From contig CAZHGK010000006.1 in NCBI GenBank assembly GCA_964532095.1, forward strand, positions 1 through 42,013: 42,013 bases of DNA, in the 5' to 3' direction. This stretch comes from an uncultured Planctomycetales bacterium (lineage in GTDB: Bacteria; Omnitrophota; Gorgyraeia; Zapsychrales; Fredricksoniimonadaceae). The notes under the pieces are model-generated. The model saw nothing but the letters and a program-made list of their open reading frames with translations, was not told the origin of the DNA and made no database searches. This document shows, piece by piece, positions 1-42,013 of the stretch (positions within the stretch are counted from its first letter, which is position 1; each line of letters opens with the position of its first letter). Both the position numbers and the translations under genes were made by a program.

Positions 1-2
1 AA

Positions 3-770
3 ACCGGCCAGAACTCTCTCACAACAGGTGGCACAACTAATAGGGGCAGGTCAGTTATTGTTTTAGGTGTTTGCATTGCGGTCGCAACCATAGTGGCCAG
101 TCTAATTCTGTCAGGCGGATTCTTGAAGGTGATGAAATTCTGGCAGCACACGATCTCTGTTAAAGGAACGGCCCAACAGATTATCAAAAGCGACTATATT
201 GTTTGGGATTGCACCTTTACAAGGCGAGGAGCAAGCCTTCAGCAAGCCTATAAAGAGCTCAAAGGTGATTTAGACAGTGTTGTTGCCTATATGAATGCCA
301 AACAGGTCAATAAAGCAGATATGCATATCAACCAAATTGTAACTAGCCGTGTTTATCAAAAAGATAAGGACGATAGAGATACCAACATTGTTGACAGCTA
401 TGTTCTAAGTCAAAGTATTGAAATTCGCTCCAATGATATTGATAAAATCGATGCGATTTCTCATCAATCGACTGAATTAATCGATCAGGGGATCAATTTT
501 GAATCCGCCACACCCAATTATTTTTACACAAAGATCGATACTCTAAAGGTGGAAATGCTATCCCAGGCAACTGAAAATGCTAAGTTAAGGGCAGAAAGCA
601 TGGTAAAATCTACAAGAAATAAGATTGGAATGCTTCAATCCGCCAAAATGGGCGTTTTTCAGATTACCCCCGTAACATCGGTCGATGTTTCGGATTATGG
701 TGAAAATGATACAAGCGCTTTAGATAAAAAAGTCATGGTAGTTGTGAATGCGTCTTTTATAATTGACTAG
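3..770 (+). CDS. SIMPL/DUF541-like envelope protein, 5'-truncated by the window edge
   Basis: The frame is open from nt 3 with no stop. The segment upstream of the GTG at 93 encodes a hydrophobic helix (SVIVLGVCIAVATIVASLIL), so the true start probably lies outside the window. The family call is from memory of SIMPL-domain proteins. Confidence 0.55.
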   Translation, partial: TGQNSLTTGGTTNRGRSVIVLGVCIAVATIVASLILSGGFLKVMKFWQHTISVKGTAQQIIKSDYIVWDCTFTRRGASLQQAYKELKGDLDSVVAYMNAKQVNKADMHINQIVTSRVYQKDKDDRDTNIVDSYVLSQSIEIRSNDIDKIDAISHQSTELIDQGINFESATPNYFYTKIDTLKVEMLSQATENAKLRAESMVKSTRNKIGMLQSAKMGVFQITPVTSVDVSDYGENDTSALDKKVMVVVNASFIID

Positions 771-824
771 GGGAAAACATGTTTAGATTCATGTTTGTAA
801 ATATTGCCTTTTGTCCACTTAAAT

Positions 825-868
825 AATGCTATTAACAGCATTGACAAACGATATAAATATGCTATATT
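825..868 (+). promoter_or_regulatory. Sigma70-like promoter with overlapping inverted-repeat operator upstream of the HTH/Fic pair
   Basis: TTGACA at 841-846, a 16-nt spacer, TATATT at 863-868. A perfect inverted repeat AATGCT-N6-AGCATT at 825-842 overlaps the -35. GGAG at 901-904 lies 7 nt before the ATG at 912. Confidence 0.4.
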
Positions 869-911
869 TATCATAAATAAGCAGTAGTATTATGCTAGAA
901 GGAGCATATTT

Positions 912-1379
912 ATGAGATATTGGGATCAAAAGAAGGTTTGTGAGCAGTTAGATCGGAAATTAAAGCCTTTAAAGGGTTTGGCGGAGTCTGGAATGCCAGA
1001 GCAAGGGTGGATTAAAAACTTGCGAGAGGCCTTAGGTTTTTCTGCGCGCCAGTTGGGAAAAAAGGTTGGGCTTGATCAGTCTCGTATTTCTCGTTTAGAA
1101 AATGCAGAAGAAGATGGAAGTTTGAAATTATCTTCTTTGCAGAAAATCGCTAAAGCGCTTAATATGAAGTTTGTTTATGGATTTGTACCACAAGGAAGCT
1201 TGGAACAGATGTTGAAAGATCAAGCAAGAAAGATTGCTCTTAAAAGACTTAAACAACTCAATGATACTATGCGCTTAGAAAAGCAAGGACTTGCAAAAGC
1301 AGATCAAGAGAAAGCATTAGAAGATATGATTAATAAGATCTTAATCGAACAACCAAAGGATTTTTGGAATGAAGAATGA
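912..1379 (+). CDS. XRE-type HTH protein, mobile mystery protein A type (putative antitoxin/regulator of the downstream Fic)
   Basis: HTH segment LREALGFSARQLGKKVGLDQSRISRLE. It overlaps the downstream Fic gene by 11 nt. This pairing is the known mobile mystery protein A/B arrangement. Confidence 0.8.
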   Translation: MRYWDQKKVCEQLDRKLKPLKGLAESGMPEQGWIKNLREALGFSARQLGKKVGLDQSRISRLENAEEDGSLKLSSLQKIAKALNMKFVYGFVPQGSLEQMLKDQARKIALKRLKQLNDTMRLEKQGLAKADQEKALEDMINKILIEQPKDFWNEE

Positions 1380-1959
1380 TTTTCAATATCCATTAGGGGC
1401 CACACCTCTTGATCCAGATGAGATTCAAGGGCTCAAAATAAAACATATTACAACTAGGGATGAGCTCAATCGTTGGGAGCAAGATAATATCAACGAGGCT
1501 CTTAGTTGGCTACAATCACGCAAGAAAAGTGATGTATTGACGGAGAAATTTATTAAAACTCTTCATCAAAGAATGTTTGGTAAGGTTTGGTGTTGGGCAG
1601 GAACTTTTAGGCGAAGCGGAAAGAATGTTGGAGTAGATTGGTCTCAAATTTCTGTTGCCCTACATACTCTTTTAGAAGATGTCCGTTTTTGGATTAAAGA
1701 AAAAACTTATTCTCCTGATGAAATTGCTGTTCGTTTTCATCATCGATTAGTGTGGATTCATATGTTTTCTAATGGTAATGGCCGTCATGCACGATTGATG
1801 TGTGATGTGCTATTAAAGGAAGTTTTACGACAAAAGCATTTTACATGGGGAATGAAGAATATTGATAAGGATGATGAAGCAAGGGAGCTTTATTTAAAGG
1901 CCCTTCGAAAAGCAGATAAGAATGACTATTCGTTGTTATTAAATTTTGTTCGTTCTTAA
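1369..1959 (+). CDS. Fic-domain protein, mobile mystery protein B type
   Basis: Fic motif HMFSNGNGRHARL (HxFxNGNGRxxR, with N where canonical AMPylators have D/E). Translationally coupled to the upstream HTH gene. Confidence 0.85.
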   Translation: MKNDFQYPLGATPLDPDEIQGLKIKHITTRDELNRWEQDNINEALSWLQSRKKSDVLTEKFIKTLHQRMFGKVWCWAGTFRRSGKNVGVDWSQISVALHTLLEDVRFWIKEKTYSPDEIAVRFHHRLVWIHMFSNGNGRHARLMCDVLLKEVLRQKHFTWGMKNIDKDDEARELYLKALRKADKNDYSLLLNFVRS

Positions 1960-2005
1960 AAGAATTTATTTTATTAATTAATCCGTTGTCGTAAAATTAT
2001 ATCCA

Positions 2006-2761
2006 ATGTCCAAATATTACAATTCCCAAAGAACGCGTAATATGTATGATCCCAGCTCAACCAAGCCTTTTCGTATTAGCCGCTCCAAGATTGATTTGTT
2101 CCTGAATTGCCCCAAGTGTTTTTATTTAGATAGGCGTTTAGGAATTGGCCAGCCTCCGAGTTATCCTTTTAATCTCAATTCAGCTGTAGATGCTTTGCTT
2201 AAAAAGGAATTCGACCTTTATCGTGCTAAGAATGAAGCTCATCCTTTAATGAAAGCCGCAGGTCTTGATGCAGTGGTATTTAATCATCCTCAGATAGATG
2301 AATGGCGCGATGCGCTTCGAGGAGGCATCACCTATGCCTATCCTGCTACAAATCTGCTATTAACTGGCGGGGTGGATGATGTTTGGGTAAACGCGCAAGG
2401 TGAGCTGATCATAGTGGATTATAAAGCTACATCTAAGGCGGATGGTGTAAGCCTTGATGCCGACTGGCAAATAGGCTACAAGCGCCAGATGGAAATTTAT
2501 CAATGGTTGTTTCGTAAGAATGATTTTAAGGTCAATGAGATTGGTTATTTTGTCTATTGCAACGGATTAACCAACGGGGAAGCTTTTAACAATCGATTAG
2601 ATTTTGACATCACTCTAATTGTTTACAAAGGCAACGACAACTGGGTGGATGATGCCGTTAAAAGGCTGTATACTTGTTTGCAATCTGATGAGATGCCAGA
2701 GTCGGGGGATGATTGTCAGTTTTGTCAATATAGGGATGCGGTACGATTTGTTTCTAAATAA
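2006..2761 (+). CDS. PD-(D/E)XK nuclease, Cas4/AddB-like with Cys cluster
   Basis: Motifs GVDDVW, IVDYKAT (D..[DE]xK) and QMEIYQW (QxxxY). N-terminal CPKC and C-terminal CQFC suggest an Fe-S cluster as in Cas4-type nucleases. Confidence 0.75.
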   Translation: MSKYYNSQRTRNMYDPSSTKPFRISRSKIDLFLNCPKCFYLDRRLGIGQPPSYPFNLNSAVDALLKKEFDLYRAKNEAHPLMKAAGLDAVVFNHPQIDEWRDALRGGITYAYPATNLLLTGGVDDVWVNAQGELIIVDYKATSKADGVSLDADWQIGYKRQMEIYQWLFRKNDFKVNEIGYFVYCNGLTNGEAFNNRLDFDITLIVYKGNDNWVDDAVKRLYTCLQSDEMPESGDDCQFCQYRDAVRFVSK

Positions 2762-2934
2762 GCAGAGCAATTTACGTCCTGTAATAGAAGTTACAGGAAG
2801 TGACAAGAGTTGCGAGAATTAGGACTTAACCAATATCAACTGTTCAGTTTTAAATAAGGATTATCAGCTGGTGAATAAACCAGTGGTTATTGACGTATAA
2901 AGTTTATCGGGCGGGCATATCAATAGCACGTTAT

Positions 2935-2975
2935 GTCCACCCGGTAAGAGTCTAAAACAAGACAAAAGGGTGGAC
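2935..2975 (+). promoter_or_regulatory. hsdR leader hairpin occluding the ribosome-binding site
   Basis: A perfect 8-bp inverted repeat, GTCCACCC (2935-2942) and GGGTGGAC (2968-2975). The second arm is the purine-rich tract 5-12 nt upstream of the hsdR ATG at 2980. Confidence 0.35.
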
Positions 2976-2979
2976 AATA

Positions 2980-5900
2980 ATGGCATTTAACGAAAATACC
3001 AGAGTAAAAATTCCTGCCATTTTGCACCTATGCCGTTTGGGATATCAGTATATTTCGTTATCTGATGCCAAATGGGATATTCACACCAATATCTTCACAG
3101 ATATTTTTTCCGCCAGCATTAAAGCGATCAACTCTGATAAGCAATTAGAAGATAGTGATATTAAGAAGGTTCTTGAAGATATTTCCTTGTGTCTAGACAA
3201 CGAGGATTTAGGGGAAGCTTTTTATAAGCTTATTACAGGGACAGCGGGAATTAAGTTGATCGATTTTAATGATTTTAGCAAGAATAGTTTTCATGTTGTC
3301 ACAGAGCTAACCTATAAAAATAGGGATGATGAATTTAGGCCGGACATAACTCTTTTAATAAACGGAATGCCGCTAGCGTTTATTGAAGTCAAGAAACCCA
3401 ACAATCACGAAGGGATACTAGCTGAGAGGGAGCGGATTAATACAAGGTTTAAGAATAAAAAGTTTAGAAGGTTTATTAACATTTCACAGTTATTGGTCTT
3501 TTCCAACAATATGGAATATGACCAAGATTCGATTGAACCCATTCAGGGTGCTTTTTACGCATCGCCTTCTTATGGGGATGCAATCTTCAACTGCTTTAGG
3601 GAAGAAGAACCAGAACCAATCTGTTCATTTGCAGATGAAGATGATGCGGTTGAGAATTTTATTCTAAAAGATAATAATCTCTCTGCGATTAAACACTCCT
3701 CAGAATTTCTAACAAACAAATCTTTGAATACCCCAACGAATAGAATCATCTCATCGCTATTTTGTCGCGAACGGTTCTCGATGCTCTTAAAATATTGTAT
3801 TGCATATGTTCAAGAGTCAAAGGGAATAGAGAAGCACATCATGCGATATCCGCAGTTATTTGCCATGAAGGCGATTGCTCACAAGATCGACAAGGGGATA
3901 AAGAAGGGAATTATTTGGCATACGCAAGGCAGTGGTAAGACTGCATTGTCTTATTGTAACGTTCAATTCTTAACTGATTACTTCCAGAAAAAGCGTGTTG
4001 TGCCAAAGTTTTACTTTATTGTGGATCGTCTTGATTTAATGATTCAGGCCAAACGTGAATTCACGATCAGGGGACTGACAGTTACCACTGTCAATTCGAA
4101 AGATGAATTGTTAAACCATTTCAGGTTAAAGCAAGCCATTCATAATTTGTCCGGTAAGCGTGAGATTACGGTTGTTAATATTCAAAAATTCGAGAATGAT
4201 CCGGATCTTCTGCAGACCAATGATTATGATATCAGTATCCAACGTGTGTATTTTCTTGATGAAGTTCATCGAAGCTACAACCCCACCGGCAGTTTCTTGG
4301 CAAATCTTTTTAGTTCAGACAGAAACGCTATATTAATTGGTTTAACGGGAACCCCGCTTATTTTATCTGACAGACGTTCTCGGGATATTTTTGGAGACTA
4401 TATCCATAAATATTATTACAACGCCTCAATTGCTGATGGTTACACATTGCGATTGATACGAGAGGGGATTGAAACGAATTATAGAATTCAACTGCAACAA
4501 GCGCTTAAAGAAATTGAGATTCTTAAAGGTGATGTAGATCGGCGTGTTGTTTATGCTCATGAGAAATTTGTTGAGCCAATGCTGGGTTACATTATTCAAG
4601 ATTTTATTAAAAGCAGGATCCGTTTTGGTGATCATACCATTGGAGCCATGGTTGTTTGCGATAGCGCGGATCAGGCGAGAGAACTATTTGACATATTCGT
4701 TGGCAAATATAACCATGAGCAAGGAACAATTGAACCTGATCGTTCCATGCGTGTTGAAGATCCAACGCCAGAATATAAAGCATATCAACAAGAGCACGGT
4801 CATCTTGTCTGTTCTTTAATCTTGCATGATGTGGGATCAACGGATGACCGCAAGCAAGAGATCGATGATTTTAAAGAAGGCAAAATCGACATTTTGTTTG
4901 TATTCAACATGCTTCTGACAGGGTTTGATGCCAAGCGCTTAAAGAAGCTTTATTTAGGGCGCATCATTAAAGACCATAATTTGTTGCAAACCCTGACGCG
5001 TGTTAATCGTCCATATAAGAAATTCAGGTACGGATATGTGGTTGATTTTGCCGATATACGAAAAGAGTTTGAAGCGACTAATAAAGCTTATTTTGACGAA
5101 TTGCAGGCGGAGCTAGGGGATGAAATAAAGACGTATTCTAATCTTTTTAAATCAAAAGAAGAGATCGAGAATGAAATCGCCGATATAAAAGAAAAACTTT
5201 TTCATTATGATTTGCTTAATGCTGAAGTTTTCTCGCAACAAATAAGTCAGATTGAAGACCGCAATAAGGTTTTGGAAATCAAGAAGGCATTGGAAAGCGC
5301 GAGGAATCTATACAATATCATTCGACTCTTTGGTCACTATGAACTTCTTGAGAAGCTGGACTTTAAGAAATTAAATCAGCTTTATAACGAAACTGCTCGG
5401 CATCTTGATTTGCTTAATCTCAAGGAAACTGTCCAGAATAGTGTTGATACTACCAACTTGCTTAACGTAGCGCTGGAAAACGTAATTTTTATGTTTCGGA
5501 AAATTTCCGAAGAGGAAATGATTATTGCCGATCAGCTTAAAGATATGCTTCGAAAGACGCGTGAAGCATTAGGCAATAATTTTGATAAGAAAGATCCTGA
5601 ATTTGTATCTCTTTACGATGAATTAAAACGGTTATTTGATAAAAAGAATCTGGATGAAATTTCCCAAGAGCAAATGAAACAAAACATCGCCTCTTTACAG
5701 AAGATATTTGACAAGGTAAGTGAGCTTAATCGCCAGAACAATCTTCTTAAAGCAAAATACGAGAATGACGAGAAATATGCCCGCGTTCATAAAAGAATCT
5801 TGGAGAAAGGGTCAATCTCAAAACGGGAGAGTGATATTTGCAATGCCTTGATGGCTATAAAAAGTCAAGTTGATGAAAAAGTCCTCAGCAATACCAGAAT

Positions 5901-6057
5901 TCTAGATAATGAGAGTTATTTTAACGGCATGCTCTTTCCAATGACAATCAATGGATTTGAGAGTATCGATATTGAGCTTGATCCAGATTCAGCTGATTTT
6001 ATTAATTCCTCTGTGGCAAAAGAATATGTGAATGAGTACGAAGGAGTAGGTGTCTAA
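2980..6057 (+). CDS. hsdR: Type I restriction enzyme R subunit
   Basis: N-terminal PD-(D/E)XK nuclease (RPDITLL...FIEVKK). SF2 motor motifs HTQGSGKTALS, FLDEVHRS and GLTGTP. Long coiled C-terminus. Followed by hsdM and hsdS. Confidence 0.95.
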   Translation: MAFNENTRVKIPAILHLCRLGYQYISLSDAKWDIHTNIFTDIFSASIKAINSDKQLEDSDIKKVLEDISLCLDNEDLGEAFYKLITGTAGIKLIDFNDFSKNSFHVVTELTYKNRDDEFRPDITLLINGMPLAFIEVKKPNNHEGILAERERINTRFKNKKFRRFINISQLLVFSNNMEYDQDSIEPIQGAFYASPSYGDAIFNCFREEEPEPICSFADEDDAVENFILKDNNLSAIKHSSEFLTNKSLNTPTNRIISSLFCRERFSMLLKYCIAYVQESKGIEKHIMRYPQLFAMKAIAHKIDKGIKKGIIWHTQGSGKTALSYCNVQFLTDYFQKKRVVPKFYFIVDRLDLMIQAKREFTIRGLTVTTVNSKDELLNHFRLKQAIHNLSGKREITVVNIQKFENDPDLLQTNDYDISIQRVYFLDEVHRSYNPTGSFLANLFSSDRNAILIGLTGTPLILSDRRSRDIFGDYIHKYYYNASIADGYTLRLIREGIETNYRIQLQQALKEIEILKGDVDRRVVYAHEKFVEPMLGYIIQDFIKSRIRFGDHTIGAMVVCDSADQARELFDIFVGKYNHEQGTIEPDRSMRVEDPTPEYKAYQQEHGHLVCSLILHDVGSTDDRKQEIDDFKEGKIDILFVFNMLLTGFDAKRLKKLYLGRIIKDHNLLQTLTRVNRPYKKFRYGYVVDFADIRKEFEATNKAYFDELQAELGDEIKTYSNLFKSKEEIENEIADIKEKLFHYDLLNAEVFSQQISQIEDRNKVLEIKKALESARNLYNIIRLFGHYELLEKLDFKKLNQLYNETARHLDLLNLKETVQNSVDTTNLLNVALENVIFMFRKISEEEMIIADQLKDMLRKTREALGNNFDKKDPEFVSLYDELKRLFDKKNLDEISQEQMKQNIASLQKIFDKVSELNRQNNLLKAKYENDEKYARVHKRILEKGSISKRESDICNALMAIKSQVDEKVLSNTRILDNESYFNGMLFPMTINGFESIDIELDPDSADFINSSVAKEYVNEYEGVGV

Positions 6058-7679
6058 TGACTCAAGATATTATTTCAAAAACAAAAGCGTTAATTGATGG
6101 ACTTAAAGGCACGTGTGCCAATTATGGCCTTGGTAATGACGGCAATGAATACAAGATCATCACACAGGCGTTTCTTTATAAGTTTATGAACGATAAGTTT
6201 AGTTATGAAGTCAAAGAGCTTGATTCCAAGCTTAAGAATGCCGGGAATTGGGAACAGGAGATTGCGAAATATTCCGACAAGCAATATGATATGCTTCTTA
6301 AACGCATGGGCCCTGATAGCGCTAAGTTAAAAAGGGAACATTTCTTGTCGAACCTTCATAATAAACAAAACATAGAACAGTTTGCCAAGTTTTTTGATGA
6401 CACCTTGCGCGACATAGCCATTTTTAATAATGAAATTTTCTCGGTCAAGACTGGACGGGGAGCCAAGGTCACGTTGTTCGATGAATTAAGCAATTACATC
6501 ACAGATAGCTCCAAGCGGGATGATTTCTGCCGTGCCATTGTTAATCAGCTTATAAATTTTAGTTTTGAGAAGATTTTTGCGCAGAAGTTTGATTTCTTCT
6601 CGACCATATTTGAATACTTGATTAAAGATTACAACAAAGATGGTGGTGGTAAATACGCCGAATATTACACGCCCCATGCTGTTGCAAAGATCATGGCGGC
6701 CATTCTAGTGGATAAGCCGGTAAAGAATGTTACCTGTTATGATCCATCCGCGGGGTCTGGACAATTGCTTATGAATCTTGCACATGCGATAGGAGAGGAT
6801 CGTTGTACGATTTATTCACAGGATATTTCGCAGAAGTCATCAAGCATGTTGCGTTTGAATCTGATTTTAAATAATCTTGTCCATTCTATTCAAAACATTA
6901 TTCAAGAGAATACGTTGCTTAATCCATATCATAGGGTTGGCGACAAACTCATGACCTTTGATTACATCGTTTCAAATCCGCCGTTTAAGTTGGATTTTAG
7001 CGATTGGTGTGATGCTTTAGATACAAAGCAAAATCATGGTCGTTTTTTTGCCGGAATACCGAACATTCCTAAAAAAGATAAAGACAAAATGGCCATATAT
7101 TTGCTCTTTATCCAGCATATTATCTTTTCGCTTTCACCAAATGGTAAAGCGGCCATTGTCGTTCCAACAGGCTTTTTGACAGCCCAAAGTGGAATTGAGA
7201 AAAAGATTCGCGAGAAGTTAGTTGAAGAGAAGATGCTCCGTGGCGTTGTCTCAATGCCAAGTAATATTTTTGCCACAACGGGCACGAACGTATCAATTTT
7301 ATTCTTGGATGGTACCAATACAAAAGGTGATATTGTTTTGATGGACGCGTCGAAACTGGGCACCACTGTAAAAGAAGGCAAGAATCAAAAAACGCTACTT
7401 TCAGAAGCTGAAGAACTATTAATTATTGAAACCTTTAATAAGCACGAAGCCAAAGAAGATTTTACTGTAGTGGTTTCTTACGAGCAGATAAAAGAAAAGA
7501 ACTACAGCTTTAGTGCAGGGCAATACTTTGAAGTAAAAATTGACTATACTGACTTAACCCCTGCGGAATTTGAAACTAAAATTCATGGCTTTAAATCCAA
7601 CTTGGACAGCCTTTTTGCAGAATCAAAGACTTTAGAAAAAGAAATTCAGAAACAATTAAATGGGTTGAAGTATGAGTAA
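6057..7679 (+). CDS. hsdM: Type I restriction-modification N6-adenine DNA methyltransferase M subunit
   Basis: EYYTPHAV, DPSAGSG (SAM binding) and the NPPF catalytic motif. Its start overlaps the hsdR stop (TAATG). Confidence 0.95.
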   Translation: MTQDIISKTKALIDGLKGTCANYGLGNDGNEYKIITQAFLYKFMNDKFSYEVKELDSKLKNAGNWEQEIAKYSDKQYDMLLKRMGPDSAKLKREHFLSNLHNKQNIEQFAKFFDDTLRDIAIFNNEIFSVKTGRGAKVTLFDELSNYITDSSKRDDFCRAIVNQLINFSFEKIFAQKFDFFSTIFEYLIKDYNKDGGGKYAEYYTPHAVAKIMAAILVDKPVKNVTCYDPSAGSGQLLMNLAHAIGEDRCTIYSQDISQKSSSMLRLNLILNNLVHSIQNIIQENTLLNPYHRVGDKLMTFDYIVSNPPFKLDFSDWCDALDTKQNHGRFFAGIPNIPKKDKDKMAIYLLFIQHIIFSLSPNGKAAIVVPTGFLTAQSGIEKKIREKLVEEKMLRGVVSMPSNIFATTGTNVSILFLDGTNTKGDIVLMDASKLGTTVKEGKNQKTLLSEAEELLIIETFNKHEAKEDFTVVVSYEQIKEKNYSFSAGQYFEVKIDYTDLTPAEFETKIHGFKSNLDSLFAESKTLEKEIQKQLNGLKYE

Positions 7680-8793
7680 AGAAAATAGAAATGCTCAGCT
7701 TGGTGATATTTATGATTTCCAATATGGTATGGGGAATACAATTGAAGATATTGGTGGAGATTATCCAATTTACGGGAGTAATGGTGTTGTTGGTTTTACT
7801 AATGTTTATAACAGTGAAGATGCGCCAGTTATTGGTCATATTGGCGCCTACGCAGGAATCGTAAATTGGGCGACAGGAAAACATTTCGTTACATACAATG
7901 GTGTTATCTGTCGAATTAAAAAAGGAATAAACCCAAGATTTGGTTACTATTTACTCTTACATTCTAAACTTCAGAAAAGATTGAGAGGAAGTACACAACC
8001 GTTTATTTCCTATGATTTATTAGATGATGTAAGGATTTTTTTACCTGAAAAAGTAATTCAAGATAATATCGCCTCCGTTCTTTCCGCATTAGATTCCAAA
8101 ATTGAACTCAACAACCGCATCAATACTGAATTAGAAGCCATGGCCAAGACGCTTTATGATTACTGGTTTGTGCAGTTTGATTTTCCAGACAAAAACGGCC
8201 AGCCATATAAATCCAGTGGTGGGAAGATGGTTTGGAATTCGGAGTTAAAGCGTGAAATTCCAGAGGGGTGGGGAGCAGTTACAATAAAACAAATACTAGC
8301 TAAAGAGAGCTCCACAAAGAAAATTCAATCTTCAGAAATAAGACAAAATGGGGCATTTCCAGTCATTGATCAAAGCACGGACTTTATTGCTGGATATACA
8401 GATGACATAGAGTCGATCATAAATGTTGAAGAGCCAAGAATAATCTTCGGTGATCATACTCGGATTTTAAAGCTGATAAATTTTGATTTTGCTCGTGGGG
8501 CCGATGGAACTCAAGTAATGTTATCTAATAATCGGCGCATGCCGCAGCACCTTTTTTTTCATACCTTACTTAAGATCGATTTATCGAATTATGGCTATGC
8601 GCGACATTATAAGTTTCTTAAGGATCAAAGAATAATATTGCCCGATGAAGCGGTTGCTTCAACATTTAACGAGATGGTTTGTAAATTTTATGAACATATA
8701 AAACAGAACACGTTTCAGAATATTGAGCTTTCTGAACTCCGAGACTGGCTTCTTCCTATGCTTATGAACGGTCAGGTTAAGGTCAATATTTAG
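7672..8793 (+). CDS. hsdS: Type I restriction-modification specificity subunit
   Basis: Two target-recognition halves separated by the conserved central helix LDSKIELNNRINTELEAMAKTLYDYWFVQFDFP. A second conserved helix lies at the C-terminus. 8-nt overlap with hsdM. Confidence 0.9.
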   Translation: MSKENRNAQLGDIYDFQYGMGNTIEDIGGDYPIYGSNGVVGFTNVYNSEDAPVIGHIGAYAGIVNWATGKHFVTYNGVICRIKKGINPRFGYYLLLHSKLQKRLRGSTQPFISYDLLDDVRIFLPEKVIQDNIASVLSALDSKIELNNRINTELEAMAKTLYDYWFVQFDFPDKNGQPYKSSGGKMVWNSELKREIPEGWGAVTIKQILAKESSTKKIQSSEIRQNGAFPVIDQSTDFIAGYTDDIESIINVEEPRIIFGDHTRILKLINFDFARGADGTQVMLSNNRRMPQHLFFHTLLKIDLSNYGYARHYKFLKDQRIILPDEAVASTFNEMVCKFYEHIKQNTFQNIELSELRDWLLPMLMNGQVKVNI

Positions 8794-8802
8794 GGATACT
8801 GA

Positions 8803-10476
8803 ATGGCAAGGGTCTACGAATTAAAAATTAATAATTTCAGGGGGATTAAAAGCTTTTCCCAAAAATTCAATAAGCATTTTAATTGCATATTAGGTCGTGG
8901 CGACTCTTGTAAGACAACAATTTTAGATGCTATTGCTTATGTGTTATCTCCGAGTTGGAATCCTTCTTTTTATGATAGTGATTTTTATGGTGGGAATCCC
9001 AATGACCTTATAGTGATCGAAGCATCCTTAGTTACCGTCCCGAATGAATTGATAAATGAAGATAAGTACGGGCTTTACATTAGGGGGCTTGATAATAATG
9101 GCAATATACAGGATGAAGTACAAACTGATCATGAAAAAATTATGACGGTAAGGCTTGAAGTCGGAAAAGATTTAGAACCACAGTGGTACGTGATTAGTAA
9201 CAGACAAGACCCTATGAGAATGCCATCCGTAGATAGGGCAAAATTAAATGTATTCATGGTTTCTGATTATATTGATCGGCATTTTTCTTGGAGCAAAGGT
9301 AATCCTTTATATTCGATTTTAAAAGAACTGCCGTCTACTGCTGAAAAGAAAAACGACGTTATCATTGAGGCATTGCGTGAAGCGAAAGAAAAAATAGATC
9401 AGGAAAGTTTTAGTCAGTTTAATGATGTCACGAATCGCATAAAGAAAGTTTCATCAAATCTTGGTATTGATTTGTCTGGGGCAAAAACTACTATTGATTT
9501 CAGAGACGTGACCATAAAGGACGGGAGGGTCTGCCTTCATGATGGTGATGTTCCATTACGATTGAAAGGCAAAGGAACGAAAAGATTGATTTCAATAGCA
9601 ATACAAACGATCCTTGTTCAACAAGGTGGAATTATGTTGATTGATGAGGTGGAACAAGGGCTGGAACCTGACAGAGTTAAACATTTGGTCAGATCTTTAA
9701 AGAAAGATAATCCTGGTCAAATATTTATCACCACTCATTCAAGTGAAGCGATAACAGAGTTGGATATCGAGGATTTGGTTATTATAAACAATCAGGGAGG
9801 CGTTATTACGGCATCTGCTCCAAACAAAGATTTTCAGAACGTCGTTAGGGCCTGTCCAGAAGCTGGATTTGCAAAGAAGGTCATTGTTTGTGAGGGAAAA
9901 ACAGAAATAGGAATTTGTCGGGCGTTAGATAGTTATCGTAAAGATTCCGGCAAGGAGTACATGTCAGTAAAAGATTGCGTCTATGTTGATGGGGATGGCG
10001 GGAGCAATTTTACGGACAGGGCTTTAAAATTGAACGATTTTGGAAAAGACGTTGCTGTTTTCTGTGATTCAGATGCTGATAGCAATCTGAATCCTTCCAA
10101 AAGTGATTTAACTGCAAAGTCGATCAAGATATTTGATTGTGAAGCTGGTAATTCCATTGAAGCTCAGGCCTTTAATGATTTGCCATGGGACGGGATTAAA
10201 GAGCTTTTTTTGTATGGAGAGAAGATAACTTCAGAGGCAATCGTTTTAAACAGCATTAAAAGTGAGCATGGAAATGGTTTGTCTGATAATTGGAAAGATG
10301 TGGATGCCGCAAATACGCGGTTAGCTTTAGGGAAAGCCGCCAAAAATTGCAAATGGTTTAAGCGTATTGATCAGGGAGAATTTCTTGGGTCGGTCATTTT
10401 AAAATATTTGGGTGATATGAATAATAAAAAAATAAAAGAGCAGTTAGAAAACCTTTCAAATTGGATAGATGCATAA
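8803..10476 (+). CDS. OLD-family nuclease (ABC-type ATPase + Toprim), class 2 / GajA-like
   Basis: N-terminal ATPase motifs: degenerate P-loop GRGDSCKTT, signature-like KGKGTKRL, Walker B IMLIDEVEQGLEP, and TTHS. C-terminal Toprim motifs VIVCEGKTE and FCDSDAD. The next gene is a UvrD-like helicase. Confidence 0.8.
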   Translation: MARVYELKINNFRGIKSFSQKFNKHFNCILGRGDSCKTTILDAIAYVLSPSWNPSFYDSDFYGGNPNDLIVIEASLVTVPNELINEDKYGLYIRGLDNNGNIQDEVQTDHEKIMTVRLEVGKDLEPQWYVISNRQDPMRMPSVDRAKLNVFMVSDYIDRHFSWSKGNPLYSILKELPSTAEKKNDVIIEALREAKEKIDQESFSQFNDVTNRIKKVSSNLGIDLSGAKTTIDFRDVTIKDGRVCLHDGDVPLRLKGKGTKRLISIAIQTILVQQGGIMLIDEVEQGLEPDRVKHLVRSLKKDNPGQIFITTHSSEAITELDIEDLVIINNQGGVITASAPNKDFQNVVRACPEAGFAKKVIVCEGKTEIGICRALDSYRKDSGKEYMSVKDCVYVDGDGGSNFTDRALKLNDFGKDVAVFCDSDADSNLNPSKSDLTAKSIKIFDCEAGNSIEAQAFNDLPWDGIKELFLYGEKITSEAIVLNSIKSEHGNGLSDNWKDVDAANTRLALGKAAKNCKWFKRIDQGEFLGSVILKYLGDMNNKKIKEQLENLSNWIDA

Positions 10477-11894
10477 TGAATCATTCGGAGTTTATTTCTA
10501 AACCTAAAATTATGGTAATTGCTCCTGCTGGTTATGGAAAGACGCATGCCATTGCTGAATGTTTAAAACACACAAAAGGGAAGCAGCTGATTTTAACTCA
10601 TACGCATGCGGGAGTAGCTTCTTTAAAAGATAAAATACACGAGCTGGGCGTTGAAACAGATCGGTATCGCGTTGAGACTATTACTGGTTTTGCCCAGAAA
10701 TATGTTAAAGCTTTTTATTGCGGACAAGATGTGCCGGAGCAGGAGAATTCAGAAGCGTATTATCCGTTTTTAATCGAAAAAGCACGAATTATATTAAATA
10801 TGCTTCCTATTCGTAATGTTATTAAAGAGACATATTCAGGGTTATTTGTTGATGAATATCAGGATTGTACTAAGAATCAACATGATCTGATCGCCGTTTT
10901 GGTTGACATATTACCGACACGTATTTTAGGAGATTATCTTCAAGGAATTTTCGATTTTAAGGGGCAGGCACTGGTAGATTTTAATAGTGATTTACAAGGC
11001 TTTGAACGATACCCAGATTTAGAAAATCCATGGCGCTGGAAAAACACGAATCCCAATTTGGGTGATGAATTGAAAAAGATTAGAGTCAAGATCGAGGGTA
11101 AGGAAAATATAGATTTGAGTCTACACGAAGCGCATATTGAAGTCGTGCAGGCAGATGAACAGGATAAATTTACATACAATTCAAATTATAATAAAAAGAT
11201 CTGGGATTTGACCAAAGAGGACAATGTGCTAATTATGCATCCCGAAAGCGGCAGTCTTGCCGTAAGAAAAGATTTTGTAAGTCGATTTAAGAATGCCTTT
11301 GGTTTAATTGAAGCTATTGATCATAAGGATTTTTATGAGTTCTCGCGGAAGCTAGATTCAATAAGTATCAGCAATGTTTACGCTGTCATTTATAATTTAA
11401 TTCCTGAAGTATTTAACGGTACGTCGAGCAGGGATATATGGTTTAGTCAAAACGGCGTTAAAAATAAAAGAAATGTCAGTGACAAGGCTTTGATTGCTCC
11501 ATTAGTAGAGAATATTGCTGAATTGAAGCAAAAGATTTCTTTCGCGATGATCGCTAATGTTTTAAAGCAAGTCAAAGATTTGCCTGATATTAAGTGTTGG
11601 CGAACAGAGCTTTTTTGGGATTTATGTAAAGCGTTAGAGAAGGCCGATCATAAAAAGATTTCGGTGTACGAGGCAATGAAAGAAATAAGAAATGTTAAAA
11701 GAAAATTTGGGAGAAGAGTAAGTGGCAGATGTATCGGTACGACTTTATTAACAAAAGGACTTGAGTTTGATACGGTAGCTATATTGGATGCTCATAAATT
11801 TAGATGTCGCAAGAATTTTTATGTTGCGGTCACAAGGGCGTGTAAGAAATTGATAATTTTTACAAACAACAAGGTTATTTCGTTGTTAAATTAA
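10476..11894 (+). CDS. SF1 UvrD/PcrA-like helicase, GajB-like
   Basis: Motifs APAGYGKTH (I), FVDEYQD (II), GDYLQGIFDF (III), TKGLEFDTV (V), YVAVTRACKKLII (VI). The ATG at 10476 overlaps the upstream stop as TAATG; the ORF-track TTG at 10461 is the alternative start. Confidence 0.85.
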   Translation: MNHSEFISKPKIMVIAPAGYGKTHAIAECLKHTKGKQLILTHTHAGVASLKDKIHELGVETDRYRVETITGFAQKYVKAFYCGQDVPEQENSEAYYPFLIEKARIILNMLPIRNVIKETYSGLFVDEYQDCTKNQHDLIAVLVDILPTRILGDYLQGIFDFKGQALVDFNSDLQGFERYPDLENPWRWKNTNPNLGDELKKIRVKIEGKENIDLSLHEAHIEVVQADEQDKFTYNSNYNKKIWDLTKEDNVLIMHPESGSLAVRKDFVSRFKNAFGLIEAIDHKDFYEFSRKLDSISISNVYAVIYNLIPEVFNGTSSRDIWFSQNGVKNKRNVSDKALIAPLVENIAELKQKISFAMIANVLKQVKDLPDIKCWRTELFWDLCKALEKADHKKISVYEAMKEIRNVKRKFGRRVSGRCIGTTLLTKGLEFDTVAILDAHKFRCRKNFYVAVTRACKKLIIFTNNKVISLLN

Positions 11895-11899
11895 TTCTT

Positions 11900-12460
11900 A
11901 TGTTGACGCTTCGCTTAACCAGTAAAGCTTTGAATGAATTACCGCTCCCCAAGTCAGCCGTCTTGACCTTGCCCGAGCATGGGAGCGTGTTGGAAGATTG
12001 GTATGTGCATGTGTTTGTCCATGAAAAGCGGCGGCATTTGATGTTTACGCACGCGGGGTCGCTGGTGTCGTTTGTGGCATCCGGCGTTTATCAGCGTGAT
12101 ATGAAGGATTTGGAAAAGATTTTCAGGCGGGAGTTTAGCCGGTTTCTGGTGTTTGAGAAATTTGACCAGCAGGATATTTTGATGTTCCAATTAGCCTTGG
12201 GTGATATGCGTTTGGCCAAGACCATTGACCGCAGGGTCACAGGGTCGATGGTTCAACTCATTGAGAATTATAAATGGTATGTGAGCGACGCGTATAATCA
12301 TAAGGAGCATGCGCCAGAGGATTATGCGCTCTATGAATTAAACCGTATTCCCCTGGGGGCTTTAAAATATGCGTTTGCCATTGAAAATTTCCATAAAACC
12401 GTGGACGCGCTCAAAGGGTTTCACCACATCCCCGGGCAAGGGGTTGTGGGGTTGAATTAG
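11900..12460 (+). CDS. Hypothetical protein, compositionally foreign. It resembles an uncharacterised DUF-type family from memory (possibly DUF6933), unverified.
   Basis: 186-aa ORF starting 5 nt after the helicase stop. Its 5' third is about 50-60% G+C, against about 37% in the flanking genes. No motif I can assign. Confidence 0.65.
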   Translation: MLTLRLTSKALNELPLPKSAVLTLPEHGSVLEDWYVHVFVHEKRRHLMFTHAGSLVSFVASGVYQRDMKDLEKIFRREFSRFLVFEKFDQQDILMFQLALGDMRLAKTIDRRVTGSMVQLIENYKWYVSDAYNHKEHAPEDYALYELNRIPLGALKYAFAIENFHKTVDALKGFHHIPGQGVVGLN

Positions 12461-12471
12461 GAGATATTTAG

Positions 12472-13521
12472 ATGGATGAAACGACAAAATCAGAAATAAT
12501 TCTATATAAAACGGATGATGGCAAGGTAAAGCTAGAAGTCCGGCTTGAAAATGAAACAGTTTGGATGAGTCAGAAATTGATGGCTGAATTGTTTCAAAAA
12601 GATGTTCGTACCATTAATGAACATTTGAATAACATTTATGCAGAAGGTGAGCTTCAATCAAAAGCAACTATCCGGAAATTCCGGATAGTTCAAAAAGAAG
12701 GCGTTCGTGAAGTAGCTCGTGAAGTCGATTTTTATAATTTAGAGGTAATTATTGCGGTTGGTTACCGGGTCAAATCTCAGAGGGGTACCCAATTTAGACA
12801 GTGGGCGACCCAACGTCTTAATGAGTATTTGGTTAAAGGTTTTACCATGGACGATGATCGCCTCAAGGAAGGCGTAAATATTGGCTCTGATTATTTTGAT
12901 GAAATCCTCGAGCGTATCAGGGATATCCGCTCAAGTGAAAAACGATTTTATCAAAAAATACGGGATATTTATAAACTAGCAGTTGATTATGATCCTAAAG
13001 CTGAAGAAACTTTGGAATTTTTTAGGATAGTTCAGAATAAGCTGCATTTTGCTATTTCAGGAAAAACAGCCGCTGAATTGATTGCTGAACGTGCAGATTC
13101 GTCAAAACCCAATATGGGATTAACTTCTTGGAAAGGATCTAAGGTTCGTCCAGGAGATGTAATAATTGCTAAAAATTATCTTAATGCTACAGAAATTGAA
13201 GGTCTAAATCGAATTGTGACCATGTATCTGGATTATGCTGAAGATCAAGCCAAACGCCATAAGCAGATATTTATCAAGGACTGGCGGCAAAAGTTGGATG
13301 CTTTTCTTAAGTTCAATGAACGGGATATTTTGAATAATGCCGGGAAGGTGGCCAAAGAAGTTGCTGATAATTTAGCGCTCGAAGAGTACGAGCGTTTTAA
13401 TACAAAACGATTAAAGAAGGAAGTTAAAGACGAGACGCTAGCTGATGATGCAGAGTTCAAGTTGATCGAAGATACGATAAAGAAAATCCCCAAGACCAAA
13501 AAGCAAGCTAAAAAGCGCTAA
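12472..13521 (+). CDS. RhuM-family protein
   Basis: The N-terminal region ILYKTDDGKVKLEVRLENETVWMSQKLMAELF...VIIAVGYRVKSQRGTQFRQWATQRL matches my memory of the RhuM family, which often sits in type I R-M loci. GGAG lies 8 nt upstream of the ATG. Confidence 0.8.
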   Translation: MDETTKSEIILYKTDDGKVKLEVRLENETVWMSQKLMAELFQKDVRTINEHLNNIYAEGELQSKATIRKFRIVQKEGVREVAREVDFYNLEVIIAVGYRVKSQRGTQFRQWATQRLNEYLVKGFTMDDDRLKEGVNIGSDYFDEILERIRDIRSSEKRFYQKIRDIYKLAVDYDPKAEETLEFFRIVQNKLHFAISGKTAAELIAERADSSKPNMGLTSWKGSKVRPGDVIIAKNYLNATEIEGLNRIVTMYLDYAEDQAKRHKQIFIKDWRQKLDAFLKFNERDILNNAGKVAKEVADNLALEEYERFNTKRLKKEVKDETLADDAEFKLIEDTIKKIPKTKKQAKKR

Positions 13522-13658
13522 TAAACCATAAAAAGACCTATTACTTTTCATTTCTACAACTAGATATAATATATGTTATGTTAACCATTTATATAGGAAA
13601 TCGCTTGAATTAGCCTTTATGCTGTAGCTTTACTCTTCATTGGTTTTTTGCTTGAAAT

Positions 13659-14657
13659 TTACATCATTTGGTAGCGTGCTGCGCGGGTATTTCCCTTCTT
13701 AATCACTATCCCAGCCTTAACTAATGGCGCAATCAGCTGGTTCACTCTAGCTCGATTAATATCCATTATTTTGCTAATTTGGCTGGAACCTATATCTTCC
13801 TGTTTCTTTACTATTTCTAGTAATTCTTTTTGTTTTGGCGTCCATTGACCGCTATTAATTTTCATATTGGCCAATTGCTTACTTAACTGTTCAATGCTTT
13901 TTAAAAGACCTTGAGAAAAATAGTCAATCCAATAGGTATAATCACCATCCATATCATCGGTTTCTCGAAGCATTTGGTAGTATTTAGCACGATCTGCAGC
14001 AAAGTATTCATCCAGACCTAAAGAATATGTCGATTTATATCCTTGTTGTATCAAAATCCATTGTGACAAAGCTCTCGCCATCCTACCATTTCCATCTGTA
14101 AATGGATGAATCGTGACAAATTCATGATGAAAAATGGCGCTCAATACCACTGCGTCTTCGTTTTCGGCATTTTTAAGCCACGACAATAGTTTTTTCATTC
14201 GCTTTTTAACATCTTGAGGTTTTGGAGGTGTAAAAATTATTTTGCGTCTTGCATTAACTACGTAATTTTGTATTTTTCTCCAATGACCACTGCGTTTAGG
14301 TGAAAGCAAATTTTTAGTCATTAGAGCATGTAAGTTAAGAATTCGGTTGGAATTTAAAGGGAGTTTAGAGTTTTTAATTACCCATTGCATGGCATTAATG
14401 CAGTTTCTGACTTCAAGTTTTTGGTCTTCTTGAGCAATAACGTCTTTTCCTTCAACAAGCGCAGAGACTTGAGCTAAGGATAAGGTGTTTCCTTCAATCC
14501 ACGTAGAAGAATGAATATCTCGACTGAATGCTTGTTGGCTGATTTCCTTCCAGATCGATGGGTTTAGGGAATATTTTTCCAGAGCTTTAGATAGTAAAGC
14601 AATTCGCTGGAGATTGTTAACAAAATAGTTTGTTATGCGATAAGTTGGTTTAAACAT
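13659..14657 (-). CDS. Class II Fic protein (AMP-transferase type) with C-terminal winged-helix domain
   Basis: Canonical Fic motif HPFTDGNGRMARAL. An N-terminal inhibitory-helix motif STWIEGN ([ST]xxxE[GN]). The C-terminal segment QISKIMDINRARVNQLIAPLVKAGIV looks like a wHTH. Confidence 0.9.
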   Translation of the reverse strand: MFKPTYRITNYFVNNLQRIALLSKALEKYSLNPSIWKEISQQAFSRDIHSSTWIEGNTLSLAQVSALVEGKDVIAQEDQKLEVRNCINAMQWVIKNSKLPLNSNRILNLHALMTKNLLSPKRSGHWRKIQNYVVNARRKIIFTPPKPQDVKKRMKKLLSWLKNAENEDAVVLSAIFHHEFVTIHPFTDGNGRMARALSQWILIQQGYKSTYSLGLDEYFAADRAKYYQMLRETDDMDGDYTYWIDYFSQGLLKSIEQLSKQLANMKINSGQWTPKQKELLEIVKKQEDIGSSQISKIMDINRARVNQLIAPLVKAGIVIKKGNTRAARYQMM

Positions 14658-14674
14658 GTATAAAGCATATCACA

Positions 14675-14730
14675 TTGTATAGGAATTGTATAGGTTGTTG
14701 TATAGGTTGTTGTATAGGTTGTTGTATAGG
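14675..14730. repeat. Iteron-like tandem array, 5 x TTGTATAGG
   Basis: Copies start at 14675, 14686, 14698, 14710 and 14722 (spacing 11, 12, 12, 12). The last three are perfect 12-mers TTGTTGTATAGG. GGCCGGCC follows. The array fills the 82-nt gap between the M48 stop and the Fic start. Confidence 0.9.
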
Positions 14731-14739
14731 GCCGGCCAA

Positions 14740-15441
14740 TCAAATGATCAACAATCTCCCGTTTTCTTTTAACCAGCGCTCATGGTCCATATAATCCGGC
14801 ATCATTTGCCCAACTTCCCGCCAAAACCTCGCAGAATGGTTCATATGCCTCACATGAGCTAGCTCATGGATAATCACATAATCCACTACAGCCGCGGGTG
14901 CCATAATCAATCTCCAGGTGAAATTAAGCAAACCACCGGTTACGCAGGAACCCCAACGCGTCCTGGCATCCCTGATTTTGATGCTTTTATAGGCAATCCC
15001 AAAATTCTTTGCTAAATCATCAACCCTGGACGTTATATGGTTTTTCGCCTGGATTTGATACCAAACCAATACCTGGTCCCGACGGTTTTTAACCACATCA
15101 GCCACTTTAAGGAAACCATGTTCTAAAACCACTGCGTGGGATATGTCCGAACTGATTTTAAGCGGATACGATTGCCCTAAAAATAAAAATTGTTCATGTT
15201 CTTCAAATTGTTTGGGTTTGCTTTTGGGCCTGGCTAACATGCGGGATTTTTGGTGGGTAATCCAATGTGACTTTTGCTGGATTAAACGTTCAACCAATTC
15301 AAGCGGCATATGCAACGGAACGCGCGCAGTCACATGTCCGTCTAAGGAAATGCTTAAAGAAATACTCCGGCGTTTGGTACGGATAACCGTATCAACACCC
15401 TGGATGTTTAAATTATCGACCGTAAGCCGAACATATACCAT
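14740..15441 (-). CDS. DUF45/YgjP-type M48-family zinc metallopeptidase
   Basis: HELAHVRHMNHSARFW (HExxH). The family is commonly linked to type I R-M hsdR genes. Confidence 0.85.
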   Translation of the reverse strand: MVYVRLTVDNLNIQGVDTVIRTKRRSISLSISLDGHVTARVPLHMPLELVERLIQQKSHWITHQKSRMLARPKSKPKQFEEHEQFLFLGQSYPLKISSDISHAVVLEHGFLKVADVVKNRRDQVLVWYQIQAKNHITSRVDDLAKNFGIAYKSIKIRDARTRWGSCVTGGLLNFTWRLIMAPAAVVDYVIIHELAHVRHMNHSARFWREVGQMMPDYMDHERWLKENGRLLII

Positions 15442-15956
15442 AAATTCGACGCAATATGCGTGCCTGCTTGTGACTGGGACAATATAAAATCATGCATGTG
15501 GTGATCTTCAACTAACTTCACTTCAATATCTTCCGAAGGTTCTAATTCTTGTTGCGGATTTTTATTTTCAGGCGTGTTTTCATCCACTTCAATGTAAATC
15601 ACCCGGCCTTTGTCGTCGATTAAAGACGCTCCTGCAGACAAAACAGGGCTAATGTTTTTAATCACACCTGTATAACCGGTTTCTTCTTTTAATTCTACCA
15701 AGGCGTGTTGCGGATCATCAAAAGCCAATCCCGCCGGAAAAGCTAAAATATACCCATTAATGGCTGGCCGGTATTGCTTAATGAGAATAAATCTCTTCGA
15801 CGGCATCAAACGCGCCACTACCACAACGCCGACGGAGCTTTTCTTGCGGCGCACAGTTTCCCACGTTAATTCTTTCCCTGTTTTGCTGGTATAAGAAATT
15901 TCACACAGGCTGATCCATTGCCCTTCAAATAATATTTTTTCGCCAGTTTTTTTCAT
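15408..15956 (-). CDS. NUDIX hydrolase
   Basis: Nudix-box-like PAGLAFDDPQHALVELKEETGY. 4-nt overlap with the upstream MscS gene. Confidence 0.8.
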   Translation of the reverse strand: MKKTGEKILFEGQWISLCEISYTSKTGKELTWETVRRKKSSVGVVVVARLMPSKRFILIKQYRPAINGYILAFPAGLAFDDPQHALVELKEETGYTGVIKNISPVLSAGASLIDDKGRVIYIEVDENTPENKNPQQELEPSEDIEVKLVEDHHMHDFILSQSQAGTHIASNLWYMFGLRSII

Positions 15957-16996
15957 TTAATAACCGGAGGAATAATTTCAATAGTCCGCGTTGGATAAGG
16001 GATCATAATCCCTTCCTGCTTGAAACGTTCATGCACGCGTAAGATGAATTCATGCTTTAAAATGGCCTGGTCTTTATGTTCCTTGGCGCGCAATACCACA
16101 GTGCAATTTATCCCGGAATCCCCTAAGGTGTGCATGCGCACAACAGGATCAAATTCAGCTACTCCTCCCTCCACATTTTTAAGCACATCCTTAGCAACTT
16201 CCAAGGTCACCCGCTCAACTTTCTTTAAATCGGAATTGTAATGCACACATAATTCAATAGGGACAACCAATTCACGATCCGGCAGGTAATAATTCGTGAT
16301 AATTGTTTGGGCTAATTTAGTATTAGGAACAAGCACCACGCTGTTAGTTGAAATGCGGATCTTGGTCATACGCCAGTTAATATCAATAACATAACCTTCT
16401 TGCCCGGTTTCCAGCTTAATATAATCCCCAATCCTGATTTGCCGACTGACAATGACGTGAAAACCTGCAAATAGGTTTGATAAGGTATCCTGCAATGCCA
16501 AGGCAACAGCTAAACCACCTACGCCCAATGTTGCCAAGATTGGGGTAATGGAAATCCCTAAGCTGTTTAACACAACTAAAACACCGACGACAAATATAAT
16601 AATTCGCGTGATGTTTTGTGTTAATGATGTAACCGGCAAGGCAGAATCAATACGGCTGGCATAAACCTTGATAATGCCAGATGCCAAATTATTTAACACC
16701 AAGGTGACGGAGATAATCCCTAAAATAAGGATGATCTTATCAGCCACCAGGATGTATTTCTCCGCAAGGGTTGAGAAATGCAAAGCAACGTTAACTGCCA
16801 CCATCACTGTCCAAATCATGAACGGACGATAGATTGCATCTATAATAATATCGTCGAGTTTGCTAGATGTTTTCTGGCTCCATTGCGCAAGTTTACGAAA
16901 CAAAATTTGCCGGATTAAATAGCCCACTAGCACAGCCACAATAAAGATGACTAATGGTTCTAACACAACGGATAAATGTTGCCATTCGGTATTCAT
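15953..16996 (-). CDS. Mechanosensitive ion channel (MscS family)
   Basis: N-terminal TM helices followed by the MscS beta-domain region (GDYIKLETGQEGYVIDINWRMTKI). Confidence 0.9.
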   Translation of the reverse strand: MNTEWQHLSVVLEPLVIFIVAVLVGYLIRQILFRKLAQWSQKTSSKLDDIIIDAIYRPFMIWTVMVAVNVALHFSTLAEKYILVADKIILILGIISVTLVLNNLASGIIKVYASRIDSALPVTSLTQNITRIIIFVVGVLVVLNSLGISITPILATLGVGGLAVALALQDTLSNLFAGFHVIVSRQIRIGDYIKLETGQEGYVIDINWRMTKIRISTNSVVLVPNTKLAQTIITNYYLPDRELVVPIELCVHYNSDLKKVERVTLEVAKDVLKNVEGGVAEFDPVVRMHTLGDSGINCTVVLRAKEHKDQAILKHEFILRVHERFKQEGIMIPYPTRTIEIIPPVIK

Positions 16997-17005
16997 GCTA
17001 ATTCC

Positions 17006-17449
17006 TTACAGTTGAATTTGTTCCGGTAAACGGCTGTGCGGGGTCATCGCCTCGACGGATTTAATTTCAATCACCGCTAAATGAAAACCTGGGTCAGCAG
17101 GCCCGGCGAAATATTGGCGCATCATGGGAACACCTTCAAACACTGCTTCCTTCTTAGCGATATCATTGCTCATGGTTGCCTTGCCCGTGATACGGCAATA
17201 CCACATCTTACGGTCGACGAAACAAACCTCTACATTCGGGTTGGCTTTAATGTCCTTAATGGTGCGGGAACGTTCTAAAAGTGCCAGTAATAATTCACCA
17301 CTATCTGTTAAGTATGGCATCATAGGACGCACGCGCGGCTGGTTGCCTTCTGTCGTCGCTAAAAAACCAAAGCCGGCATCCCGGACAATATCAATAGCTT
17401 CTTCTTTAGTCATACTCATGGCATTACCCTTTCTGATTATGTCCGCCAT
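17006..17449 (-). CDS. Pyridoxamine 5'-phosphate oxidase-family (split-barrel flavoprotein) protein
   Basis: Size and the pattern GFLATTEGNQPRVRPM...NPNVEVCF are typical of PNPOx-like proteins. In-frame ATGs at codons 11 and 13 are alternative starts. Confidence 0.7.
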   Translation of the reverse strand: MADIIRKGNAMSMTKEEAIDIVRDAGFGFLATTEGNQPRVRPMMPYLTDSGELLLALLERSRTIKDIKANPNVEVCFVDRKMWYCRITGKATMSNDIAKKEAVFEGVPMMRQYFAGPADPGFHLAVIEIKSVEAMTPHSRLPEQIQL

Positions 17450-17470
17450 AAAGCTCGGCGGATTCCGTCC

Positions 17471-18277
17471 TTAACCTACTTTAGGAACGGAAAACTTGTC
17501 TGTTCCAATATATTCTTTGTTTTTGACAGCAATTAATTGTGCGCAAATCGATACGGCAATTTCCGCCGGTGTTTGTGCGCCGATATCAATGCCCATGGGA
17601 ATATGGATTTTATCTAACTGTTCTTGGGACACGCCTTGTTCTTTAAGTCGTCCAAAGAATTTAACCTGCTTGGGCTTACTGGAAATTACCCCAATATATC
17701 CTGCTTTTGAATGGATGGCTGCCTTTAAGCATTCAAAGTCAAACTCATTGCCTTGGGTAACGATTAAAACATAGGTGTTGGCATTTAAGGCAGTCTTGGC
17801 TAATTCCCCAGCATGATTCCCGACGAGAATTTCATCAGCATGGCTAAAACGTTCTTTATTGGCAAATTCCGGGCGGTTATCAATAATGGTCACATTAAAC
17901 CCAAGGATTTTAGCCAAAGCAGAAAGGGGCAAGGCAATATGCCCTGCCCCGCAAATGACAACGGTGTATTTGGGAATAAAGGGTTCGATGAAGACCTTCA
18001 TCTGTCCTCCGCAAACCGATTCCCCTTCCCTGCCAAAATAATCATATGTAACTGTGGTGGGTTTGTTTGAGGCAATGGCCTTTAAACATTCTGCAATTGC
18101 GGCCTTCTCGTTACGACCACCACCAATGGTGCCCCAGGATGTGCCATCATCAAACACAATCATCTTAGCCCCAGCTTTACGCGGAGTTCCCTTGATGGTG
18201 GCTTCTACGATGGTTGCAAAAGCGTAGCGTTGGCCACGTTGGGATGATTCAATGGCTTTGTAGAGAATATCATCCAT
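17471..18277 (-). CDS. XdhC/CoxI-family molybdenum-hydroxylase maturation protein
   Basis: N-terminal XdhC domain plus a Rossmann-like segment VVICGAGHIALPLSALAKILGFNVTIID. Confidence 0.85.
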   Translation of the reverse strand: MDDILYKAIESSQRGQRYAFATIVEATIKGTPRKAGAKMIVFDDGTSWGTIGGGRNEKAAIAECLKAIASNKPTTVTYDYFGREGESVCGGQMKVFIEPFIPKYTVVICGAGHIALPLSALAKILGFNVTIIDNRPEFANKERFSHADEILVGNHAGELAKTALNANTYVLIVTQGNEFDFECLKAAIHSKAGYIGVISSKPKQVKFFGRLKEQGVSQEQLDKIHIPMGIDIGAQTPAEIAVSICAQLIAVKNKEYIGTDKFSVPKVG

Positions 18278-18288
18278 ATTTTGGTGTC

Positions 18289-18317
18289 ATTGCGAGTCCC
18301 TGGTGGGACGAAGCAAT
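18289..18317. repeat. Intergenic palindromic hairpin (REP-like)
   Basis: ATTGC-GA-GTCCC-tggt-GGGAC-GAA-GCAAT, between the cyclophilin stop and the xdhC start. The T-run follows it only on the plus strand, where no gene ends. Confidence 0.5.
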
Positions 18318-18321
18318 CTTT

Positions 18322-18864
18322 TTACTTTACGTAGGCCTTAATGATTTTTTGTTCCGTACGTGGACGGTCGCCAGGGCCTGTCGGGGTGTTTTCAATTTTT
18401 TGCACCACATCATAGCCAGTGCTTACTTCCCCAAAAATCGTGTGGTGATTATTTAACCATGGTGTGGCAATGGTGGTGATGAAAAACTGGCTGCCGTTGG
18501 TTTGTGGGCCGGCATTAGCCATGGCCAGTAAACCTGGACGGTCAAATTGTAATGTTGGGCTAAATTCATCTTCGAATGGCTTACCCCAGATGCTTTGCCC
18601 GCCGCTGCCTGTGCCGGTTGGGTCGCCACCTTGGACCATGAAGCTTTTAATAACGCGATGGAAAATAAGGCCGTTGTAATATCCTTTTTTAACCAAGCCG
18701 ACAAAATTTTCAACGGCTTTGGGTGCTTGTTGTGGGTATAACTTGAATTCAACATTTCCTTGGGTGGTTTCAAAAACAACTGTATTCACTTGGTTCTCCT
18801 CTGCTAAAACTACGGTTGAACAAAATAAAACACTTAATCCTAACATCAGTAACAAATTACGCAT
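18322..18864 (-). CDS. Secreted cyclophilin-type peptidyl-prolyl isomerase
   Basis: Signal peptide MRNLLLMLGLSVLFCSTVVLA. Cyclophilin motifs FHRVIKSFMVQGGDP and GSQFFIT. Confidence 0.9.
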   Translation of the reverse strand: MRNLLLMLGLSVLFCSTVVLAEENQVNTVVFETTQGNVEFKLYPQQAPKAVENFVGLVKKGYYNGLIFHRVIKSFMVQGGDPTGTGSGGQSIWGKPFEDEFSPTLQFDRPGLLAMANAGPQTNGSQFFITTIATPWLNNHHTIFGEVSTGYDVVQKIENTPTGPGDRPRTEQKIIKAYVK

Positions 18865-19267
18865 GAATCCCCTCCTGGTATTGACGTAAAATACGGTTTT
18901 GTTCTCGTAAACGGACGATTTCCCCGTCTAAAAGCTTTTTGACTTTTTCCGCTTCTTGTAAATATTTTTGATAAAGTTCCACCTGTTTTGCCAGCGATTG
19001 AACCTGTTTTTCTTTATGGGTGATTTGTTTTCTTAATTGTTCAATTTGCTGAAGCTGTTCATCCTTGGCATCGGTCGTTAAATCAATGCTTTGTGCCTTT
19101 TGGGCGATCTCGGAAACTGCTGTCACCGACGGTGTGGGTGATGTTAAAGCATCGGGTAATAATTTGGCTTTATTAGAAGGTAATTGGATGGTAATATCAA
19201 GCCCAAGCATCCGAAAAGCCATCGCACAACCAACAGCAATTACAGTAATAAATAAGATTAAACCCAT
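18857..19267 (-). CDS. Hypothetical single-pass membrane coiled-coil protein
   Basis: The ATG at 19267 is preceded by GGAGGAAATC (SD) and followed by the TM helix GLILFITVIAVGCAMAF. The ORF-track start at 19321 is a TTG extension. 8-nt overlap with the PPIase start. Confidence 0.65.
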   Translation of the reverse strand: MGLILFITVIAVGCAMAFRMLGLDITIQLPSNKAKLLPDALTSPTPSVTAVSEIAQKAQSIDLTTDAKDEQLQQIEQLRKQITHKEKQVQSLAKQVELYQKYLQEAEKVKKLLDGEIVRLREQNRILRQYQEGIHA

Positions 19268-19853
19268 GATTTCCTCCATCCTTTTATCCGCCGGATTTAG
19301 CAGCAGGTTTGGATCTCCCAAAGCCTTAGCTGAAATGAACGGCGAAAAAATTATTCAACGAACATTGCATCGGTTTATTGATAGCTATACCGACGATATC
19401 TGTGTTGTCTTAGGCGCGTGCGCTACAGACATACAACCCTACGTATTAAACCACAGCAAGGTGCATATTGTCTATAATAAAGATTACCAAAAAGGGCAAA
19501 CATCTTCTATGCAGGCAGCCCTTGCCTCCGTCGCTGTAGAAACTCAATGGGTGATGTTATTGCCTGTTGATTTTCCGAATGTCCAAACAGCAACGATTAA
19601 TGCTTTAGTTGAGCAAGCTCGACGAACAGATGCGGATATCCTAATTCCCACCTATGAGGGCAACAAAGGCCACCCTCCCCTTTTTCACCGTCGTACATTT
19701 ACTAATATTTTGAAATTATCCACGGATTCAGGAATTAATAGCATCTTTAAAGATTTTAAAGTAGCTAAAATTCCGGTAGATGATGGCGGGGTTCTGCAGT
19801 CGTTTAATACAGTGGAAGAATTTGAACAGATAAAAAACAGGGACGGTTACTAA
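19266..19853 (+). CDS. mocA: Molybdenum cofactor cytidylyltransferase-like nucleotidyltransferase (MocA family)
   Basis: The start MISSILLSAGFSSRFGSPKAL matches the MobA/MocA N-terminal glycine-rich motif. The first 67 codons of the ORF-track ORF (19065-19265) are antisense to the neighbouring gene and were discarded. Confidence 0.8.
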   Translation: MISSILLSAGFSSRFGSPKALAEMNGEKIIQRTLHRFIDSYTDDICVVLGACATDIQPYVLNHSKVHIVYNKDYQKGQTSSMQAALASVAVETQWVMLLPVDFPNVQTATINALVEQARRTDADILIPTYEGNKGHPPLFHRRTFTNILKLSTDSGINSIFKDFKVAKIPVDDGGVLQSFNTVEEFEQIKNRDGY

Positions 19854-19866
19854 TTTTGATTCCAGA

Positions 19867-19883
19867 AAGCCAGAATTTGGCTT
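19867..19883 (+). terminator. Small hairpin after mocA
   Basis: AAGCCA-gaatt-TGGCTT followed by CTTT. A weak intrinsic-terminator candidate. Confidence 0.35.
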
Positions 19884-19938
19884 CTTTACAAAATTGGTGA
19901 CTGTCCCTGATTTTTTATCACCTTAGAAAGATACAGAA

Positions 19939-19987
19939 TTGACATTTGCTTAAAATATGTCATACTTTAGCTAGATTAGCTAGATTA
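19939..19987 (+). promoter_or_regulatory. vapBC promoter with direct-repeat operator
   Basis: TTGACA at 19939-19944, a 17-nt spacer, ATACTT at 19962-19967. Directly after it comes TTAGCTAGA x2 (19967-19984). GGAGG at 19991-19995 lies 7 nt before the ATG at 20003. Confidence 0.5.
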
Positions 19988-20002
19988 ATTGGAGGTAACA
20001 AT

Positions 20003-20242
20003 ATGGTTTGGAAACTGGCAGATGCTAAGAATCAATTCAGTAAAGTCGTGGATATGGCTTTGGAAGAAGGGCCGCAAAAGATCACTCGCCGTGACACAGC
20101 GGTTATTGTGGTGGCTCTTAAAGATTATGAACGTTTAAGTGGTAAAAAACCAGGATTTAAGGATTTCTTGATGGATAGCCCTTCTTTGAAAGGCGTTAAC
20201 TTAAAACGTGACTCTTCCCCTATTCGAAAGGTTACGTTATGA
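20003..20242 (+). CDS. Phd/YefM-type antitoxin partnered with VapC
   Basis: MVWKLADAKNQFSKVVDMALEEGPQKITRRDTAVIVV is a typical Phd/YefM N-terminus. 4-nt overlap (ATGA) with the PIN toxin gene. The ORF-track start at 19946 is a TTG extension lacking an RBS. Confidence 0.85.
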   Translation: MVWKLADAKNQFSKVVDMALEEGPQKITRRDTAVIVVALKDYERLSGKKPGFKDFLMDSPSLKGVNLKRDSSPIRKVTL

Positions 20243-20658
20243 AATTTCTATTAGATACCTGTGTGATATCTGAATTGCGCAAAGAAAGTATAAATCCTCG
20301 ACTTAAAGAAATTATGGATATGGCAGATGAACAAGATATTTTTATGAGCGTCATTTCTTTAGGAGAATTAGTCAAAGGAATATCACTCCTTGAAGATAGT
20401 AGACGAAAACGGGAACTTGTATCTTGGATTGGTGGATTTGAACGAACTTTTACAGACCGTATTTTAAATATTGATCAAGAAACAGCGCATATTTGGGGTG
20501 AGGTTACAGCTAAGGCTCAAAAGTCTGGTAAAATTGTTTCTGTATCCGATGGTCTTATTGCGGCAAGTGCCATACGGCATGGACTACATTTAATTACTCG
20601 TAATAGCAAAGATTTTACGCCAACAGGTGTGATGATTATTGATCCGTGGTCATCTTAA
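20239..20658 (+). CDS. vapC: PIN-domain toxin, VapC family
   Basis: The FLLDTCVISE N-terminal acidic motif and the C-terminal ITRNSKDF are typical of VapC/FitB PIN ribonucleases. Confidence 0.9.
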   Translation: MKFLLDTCVISELRKESINPRLKEIMDMADEQDIFMSVISLGELVKGISLLEDSRRKRELVSWIGGFERTFTDRILNIDQETAHIWGEVTAKAQKSGKIVSVSDGLIAASAIRHGLHLITRNSKDFTPTGVMIIDPWSS

Positions 20659-20696
20659 AAAATTAGGGAAAAAATTGGTGACCATCCCTAATTTTT
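20658..20696. terminator. Bidirectional hairpin between convergent vapC and the lipoprotein gene
   Basis: A perfect 12-bp stem, AAAAATTAGGGA (20658-20669) with TCCCTAATTTTT (20685-20696), and a 15-nt loop. Confidence 0.5.
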
Positions 20697-20701
20697 ATCT
20701 T

Positions 20702-21079
20702 CTATTTTAAAACTAAAACTTTAGCCGAATACTGGGTATGCACATACCCATTGTGCCCTAAATACTTTTGCACCTTTACGTTTTGCCACACACCAGTTGA
20801 ATTAACCTGGATGTCGGTAATCACATCCCCACCTAAGATCGAAGCTTCATACTTTAATTTAGGTAAGGCATCTTCCAATGTTTGACGACGCTCTGTGGTT
20901 ACAGTGACAATCCCAATTTGTTCAAAGGGTTTATCAACGGTTTCCATGTAAACAACATCGTCGGGGCTGTTCTTTGGTGGATAATAATTTAAAGTCGTAT
21001 CCTCAGAATCAATACGATAGGTTGTGCACCCGGAAAATAAGCCTAAAACTAAAAGCATCATTAATGCAACGGATTTCAT
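20702..21079 (-). CDS. Hypothetical lipoprotein
   Basis: Signal peptide with lipobox LFSGC. Confidence 0.7.
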   Translation of the reverse strand: MKSVALMMLLVLGLFSGCTTYRIDSEDTTLNYYPPKNSPDDVVYMETVDKPFEQIGIVTVTTERRQTLEDALPKLKYEASILGGDVITDIQVNSTGVWQNVKVQKYLGHNGYVHTQYSAKVLVLK

Positions 21080-21158
21080 AATTCCACCTTCATTGTTTAA
21101 ATGTGTTTCTTTGATTATATTATGTGAAGTGCCTAAGACAACAACTTTTTAATTCTTC

Positions 21159-23483
21159 TTAAGTTTTGATAGCTTCCTTGGCTTTAAGTGCTGCAATCAC
21201 TTTATCCGGTGTAATAGGTAATTCTTTAAGGCGAATTCCAATGGCATCCTCGATCGCATTTGCAATGGCGGCAGACGTAGGTAATAAAGCAGCTTCTCCC
21301 ATCCCTTTAGCTCCAAATGGTCCTTCCGGATCATCGGTTTCAACTAAAATGGTGTTCATTTTAGGAACGCCAATGGAACGCGGTACGCGGTATCCGGCAA
21401 AATTGGGGTTTACTACGCGACCATTGCGGAAACGTAAATCTTCATAGAAGGTATAACCAATGCCCATCATCAGGGAACCTTCAATTTGTGATTCCACCGA
21501 CTGGGGATTAATAGCCTTGCCAATATCATGGGCATCCCATAATTCTAAAAGTTTTACATCCCCTGTTTCAGTGTTTACTTCTACTTCAGCAATTTGTGCT
21601 TCGAAACCATAGCTTCCAGATACATTGCCTTCACCTGTACGAAAATCAATGGGTGTGGTCTTAGGATTGTAACTGCCACGGCCAATGATTTGTTTGCCGT
21701 AATTAAACGAATAACATAATTCCAAAGCCTTATCAAAGGTCATTAATTTCTTGCCGTCTTTTTTAAAGACAACTTGTTCTGCCCGGATATCAATATCGTC
21801 GATGGAAAGTTTATGCTCTTTGGCAACAATTTCTAAAATTTGATTTTTAGCGTCACGTCCGCCGAGTAAGGCGGCATTCCCGGAAATAAAGGTCACGCGG
21901 CTGGCAAATGAACCAGTATCAAATGGGGTGATTTCCGTATCCCCTGCCTTACATTTAATGCGGCTATAGCTAACCCCTAGTTCTTGGGCAACGATTTGCG
22001 ATAAGGCGGTATTGGACCCTTGCCCCGTATCCGCAGCGCCGGTAAATAAATATACCGAACCATCTTCTTCTACTTTTATAATAGCGCCGGCGCTTTCATG
22101 CGATTTATACATTTTTGAACCCATAACGTCGGCGGCAATACCAATGCCAATGCCACGTTTGATGTGGGATTGTTTGCCACGTTTTTCATACCAATTGGAT
22201 GCTTTAACAGCTAGTTCAATACATTCTTTTAAACCATTGGTCGTTAAAATCATTTTGTTAGTCGTGACCATGTTCGGTGTGGTGATATTTTTCAAGCGGA
22301 ATTCAATTGGGTCCATGCCCAAATCCTTGGCCAATAAATCCATGTGGGATTCAATGGCAAAGCCACTTTGCACGCCACCAAAGCCGCGCATCGCTCCGCT
22401 GATGGGATTATTTGTGTACACCCGATAACCGGTCATGCGAAAATGTGCGATTTTATACACCATGAAAATACGCATCATAGCAGCAGCCAATACCGTCGGG
22501 CCATAACTGCAATAGGCGCCGCCGTCCGCTAAAACTTCACCGGTCATGGCGACAATGGTGCCGTCTTTTTTCACACCAGTCTTTACTTTATAAATCATGC
22601 CGTGCTTGCGACGGGTGGTGGTGAATTCTTCTTCGCGGGTTAGACAAATCTTAACGGGCAAGCCCCCTGCCTTTTTGGATAACAAGCAGGCAGCAAAATC
22701 CATAGGCAGCATTTCAAGTTTACCGCCAAACCCGCCACCGACGGCCATTTTAATGACGCGCACATTATTTAAATCCATCTTTAATGTTTTAGCCAGGGCT
22801 TCGCGGCATTTAAATGGGGCCTGGGACGAAGACCATAGGGTGATTTTATCCGAGAAGGTTTCCCATTGCCCGACACAAACATGTGGCTCCATGGGTGCTG
22901 GATGTGCCACCGGGCACCAGAATTTATCTTCACGGACGTGGTCAGCTTCCTTCATTAAACGGTCAGGGTTACCAAAATTAACAGGTAAAATAACCGCGAT
23001 ATTATTCATAGATTCATGGATTTGTGGGGCGCCTGGCTTGATAGCCTCTTCAATTTCAAAAACCCCTGGCAAGATTTCATAATCCACTTCAATTAAACGC
23101 AAGTCGTGGTCTACGGTTTCTTCGTCGATTGCCGCCACAGCAGCAATTTCATCGCCGATGTATCGCACCTTATCAGCTTCTAAGGCCATTTGATCGACGG
23201 TATGTGGAAAGAAATATTCATTAGAACCAAATTTAATTAAATGGGTATCGCGGGACGTGATAATGGCCTTAACACCTGGCAAGGCTGCAGCTTTTTCTAT
23301 GTTAATGCTTTTGATGCGCGCATGCGGATGCGGAGAACGCAACATTTTTCCGATGAGCATATTAGGAAAGCTAACATCAAAGGCATATTTGGTTTGGCCG
23401 GTGACAATGCCGAGACCGTCAATGCGTGGTACGCTTTTACCGACGGGATCAACATATGTTTTATCAATATTGTTCGTTTGCAT
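21159..23483 (-). CDS. Molybdopterin-binding large subunit of a xanthine dehydrogenase/aldehyde oxidase-family hydroxylase
   Basis: 774 aa with the a/b-hammerhead N-terminus (GQTKYAFDV...) and Mo-cofactor domain signatures (GGGFGGK, GMGEAAL). The stop/start abuts the 2Fe-2S subunit gene. Confidence 0.9.
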   Translation of the reverse strand: MQTNNIDKTYVDPVGKSVPRIDGLGIVTGQTKYAFDVSFPNMLIGKMLRSPHPHARIKSINIEKAAALPGVKAIITSRDTHLIKFGSNEYFFPHTVDQMALEADKVRYIGDEIAAVAAIDEETVDHDLRLIEVDYEILPGVFEIEEAIKPGAPQIHESMNNIAVILPVNFGNPDRLMKEADHVREDKFWCPVAHPAPMEPHVCVGQWETFSDKITLWSSSQAPFKCREALAKTLKMDLNNVRVIKMAVGGGFGGKLEMLPMDFAACLLSKKAGGLPVKICLTREEEFTTTRRKHGMIYKVKTGVKKDGTIVAMTGEVLADGGAYCSYGPTVLAAAMMRIFMVYKIAHFRMTGYRVYTNNPISGAMRGFGGVQSGFAIESHMDLLAKDLGMDPIEFRLKNITTPNMVTTNKMILTTNGLKECIELAVKASNWYEKRGKQSHIKRGIGIGIAADVMGSKMYKSHESAGAIIKVEEDGSVYLFTGAADTGQGSNTALSQIVAQELGVSYSRIKCKAGDTEITPFDTGSFASRVTFISGNAALLGGRDAKNQILEIVAKEHKLSIDDIDIRAEQVVFKKDGKKLMTFDKALELCYSFNYGKQIIGRGSYNPKTTPIDFRTGEGNVSGSYGFEAQIAEVEVNTETGDVKLLELWDAHDIGKAINPQSVESQIEGSLMMGIGYTFYEDLRFRNGRVVNPNFAGYRVPRSIGVPKMNTILVETDDPEGPFGAKGMGEAALLPTSAAIANAIEDAIGIRLKELPITPDKVIAALKAKEAIKT

Positions 23484-23956
23484 TATTTGCCGCTCCGCAT
23501 TTCTTGCCCTGCCTGCACAACAGCTTCAAATATTTTTAAATATCCGCCGCAACGGCAAATATTGCCATCAAGGGCGTATTCCATATCTTCACGAGTCGGT
23601 GTGGGGTTTTTATCTAACAGTGCCGTGGCTGACATGATCATGCCCGGGATACAAAAACCACATTGCACGGCGCCTTGGTCTAAAAAGGCTTGTTGCACAG
23701 GGTGAAGCTTATCCCCTTGGGCTAAGCCTTCGACTGTTAAAATTTTCTGGCCTTGGCAGTTGGCTGCTAAGGTAATGCAGGACAATACAGCTTTACCGTC
23801 GATCATCACCGTGCAGGTGCCGCATTCGCTTTCCTGGCATGCTGTTTTTGTGCCTGTGAGCGATAATTGGTCGCGCAAAACTTCAAGTAAGGTTTCATGG
23901 CCTTTAAGTTGTAAGGCTTGCGTTTTATTATTAATGGTTAAATTGATCGTCGCCAT
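23483..23956 (-). CDS. [2Fe-2S]-binding small subunit of the molybdenum hydroxylase
   Basis: Cys clusters CQESECGTCTV, QCGFCIPG and CRCGGY. Confidence 0.9.
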   Translation of the reverse strand: MATINLTINNKTQALQLKGHETLLEVLRDQLSLTGTKTACQESECGTCTVMIDGKAVLSCITLAANCQGQKILTVEGLAQGDKLHPVQQAFLDQGAVQCGFCIPGMIMSATALLDKNPTPTREDMEYALDGNICRCGGYLKIFEAVVQAGQEMRSGK

Positions 23957-23958
23957 AA

Positions 23959-24807
23959 TTAACCTTTCGCCACAATTTCTTCAACTGCGCTTTTAATGCA
24001 TTGACGGAACATATGCTGTTTGTATTCGCTGCTACGGGTATCATAAATCGTTGTTGTTAAATGGGCTAAGGCCTCTTGTCCTAATTGGGCGCTTGATTTC
24101 TTGCCATCTAAGAATTTTTCTAACGCATAATCCCGCTGAGAAAAAGCTGTGCCAGAATTAACAACCACCCTCGTATTTGACCAGCTGTCTTTAACAATAT
24201 CGGTTTTAATGCATAACGATAATTGCGGCACATCCACATCAGACATTTTTCGTACCCGACGGTACGCCCAACGTGTATTGGGATTATGTGGAATGGTTAC
24301 ATGGGTGAGTAAATATTCCGAACGGGCAGCATTTTTAAAGAATTCTTCTGCGCTGACAGCTACTGTTAAGCCATCTGGTTTCATAAAATGGAGTTGACCG
24401 TCTAAGGCAGTTACAGCCACTGGTAATTCTGTCCATGTGTAGCGGCAGGTTAAATTTCCACCGACGGATGCCATATTGCGAATAGGTGTGGTTGAAATAT
24501 TCCGGCACACTTCACGGAACAAGGAATAATTATCTGTTAATAGAGGGCTTTCAAATAGATCGGTAATGCAGGTCATGGCCTTGATGGTTAATTCTTTAGG
24601 CGTTGATGTGATGCCTTTTAAATCATCCACCTTGGCTAAACTTAAGACATGTTGAGGAGTTTTATTCCCCTTAACCTTAAGGAGTTTAAGCGTGTTCATG
24701 ACAAAGGTGCCCCCTGCCATAACGCGGGAATCGCTAAGTTCTTTATAAAGCTTTGCCGCCTCTTGGGTCGATGTCGGCATATGTAAGGTTATGGGGTTTA
24801 ATAACAT
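23959..24807 (-). CDS. FAD-binding medium subunit of the molybdenum hydroxylase (CoxM/XdhB-like)
   Basis: The CoxM-like N-terminus starts at the ATG at 24807 (MLLNPITLHMPTSTQEAAKLY...AGGT). The ORF-track start at 24846 is a TTG extension. Confidence 0.85.
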   Translation of the reverse strand: MLLNPITLHMPTSTQEAAKLYKELSDSRVMAGGTFVMNTLKLLKVKGNKTPQHVLSLAKVDDLKGITSTPKELTIKAMTCITDLFESPLLTDNYSLFREVCRNISTTPIRNMASVGGNLTCRYTWTELPVAVTALDGQLHFMKPDGLTVAVSAEEFFKNAARSEYLLTHVTIPHNPNTRWAYRRVRKMSDVDVPQLSLCIKTDIVKDSWSNTRVVVNSGTAFSQRDYALEKFLDGKKSSAQLGQEALAHLTTTIYDTRSSEYKQHMFRQCIKSAVEEIVAKG

Positions 24808-24853
24808 GCAAAGCAGTATACCAAAACAATCAATATGGGCAAGCAAAAATCGA

Positions 24854-25543
24854 TTACAGCAATTGGATAACTTCAGACGGTAAACGCTTCAGTTCTTGGG
24901 TGCCTAATACCTTAATAGACCAGCGCAAGAGTGATAATTTTTGCTTTAATTGTTCATTGGGATCATCAATATTGCTTAAGCGTTTGCGGGATAAAAACAG
25001 GGTTTTACGCAAGGTGTTAAAGATAATCCTGGCTTCCCTGGCCCGGGTGCTTCCTTTGATTATGGACTGCACATTATCATAGGCGGTTTGCCAGATGACA
25101 GGATTGTAATGGTCCATTTTTTGAATTAACGCGGGCACCATGGTTTCAAAATAGGCATAACGATCTAGGACCACCAAGGTATGCATGATTTCAATATGGA
25201 CAAAAGCAGAATCGCTGCGATTTAAGCGGTGCAATAATAATTTGATAATAGGTGGTTTTTCAGTGGCCAAAATGTCTGGGGCAAAGTTTTCTTTAAACAC
25301 CTTAATTGCAGCGGCTGTTTTGTAGGCGCCTAAGGAATCATCAGCAATCATCGCCAGGAGAATGTCTTTATTTTCTTGGGAATATTTTTGGGTATAGCCG
25401 TCAAGTAAAGCCCTGTCATCAAAAACAGCGTCGGGGCCTAATTCCTGGCCTTCGATATTTTCAGATGGTTCCTCTGCCCTGGCGAAAGTAAGGCTGCCCG
25501 TCAAGAAGACGATTGTCATTAAGAAAATAAAATTTAAGCGCAT
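24854..25543 (-). CDS. Hypothetical exported protein
   Basis: Signal peptide MRLNFIFLMTIVFLTGSLTFARA. A helical-repeat-like body with no assignable motif. Confidence 0.65.
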   Translation of the reverse strand: MRLNFIFLMTIVFLTGSLTFARAEEPSENIEGQELGPDAVFDDRALLDGYTQKYSQENKDILLAMIADDSLGAYKTAAAIKVFKENFAPDILATEKPPIIKLLLHRLNRSDSAFVHIEIMHTLVVLDRYAYFETMVPALIQKMDHYNPVIWQTAYDNVQSIIKGSTRAREARIIFNTLRKTLFLSRKRLSNIDDPNEQLKQKLSLLRWSIKVLGTQELKRLPSEVIQLL

Positions 25544-26376
25544 ATTTCCAATGAAATATCTATAGTTGCTCGAGAATGGGTTAAAGCGCCAATAGAAATG
25601 CGATCGATGCCAGTGGTTGCGTATGTGCGCACATTTTTTAAAGTGATCCCGCCCGATGCTTCTAACAGGATTTTCTTGTTTAGTGTATTTTTTAAAGCAA
25701 TGGCCTGACGGATATGTGCTGGTGTCATATTATCTAATAGAACAATATCTGCACGGCTCGTCAATACAGTTCGTAACTGTTTTAAATCATCAACTTCAAC
25801 AATTACGGTTTTGCGTGTTTGTGACTTGATCGCATTAATTTGATCAACCCATTGGTGGATGTCGATGAGTTGTCGGTGGTTATCTTTGATCATCACAGCA
25901 TCGGATAAATTTAAACGATGGTTCACTCCTCCGCCAGTTCGGACCGCATAGCGTTCCAATTCTCTCCATAACGGCATGGTTTTACGGGTATCTAGAATTT
26001 TAGCCTTTGTGCCTTTAACTGCTTGAACATATTCATGGGTTAATGTGGCAATGCCTGATAAATGGCTTAAAAGATTTAATAGGACGCGCTCGACAGTTAA
26101 GAGCACGCGGGCATTGGCTTCAACAGTAAGTATGGGTTTACGTGACGTAACCTTGGCACCCTCTTTAACGCTTGAGATGATTTTTAATTTTTTATCGAAA
26201 CGCTTAAGCATCCAAATAGCAATAGGCACCCCACACACAATGCCTGGGGATTTCATTAAGATATTGGCTCTGACGCGTTTACTCGACGGGATTAAATGGG
26301 AAGTGGTGATATCCCCTTGCGGGGCATCTTCTATTAATGCTTGAAGAATGGATTTTTGAGTAGTCAAAGAAAGCAT
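25534..26376 (-). CDS. nadC: Nicotinate-nucleotide diphosphorylase (quinolinate phosphoribosyltransferase)
   Basis: QPRTase pattern DITT...GIATLT...DTRKT.PLWR...GGG.NHR..L.D..MIKDNH. Confidence 0.9.
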   Translation of the reverse strand: MLSLTTQKSILQALIEDAPQGDITTSHLIPSSKRVRANILMKSPGIVCGVPIAIWMLKRFDKKLKIISSVKEGAKVTSRKPILTVEANARVLLTVERVLLNLLSHLSGIATLTHEYVQAVKGTKAKILDTRKTMPLWRELERYAVRTGGGVNHRLNLSDAVMIKDNHRQLIDIHQWVDQINAIKSQTRKTVIVEVDDLKQLRTVLTSRADIVLLDNMTPAHIRQAIALKNTLNKKILLEASGGITLKNVRTYATTGIDRISIGALTHSRATIDISLEICA

Positions 26377-26384
26377 GATGAATT

Positions 26385-29018
26385 TTATGCTGATAATCCA
26401 GCCAGAACACTATTGAGTTGCTGGATATCTTGATTTAAGGAAGCTAACCGTTCCCGTTCCTTTTCAATAACTTCTGCAGGCGCTTTTGAAACAAATGTCT
26501 CATTGGTCAGACGTGATTTTAAAGAATCTATGGCTTTTTGCTTGTTTTCAACTTCACTAAGCATGCGTCTTTTTTCTGCTGCTAAGTCCACCATGCCTGA
26601 TAAAGGAATAAAAACCTTCATTTGTGCAGCTAGACCTGTGGCGGAATCTTTAACCGTTGTTGTTTTAATATCAATTGTCAGTTCTTTTAATTTCGCTAAA
26701 CGAATAATATCTTGTCGATAATCTTCCAAAAGCTGACGATCGGTTTCTGTTAAGGGCACGAGAACAGCATCGACAGCATCATTTGGTTTAATCTTCCACT
26801 GGGTGCGGATGGTGCGAATAGTGCTAATCACATCCACTACTTTCTGCATAGATGTTTGCGAGGTATTATCCATTAACTTTGCTTCCATCGCCGGCCAAGC
26901 AGTGATCGATAAAGGTTTTGAATCTTTATGGATGTAGCTATAGATTTCCTCGGTAACAAAAGGAATAAATGGATGCATCATCTTTAACGAATTATTTAAA
27001 ACAAATACCAAGGTATGGCTGATATGAGGATCGCCAAACTTGCCCTTGGTTAATTCCAAATACCAATCGCAATAATCTCCCCAGAAGAAATCATAAATTA
27101 GATTTTCTGCTTCGGAATAACGGAAGGTTTCAATAGCTACTTCCACCTGCTTAAGTGTTTGGTAAAAACGGGCCAAGATCCATTTCGACGGTAAATCTAA
27201 GTTTCTTGGGTCAGGTGCGGTTTCAGCCAAAGGCAAAGCAGCTTCGGAATTCGTGAATACTAACCGTGAGGCATTCCATATTTTATTGGCAAAATTACGG
27301 CCAATTTCAAATTTATCTTTGGCGATGAAAATATCTTGTCCCGAATTGATGATTAAACTAAAACGTAAGGCATCTGCCCCATACTCCTCGATGATTTCTA
27401 AAGGATCGATGGCATTGCCTAAGGATTTAGACATTTTACGGCCTTTGGCGTCACGCACCGTTCCATGGATATACACTTCTGTAAAAGGAGCCTTACCCAT
27501 GAATTCATATCCTGCCATAATCATACGGGCCACCCAGAAAAAGATGATTTCCGACGCTGTAAACAGCGTATTGGTAGGATAGAATTTCTTTAAGTCATCC
27601 GTTGTTTTAGGCCAACCAAGTGTTGCAAACGGCCACAGCCACGAGGAAAACCATGTGTCTAAGACATCAGGATCTTGAGTTAAGGCAATATCTTTGCCAT
27701 GTTTGGCACGAGCCTGTTTTTTAGCATCTGCTTCATTACGGGCCACAAACACATTGTCTTCGGTGTCATACCACACAGGGATGCGGTGTCCCCACCAGAT
27801 CTGACGGGAAATACACCAATCCCGAATTCCTTCCATCCAGTTGATATAGAATTTCTCCCAACGTTCTGGACGGATTTTAATGGTGCCGTTCTTAACAGCT
27901 TCAAGTGCTGGCTTAGACAATGGTGCCATTTTGACAAACCATTGCTTTGATAAGTATGGTTCAACAACCGTATCACAGCGGTAGCAGTGACCAACGGCAT
28001 GTTTATGATCTTCAATCTTAACTAAATACCCTTGTTCTTCTAATTGGGCGACTAATTTTTTGCGGGCATCGAAACGATCCAGGCCATTAAACGGTCCACC
28101 CTGTTCATTAATTTTGCCGTCGGGATGCATGACATTGATCATGGGAAGTTTATGACGTTGTCCCATGGCAAAGTCATTAGGGTCATGGGCAGGCGTGACT
28201 TTAACCGCACCAGTTCCAAACTCACTGGCCACATACTCGTCGTTGATAATGGGGATTTCACGCCCCAAGATAGGCAGAATTAATTTCTGGCCATTGGTGC
28301 CCTTGTAACGTTCATCACTTGGATTAACCGCAACAGCCGTATCCCCCAGCATGGTTTCAGGACGGGTTGTGGCAACAACAACGAATTGTTCAGGATTATT
28401 TTTAAAAGAATATTTGATGTGATACAGCTTGCCGTTTTTTTCTTTATGCTCTGCTTCTTCATCGGACAAAGCTGTTTGGCAACGTGGGCACCAATTGATA
28501 ATGCGTTCGCCACGATAAATCAAATCTTTTTCATACAACCGGATAAAGACTTCTTTAACAGCATCGCTATAGGCATCATCCATGGTAAAACGGGTGCGCG
28601 ACCAATCGCAGGACGAACCTAGTTTTTCTAATTGATGGATAATGGTATCGCCGTATTCTTGCTTCCAGCCCCAGAGGCGTTTTAAGAATTCTTCGCGGCC
28701 TAAATCATGGCGACTTTTGCCTTCTTTGGCTAATTGCTTCTCGACGACATTTTGAGTGGCAATCCCCGCATGGTCGGTGCCCGGCATCCATAAGGCCTCG
28801 CAACCCTTCATACGTTTGTAGCGGATGAGAATATCTTGCAAGGTATTGTTGAGGGCGTGGCCCATGTGCAATATCCCTGTGACATTCGGTGGCGGAATCA
28901 CAATGGTAAAGCTTGGTTTCTTAGAAATTGCATCTGCGTGGAAAATATTCTGCTTTTCCCAAACCTTCAGCCACTTCTCTTCTGTCTCTTTAAAATTATA
29001 TCGAGGAGCTAATTCCAT
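26385..29018 (-). CDS. valS: Valine--tRNA ligase
   Basis: PPPNVTGILHMGHA (HIGH), KMSKSLGN (KMSKS), the CP1 editing region and a C-terminal coiled coil. Confidence 0.97.
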   Translation of the reverse strand: MELAPRYNFKETEEKWLKVWEKQNIFHADAISKKPSFTIVIPPPNVTGILHMGHALNNTLQDILIRYKRMKGCEALWMPGTDHAGIATQNVVEKQLAKEGKSRHDLGREEFLKRLWGWKQEYGDTIIHQLEKLGSSCDWSRTRFTMDDAYSDAVKEVFIRLYEKDLIYRGERIINWCPRCQTALSDEEAEHKEKNGKLYHIKYSFKNNPEQFVVVATTRPETMLGDTAVAVNPSDERYKGTNGQKLILPILGREIPIINDEYVASEFGTGAVKVTPAHDPNDFAMGQRHKLPMINVMHPDGKINEQGGPFNGLDRFDARKKLVAQLEEQGYLVKIEDHKHAVGHCYRCDTVVEPYLSKQWFVKMAPLSKPALEAVKNGTIKIRPERWEKFYINWMEGIRDWCISRQIWWGHRIPVWYDTEDNVFVARNEADAKKQARAKHGKDIALTQDPDVLDTWFSSWLWPFATLGWPKTTDDLKKFYPTNTLFTASEIIFFWVARMIMAGYEFMGKAPFTEVYIHGTVRDAKGRKMSKSLGNAIDPLEIIEEYGADALRFSLIINSGQDIFIAKDKFEIGRNFANKIWNASRLVFTNSEAALPLAETAPDPRNLDLPSKWILARFYQTLKQVEVAIETFRYSEAENLIYDFFWGDYCDWYLELTKGKFGDPHISHTLVFVLNNSLKMMHPFIPFVTEEIYSYIHKDSKPLSITAWPAMEAKLMDNTSQTSMQKVVDVISTIRTIRTQWKIKPNDAVDAVLVPLTETDRQLLEDYRQDIIRLAKLKELTIDIKTTTVKDSATGLAAQMKVFIPLSGMVDLAAEKRRMLSEVENKQKAIDSLKSRLTNETFVSKAPAEVIEKERERLASLNQDIQQLNSVLAGLSA

Positions 29019-30586
29019 TATTTCTTATCTTTAAGTAATTTATATTCGACACTATCCACGAGAGCTTCCCAGCTGGCTTCAATCACATTCTCATGCACAC
29101 CAACCGTTGTCCAGGAATCATGCGTATCATGCGATTCAATCAGAACACGTACCTTGGCCCCAGTGCCTGCCTTGCTATCTAATACGCGTACCTTATAGTC
29201 GGATAAATGCATATCTTCCAGGTTAGGATAGAATTTCTTTAAGGCTCCTCGTAAGGCGCGGTCTAAAACTTCCACAGGCCCATGCCCTTCGATAGTGACC
29301 ATTTGATCCTGGCCATTGACCTTTAAGCGCACGGTGGCCCCTGCTTGTACGCCGCCGTCTAATTTACGCTCGGTAAACACTTTAAATCCATCCAAATGGA
29401 AAAACGGTTGGTACAATTTTAAAGTGCGTTTCATAAATAATTCAAAGGAAGCATCCGCAGCTTCGAATTGGTAGCCCATGTGCTCACGCTCTTGCAATTC
29501 CACGAGTAAGGCCTTGGTTTGAGCGGCATTTTTATCCAATTGGATATTTAATTTCTGTGCCTTTAATACAATGGGCATTTTGCCAGCCAATTCGGATGTT
29601 AATAAACGGCTATGATTCCCGACGATGGTTGGGTCAATATGCTCATAGGCTTTTGGGTTTTTTAAGATCGCATCAATATGCACCCCACCCTTATGGGCAA
29701 AGGCTGAATGTCCTACAAATGGATGATTATTCGACAGCGTATAATTGCTGACTTCGCTTAAATAATAGGAAGTATCCATGAGCAATTTGATTTTGCTTTC
29801 AGGCAATGATTTGGTTTTCATTTTTGTATGCAAGATAGCAACGATCGTACAAAGGTCTGCATTCCCGCAACGTTCACCTAAACCATTGAATGTTCCTTGC
29901 ACTTGGATGCATCCGGCATTGATTGCAGCTAAACTATTAGCCACTGCTAAATCCTGGTCGTTATGGGTATGAATACCTAATTGGACCTTAATTTTTGCTT
30001 TTACCACTTTGACGATCTTGGTGATCTCTTCAGGCAAGGTTCCGCCGTTGGTGTCACACAAAATAATGCAATCAGCCTTAGCTTTTTGGGCCGCTAAAAT
30101 TGTTTTTAATGCATACGCAGGGTTTTGCTTGTACCCATCAAAGAAATGCTCGGCATCGTAAAACACTTCCCGCTTGTGGGATTTTAGAAATGCCACAGAA
30201 TCAAAAATCATCTGCACATTTTCTTCCAAGGTGGTTTTTAAAACATCTTTGACATGCAAATCCCAGCTTTTACCGAAGATGGTAACGGTTGGGGTTTTAG
30301 AGGCAATCAGTTCATTAAGATTCGTATCATCTTTTGCAGCGATATTTGCCCGACGGGTAGAACCAAAGGCTGCTAATTTTGCATTCTTAAGTTTCTTGCC
30401 CTTCATCACCTCAAAGTATTCCTTATCCTTGGGGTTTGAACCAGGCCAGCCGCCTTCGATGTAATGGACTCCTAATTCATCCAATTTCTCGGTGATTTTG
30501 ACTTTATCATTCACACTATACGATACGCCTTCGGTTTGCGATCCGTCGCGTAAGGTGGTGTCGTAGATGACTATATTTTTAGGCAT
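29018..30586 (-). CDS. cimA: (R)-citramalate synthase (LeuA-related family)
   Basis: YDTTLRDGSQTEGVSYS...IEGGWPGSNPKD plus a C-terminal LeuA-dimer regulatory domain. Length and N-terminus fit the CimA branch rather than LeuA. Confidence 0.8.
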   Translation of the reverse strand: MPKNIVIYDTTLRDGSQTEGVSYSVNDKVKITEKLDELGVHYIEGGWPGSNPKDKEYFEVMKGKKLKNAKLAAFGSTRRANIAAKDDTNLNELIASKTPTVTIFGKSWDLHVKDVLKTTLEENVQMIFDSVAFLKSHKREVFYDAEHFFDGYKQNPAYALKTILAAQKAKADCIILCDTNGGTLPEEITKIVKVVKAKIKVQLGIHTHNDQDLAVANSLAAINAGCIQVQGTFNGLGERCGNADLCTIVAILHTKMKTKSLPESKIKLLMDTSYYLSEVSNYTLSNNHPFVGHSAFAHKGGVHIDAILKNPKAYEHIDPTIVGNHSRLLTSELAGKMPIVLKAQKLNIQLDKNAAQTKALLVELQEREHMGYQFEAADASFELFMKRTLKLYQPFFHLDGFKVFTERKLDGGVQAGATVRLKVNGQDQMVTIEGHGPVEVLDRALRGALKKFYPNLEDMHLSDYKVRVLDSKAGTGAKVRVLIESHDTHDSWTTVGVHENVIEASWEALVDSVEYKLLKDKK

Positions 30587-30597
30587 ATAAACCTCAA

Positions 30598-31821
30598 TTA
30601 CGGTTGTTCTAATTTAAACACCTTATGTAATGCTTTAACGGCTTTATCAGCCAAATCTTGCTGGATAATACAAGACACGCTGATTTCCGATGTAGAAATC
30701 ATGTCGATATTGATTTTATGCTCAGCTAAGGTGCGAAACATTTTAGCGGCAATCCCTGTATGGGAACGCATCCCGGAACCGACCAAGGAAACGCGGGCGA
30801 CATTTTTGTCTTCCATGATTTCCCCAGCCCCAATTTTCTTACCAATAATCCCAGTGGCTTTTAATGCTTTGCTTAAATCAGCTTTGGGGACGGTAAATGA
30901 GATATCAGATAATTTATCATGCGGGACGTTTTGCACGATGGTATCGACGTTAACGCCCTGTTTAGAAATTTCTCCAAAAATAATTGCCGCAATCCCTGGT
31001 TTATCAGGCACGGAGCAAATAGTAATTTTCGCTTCATTCTTATTGCAGGTCACCCCGCGAACAGCAACCTCTTCCATTTTTTCTGTTTCTTTGATAATCA
31101 TGGTCCCTTCCTCCTTTGAAAAGCTTGAGCGAACATGTAACGGAATATTAAACCTTTTGGCAACTTCTATCGAGCGTGCCTGCATGATCTGGGCACCGAG
31201 CGACGCCATTTCCAGCATTTCATCAAATGTGATCTGCTTGATCTTGCGTGCTTCTTTAACAATGCGTGGGTCGGTGGTGTAAATTCCGTCCACGTCTGTA
31301 TAAATTTCACAAACCTTGGCCTTTAAGGCCTTGGCTAAGGCAACTGCGGTTAAATCAGAACCGCCCCGGCCTAAGGTTGTAATATCATCGTCGGACGTGA
31401 CCCCTTGATAACCAGCGACAATAACAATTTTATCGTTTTTAAATGCTTTCTTAATACGTTTATCGTCGATGGTGATGATGCGGGCCTTGGTGTGGGTTTT
31501 ATCTGTCTTGATCCCCACCTGGCGTCCGGTAAATGAGATGGCATCATACCCTAATTCTTTAATGGCAATGGCCAACAAGGCGCAGGAAATCTGTTCGCCT
31601 GTTGAGAGCAACATATCCATTTCACGGTCAGGTGGATTTTTGCTTAATTGGAATGCCAAGGTTTCTAAATCATCGGTTGTGTCCCCAAGCGCGGAAACAA
31701 CAACAGCGATGTCGGTCTTTTTATTTTTATAAGACACGACCCTTTGGGCCACGTTTTTAATGCGGTCGACATTGGCAACCGAAGACCCGCCGAATTTTTG
31801 AACAATGATTTCTTTGTCCAT
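30598..31821 (-). CDS. lysC: Aspartate kinase
   Basis: VQKFGGSSVA at the N-terminus, a kinase core and two C-terminal ACT domains. Confidence 0.92.
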   Translation of the reverse strand: MDKEIIVQKFGGSSVANVDRIKNVAQRVVSYKNKKTDIAVVVSALGDTTDDLETLAFQLSKNPPDREMDMLLSTGEQISCALLAIAIKELGYDAISFTGRQVGIKTDKTHTKARIITIDDKRIKKAFKNDKIVIVAGYQGVTSDDDITTLGRGGSDLTAVALAKALKAKVCEIYTDVDGIYTTDPRIVKEARKIKQITFDEMLEMASLGAQIMQARSIEVAKRFNIPLHVRSSFSKEEGTMIIKETEKMEEVAVRGVTCNKNEAKITICSVPDKPGIAAIIFGEISKQGVNVDTIVQNVPHDKLSDISFTVPKADLSKALKATGIIGKKIGAGEIMEDKNVARVSLVGSGMRSHTGIAAKMFRTLAEHKINIDMISTSEISVSCIIQQDLADKAVKALHKVFKLEQP

Positions 31822-31822
31822 T

Positions 31823-33022
31823 TTATCCTTTCTTTAAAAACTGCTGGATCATCTCCAGCCCACTCGTGAATTTAATTCCTAAACGACCAGCTTCTGCTTC
31901 ATTATAACTTCCTGCTCCATTGGAGGTAATACCGCTTCCTGCCATTACAAAAGGTACGGGTGTTCGGGTATGCGTGCGTTTGACAATGGGTGTTGGATGA
32001 TCCGGTGAAATTAAAATACGCACATCAGCCCCTTGCCCAAAATGATTTAAAATGGTGCCAACGATTTCACGGTCAAAATCTTCAATGCTTTTAATTTTGG
32101 CAGCCAGATCGCCATTATGGCCAGCCTCGTCGGGTGCTTCCACATGCACATAAACAAAATCATGGGTCTTTAATGATTCAAGGGCATATTCTGCCTTGCC
32201 CTTATAATTCGTATCGTAATATCCGTTAGCCCCTGGAACGGAAATCACATTCAAACCTGCTAAACGCCCAATGCCATTAACCAAATCAACAGCAGAAATC
32301 ACAGAGCCTGTTAAACCGTAACGCGATTTAAATGACGGGATATTGGGTTTACAGCCCTGGCCCCATAGCCAAATCATGTTGGCAGTGGTTTCATTTAAAC
32401 TTGTTTTCACTGTATTTAATTGATGCGCAGGCAGAAATTTTTTTGCTTTTTCCATTAAGGCTAATAACACTTCGCACTGTGGCCCTTGGGGTAAATATGC
32501 AGCTATTTCTTTGCCAATAATATCGTGCGGCGGAGTAGTTTTAATGGCCATCATTTTTGATACACCAATGGTTTTTACAACCATTAAATGCCGGTAACTC
32601 TTGCCGGGAAAGAAACGCACATCTGGCCAATCAATATTACGGGCTAAATCTTCAATCAATATTTTTGCTTCTTCCGTCGCTATATGACCGGCACTATAAT
32701 CGACCATGACACCTTTTTCCACATGCACTAAATTGCAACGGAAAGCTACTTCATCATCTTTAAGCATGATACCGATATTGGCAGCTTCAAGCGGTGCCCG
32801 TCCTGAGAAATGTTTGGCTGGCTCATAGCCCATTAATGCTAAATTTCCAATATCAGACCCCGGAGGAAAACCATCAGGAATGGTTTGCACCAAGGCGCTT
32901 ACGCCCTGCTGGGCCAAGAAATCCATGTTGGGTGTCGACGCTGCTTCTAAAGGGGTCTTTCCTTGCAATTGGGCATTAGGCTCGTCGGCTGCGCCATCTG
33001 GGACTAGGATAATATATTTCAT
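31823..33022 (-). CDS. Cofactor-independent phosphoglycerate mutase-like metalloenzyme (ApgM family), proposed alternative homoserine kinase
   Basis: ApgM-type N-terminus MKYIILVPDGAADEP and the metal site VHVEAPDEAGHNGD. It is embedded in a hom-thrC...lysC operon that has no thrB. Confidence 0.8.
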   Translation of the reverse strand: MKYIILVPDGAADEPNAQLQGKTPLEAASTPNMDFLAQQGVSALVQTIPDGFPPGSDIGNLALMGYEPAKHFSGRAPLEAANIGIMLKDDEVAFRCNLVHVEKGVMVDYSAGHIATEEAKILIEDLARNIDWPDVRFFPGKSYRHLMVVKTIGVSKMMAIKTTPPHDIIGKEIAAYLPQGPQCEVLLALMEKAKKFLPAHQLNTVKTSLNETTANMIWLWGQGCKPNIPSFKSRYGLTGSVISAVDLVNGIGRLAGLNVISVPGANGYYDTNYKGKAEYALESLKTHDFVYVHVEAPDEAGHNGDLAAKIKSIEDFDREIVGTILNHFGQGADVRILISPDHPTPIVKRTHTRTPVPFVMAGSGITSNGAGSYNEAEAGRLGIKFTSGLEMIQQFLKKG

Positions 33023-33639
33023 TTTCTTAATAAACTCACTAAATGTTGAGCAATTGCGTGTTTTGTTTTTGTTTTCACTAAAAGCCTGCCATCCGCATCA
33101 AGGATAAATCCTTGGTATCCGTTATTAAGGCTATTGGCGACGACTAAATCACATCCTGATTCAGTAAAAAGTTCTTTTGTTTCCTTATAAATATTACCTT
33201 TGTTGAATTTCGATTCTAGCTTAAAACCAACCAAGCATGTGTTAGGGGCGATTGCCTTGATTGCTTGAATTAGTTTTTCAGTTGGTGTTAAAGCTAAACT
33301 TAACGCTTTGCCTGATGCGATCTTTGTTTTTGAAACCTTAGTTACTTTAAAATCTGAAACTGCTGCCGCGTGGATAACAATATCAGGTTTATTTCTTAAT
33401 TGCGCCTTTAAGGTTTTCGATAATTCATCAAAGAACTGGTACTTTATAATGCGAGCACGCTTCCCTTGCCATGGATGGGTAACTGGTCCTTCGATGACAG
33501 TGACGTTGGCGCCAATTTTTAAGAAAGCATCAGCAATTAAATGTCCCATCTCGCCGGAGGAAACATTGCTGATCACACGTACTTGATCGATTGCCACCCA
33601 TGTTGGACCACAGGTGATAAGAACGTTAAAATTTTTCAT
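33019..33639 (-). CDS. coaB: Stand-alone phosphopantothenate--cysteine ligase (CoaB domain only)
   Basis: ITCGPTWVAIDQVRVISNVSSGEMG matches the CoaB signature of Dfp (GPT.E.ID.VR.I.N.SSG.MG). There is no CoaC flavoprotein domain. Confidence 0.8.
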   Translation of the reverse strand: MKNFNVLITCGPTWVAIDQVRVISNVSSGEMGHLIADAFLKIGANVTVIEGPVTHPWQGKRARIIKYQFFDELSKTLKAQLRNKPDIVIHAAAVSDFKVTKVSKTKIASGKALSLALTPTEKLIQAIKAIAPNTCLVGFKLESKFNKGNIYKETKELFTESGCDLVVANSLNNGYQGFILDADGRLLVKTKTKHAIAQHLVSLLRK

Positions 33640-33695
33640 AAATAAGCTTTAAGATTCTTCTGGGCTATAAAACGTGGCCCATCAGAATGACATCA

Positions 33696-34751
33696 CTAAA
33701 GTCCGATAAGTTTTAATATAGCGTTACGATCAGATGTCACAACCGTTGGCTGAGGTAAATCATGCATGGCGGTTTTTGGATCCTTAAGGCCATGACCCGT
33801 GACAGTGCAGACGATGCGGCCATTCTTATGTTCGGCAAAATAACCAGCTTTTGCCAGTTTGATAATACCGGCAATGGGTGCTGCAGATGCTGGTTCAACA
33901 AACACGCCTGTTGTTGCAGCCAATAAATGATACGCTTCTAAGATTTCTTTATCAGTTACGGCATCAATAAGGCCGCGGCTTTCATCCCTAGCACTAACAG
34001 CCTGTTTCCAGCTTGCAGGATTACCAATGCGAATGGCTGTGGCAATTGTTTCCGGATTGTCGATGATGCGATTATGCACAATCGGGGCTGACCCAGCTGC
34101 CTGGAAGCCTAACATCTTGGGCAATGTTTGAATCTTTGCCAAGCCTTTATATTCTTTATACCCTTTCCAGTAGGCTGTAATATTTCCAGCATTACCGACG
34201 GGTATGGCATGGAATTCTGGCGCATCACCTAGAAAATCACAAATTTCAAAGGCAGCGGTCTTTTGACCTTCTATGCGAAATGGGTTAATGGAATTAACCA
34301 ATTCCACAGGATAATTATCTGTAATATCTTTGACTAAATTTAAGGCATCATCAAAATTTCCTTTGACGGCAATGACCTGCGCCTGGTGGACCATGGCCTG
34401 GGCAAGCTTGCCCATGGCAATATTACCGTCGGGAATTAAAACAACACATTTCATGCCTGCACGCACCGCATAGGCAGCTGCAGAGGCGGATGTGTTGCCG
34501 GTTGAGGCACACATAACAACCTTGGCTCCCTTTTCTTTGGCCTTTGAAATGGCCATGGTCATGCCGCGGTCTTTAAATGAGCCTGTGGGATTTAAACCCT
34601 CATATTTTAAGAATACTTGCAAACCGGTGATCGCTGACAATGAGTCTGCAGGGATGAGCGGCGTATTGCCTTCGTATAAAGTAACGACGGGTGTTTTATC
34701 TGTTACTGGCAAGTATTCGCGGTAGCGATTGATTAAACCTGTCCAACGCAT
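33696..34751 (-). CDS. thrC: Threonine synthase
   Basis: PLP-lysine motif GSFKDRGMT, and the start/stop is shared with hom. Confidence 0.92.
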
Positions 34752-36046
34752 TATAACTTCTCCATGCGAATGGCCACAGGTTTCCCTCGGACAATTGCCA
34801 ATTCTGCAATTTGTTCTAAGGCATCTTTCACCTGGCGTTCATTGACCTGATGGGTCAGCATGACAACAGGCACGGTAGACCCTTTGTTTTCTTGTTTCTG
34901 GGTCACCGAGGAGATGGAAATATTATGCTGGCCTAATACCTTTGTAATGGCAGCCAAGACACCTGGTTTATCTGTAACCATAAAGCGTATATAGAATCTG
35001 GTTTCAACTTCATCAATTTTTCTTAAAGAGATATTGGCCACTTCATCTGCGGGATTAAAAGCCCAGATACATGCTGGTGCATCGACGCGAATTCCTAAAT
35101 TAACTAAATCCGCAACCACACCCATGGCTGCTGTGGCTTGTCCTGCACCCTGGCCTTCGATGAAGACATCACCAAGAGGATCAGCATCTAACAGCACGGC
35201 ATTGTCGACTCCATTAACCGTTGCCAACCCATGATCTTCTGGGATCATCGTCGGGTGAACACGCACATCCAGTTGATTACCGATTTTTTTGCCGATGGCT
35301 AATAAACAGATTTTTAATTTTAGGCTTTCTGCAAATTCAATATCTTCATGGGAAATCTGGCTAATTCCCTCGACATAAATATCTTTAACGCTGACTAATT
35401 TGCCCATGGTGATGAAAACCAAAATGGCTAATTTGTAGGCAGTGTCCATCCCGCTGATATCCAGGCTGGGATTGCTTTCCGCATAACCTTTTTCCTGGGC
35501 TTCTTTTAAGGCTTGAGCAAAGGTCAGTTTATTTTTGGACATCACAGTTAAGATGTAATTGCATGTGCCATTGATGATGCCATAGACGCCGTTAAATTTA
35601 TTGCCAGCCATCCCTTCAGTAATTGTACGGATAATGGGCACCCCAGCACCGACGGAAGATTCAAATAGGATACTGCAGCCATTGGCATCAGCTTCTTTAA
35701 AAAGTTCCAAACCGCATTCCGCGATTAAGGCTTTATTAGCCGTCACGACGTGTTTTTTGGCCCTTAATGCGCCCAGCACAATTTCTTTAGCTGGAGACAG
35801 CCCGCCAATTAACTCCACGACAACGTGGATATCCGGATCTTTAAGGATGGAATGATAATCCGAAGTTAAGGCTGTTTGATCCAAGGCTGGGTTTGGCTTT
35901 TTAGAAAGACTACGGTCACAGATGGTTTTGATAAAGAAATCCGTGTCATACTTAGCGCGTAAGAATTTCCGACGGCTTTTAAGTACTTTAACCACTCCTT
36001 GACCAACGACACCATAACCAATTAAACCGATATTAATACGATCCAT
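34751..36046 (-). CDS. hom: Homoserine dehydrogenase
   Basis: N-terminal Rossmann [13 protein letters not shown], a catalytic domain and a C-terminal ACT domain. Confidence 0.92.
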
Positions 36047-36056
36047 AACATTACAC

Positions 36057-36395
36057 CTATTTGATTTTTTCTAGTACCGACAGATCTTCAGTATCTGACG
36101 GTGTAAGATTGACGAATTTAACCCTCACATCCGAGGCCGACATTGTTGGCCGTTTGGTATTTTCAACCACGACCGCAGTGAGCTCTAATATTCTCGGCGC
36201 GAGCTGAGGAATTCTAATTTGTAATTTTAAAACATCATCCTTCTGGATATTAATATGCGCAACAAACTTAGTACCGCCGGTGCTGATATTCTCAATCGTT
36301 GTCATGTCCCATTTTGGAGGATTATCCGCAGCATTACAAAACCTAACATTTAAAGGTTTGGTAATTCGTTTATGCTGGCGATTTTCGTCGGTCAT
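36057..36395 (-). CDS. PilZ-domain protein
   Basis: RQHKR (RxxxR) and NISTGG ([DN]xSxxG) c-di-GMP-binding motifs. Confidence 0.8.
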   Translation of the reverse strand: MTDENRQHKRITKPLNVRFCNAADNPPKWDMTTIENISTGGTKFVAHINIQKDDVLKLQIRIPQLAPRILELTAVVVENTKRPTMSASDVRVKFVNLTPSDTEDLSVLEKIK

Positions 36396-36748
36396 AACTG
36401 TTGTTGGGCGTAGGTTTCAATTTTCTTTAGAATTTCCAACGCTGATTGCGAAGGTTGTTCAAATTGCACCCGTATTTCGTAAATTAAACCTTCAATCTTG
36501 ACAATGCTTTGTAAGACGCTGCCTTCCAAAAGTATTTTATCTGTAAGAAATGGTGTCGATAATTCGATCGAAACCTTGCTGTTTTCAACAATGGGTGCTG
36601 TGGCAATAAAGCTAACGCCTCCTTGGCTTATGTTATTAAGCTGGGAAACCTCAAATTTTTCCTTGGCATTATCCGTTAACCAATAGCTTAGGATAAAGTT
36701 ACGGTAGATGCGAGGATGCTGGCGTCTGTCTTTAAAGTCTTCTGGCAT
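36392..36748 (-). CDS. PilZ-domain protein
   Basis: RQHPR and NISQGG motifs. The start is set at the first ATG (36748) downstream of the tRNA-derived repeats. The longer ORF-track version runs through the tRNA-linked element and was discarded. Confidence 0.75.
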   Translation of the reverse strand: MPEDFKDRRQHPRIYRNFILSYWLTDNAKEKFEVSQLNNISQGGVSFIATAPIVENSKVSIELSTPFLTDKILLEGSVLQSIVKIEGLIYEIRVQFEQPSQSALEILKKIETYAQQQL

Positions 36749-36764
36749 AGGTGTAAAAGTCGGG

Positions 36765-36789
36765 TTATAAAGTCGGGACGGTGGGGCTT
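36765..36789 (-). repeat. Direct duplicate of the tRNA-Pro 3' end plus trailer
   Basis: The 25-nt TTATAAAGTCGGGACGGTGGGGCTT is identical to 36893-36917, at an offset of exactly 128 bp. A third partial copy, AAAGTCGGG, lies at 36755-36763. Confidence 0.95.
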
Positions 36790-36892
36790 CTTCTCCCCCG
36801 GTCTGACATTCGTCAGACCTCCTCCGAAGCCGGCCAGTCTCGCTTGTACCTGTGGCGCTCGACTTGGCTTCAAGCCCCGACAAAATATTATT
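36790..36892 (-). other. Structured ~100-nt element between tRNA-Pro and its 3'-end duplicate
   Basis: Minus-strand stems: GGGGCTT/AAGCCCC closing stem, CCA-GTC/GAC-TGG, CCG-GCTT-CGG, and GGTCTGAC-GAAT-GTCAGACC. Its 5' part, GGGGCTTGAA, is the reverse complement of the tRNA T-loop/stem TTCAAGCCCC. Confidence 0.6.
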
Positions 36893-36900
36893 TTATAAAG

Positions 36901-36975
36901 TCGGGACGGTGGGGCTTGAACCCACGACCTCTTGAACCCCATTCAAGTGCGCTAATCCAACTGCGCTACGTCCCG
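36901..36975 (-). tRNA. tRNA-Pro (anticodon GGG)
   Basis: Hand-folded cloverleaf: acceptor CGGGACG/CGTCCCG with A73, D-stem GCGC/GCGC, anticodon arm CTTGA-ATGGGGT-TCAAG (U33, GGG, G37), T-arm GTGGG-TTCAAGC-CCCAC. CCA is not encoded. Confidence 0.9.
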
Positions 36976-37009
36976 AACTCTAATATATAAAGTCTTTATA
37001 AAGAGCGGT

Positions 37010-37038
37010 ATTTTAACAGCTAAGGCAAATAGCGTCAA
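37010..37038 (-). promoter_or_regulatory. Sigma70-like promoter for tRNA-Pro
   Basis: On the minus strand: TTGACG (37038-37033), a 17-nt spacer, TAAAAT (37015-37010). This lies about 35 nt upstream of the tRNA 5' end. Confidence 0.55.
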
Positions 37039-37055
37039 CACATTAGAAAATTACG

Positions 37056-38060
37056 CTATTCGGCCTTGAGTTGGCGACCCATAAGGTCTGCGAGGGCTTT
37101 TTTAGGATTTTTACGCTGGAAAATGATCCGGTACACTTCTTCGGAGATAGGCATGGGAATCTTCATTTTAGCACTTAAACGGTAAACAGCCTTGGCGGTT
37201 TCTACTCCTTCTGCAACCGCATGCATGGATTTGGTAATAGTTGCAATGCTTTTGCCCCGGCCTAAGGCTTCTCCTACAGTACGGTTGCGGCTATTAGGAC
37301 TAAAACATGTGGTGGCTAAATCTCCTAATCCTGTTAAACCATAAAATGTTTCTTTTTTACCACCCAGGGCAATTCCCAGTCTGGCGATTTCAGCTAAACC
37401 ACGGGTTAAAATCGCAGCTTTGGCATTGGTCCCTAATCCTAAACCATCACAGACGCCACAGGCCAAAGCAATGACGTTTTTAATGCTGCCTCCGATTTCA
37501 ACACCAACGACATCAGTATTTGTATAAATTCTAAATTCTTGGGAATTAAACACATGGGCGATGGCTAATGCTAATTTTCCATCAGGACAGGCAACAACTG
37601 CTGTGGTGGCCTTACCCGTTGCTGTTTCACCAGCAATAGTTGGTCCTGACAGTACCGCTAATCGCACCTTACCTAAGGTTGAGGTGATAATTTGAGACAT
37701 TCGTTTAAAGGAAACAGGATCAATCCCTTTGATCACACTTAAAAATACTTTAGATGAGTAATCTGAATTTTTAATTTTTAATAATGTTTGCTCTAAATAT
37801 TGGGATGGGCAGGCTAAAACAACAAGCTCAGCGCCTTGAAGCGCTTCATCAATATTCGCAGTTAATGTAATTGAGGTTAGAATTTTAACATTGGGCAAGA
37901 ATCGCGAATTGATGCGTGTTTTTCTGACCTGGGCGACATAATCAGCAAAGGCGCCCCATAAAGTAACTTTGTATTTTTTTCGGGCTAGGTGAACTGCTAA
38001 GGTTGTTCCCCATCCTCCGTCGCCAATGATGGCGATTTTCTTAAATGAATTTGTTTTCAT
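37056..38060 (-). CDS. gpsA: NAD(P)H-dependent glycerol-3-phosphate dehydrogenase
   Basis: KIAIIGDGGWGTTLA Rossmann motif and a GpsA-like body. The start is set at the ATG at 38060 (MKTNSF...), which removes the overlap with the upstream TPR gene. Confidence 0.9.
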   Translation of the reverse strand: MKTNSFKKIAIIGDGGWGTTLAVHLARKKYKVTLWGAFADYVAQVRKTRINSRFLPNVKILTSITLTANIDEALQGAELVVLACPSQYLEQTLLKIKNSDYSSKVFLSVIKGIDPVSFKRMSQIITSTLGKVRLAVLSGPTIAGETATGKATTAVVACPDGKLALAIAHVFNSQEFRIYTNTDVVGVEIGGSIKNVIALACGVCDGLGLGTNAKAAILTRGLAEIARLGIALGGKKETFYGLTGLGDLATTCFSPNSRNRTVGEALGRGKSIATITKSMHAVAEGVETAKAVYRLSAKMKIPMPISEEVYRIIFQRKNPKKALADLMGRQLKAE

Positions 38061-38062
38061 GT

Positions 38063-38974
38063 TTAAAAGAACCTCGGTTGAATATTTTTGTCGTAAGGTG
38101 CCCATTCCCCATTTTTAGCATTCAATAACAGGAAAATCTTTTGTAACTCTTGAGCTTGTTCATCCGCGCCCTGTGATTTGTAAATCTTCGATAAATACAA
38201 ATAAATCATGGGGTTATTCTTATCTAATTTTAGACTTTTGTCAAAGAATGCCACTGCCTTGTCCCACTGGTTTAGTTCCAGGCATGCCCTTCCTGCATAA
38301 AAATAGTAAGCATCCATATAGGGCAGATTTTGTTCCATGGCTGCAATCGAAAATTCCAGCATTTTAGGGTAATTGCCAATTTTTTCACAAGCCGCAATGA
38401 TTAATAACAAGGCTTGAGCTTTTGCATTTCTAATTCCTTGGTTGAATTCAGGACGAAATTTTTGGGAAAAGAATATTTGTCGATAAATAATTGAATCCTC
38501 CATAAACTTGATTGTCATATCTGTACTAAAAGATGAAGCTGCTAATAAGTTTTCAATAGCTTGAGAGTAATGTTGTTGCTGATATTCCAAGAGGCCTAAA
38601 TTAAAATGGCTCCAGAAAAACATGGGGCTTTCTAGAGATTGTTGAAAATATTCGGCTGCTTTTTGAAGATTGCCTTCTTGGGTGTAAACATAACCTAAAA
38701 ACAATTGCGCTGTTGGTTCGTTGGGGATATAACTTAAAATCAGTTGAAAGTAGTTTTTTAAATCTCTCCAGGAAACATACTGTTTAGAAATTTTATGTTC
38801 ATTAAAAAGAAGAAGTTCGCTAAAGTTGGGTCGGCTGTCATTTAAACGTCTAGCTTTCACTCGTTCAATGGTTTTAGAGACATCAACACAGGTGAAAATA
38901 AAAATAGCCATGAAGATATATAAAATACCCGCTCGGTTTGAAATCCATTGGCATATATTTCTTAGCGAACCCAT
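38063..38974 (-). CDS. Membrane-anchored TPR-repeat protein
   Basis: An N-terminal TM helix (GILYIFMAIFIFTCV) followed by several TPR-like repeats (A..YF..SL, Y.GRA...L..W..A...F..SL). Confidence 0.75.
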   Translation of the reverse strand: MGSLRNICQWISNRAGILYIFMAIFIFTCVDVSKTIERVKARRLNDSRPNFSELLLFNEHKISKQYVSWRDLKNYFQLILSYIPNEPTAQLFLGYVYTQEGNLQKAAEYFQQSLESPMFFWSHFNLGLLEYQQQHYSQAIENLLAASSFSTDMTIKFMEDSIIYRQIFFSQKFRPEFNQGIRNAKAQALLLIIAACEKIGNYPKMLEFSIAAMEQNLPYMDAYYFYAGRACLELNQWDKAVAFFDKSLKLDKNNPMIYLYLSKIYKSQGADEQAQELQKIFLLLNAKNGEWAPYDKNIQPRFF

Positions 38975-41076
38975 GAAAGATCCTTTATAGAAAAGAATAG
39001 CAAAATGATCAAGGTTCCAGCAAATATAATAATTAGTGTATATGAATAAAAATACCTAATGGGGTTTGCGAAATGTAAAGCCACCGTTGATTCTCCAGCA
39101 GGAATCCAGACACCTTTAAATGCTATGTTTGCGCGATACAATTTAGTTGGTTGATTATTAACGAAGGCATGCCACTGACTATTATAGGCATCATGAATAA
39201 CCAAAAATTGTTGCCGTTTCAAATTAGTTTTTATTACAAGATCATTAGCAGTAAATCGAATTACTTTAAATGAAGGCCCATCTTTTGTAATAAATTGAGG
39301 ATGGTCATTGGTAAGATTAAATCTTTTTAAATCTTCAGCTGCAAATTGAGAATTAGGAATATAAGCAATGTTTTGATTTTTTCGTATAACATCTAAATAT
39401 TTTTTAATTCCCTCTGCTGATTCTGAATATGGTAATGCTTGATCATAAAGAATAAATTTATGATTTAGAAAGAAATCCAGCGTGTCAGGTGTCATATTGT
39501 TAAACAATAAAGCAAAATAAGATGAAGAATAATAAACGCTAAATTGTAGGTTTTTAATGAATGCGTCTTTCTGAGATGTTTCTTTTAGTTGAATATTTGC
39601 TGTTTTGTAAGGATGATTGTAATCAATTTTTGGAATAAATTGTTCAGAGCCTTTGAAAAATGTGTTTTGACAGACAAAATGAGTGACTGCGGCTGATTGA
39701 AGCACAATGGAAGTTAGAATAAGAGCGTAACATGCTAAAGATAATGGATTCCTGCCCAAAATAGCCACTATAAAAAATAGCCAGCTCAAAATAATAGCAG
39801 CCCATGTTTGCCAGATGACATTTTGCTGAAATAATAGAAATATGATAAGAATTGCGTGAATTACAGTAATCCATATTGTTAAAGGAATTGCTTTTAAAGG
39901 AAGTTCATTAAAAAAAGAACGTAAAGCTGATGCCACCCATAAAATTGCCATTGGTAAAATAGCCAACCAGAAGAAATAATAAATATTGCGGATAAATTTG
40001 AAGAAATATACATGATCATATAGGAATTGATGAATATGTGCTGATTGAGTAATTGTAATGAGCAGCAGGCAAATGGTATTTAAAAACAGAAAAATGAGCA
40101 TGCGGTTAATTTTAGCAATAGAGACACATAAAAGGATGGAAAAGAAAACGATGGGAATGAAGAAATCTGCCAAGGTCATTAATGAATGGCTGGAAAAAAT
40201 ACGATCAAAGAATCCATGGTTGACAATATCCCCACTTGCAACGTTCTTAATGCTTACGGCAACGGCTGAGGCGACATCTGCTCCTGCATTACGGTTAGGC
40301 ATTACAAATTCGCCTGCTTTTGATTCTTTATAAAAGAAATATCCTGGTAATAATGACAAACATAAAAATAACATGCATCCACTGGATAATAAACGATTGT
40401 TTGTGATGAATGACTGTGATTTATTTATAATCTTGCATATGTAATCGAAATAAATAACCATAGCAAGAATTGAGAAAATTGCGAATATGGTCAGAAAATA
40501 GAATGGAATATATGTTGTAAAGATTATTCCTAAGCAGAAAAATATACCTAAAAATTGATGGCGTCGGTAACCATGAAAAAACGACAATAAGAAATAAAAG
40601 AACCAAATAATAGGAACAAAAATTAAAATTATGTAATTATTAAAAAGTTGGGATCCAAAGTTGGAAAATAATAAAAGCATGTAGGCGATCGATGCATAAA
40701 TTCTTTCATTACGAAATAAAATACATGCGATTAAATAAAAGGCATACATTCCCAGAAAATAGTATCCAGCTAAAAATATTAAATAAGCGCTTTGGTGGGA
40801 AACTCCGCATATTTTAAGTAGCGTTATAATCAGATAAAACGGATTTACATCCCCTATCCGTCTTAAAAAGAAATTATAGGGCGAGCCGTTTTCCCAGAAA
40901 GGATGCCATAAAGGGTAAACCCCCTGGCTTAAATTGTCGGTATAAAAGCCTATATGTTCAAAATAAGAAACAGCATCAGATTCTAAGTGCAGTGTGCCTG
41001 ACCAAAAATTGGTATAAAGGGAAAGCCAAATAAGGTAAGGAAGTAAAATAAAAAGAAGAAATTTTCTTATTTCCAT
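38962..41076 (-). CDS. Polytopic membrane protein, putative GT-C-type glycosyltransferase (YfhO/ArnT-like)
   Basis: More than 10 predicted TM helices over about 470 aa, then a soluble C-terminal domain. It overlaps a GT2 polyprenyl-phosphate glycosyltransferase-like gene, the usual GT2 + GT-C pairing. Confidence 0.6.
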   Translation of the reverse strand: MEIRKFLLFILLPYLIWLSLYTNFWSGTLHLESDAVSYFEHIGFYTDNLSQGVYPLWHPFWENGSPYNFFLRRIGDVNPFYLIITLLKICGVSHQSAYLIFLAGYYFLGMYAFYLIACILFRNERIYASIAYMLLLFSNFGSQLFNNYIILIFVPIIWFFYFLLSFFHGYRRHQFLGIFFCLGIIFTTYIPFYFLTIFAIFSILAMVIYFDYICKIINKSQSFITNNRLLSSGCMLFLCLSLLPGYFFYKESKAGEFVMPNRNAGADVASAVAVSIKNVASGDIVNHGFFDRIFSSHSLMTLADFFIPIVFFSILLCVSIAKINRMLIFLFLNTICLLLITITQSAHIHQFLYDHVYFFKFIRNIYYFFWLAILPMAILWVASALRSFFNELPLKAIPLTIWITVIHAILIIFLLFQQNVIWQTWAAIILSWLFFIVAILGRNPLSLACYALILTSIVLQSAAVTHFVCQNTFFKGSEQFIPKIDYNHPYKTANIQLKETSQKDAFIKNLQFSVYYSSSYFALLFNNMTPDTLDFFLNHKFILYDQALPYSESAEGIKKYLDVIRKNQNIAYIPNSQFAAEDLKRFNLTNDHPQFITKDGPSFKVIRFTANDLVIKTNLKRQQFLVIHDAYNSQWHAFVNNQPTKLYRANIAFKGVWIPAGESTVALHFANPIRYFYSYTLIIIFAGTLIILLFFSIKDLSWVR

Positions 41077-41771
41077 ATAAATAGTTCACGCCATACTTCG
41101 AACATGTAGGCAGCGCCCCATTTTAATACCTGCAGCTTGCGTTCGCCCCCTTCACGGACAGGTTCGTCCCCAGGGATGTCTGCTACCTTTAATTTTCGTT
41201 TAGCAGCGCGGATGGATAATAAAGGTTCCCAACTGATTTTAGTGCGGAAAAGTTTTTCTTCAAAGGAATAACTGGCGTCCTTATCCAAATCGAGTTCTGT
41301 AATCAATTTTTTATTATAGATGCGATAAATGACCATGGCATCGGTGTATTTTGCCCGATGTAAAATATTGATCGTTGTGGTAAATAATTTGTTGCCAAAT
41401 GATGTGACGGCATCGTCGTCATAGCTTTTTGCTCCCTGGGCATACCGGGAAACGATCACCATGTCATAGCCTTCTTTATATTTGGCGATACAGACGGGAA
41501 TTAATTCAGGGATTGAATTGCCATCAGGGCTGAATGTTAAGATCACATCCCCTTTAATATGGGGCAAGGCATCCATGTAAGCGCCACGAATACCTGGTGT
41601 GATTTGAATGACGACGTCATACCCCATTTCACGGGCAATGGCAACAGTATCATCTTTGGATTTACCATCTACGACAAGGATTTGGTCAACCCATTCTTTT
41701 TTCACCTTGGGCATGACTGTGCGCATGCCTACGGCTTCGTTTAATGTGGGGATAAGGAGCGTAACTTTCAT
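41067..41771 (-). CDS. Family 2 glycosyltransferase (polyprenyl-phosphate sugar synthase-like)
   Basis: LLIPTLNE...VVDGKSKDDT...SPDGN are typical GT2 DxD-type motifs. Confidence 0.85.
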   Translation of the reverse strand: MKVTLLIPTLNEAVGMRTVMPKVKKEWVDQILVVDGKSKDDTVAIAREMGYDVVIQITPGIRGAYMDALPHIKGDVILTFSPDGNSIPELIPVCIAKYKEGYDMVIVSRYAQGAKSYDDDAVTSFGNKLFTTTINILHRAKYTDAMVIYRIYNKKLITELDLDKDASYSFEEKLFRTKISWEPLLSIRAAKRKLKVADIPGDEPVREGGERKLQVLKWGAAYMFEVWRELFIWK

Positions 41772-41823
41772 AGTGGTTTATTATAGGGAAATATAAAGGG
41801 GACTGTTACTATTTTTGAAGAAT

Positions 41824-41852
41824 TATATATTGGAGCGGGCTTAAGAGAATCG
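41824..41852 (-). repeat. Direct duplicate of the tRNA-Gly 3' end (T-arm 3' half, acceptor, CCA, trailer)
   Basis: TATATAT-TGGAGCGGGC-TTA-AGAGAATCG compared with 41951-41979 TATATATC-TGGAGCGGGC-GG-AGAGAATCG. The TGGAGCGGGC cores are exactly 128 bp apart (41831 and 41959). Confidence 0.9.
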
Positions 41853-41950
41853 GCACCTTCGCTCACTTTGTTCGCTTCAGGTTGGCCCCCCGCTCTATGA
41901 ATTGCTCTTATTCATCGCAATTCATAAACAGAGCTCCTTTCGATTCTCTT
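41853..41950 (-). other. Structured ~100-nt element between tRNA-Gly and its 3'-end duplicate
   Basis: On the minus strand, AAGAGAATCG (plus-strand 41941-41950) pairs perfectly with CGATTCTCTT in the duplicate. There is an internal 13-bp hairpin CTCT..ATGAATTGC/GCAATTCAT-AGAG. GAGCGGG can pair with CCCGCTC like an acceptor stem. Confidence 0.55.
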
Positions 41951-41958
41951 TATATATC

Positions 41959-42013
41959 TGGAGCGGGCGGAGAGAATCGAACCCTCGCTACTAGCTTGGA
42001 AGGCTAGAGTTCT
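41959..42013 (-). tRNA. tRNA-Gly (anticodon UCC), 5' part cut by the window edge
   Basis: The visible 3' 55 nt fold as anticodon arm CTAGC-CTTCCAA-GCTAG (U33, TCC), T-arm GAGGG-TTCGATT-CTCTC, acceptor 3' strand CGCCCGC, discriminator T, and an encoded CCA. Confidence 0.85.

Follow-up and report, generated by a model that had tools for sequence, protein, structure and literature searches.

Since the late 1970s, RtT has stood out as a peculiarity of the tyrT operons of enterobacteria, and to our knowledge no agreement on its role has been reached. The RNA is encoded in the tyrT operon by one of its repeat units (PMC3318445, citing Bosl and Kersten 1991), is set free from the tyrT transcript (PMC3318445; bioRxiv 10.1101/2024.07.17.603846), and is described as taking part in the processing of this transcript and, possibly, in the stringent response (bioRxiv 10.1101/2024.07.17.603846). 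Four RF00391 units are found in E. coli K-12 (NC_000913.3), each ending in the last 19 nt of tRNA-Tyr, and the Rfam consensus of RtT closes with GgGaaGG/CCuuCcC and leaves CCACCACCA unpaired. Sequences of tRNA 3′ ends are also characteristic of the classical att sites of tRNA-targeting tyrosine integrases, which extend from the T-loop to a few nucleotides past the end of the tRNA. Finally, a 3′ external transcribed spacer RNA of a tRNA operon, 3′ETS-leuZ of E. coli, was reportedly described in 2015 by Lalaouna and co-workers.

An arrangement comparable to that of RtT was found behind a tRNA-Pro gene of an Omnitrophota bacterium, in a stretch of DNA analysed over its whole length of 42,013 nt (the window). 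Here, the duplication of the tRNA-Pro end is not a scar but marks where a structured element of about 115 nt, named E1, ends on its 3′ side. The features of the locus are the following:

37010-37038, minus strand: sigma-70-like promoter before tRNA-Pro (10 of 12 matches in a consensus scan; a pattern match only)
36901-36975, minus strand: tRNA-Pro(GGG), called by ARAGORN and Rfam RF00005 (62.3 bits)
36893-36917, minus strand: direct repeat copy 1, made up of 17 nt at the tRNA 3′ end (from T-loop AAGC onward) and 8 nt of trailer (CTTTATAA) (repeat search, 100% identity)
36879-36892, minus strand: AT-rich spacer of 14 nt (AATAATATTTTGTC) between trailer and element (read from the sequence)
36783-36878, minus strand: E1 core of 96 nt, from P1 to P1 (covariance model R1, 119 bits)
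36765-36789, minus strand: direct repeat copy 2, the tRNA 3′-end mimic (repeat search, 100% identity)
36756-36764, minus strand: third, partial copy (CCCGACTTT), 13 nt after copy 2 (repeat search)
36392-36748, minus strand: first PilZ gene, 118 aa (Pfam PilZ, 3e-7)

A search for repeats in the window returned a perfect direct repeat of 25 nt (36893-36917 and 36765-36789), with 128 nt from start to start, in agreement with the first-pass annotation, which had described the last 17 nt of tRNA-Pro(GGG) and 8 nt of trailer as perfectly repeated at this distance; this division into 17 and 8 nt takes discriminator A36901 as the last nucleotide of the tRNA. In the 42 kb, the 18-mer AAGCCCCACCGTCCCGAC has exactly two occurrences, even when up to three mismatches are allowed, for a chance expectation of 0.01. 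In copy 2, AAGCCCC makes up the 3′ strand of a helix P1, followed by ACCGTCCCGAC and TTTATAA as the unpaired tail and trailer copy. The 9-nt partial copy, AAAGTCGGG on the plus strand (36756-36764), is real as well, at an offset of 13 nt and not of the 14 nt previously given, and may be the remnant of either a further unit or the original trailer. The tRNA-Pro of the window does not encode CCA (it reads ...CGTCCCGA followed by C and then TTT), and the CA is missing from the two repeat copies as well as from the third fragment, whereas CCA is encoded at this position in every relative. The repeats enclose 103 nt (36790-36892), which had been described as starting with an inverted copy of the T-arm; such a copy exists (arms 36865-36878 and 36911-36924, 14 nt, 93% complementary), but it begins after the 14-nt AT-rich spacer.

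The surroundings of the element correspond to what had been reported, with a good promoter and the tRNA before it and a PilZ/hom operon after it. The promoter-like site (37038 to 37010) reads TTGACG-17-TAAAAT with a TG preceding the -10 hexamer, whereas on the other side the ATG of the first PilZ gene lies 16 nt beyond repeat copy 2 and is followed by a second PilZ gene, hom, thrC and the remaining operon. The order tRNA-Pro, PilZ, hom is kept in relatives, and no terminator-like site was detected in 36300-37300, including the interval between E1 and PilZ. An exact search of public assemblies for the first PilZ protein and the Hom protein of the window returned no record. In relatives without the element, the PilZ start codon follows the tRNA after just 17-27 nt, too short a distance for a promoter of its own, so that tRNA and operon would be transcribed together. 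Judging from this gap, E1 must be located inside a tRNA-PilZ-hom co-transcript.

The E1 core has a G+C content of 64%, versus 40% for the genome, and the region folds at -52.8 kcal/mol (z = -4.2), far stabler than shuffled sequences. The minimum-energy fold of the window sequence alone equals the consensus structure, which comprises (minus-strand coordinates) helix P1 (36878-36872 with 36789-36783; GGGGCUU/AAGCCCC), helix P2 (36868-36833), helix P3 (36829-36826 with 36793-36790; CUUC/GAAG) and hairpin P4 (36819-36800, loop GAAU). From the fold initially drawn, the long hairpin and the 8-bp hairpin GGTCTGAC/GTCAGACC, unique in the window, were right, while its closing stem and third hairpin were replaced by P1 and P3. 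A fold closed by a stem on the 3′ strand of the acceptor, with a third, T-arm-like hairpin, was thus discarded, since related sequences support another fold: these acceptor-like and T-arm-like helices of a tRNA-like reading reach a pairing of just 69% and 85% over the family, whereas P1 and P3, using the same bases, pair at 100% with covariation. No cloverleaf was called in E1 by either ARAGORN or Rfam, which make a single common call, that of the true tRNA-Pro (36900/36901-36975, 62 bits). Among 4227 Rfam covariance models, E1 gave only chance-level microRNA matches at E <= 10, and no match to any ribozyme or riboswitch. Both strands of E1 fold about equally well, and the strand was assigned from the context and the few G-U pairs. 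As for a coding role, the only through-frame would be an unlikely TTG-start extension of the first PilZ protein to 163 aa, a reading that is excluded because two single-nucleotide gaps occur in the copy of Omnitrophica WOR_2 GWA2_47_8 (L126).

An exact 20-mer scan of metagenomes uncovered three further loci with the whole element, whereas 8 of the 11 stretches retrieved were chance matches in G+C-rich DNA. Altogether, the E1 family has a core of about 96 nt in four Omnitrophota lineages, where it is found behind tRNA-Pro in two species (the window and L124/L081), behind tRNA-His (L126) and next to a tRNA-Ser-like 3′ fragment (L130). The last of these loci contains no tRNA, its relative L133 has neither tRNA nor element, and the nearest named relatives of the adjacent kinase are from Omnitrophica; a unit with a deleted core is also present there. 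In the window, L081 and L126, E1 is located directly 3′ of the tRNA on the same strand, and every copy of the family ends in a copy of the adjacent tRNA 3′ end, which is perfect for Pro (20 nt in L081), while for His there is an exact run of 10 nt and 2 mismatches in the last 16 nt. The AT-rich spacer also precedes E1 in L081 and L130, whereas L126 shows a longer spacer with a perfect 15-bp hairpin between tRNA-His and E1; if this hairpin terminates transcription, the E1 of L126 would need its own promoter. A scan of the window and about 0.47 Mb of further loci with model R1 found only the copies already known, and the closest Hom relatives in the clade of the window (P0003, P0017) yielded no usable DNA upstream of the gene.

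Comparison of the four sequences supports a predicted three-way junction of P1, P2 and P3/P4. When pairing is scored over them, 98.4% of the cells are paired, versus 23-43% when the partners are slid, and 8 pairs show compensatory double changes, versus 0 with slid partners, values reached by 0 of 500 shuffles, although such covariation statistics rest on just four full copies and are thin. Structure-preserving covariation in relatives, which the first-pass annotation had put forward as a test, is seen through these 8 pairs in four Omnitrophota loci. Minimum-energy folding of single copies reproduces the consensus in three out of four. P1 is 100% paired with 3 covarying pairs, in the variants GGGGCUU/AAGCCCC, GGGAUUU/AAAUCCC and GGGAUUC/GAAUCCC; P3 alternates between CUUC/GAAG and CUCC/GGAG, and P4 between GGUCUGAC/GUCAGACC, GGUCCGAC/GUCGGACC and AGUCUGAC/GUCAGACU. 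The first 7 nt of the tRNA copy are the 3′ strand of P1, the closing helix; its 5′ strand lies outside the direct repeat and still tracks the T-loop of the local tRNA. Part of the P1 signal could come from descent from the tRNA sequence and not from selection for pairing. In the P2 arm, on the other hand, no pair varies on both sides across the four copies, and such an invariant arm points to a possible sequence-specific partner.

The other tRNA of the window is followed by a second element of similar design:

41831-41958, minus strand: element E2, behind a partial tRNA-Gly(UCC) at 42013-41959 (sequence, repeats and fold)

E2 has repeats spaced 128/127 nt with inverted arms, and thus shares the 128-nt period of E1, although its core is unrelated. 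Its P1 is formed by AAGAGAAUCG (41950-41941) with CGAUUCUCUU (41852-41843), its tail AAGCCCGCUCCA (41842-41831) copies the tRNA-Gly 3′ end, and it folds at -43.1 kcal/mol (z = -4.6) as a three-way junction. As with E1, the comparison to Rfam gave only chance-level microRNA matches at E <= 10, and empty sites are found in relatives (L002-L005). In a survey of 35 distinct Omnitrophota tRNA loci, direct plus inverted copies of the tRNA end were seen only at complete E1 copies and at E2, with the inverted copy alone in L079, where it stems from a truncated unit. Related tRNA clusters contain other duplications, either a truncated tRNA-Gly 5′ half (L001, L005) or a repeated trailer hairpin (L006).

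These data bear on two rival explanations. Integration classically leaves a direct repeat of a tRNA 3′ end, which, together with the empty sites of sister species, could indicate an ordinary att scar, left by a larger island or prophage with its interior deleted. This possibility, raised in the first-pass annotation, is not supported and is largely refuted: four independent loci share the same small, integrase-free unit of about 123-128 nt with a core of about 92% identity and covarying helices, on which random remnants would not converge, the repeat itself is structural, an unrelated unit of identical period sits at the other tRNA of the window, and no larger version appeared in the metagenome scan or in the searches of phage, plasmid and viral sequences. 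Alternatively, E1 could be a functionless by-product of local duplication or template switching, conserved through its recency and its G+C-rich self-complementarity, as the odd duplications of the related clusters L001, L005 and L006 and the core-deleted unit of L130 could suggest. However, the core keeps about 92% mean column identity across the four lineages, whereas Hom and ThrC are 85% identical between the window and L079 (the one comparable pair), and substitutions are concentrated in compensatory pairs, which makes a neutral origin improbable.

The distribution of the element among close species is patchy. A tRNA-Pro without the element, which was to be looked for in related genomes, is indeed found at empty sites (L002, L078, L088/L089, L090, L092 and L093), and in the Hom tree species with the element are interleaved with an empty one. 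The window contains one E1 unit plus the 9-nt remnant, while other contigs show a tandem form of 1.7 copies (L081, L083, L085 and L124) or a truncated copy only (L079 and L080). Tandem and short forms occur among contigs with one identical Hom protein, and the short form of L079/L080 may reflect a collapse of the 124-nt tandem during assembly instead of a genuine polymorphism. Some mobility seems to be needed to explain the same core at three tRNA ends together with its patchy spread, for which vertical descent plus unequal crossing-over does not account well.

Such mobility could be explained if E1 were a miniature integrative element, similar to a cis-mobilisable element (CIME) reduced to its att sites, which would be inserted and excised in trans by a tRNA-targeting recombinase encoded elsewhere in the genome or by another mechanism targeting T-loops. 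The direct repeats would then be attL and attR with the crossover in the T-loop, and the core would be either cargo or an RNA or ssDNA needed for recombination. The extent of the repeat, from the T-loop to 8 nt past the end of the tRNA as in classical tRNA att sites, would fit this proposal, as would the precise empty sites in sister species, the interleaving in the Hom tree, the tandem arrangements, the presence of the same core at tRNA-Pro, tRNA-His and a tRNA-Ser-like end in different Omnitrophota, and the fact that both tRNAs of the window carry a unit of 128-nt period; the absence of the CA of CCA from the window copies would also be expected if these were recently made from the resident site. 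Nevertheless, no integrase, transposase or reverse transcriptase is encoded in the 42-kb window, where Pfam finds no recombinase among 34 large ORFs, as previously stated for integrases, and L126 and L130 also lack an integrase, with only an IS256-type transposase in the latter. Moreover, a circle of 128 bp is very small for recombinase-mediated excision and integration, and nothing similar was found in phage, plasmid and viral collections: blastn of E1 gave no match in the first two, and a viral-contig scan with a 17-mer of the core gave 23 matches, all by chance and most of them in G+C-rich sequence without further likeness. Two structural features also argue against it, since simple transposition would not produce an internal P1 5′ strand that matches each local tRNA, and compensatory changes of the RNA type are unexpected in the arms of a double-stranded, protein-binding att site. 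Of the earlier suggestion of a remnant or mini integrative element, the island remnant does not hold, and a mini element moved in trans is an unlikely explanation that keeps some weight.

A different role would be that of a cis-acting leader of the PilZ-hom-thrC-lysC operon, either an attenuator, a sensor or, as had been considered, a sequesterer of the tRNA 3′ end, controlling read-through or mRNA stability. The position of E1 would fit, after the tRNA and ahead of the first gene of an operon for amino-acid biosynthesis, without a terminator in between; the duplication also lets the 5′ strand of the tRNA pair with the distal copy in the full transcript, and Rfam classifies RtT as 'Cis-reg'. 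However, a leader specific for the hom operon is unlikely, since each locus has another gene downstream (PilZ-hom, a DUF3617 protein, or a heptose-phosphate kinase, the last with its own promoter-like site), and in most relatives the same operon does without the element. There is also neither a terminator/anti-terminator alternative nor a U-tract after any helix, and we regard a cis-acting leader as rather improbable.

The most plausible of the roles considered, and on balance the probable one, is that E1 is a co-transcribed RNA of the tRNA trailer, freed by tRNA-end processing and gained or lost through recombination between its repeats, its transcription, processing and stable product being predictions. 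A structured RNA linked to the tRNA trailer was already among the initial interpretations, and it is favoured here by the core identity of about 92%, the compensatory changes in the helices and the position within the co-transcript. Each unit begins with an AT-rich spacer, followed by 7 nt that are complementary to the neighbouring tRNA in the 3′ half of its T-loop and T-stem, then by the conserved G+C-rich core and last by the copy of the tRNA 3′ end. The part of this copy beyond P1, with the 3′ strand of the acceptor, the discriminator, the CCA if encoded and the trailer, would remain as a hanging tail. The promoter before tRNA-Pro would transcribe E1 within a single tRNA-E1-PilZ-hom transcript, in which the signal made of a tRNA 3′ end plus an AU-rich trailer would flank the element on both sides. 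With the same signal on both sides, the enzymes that release tRNA 3′ ends would also cut after the mimic, and cuts at both copies would free E1 as a discrete small RNA. The cut after the mimic would also leave the downstream mRNA with the same 5′ junction as in species lacking the element. Finally, the duplicated ends would allow unequal crossing-over and gene conversion, which would yield tandem forms, precise losses and a mimic identical to the tRNA.

A more speculative proposal, to which we give a low probability, would unite E1, E2 and RtT in one class of protein-less, self-propagating RNA or ssDNA elements that home to tRNA genes by guide pairing. The 5′ strand would act as a guide pairing with the T-loop and T-stem of the target, and insertion would copy the 3′ end of the target, so that the closing helix and the tRNA-end processing signal would arise automatically. 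An RtT-like design is now found in an uncultured, distant phylum, with its closing helix onto the tRNA-end copy, its CCA tail, its tandem behaviour and its gain and loss between close species. The occurrence of this design with unrelated cores at four kinds of tRNA suggests a recurrent solution and not the accident of a single locus. It offers a comparative handle on the purpose of the duplicated tRNA end (processing signal, protection of the tRNA fold, or recombination), on the punctuation of tRNA-mRNA co-transcripts in bacteria and on the gain and loss of short structured inserts at tRNA loci. It also calls for caution with programs for island detection, in which any duplication of a tRNA 3′ end counts as an att site.

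Regarding the known systems, E1 would be similar to 3′ETS-leuZ in that both would be small RNAs cut from a tRNA trailer by tRNA-processing nucleases. However, 3′ETS RNAs act as sRNA sponges by base-pairing, and they are not known to carry either a copy of the tRNA 3′ end or a helix closing onto such a copy. With tRNA att sites and CIMEs, E1 shares the direct repeat of the tRNA 3′ end, from the T-loop to a few nucleotides past the gene, as well as empty sites in relatives and tandem accretion. It differs from them in enclosing only about 100 gene-free nucleotides with no integrase nearby, in a repeat that is half of a covarying helix, and in having the same small size in every locus. The differences from RtT concern the core, with another sequence and fold and only UCGAGCGCCA plus a few short words in common, the size of the unit (123-128 nt versus 178 nt, in 178-bp repeats), the phylum (Omnitrophota versus Enterobacteria), the tRNAs involved (Pro, His, a Ser-like end and, for E2, Gly versus Tyr), the absence of any counterpart of the small tpr reading frame of RtT, and a mimic that in the window lacks the CCA. 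Homology to RtT was considered on the basis of the common UCGAGCGCCA and cannot be shown: RF00391 gives no match to E1 at E <= 10, model R1 scores about 7 bits on RtT units (E of about 0.5), and Smith-Waterman alignments of E1 with RtT are no better than those of shuffles (p = 0.09-0.15). E1 is nevertheless built on the RtT plan. In both, the unit follows a tRNA gene immediately on its 3′ side and in the same orientation (tyrT-tyrV in the case of RtT, whose units are tandem), with a repeat that reaches into the trailer; both end in a copy of the last ~17-19 nt of the tRNA, starting in the T-loop, which in RtT is exact and ~19 nt long; and in both the beginning of this copy is paired by the 5′ segment of the unit, closing a branched, G+C-rich fold from which the acceptor strand is left unpaired (in RtT the last ~9 nt, including the CCA).

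The 3′-end duplication reported for tRNA-Pro(GGG), which is the single complete tRNA of the window according to both ARAGORN and Rfam, is borne out as a perfect 25-nt direct repeat with a spacing of 128 nt, made up of the tRNA's final 17 nt (T-loop onward) and 8 nt of trailer. An 18-mer derived from this repeat has only two sites in the 42 kb with up to 3 mismatches allowed, when 0.01 would be expected by chance.

tRNA-linked features of the window
36975..36901, minus strand: tRNA-Pro(GGG) (ARAGORN; 62 bits in Rfam)
36893-36917 and 36765-36789: the two copies of the direct repeat
36783..36878, minus strand: core of the structured element E1
41958..41831, minus strand: E2, a 128-nt unit directly behind a partial tRNA-Gly(UCC)

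The inverted T-arm copy and the 8-bp hairpin described in the first-pass annotation are also present, as is the third, 9-nt copy, although at an offset of 13 nt instead of 14. The 135-nt stretch folds far more stably than its shuffles (z = -4.2), and an Rfam scan of the element region at E <= 10 matched the tRNA alone. Both the window tRNA-Pro and its downstream copy read ...CCCGAC|TTT and encode no CCA (36893-36901 and 36765-36773), unlike the window tRNA-Gly, which encodes it. The CA of the CCA is absent from both repeat copies and from the third fragment but encoded in every relative, whose tRNA-Pro genes all read ...CCCGACCA, which shows that the window copies arose, or became identical, later than the loss of CA.

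The structure was derived from four full E1 copies (the window, L081/L124, L126 and L130, the last three being related or retrieved loci), for which both RNAalifold and our own pair counts give a three-way junction.

Helices of the E1 consensus
P1: GGGAUUU / AAAUCCC, its 3′ strand being the first 7 nt of the tRNA copy
P2: long hairpin, no both-side pair change among the four copies
P3: CUUC / GAAG, stacked on P1
P4: 8 bp with a constant GAAU loop, several compensatory changes

Paired cells reach 98.4% in this consensus against 23-43% with slid partners, both-side changes occur in 8 pairs against 0, and none of 500 shuffles attained the observed pairing and covariation values. The minimum-energy folds of the single window, L126 and L130 copies correspond to the consensus, whereas the fold proposed earlier, in which a stem closes on the acceptor 3′ strand and a further hairpin resembles the T-arm, gives only 69% and 85% paired positions and is not retained. 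The most telling structural point is that P1 tracks the local tRNA: its 5′ strand, which lies outside the direct repeat, matches the T-loop/stem in each case (GGGGCUU with AAGCCCC in the window, GGGAUUU with AAAUCCC in L081 and L126, GGGAUUC with GAAUCCC in L130). The repeat belongs integrally to an element that is conserved and folded, and its reading as an att scar left at the tRNA 3′ end is largely excluded.

By its GpsA relatives the window belongs to Candidatus Omnitrophota, and the nearest Hom proteins are 80-88% identical to its own.

Gene order on the minus strand of the window
gpsA
promoter-like TTGACG-17-TAAAAT
tRNA-Pro
element
two PilZ genes
hom
thrC
DFP-domain gene
phosphoglycerate mutase
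lysC
citramalate/isopropylmalate-synthase-like gene
valS

The order tRNA-Pro(GGG)-PilZ-hom-thrC is kept in relatives, and close relatives lack the element: in L002, L078, L088/L089, L090, L092 and L093 only 17-27 nt separate tRNA-Pro from the PilZ start codon. A promoter would not fit into this gap, which suggests that tRNA and operon form one transcript and that the window element would lie inside the transcribed unit in sense orientation; no terminator-like site occurs between tRNA-Pro and PilZ in the window. Ahead of hom, both tRNA-Pro element carriers have a tandem pair of PilZ genes (window 36057-36748; L079 2271-2995), and all empty-site relatives a single one. In L095 (938-1029) a different insert of ~90 nt separates tRNA-Pro and PilZ; it lacks a tRNA-end copy and holds a hairpin that is long and perfect (GGCTTTAACTGAAGGA...TCCTTCAGTTAAAAGCC). 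The far side of the window from tRNA-Pro is occupied by a defence island.

Defence island, window 900-14700
912-1959: HTH plus Fic pair
2006-2761: PD-(D/E)XK/Cas4-like nuclease
2980-8793: type I restriction-modification hsdR, hsdM, hsdS
8803-10476: Gabija GajA (7.6e-177)
10461-11894: Gabija GajB (5.1e-135)
DUF6933 protein
12472-13521: RhuM/PDC-S05
13659-14657: SoFic

One further species carries the element at tRNA-Pro (Hom protein P0005, 87% identity). Four of its loci (L081, L083, L085, L124) show the tRNA, a full copy and the tRNA-end repeat, after which a second copy breaks off within the P4 hairpin where PilZ starts; the tandem period is 124 nt. L079 and L080, with a Hom protein identical to P0005, hold the truncated copy only: either the presence/absence polymorphism is genuine or the tandem was collapsed during assembly.

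A single scan of metagenome contigs for an exact core 20-mer returned 11 stretches; three contain the entire element (L124, from the P0005 species, L126 and L130), the remaining 8 being chance matches in G+C-rich DNA. In L126, from Omnitrophica WOR_2 bacterium GWA2_47_8, the element lies ~50 nt behind tRNA-His(GTG) and ends in AAATCCCGTCACCCACCCCA, the tRNA itself ending in AAATCCCGTCGCTCACCCCA. Between them stands a hairpin of 15 perfectly matched bp closed by a TTTT loop (ATATTTTGATCTGGGC TTTT GCCCAGATCAAAATAT; 5676-5712), which, if a terminator, would require this copy to have its own promoter. L130, probably also from Omnitrophota judging by its kinase, contains no tRNA, and its element has a tRNA-Ser-like end (GAATCCCTGCCTCTCCGCCA). 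The tail 20-mer is repeated 123 nt upstream, where it closes a second unit (1343-1381, minus strand) reading GGGATT-AATAG-AATCCC plus the identical 20-nt tail. This unit seems to have lost its entire core, so that P1 is now a small hairpin. It is adjoined by an insertion sequence of the IS256/Mutator type (1489-3007) whose inverted ends measure 13 nt, and a further, degenerate copy (GAACCCTGCCTCT) lies near the transposase start. The downstream gene differs at each of the three loci: the family is tied to tRNA 3′ ends and not to any particular operon, and the element is unlikely to be a leader dedicated to the hom operon.

E2 has a like design with an unrelated core and no Rfam match. The partial tRNA-Gly(UCC) at the window end, which together with E2 spans 41831-42013 on the minus strand, has a 3′ end identical to that of relatives' tRNA-Gly; E2 starts with AAGAGAAUCG, complementary to the T-loop/stem CGAUUCUCU, folds as a three-way junction (-43.1 kcal/mol, z = -4.6) and ends in CGATTCTCT-TAA-GCCCGCTCCA, which nearly reproduces the tRNA-Gly end including CCA, with matching trailers after both. 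The tRNA-Gly position is an empty site in L002-L005. Among the 35 distinct Omnitrophota tRNA loci examined, direct plus inverted tRNA-end copies lie downstream only in complete E1 copies and E2; the truncated unit of L079 provides just the inverted copy. A distinct kind of trailer repeat occurs in L006 (about 3289-3340 and 3430-3480), where tRNA-Tyr and tRNA-Gly trailers share ~45 nt (TTCTACTT.G.CCTTAAATTTTCATGTAAGGGCTTCGTAG) with a hairpin and no tRNA-end copy. The tRNA-Tyr/tRNA-Gly spacers of L001 (about 4070-4115) and L005 (about 3195-3260) contain a truncated tRNA-Gly 5′-half copy (GCGGGAGTAGTTCAGTGGTA...CCTTC, with an insert after GGTA in L005) followed by unrelated sequence, and thus these tRNA clusters undergo partial duplications.

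The element would be made as RNA within the tRNA-operon transcript and could be cut out of it, because the tRNA-end-plus-trailer signal flanks both sides, while the repeats may drive its gain, loss and homogenisation. Since one core occurs at Pro, His and Ser-like ends, and element-filled and empty species are interleaved in the Hom tree, the element likely moves in some form between tRNA loci. The obvious candidate for the mover would be a trans-acting recombinase, but none was found among the 34 large window ORFs scanned or in the L126 and L130 loci; an integrase is likewise absent from the L124, L126 and L130 loci.

E1 has the plan of RtT, which was checked on Escherichia coli (NC_000913.3), where Rfam RtT (RF00391) is represented by four units, located behind and between the tyrT and tyrV genes and each ending in AATCCTTCCCCCACCACCA, the last 19 nt of tRNA-Tyr. 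In the RF00391 consensus the 5′ segment GgGaaGG pairs with tRNA-derived CCuuCcC, leaving CCACCACCA unpaired; E1 shares this closing helix between the 5′ segment of the unit and the tRNA-derived copy. A single common family is rejected: RF00391 has no match in the window, the covariance model built from E1 (R1) gives RtT units ~7 bits, and their alignment against shuffles yields p ~0.1. In L002 (4160-4282), tRNA-Tyr and tRNA-Gly are separated by 124 nt of G+C-rich DNA containing GCGAAGCGCGAAAGCGCTGAG. It is very like GCGAAGCGCGCAGCGCTGAG of E. coli RtT, also behind tRNA-Tyr, but may be just a G+C-rich hairpin arisen by chance. In the literature rtT RNA is encoded by one tyrT repeat unit (PMC3318445) and is reported to have a role in tyrT transcript processing and perhaps in the stringent response, by an unknown mode of action (bioRxiv 10.1101/2024.07.17.603846). 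The feature is genuine: E1 represents a new family, absent from Rfam, of the known but obscure RtT-type tRNA-trailer kind.

Follow-up and report, generated by a model that had tools for sequence, protein, structure and literature searches.

We propose that the second copy of the tRNA-Gly(UCC) 3′ end in the stretch of 42,013 nucleotides analyzed here (the window) is probably the right target duplication of a small insertion element that encodes no protein, inserts at the T-loop and 3′ end of tRNA genes, and keeps the tRNA gene intact. The insert between the two copies belongs to a conserved family of about 47 copies in Omnitrophota MAGs and metagenomes, which we provisionally name the tRNA T-loop element. 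Such a family of folded elements of about 100 bases behind many different tRNA genes in Omnitrophota is apparently undescribed: we found no description of it in the literature, which does not prove that none exists, and in Rfam 15 only the two tRNAs of the window pass the gathering score, with nothing on the Gly, Pro or L019 elements at E values up to 10.

All features of the Gly locus lie on the minus strand. The tRNA gene is represented by its 3′ part (41959–42013; Rfam tRNA at 41962–42013, 34.5 bits), its 5′ end being cut by the end of the window, and it encodes CCA, with A76 at 41959. The left copy of the duplicated block (41950–41979), delimited by string positions and sequence, comprises C56 to A76 (41959–41979) and the flank GATATATAA. 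The right copy (41823–41852) again comprises C56 to A76 (41831–41852), here with CC changed to TAA, followed by the flank ATATATAA, which is present twice, at 41950–41957 and 41823–41830. The initial annotation had reported a near-copy of the tRNA 3′ end behind the gene, and the alignment agrees: 26 of 30 columns are identical, and the copies differ by the exchange of CC for TAA at positions 65–67 and by the absence of one G after CCA. The motif TGGAGCGGGC starts at 41831 and at 41959, a spacing of 128 nt that is shared by the two CCA ends; the indel shortens the distance between the two C56 positions to 127 nt. From the CCA end of the right copy to the start codon of a glycosyltransferase gene is 60 nt, and empty orthologous loci have similar spacing. 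Homologues of this glycosyltransferase, which adjoins tRNA-Gly, gave access to relatives, and full-length orthologous tRNA-Gly genes are present in L001, L006, L011 and others. Y1 transposase genes are present in the relative L007.

The insert itself begins with a segment, here called anti-T, of sequence AAGAGAATCG (41941–41950), which is the perfect complement of CGATTCTCTT in the right copy, as the claim of a perfect 10-bp inverted T-arm copy had stated. On the basis of covariation across the family, anti-T forms the 5′ strand of a helix, P1, by pairing with C56–T65 of the right copy, whose first 10 nt form the 3′ strand. A junction, J12, follows (AAAGGA, 41935–41940; AAGGA or AAAGGA in the family alignment), and then the P2/P3 hairpin GCUCUG...CAUAGAGC (41892–41934), which corresponds to the strong internal hairpin of 9 + 4 bp noted earlier and is placed by the consensus fold with its compensatory changes and by covariance-model alignment. 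Its terminal loop, GAUGAAUAAGA, has the form of a tandem G.A motif. The remainder (41853–41891) consists of a GGGG junction and P4 (GGCCAACCUG...GAAGGUGC), equivalent to the GGCCGACC...GGCGC arm of the family without its optional extra hairpin. The predicted fold of the insert has an energy of −43.1 kcal/mol (z = −4.3), and none of 200 shuffled sequences was as stable. Against the covariance model of the family the insert scores 114.9 bits (E = 3e-32) as a full-length member with all family features (position, anti-T, J12, P2/P3 loop, GGCCGACC arm and C56 copy), and it aligns end to end with inserts behind tRNA-Thr (L018, L022, L074) and tRNA-Tyr (L019, L080). The suggestion of a common mechanism or a tRNA-specific structured class is in this respect supported for Gly.

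Family members were collected by scanning metagenomes for the core pattern, which gave 66 loci, about 47 of them real; nhmmer gave 64 matches. This sampling is biased because the scan demanded the conserved core pattern. All copies with upstream sequence on the contig lie 15–75 nt downstream of a tRNA gene on the same strand, and the occupied tRNAs represent 16 different anticodons: Thr, Tyr, Leu (three), Arg (two), Met, Gln, Ala, Lys, His, Val, Gly (two) and Asn. The inserted core, about 98 nt in the window Gly element, ranges from about 88 to 150 nt; inserts of this size hold no open reading frame and are too short for a protein. Each copy has the same order of parts, namely the tRNA, an optional A/T-rich trailer, anti-T, a core that folds as a three-way junction with conserved loops, and a second tRNA 3′ copy. 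Within the core, J12 (AAGGA) is followed by P2/P3 with the loop GAYGAAYARGA and then by GRGK-GGCCGACC...GGCGCC. The covariation check proposed at the outset supports this fold: 16 of 25 consensus pairs in P2–P4 have compensatory changes, and a G.U pair is conserved at two positions (28/38 and 24/38 members). Dozens of independent assemblies show this architecture, so the duplication is not an assembly artefact, the outcome that would have overturned the initial annotation.

The two ends of the element follow the local tRNA. In each member anti-T is complementary to nucleotides 56–63 of its own tRNA, so that the feature first seen in the window is general, with a fit to the local tRNA in about 30 members behind a dozen tRNA types. 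The inner 8 pairs of P1 form in nearly all of 30 members, and the P1 covariation score is 0.452, compared with 0.202 for shuffles (none of 500 reaches the observed value) and 0.07–0.16 for slid registers. Where the 3′ end of the element is on the contig, its tail is a copy of its own tRNA from C56, usually an exact run of 13–29 nt. The duplication invariably begins at C56, whereas its right end can lie anywhere between N73 and 10 nt beyond the tRNA end, and the duplicated block is therefore of variable length (18–31 nt). In the window Gly element and in L123 the repeat extends 8 nt beyond CCA, and the inserted piece there consists of anti-T and core only. Derivation of anti-T from the 5′ half of the T-arm, as a degraded direct copy, was rejected: where the T-loop is not palindromic (Gly CGAUU, Leu CAAUU), anti-T is the true complement of 56–63 and not the sense sequence of 49–55. 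Where the two tRNA copies differ, the partner of anti-T is mixed, with the tRNA copy favored in L074, L117 and L093 and the second copy in the window Gly element. In several subfamilies anti-T stands between a conserved trailer and the core, yet varies with the tRNA while the core is identical; no known insertion mechanism simply explains this arrangement.

Filled and empty sites exist at the same tRNA in closely related genomes, and cores have spread between tRNAs. The same tRNA-Thr is followed directly by CCAGATAGAG... in L013, L029 and L012, where the element is absent, whereas in L088 the element is present at that tRNA-Thr and the second copy with its flank reads ...AGCT CCAGATAGA. An intact element was found at none of the other 46 tRNA-Gly(UCC) loci. 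The cores of L142, behind Tyr, and L092, behind Arg-CCG, are 100% identical, and one cluster of cores at 90% identity or above covers Thr, Tyr, Arg, Met, Gln and Leu; identity between elements of one tRNA type can be as low as 61–74%. Remnants (L020, L074, L022), mutated second copies (L117, L114, L140, L096) and tandem arrays (L083, L122, L144) are also found. The statement in the initial annotation that this is not a simple dispersed repeat accordingly needs dividing: the core is a dispersed repeat, but one confined to the 3′ sides of tRNA genes, with ends re-specified for each tRNA.

A similar arrangement, also on the minus strand, stands behind the tRNA-Pro(GGG) gene of the window (36900–36975; ARAGORN and Rfam). 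A repeat search and string positions place the left copy of the duplicated block, A57 to A73 plus CTTTATAA, at 36893–36917. The 103-nt insert (36790–36892; fold z = −3.9) contains an anti-T, GGGGCUUG (36871–36878), and a hairpin, GGUCUGACGAAUGUCAGACC (36800–36819). The right copy (36765–36789) is followed by a third mini-repeat, CCCGACTTT (36756–36764), the whole covering 36756–36789. The Pro companion at the same spacing had been described correctly: the repeat is perfect over 25 nt (36765–36789 and 36893–36917), with a spacing of 128 nt. The position behind the tRNA, an anti-T and a direct copy (from A57) are present; similarity of the core is weak. The core contains GGTCTGACGAATGTCAGACC and GACTGGCCGGCTTCGG, and its GCGAGACUGGCCGGCUUCGGAG resembles, by eye, the GCGAGUGGCCGACCCGGAG of the family. 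The insert is the second-best covariance-model match in the window, at 10.9 bits, with E = 0.25 window-wide and E = 0.0011 over 181 nt only, and part of this score comes from the tRNA-like tail. The family profile gave no nhmmer match to it, blastn and nhmmer found no relatives of it in 1.29 Mb of related loci, and none of the other 21 tRNA-Pro(GGG) loci has an intact element. The Pro insert is at best, and possibly, a very divergent relative of the Gly element family, and not demonstrably a member of it.

The identical 128-bp period, which had been taken as a constraint, does not hold up. Offsets in the 35 measurable members run from 117 to 175 nt (median 146, sd 15), which rules out a fixed period; an offset of 128 occurs in two of the 35, and the chance of two random members sharing an exact offset is about 0.02. 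In the window, 128 is the sum of 98 + 30 nt at Gly and of 103 + 25 nt at Pro. The equal spacing at the two tRNAs is a coincidence of unequal parts.

How might such an element move? The folded strand would be the tRNA-sense strand, most likely as an RNA that transcription from the tRNA promoter yields by read-through, or as an equivalent single-stranded DNA. We propose that an enzyme encoded elsewhere copies the element into new tRNA genes. If a first cut fell in the T-loop and a second at a variable distance downstream, the duplicated length would vary as it does in target-primed insertion; anti-T may either select the target or be templated from it. A Pfam screen found no recombinase, reverse transcriptase or transposase among the first 20 ORFs of the window, and we saw no extrachromosomal, circular or autonomous form of the element. 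What the screen did find in those ORFs was a defence island. Against obligatory co-transcription with the tRNA, 6 of about 45 copies contain a hairpin resembling a terminator between tRNA and core. More speculatively, the family could be a bacterial counterpart of SINEs or a self-programmed guide element. A structured RNA of about 100 nt would be read through from the tRNA promoter, freed by tRNA 3′ processing and copied into the T-loops of other tRNA genes by a trans-encoded reverse transcriptase or RNA-guided enzyme, with anti-T acting, or being re-templated, as a target selector of 8–13 nt. We regard this extension as a tentative possibility; the variable-length duplication with one fixed edge is the sole feature consistent with a SINE-like retroposon. 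If it were true, the family would be a new class of programmable mobile element, harmless to the tRNA that it enters.

An unlikely alternative is that the element is a structured small RNA gene, serving the host, or solely itself at the RNA level, which would be co-transcribed with the tRNA and freed by tRNA-processing enzymes. The copy of 56–76 together with P1 would then mimic a tRNA 3′ end, either as a decoy or sponge or to serve processing, CCA addition or stability, and local duplication together with gene conversion involving the neighboring tRNA would have produced the duplications. Conservation on the tRNA-sense strand is indeed of an RNA type (compensatory changes, conserved G.U pairs, three tandem-GA motifs), and several downstream copies have CCA where the tRNA gene lacks it. 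In L088 the order Thr-element-Tyr-element-Gly places elements inside a tRNA operon, where they must be transcribed with the tRNAs, and in the window no terminator separates a promoter-like site of tRNA-Pro from the Pro element. Distribution and decay argue against this reading: among loci picked regardless of the element, 6 covariance-model matches stand beside 140 tRNAs, near-identical genomes differ in its presence, remnants are known, and the tail decays freely in its acceptor part. Moreover, both the window Gly element and L123 have duplicated flanking sequence that is not part of the tRNA, the empty L013 allele shows that the original host gene accounts for the CCA of the second copy, and identical cores stand at different tRNAs.

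Integration by recombination accounts for some of the same observations. A small circle carrying its own tRNA 3′ end could recombine at the T-loop under a tyrosine or serine recombinase supplied in trans; the circle could be double-stranded, or single-stranded and folded, P1 rebuilding a duplex site in the manner of CTX phage attP or integron attC. An element that brought its own tRNA 3′ end in this attP-like way would look the same as a target duplication, since identical copies do not show where within the repeat the insertion took place. In all cases the repeat starts within the T-loop and extends to or just beyond the tRNA 3′ end, as integrase att sites in tRNA genes reportedly do as a rule. 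The tandem arrays look like cassette arrays, anti-T and T-copy lie at opposite ends of the core like the R″ and R′ boxes of attC, and the second copy can retain the CCA and flank of the host where the first has no CCA. We nevertheless consider such a classical miniature integrative element quite improbable. One conserved core, sometimes 100% identical, serves 16 tRNA specificities, so that an element-borne att site would need rewriting at each target switch; a circle of 120–170 bp is very small for double-stranded recombination; and GGGCGC to the left of the crossover is unlike the T-stem 5′ strand, leaving the element site without a second half-site. Nor is the fold a simple imperfect hairpin: it has a three-way junction and conserved loops. 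No integrase was seen in any locus adjoining an element. That the inserts are attL-remnant-attR relics of prophages or islands deleted from tRNA genes, with the two 128-nt spacings as unrelated accidents, is very improbable as a general account. Integrated elements usually leave as their scar a partial copy of the tRNA 3′ end downstream of the gene; for Pro, the lack of detectable relatives in 1.29 Mb of related sequence points the same way. For Gly, relics are excluded by about 47 copies with the same ends, helix order and compensatory changes. Deletion end points should vary from case to case; a longer element with the same core was absent from the 66 metagenome loci and from viral contigs, in which the core pattern had no match.

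If the insertion-element reading is right, Omnitrophota harbor a family of very small elements whose entry leaves essential tRNA genes undamaged, and one segment of the element always fits the tRNA ahead of it, even where the rest of the element is identical. Such target matching implies a templated or guide-like choice and copying of the target, and mechanisms of this kind have repeatedly become genome-engineering tools. The family is also a well-supported structured motif new to Rfam, with a three-way junction, three G.A-type motifs and strong covariation. It accounts for the partial tRNA copies and the variable loss of encoded CCA near these tRNA clusters, and is possibly also behind the frequent contig breaks there.

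Among known systems, the family resembles in its site the integrative elements of tRNA genes (prophages, ICEs and islands, with crossover in the T-loop), which likewise leave the tRNA intact with a repeat from the T-loop to or past the 3′ end, have a fixed orientation and can form arrays. Unlike these, its inserts are 88–150 nt long and carry neither an integrase nor any other gene, and a single core with a target-complementary internal segment and a covarying fold serves 16 specificities. An integrase-type island, or a deletion derivative of one with arbitrary end points, was rejected, as about 47 copies share ends and architecture and contain no ORF. MITEs and other small repeats (Correia/NEMIS, ERIC, REP/BIME, RUP and IS200/IS605-derived palindrome-associated elements) are similarly small, non-coding, structured and multi-copy, are mobilized in trans, differ in presence between strains and leave decaying copies. 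The present family, in contrast, stands solely behind tRNA genes, and no autonomous parent was found. Its inverted pair of anti-T and T-copy is target sequence that changes with the target, differing between tRNAs even where the core is 100% identical, and its duplication, with one fixed and one variable edge, has 18–31 nt instead of a short fixed length; on these grounds we set the MITE assignment aside.

Folded single-stranded DNA offers another parallel. Integron attC sites and CTX phage attP have a similar length (about 60–140 nt) and can occur as arrayed units; two inverted segments at the base of the folded strand rebuild a target-like duplex, and crossover takes place at a GTT-type motif, the family having GGTTC in the T-loop. 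They form one imperfect hairpin with extrahelical bases, whereas the family forms a three-way junction with conserved loops; its core site is not GTTRRRY, it has no cassette gene and no nearby IntI, and its tandem G.A and G.U features are more RNA-like. An integron attC site was ruled out because the site here is C56–N63 of the T-loop, with a three-way junction and with tRNAs as neighbors. TnpB omega-RNA and IS110 bridge RNA share with the family a scaffold of about 100 nt that continues on its 3′ side into about 18 nt of identity with the flanking target, and segments that match both target strands. They differ from it in that the family scaffold contains an anti-guide that pairs with the would-be guide over its first 8 nt, that its two matching segments cover the same and not neighboring target positions, and that no tnpB or IS110 gene adjoins and the intact upstream tRNA gene would itself be targeted. 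An IS200/IS605-derived element or TnpB omega-RNA was rejected on the long duplication and the pairing of the first 8 nt of the 3′ flank with an internal segment, and the IS110 bridge-RNA reading on the same-position matching segments, the anti-guide and the absence of an adjoining IS110 gene. Finally, we know of no described bacterial element of this kind of the SINE/LINE type, and compared with SINEs, LINEs and group II introns the family has no known reverse transcriptase partner, no poly-A or other 3′ tail and no ribozyme domains. It does share with target-primed reverse transcription and with EBS–IBS pairing of group II introns a target duplication of variable length, a non-autonomous form that could ride on tRNA transcription and processing, and a short internal segment complementary to the sequence beside the insertion site.

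The window is Candidatus Omnitrophota DNA, the best homologues of its glycosyltransferase being proteins from Omnitrophota MAGs. Its tRNA-Gly(UCC) gene (41959-42013, minus strand) encodes its CCA and runs off the window end. Directly after the CCA, read from the sequence on the same strand, comes GATATATAA, followed by AAGAGAATCG (41941-41950), a segment complementary to nucleotides 56-63 of the element's own tRNA that we call anti-T. AAAGGA separates anti-T from a 43-nt hairpin (41892-41934), after which GGGG leads into a second arm (41853-41887). Beyond this arm, CGATTCTCTTAAGCCCGCTCCA ATATATAA (41823-41852) copies the tRNA-Gly from its T-loop (C56) as far as A76, together with 8 nt of flank, and is identical to the first copy in 26 of 30 columns. 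The spacing is 128 nt from CCA to CCA and 127 nt from C56 to C56 because of an indel between the copies. The intervening Gly insert is far more stably folded than shuffled sequence (z = -4.3), and the 60 nt from the second CCA end to the glycosyltransferase start codon resemble the spacing at sites that lack an element. The initial annotation had described this 3'-end copy at a spacing of 128, with its anti-T and internal hairpin, and a companion duplication at tRNA-Pro; both are confirmed, the latter as a perfect 25-nt repeat with a spacing of 128, 5 kb from tRNA-Gly.

In the interval from the Gly element to the glycosyltransferase gene there is a promoter-like site (41780-41809, minus strand). 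In many independent assemblies the contig breaks inside or beside tRNA-Gly(UCC): at 42013 in the window, and at the starts of L002-L006, L011, L017, L021 and L023 among the loci of relatives and metagenome contigs fetched for comparison (L numbers throughout). These recurrent breaks suggest repeats or strain heterogeneity at the cluster. Relative to the glycosyltransferase gene, the Thr-Tyr-Gly tRNA cluster has one orientation in L001, L002, L018 and L052 and the opposite one in L006, L007, L012 and others; two of these loci with opposite orientation, L001 and L006, encode the identical glycosyltransferase P0030.

The Gly element belongs to a family confined to positions behind tRNA genes. We collected 70 loci surrounding orthologues of the adjacent glycosyltransferase gene and listed every duplicated tRNA end in them; inserts behind tRNA-Thr (L018, L022, L074) and tRNA-Tyr (L019, L080) can be aligned with the Gly insert from end to end. 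A degenerate core pattern matched 66 loci in metagenome contigs; about 47 of these are real, and the remainder are chance matches in GC-rich coding DNA. A profile search returned 64 matches, and every one with a tRNA on its contig lies 15-75 nt downstream of that tRNA, on the same strand. Among the upstream tRNAs, 16 anticodons are represented: Thr-TGT, Tyr-GTA, Leu-GAG/TAA/TAG, Arg-CCG/ACG, Met-CAT, Gln-TTG, Ala-CGC, Lys-CTT, His-GTG, Val-CAC, Gly-GCC/TCC and Asn-GTT. Wherever the element's 3' end is on the contig, it repeats the tRNA upstream of that same element, always from C56 onwards and usually with an exact run of 13-29 nt. All members with a named organism come from Omnitrophota MAGs, some binned as 'Planctomycetales'. 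No family match was found at loci of other phyla within the same set or in the viral contigs searched, and the elements match nothing in Rfam 15; the literature searched holds no description of such elements, an absence that is no proof of novelty.

The fold is conserved. The consensus runs from an optional trailer (a conserved TWTTAAAGAATTACTAT in several subfamilies) through anti-T, the junction J12 (AAGGA), the long hairpin P2/P3 with its loop GAYGAAYARGA, the junction GRGK and the helix P4 (GGCCGACC...GGCGC) to the tRNA copy; an optional extra hairpin in P4 is the source of most length variation. Compensatory changes occur in 16 of 25 predicted P2-P4 pairs (n = 38 members), and a G.U pair is conserved at two positions (28/38 and 24/38). 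Helix P1, formed by anti-T and the copy of nucleotides 56-63, was tested apart from the core in 30 members. Its inner eight pairs form nearly everywhere, with a covariation score of 0.452, compared with 0.202 for shuffles (0/500 reach 0.452) and 0.07-0.16 for slid registers. One subfamily has A and G opposite G57 and A58, a form of tandem G.A motif, and the P3 loop and P4 internal loop are likewise of tandem G.A form. These features, on the tRNA-sense strand, look more like RNA than DNA, single-stranded DNA being the less likely reading. The tRNA-specific structured class raised by the initial annotation is supported and considerably extended, with about 47 copies, 16 anticodons and a conserved, covarying fold.

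Its identical 128-bp period, read as a shared geometry, is refuted by the tabulated offsets, which span 117 to 175 nt (median 146, sd 15; 35 measurable members). Two of the 35 lie at 128 and one at 127, and the chance of two random members having an identical offset is about 0.02. The two sums in the window are built differently (Gly, 98 + 30 nt; Pro, 103 + 25 nt); given these unequal parts and the wide spread, the shared period is a coincidence, not a constraint.

Insertion is polymorphic. In the empty alleles L013, L029 and L012 a shared tRNA-Thr passes directly into CCA and the flank CCAGATAGAG..., and in the filled allele L088 the same CCAGATAGA flank follows the second tRNA-Thr copy; the first copy there has lost its CCA and the trailer comes next. 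An intact element is present at 0/46 other tRNA-Gly(UCC) and 0/21 other tRNA-Pro(GGG) loci. The duplication has one fixed edge, at C56 in the T-loop, and a variable right edge (N73 to +10); in the window Gly copy and L123 the repeat takes in 8 nt of flank outside the tRNA, and anti-T plus core make up the whole inserted piece. Core sequence is decoupled from tRNA type, and the segments that match the tRNA are rewritten around an unchanged core: over 90 core columns, L142 (Tyr) and L092 (Arg-CCG) show 100% identity, and one cluster of at least 90% core identity covers six amino-acid types. Elements at the same tRNA can share as little as 61-74% identity. Remnants or decaying second copies (L020, L074, L022, L117, L114, L140) and tandem arrays (L083, L122, L144) also occur.

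At L144 (1354-3570), a 1.8-kb segment with a methyltransferase-like ORF, recognised by eye, is enclosed by a tandem pair of elements and a third copy; a truncated tRNA-Gly 3' end precedes this third copy, which has no acceptor tail. Among close relatives (L001-L080), the encoded CCA varies between orthologous tRNA-Tyr, Thr, Gly and Pro genes. The L001 spacer after a CCA-less tRNA-Tyr (ttttttCACCACT) holds the end of an apparent lost second copy, so some CCA-less tRNA genes may be scars of former element insertions.

The Pro insert shares the family position, anti-T (GGGGCUUG) and direct repeat. No relatives of its core turned up in 1.29 Mb of related DNA. Among covariance-model matches in the window the insert ranks second, but with just 10.9 bits, part of them from its tRNA-like tail; it is possibly a very divergent or rearranged family relative. 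Directly after the second tRNA-Pro copy stands a third, 9-nt mini-repeat (CCCGACTTT, 36756-36764), past which the flank resembles the original flank in relatives; an earlier insertion and deletion at this site probably left the mini-repeat behind as a scar. A promoter-like site (TTGACG-17-TAAAAT with TG; 37010-37038, minus strand) lies upstream of tRNA-Pro. Terminator-like sites are absent after the tRNA-Pro gene and after both elements, and read-through into the PilZ gene is therefore possible.

We propose that a trans-encoded enzyme would copy the element, and that one cut in the T-loop and another at varying distances further downstream would account for the variable length of the duplication, in the manner of target-primed insertion. 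The alternative is recombination in the T-loop by a small circle, or by a folded single strand, that brings its own tRNA 3' end; because the two copies are identical, the recombination and target-primed routes are indistinguishable. The fact hardest to explain is anti-T: in subfamilies whose trailer is conserved it lies within the element, yet it always fits the tRNA at its own locus. On the 5' side of anti-T, Tyr-lineage elements carry the acceptor strand and CCA in inverted, imperfect form (TGGTG, the reverse complement of CACCA). Together these matches suggest that the inverted target copy may be made or corrected by templating (fold-back or template switch) rather than by slow compensatory mutation. 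Obligatory co-transcription of tRNA and element is opposed by terminator-like hairpins between tRNA and core in six copies, alongside which we count the lack of a partner enzyme in the screened part of the window (first 20 ORFs).

In the relative L007, two Y1 (HUH, IS200-like/RAYT-like) transposase genes (PF01797; 2449-3063 and 3979-4569) lie 5-7 kb from its tRNA cluster; their connection with the element is putative at most. A different type of small hairpin insert, bounded by TCCC...GGGA, directly follows 'TTC' in D-, anticodon or T-loops that belong to broken tRNA copies (L026, ~2570-2820 and ~3170-3305; L007, 9180-9310; L077, 12980-13050; L075, upstream of 1979-2049, minus strand). The broken copies lie just upstream of the intact same tRNA in L026, L075 and L007 and just downstream in L077, and the insert looks like another tRNA-loop-targeting mini-element, possibly one related to IS200/IS605. 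The window also carries a defence island (93-14657) with SIMPL, HTH and Fic, a PD-(D/E)XK nuclease, a type I restriction-modification system (hsdR 2980-6057, hsdM 6057-7679, hsdS 7672-8793) and more. An OLD-type ATPase/TOPRIM gene (8803-10476) adjoins a UvrD-like helicase gene (10461-11894), a pair that resembles Gabija, and DUF6933, RhuM and Fic-MarR follow the helicase.

Among known systems, the family resembles tRNA-targeting integrative elements in restoring the tRNA and in a repeat that starts in the T-loop, and MITEs in being small, non-coding and presumably mobilised in trans. It does not pass the tests that define either group, nor those for IS200/IS605-derived elements, omega-RNAs, bridge RNAs, attC sites or any Rfam family. 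A mechanism of a new type is less likely than not, though a genuine possibility, and we file the family, in broad kind, as small non-autonomous insertion elements with an unusual target-matched helix.
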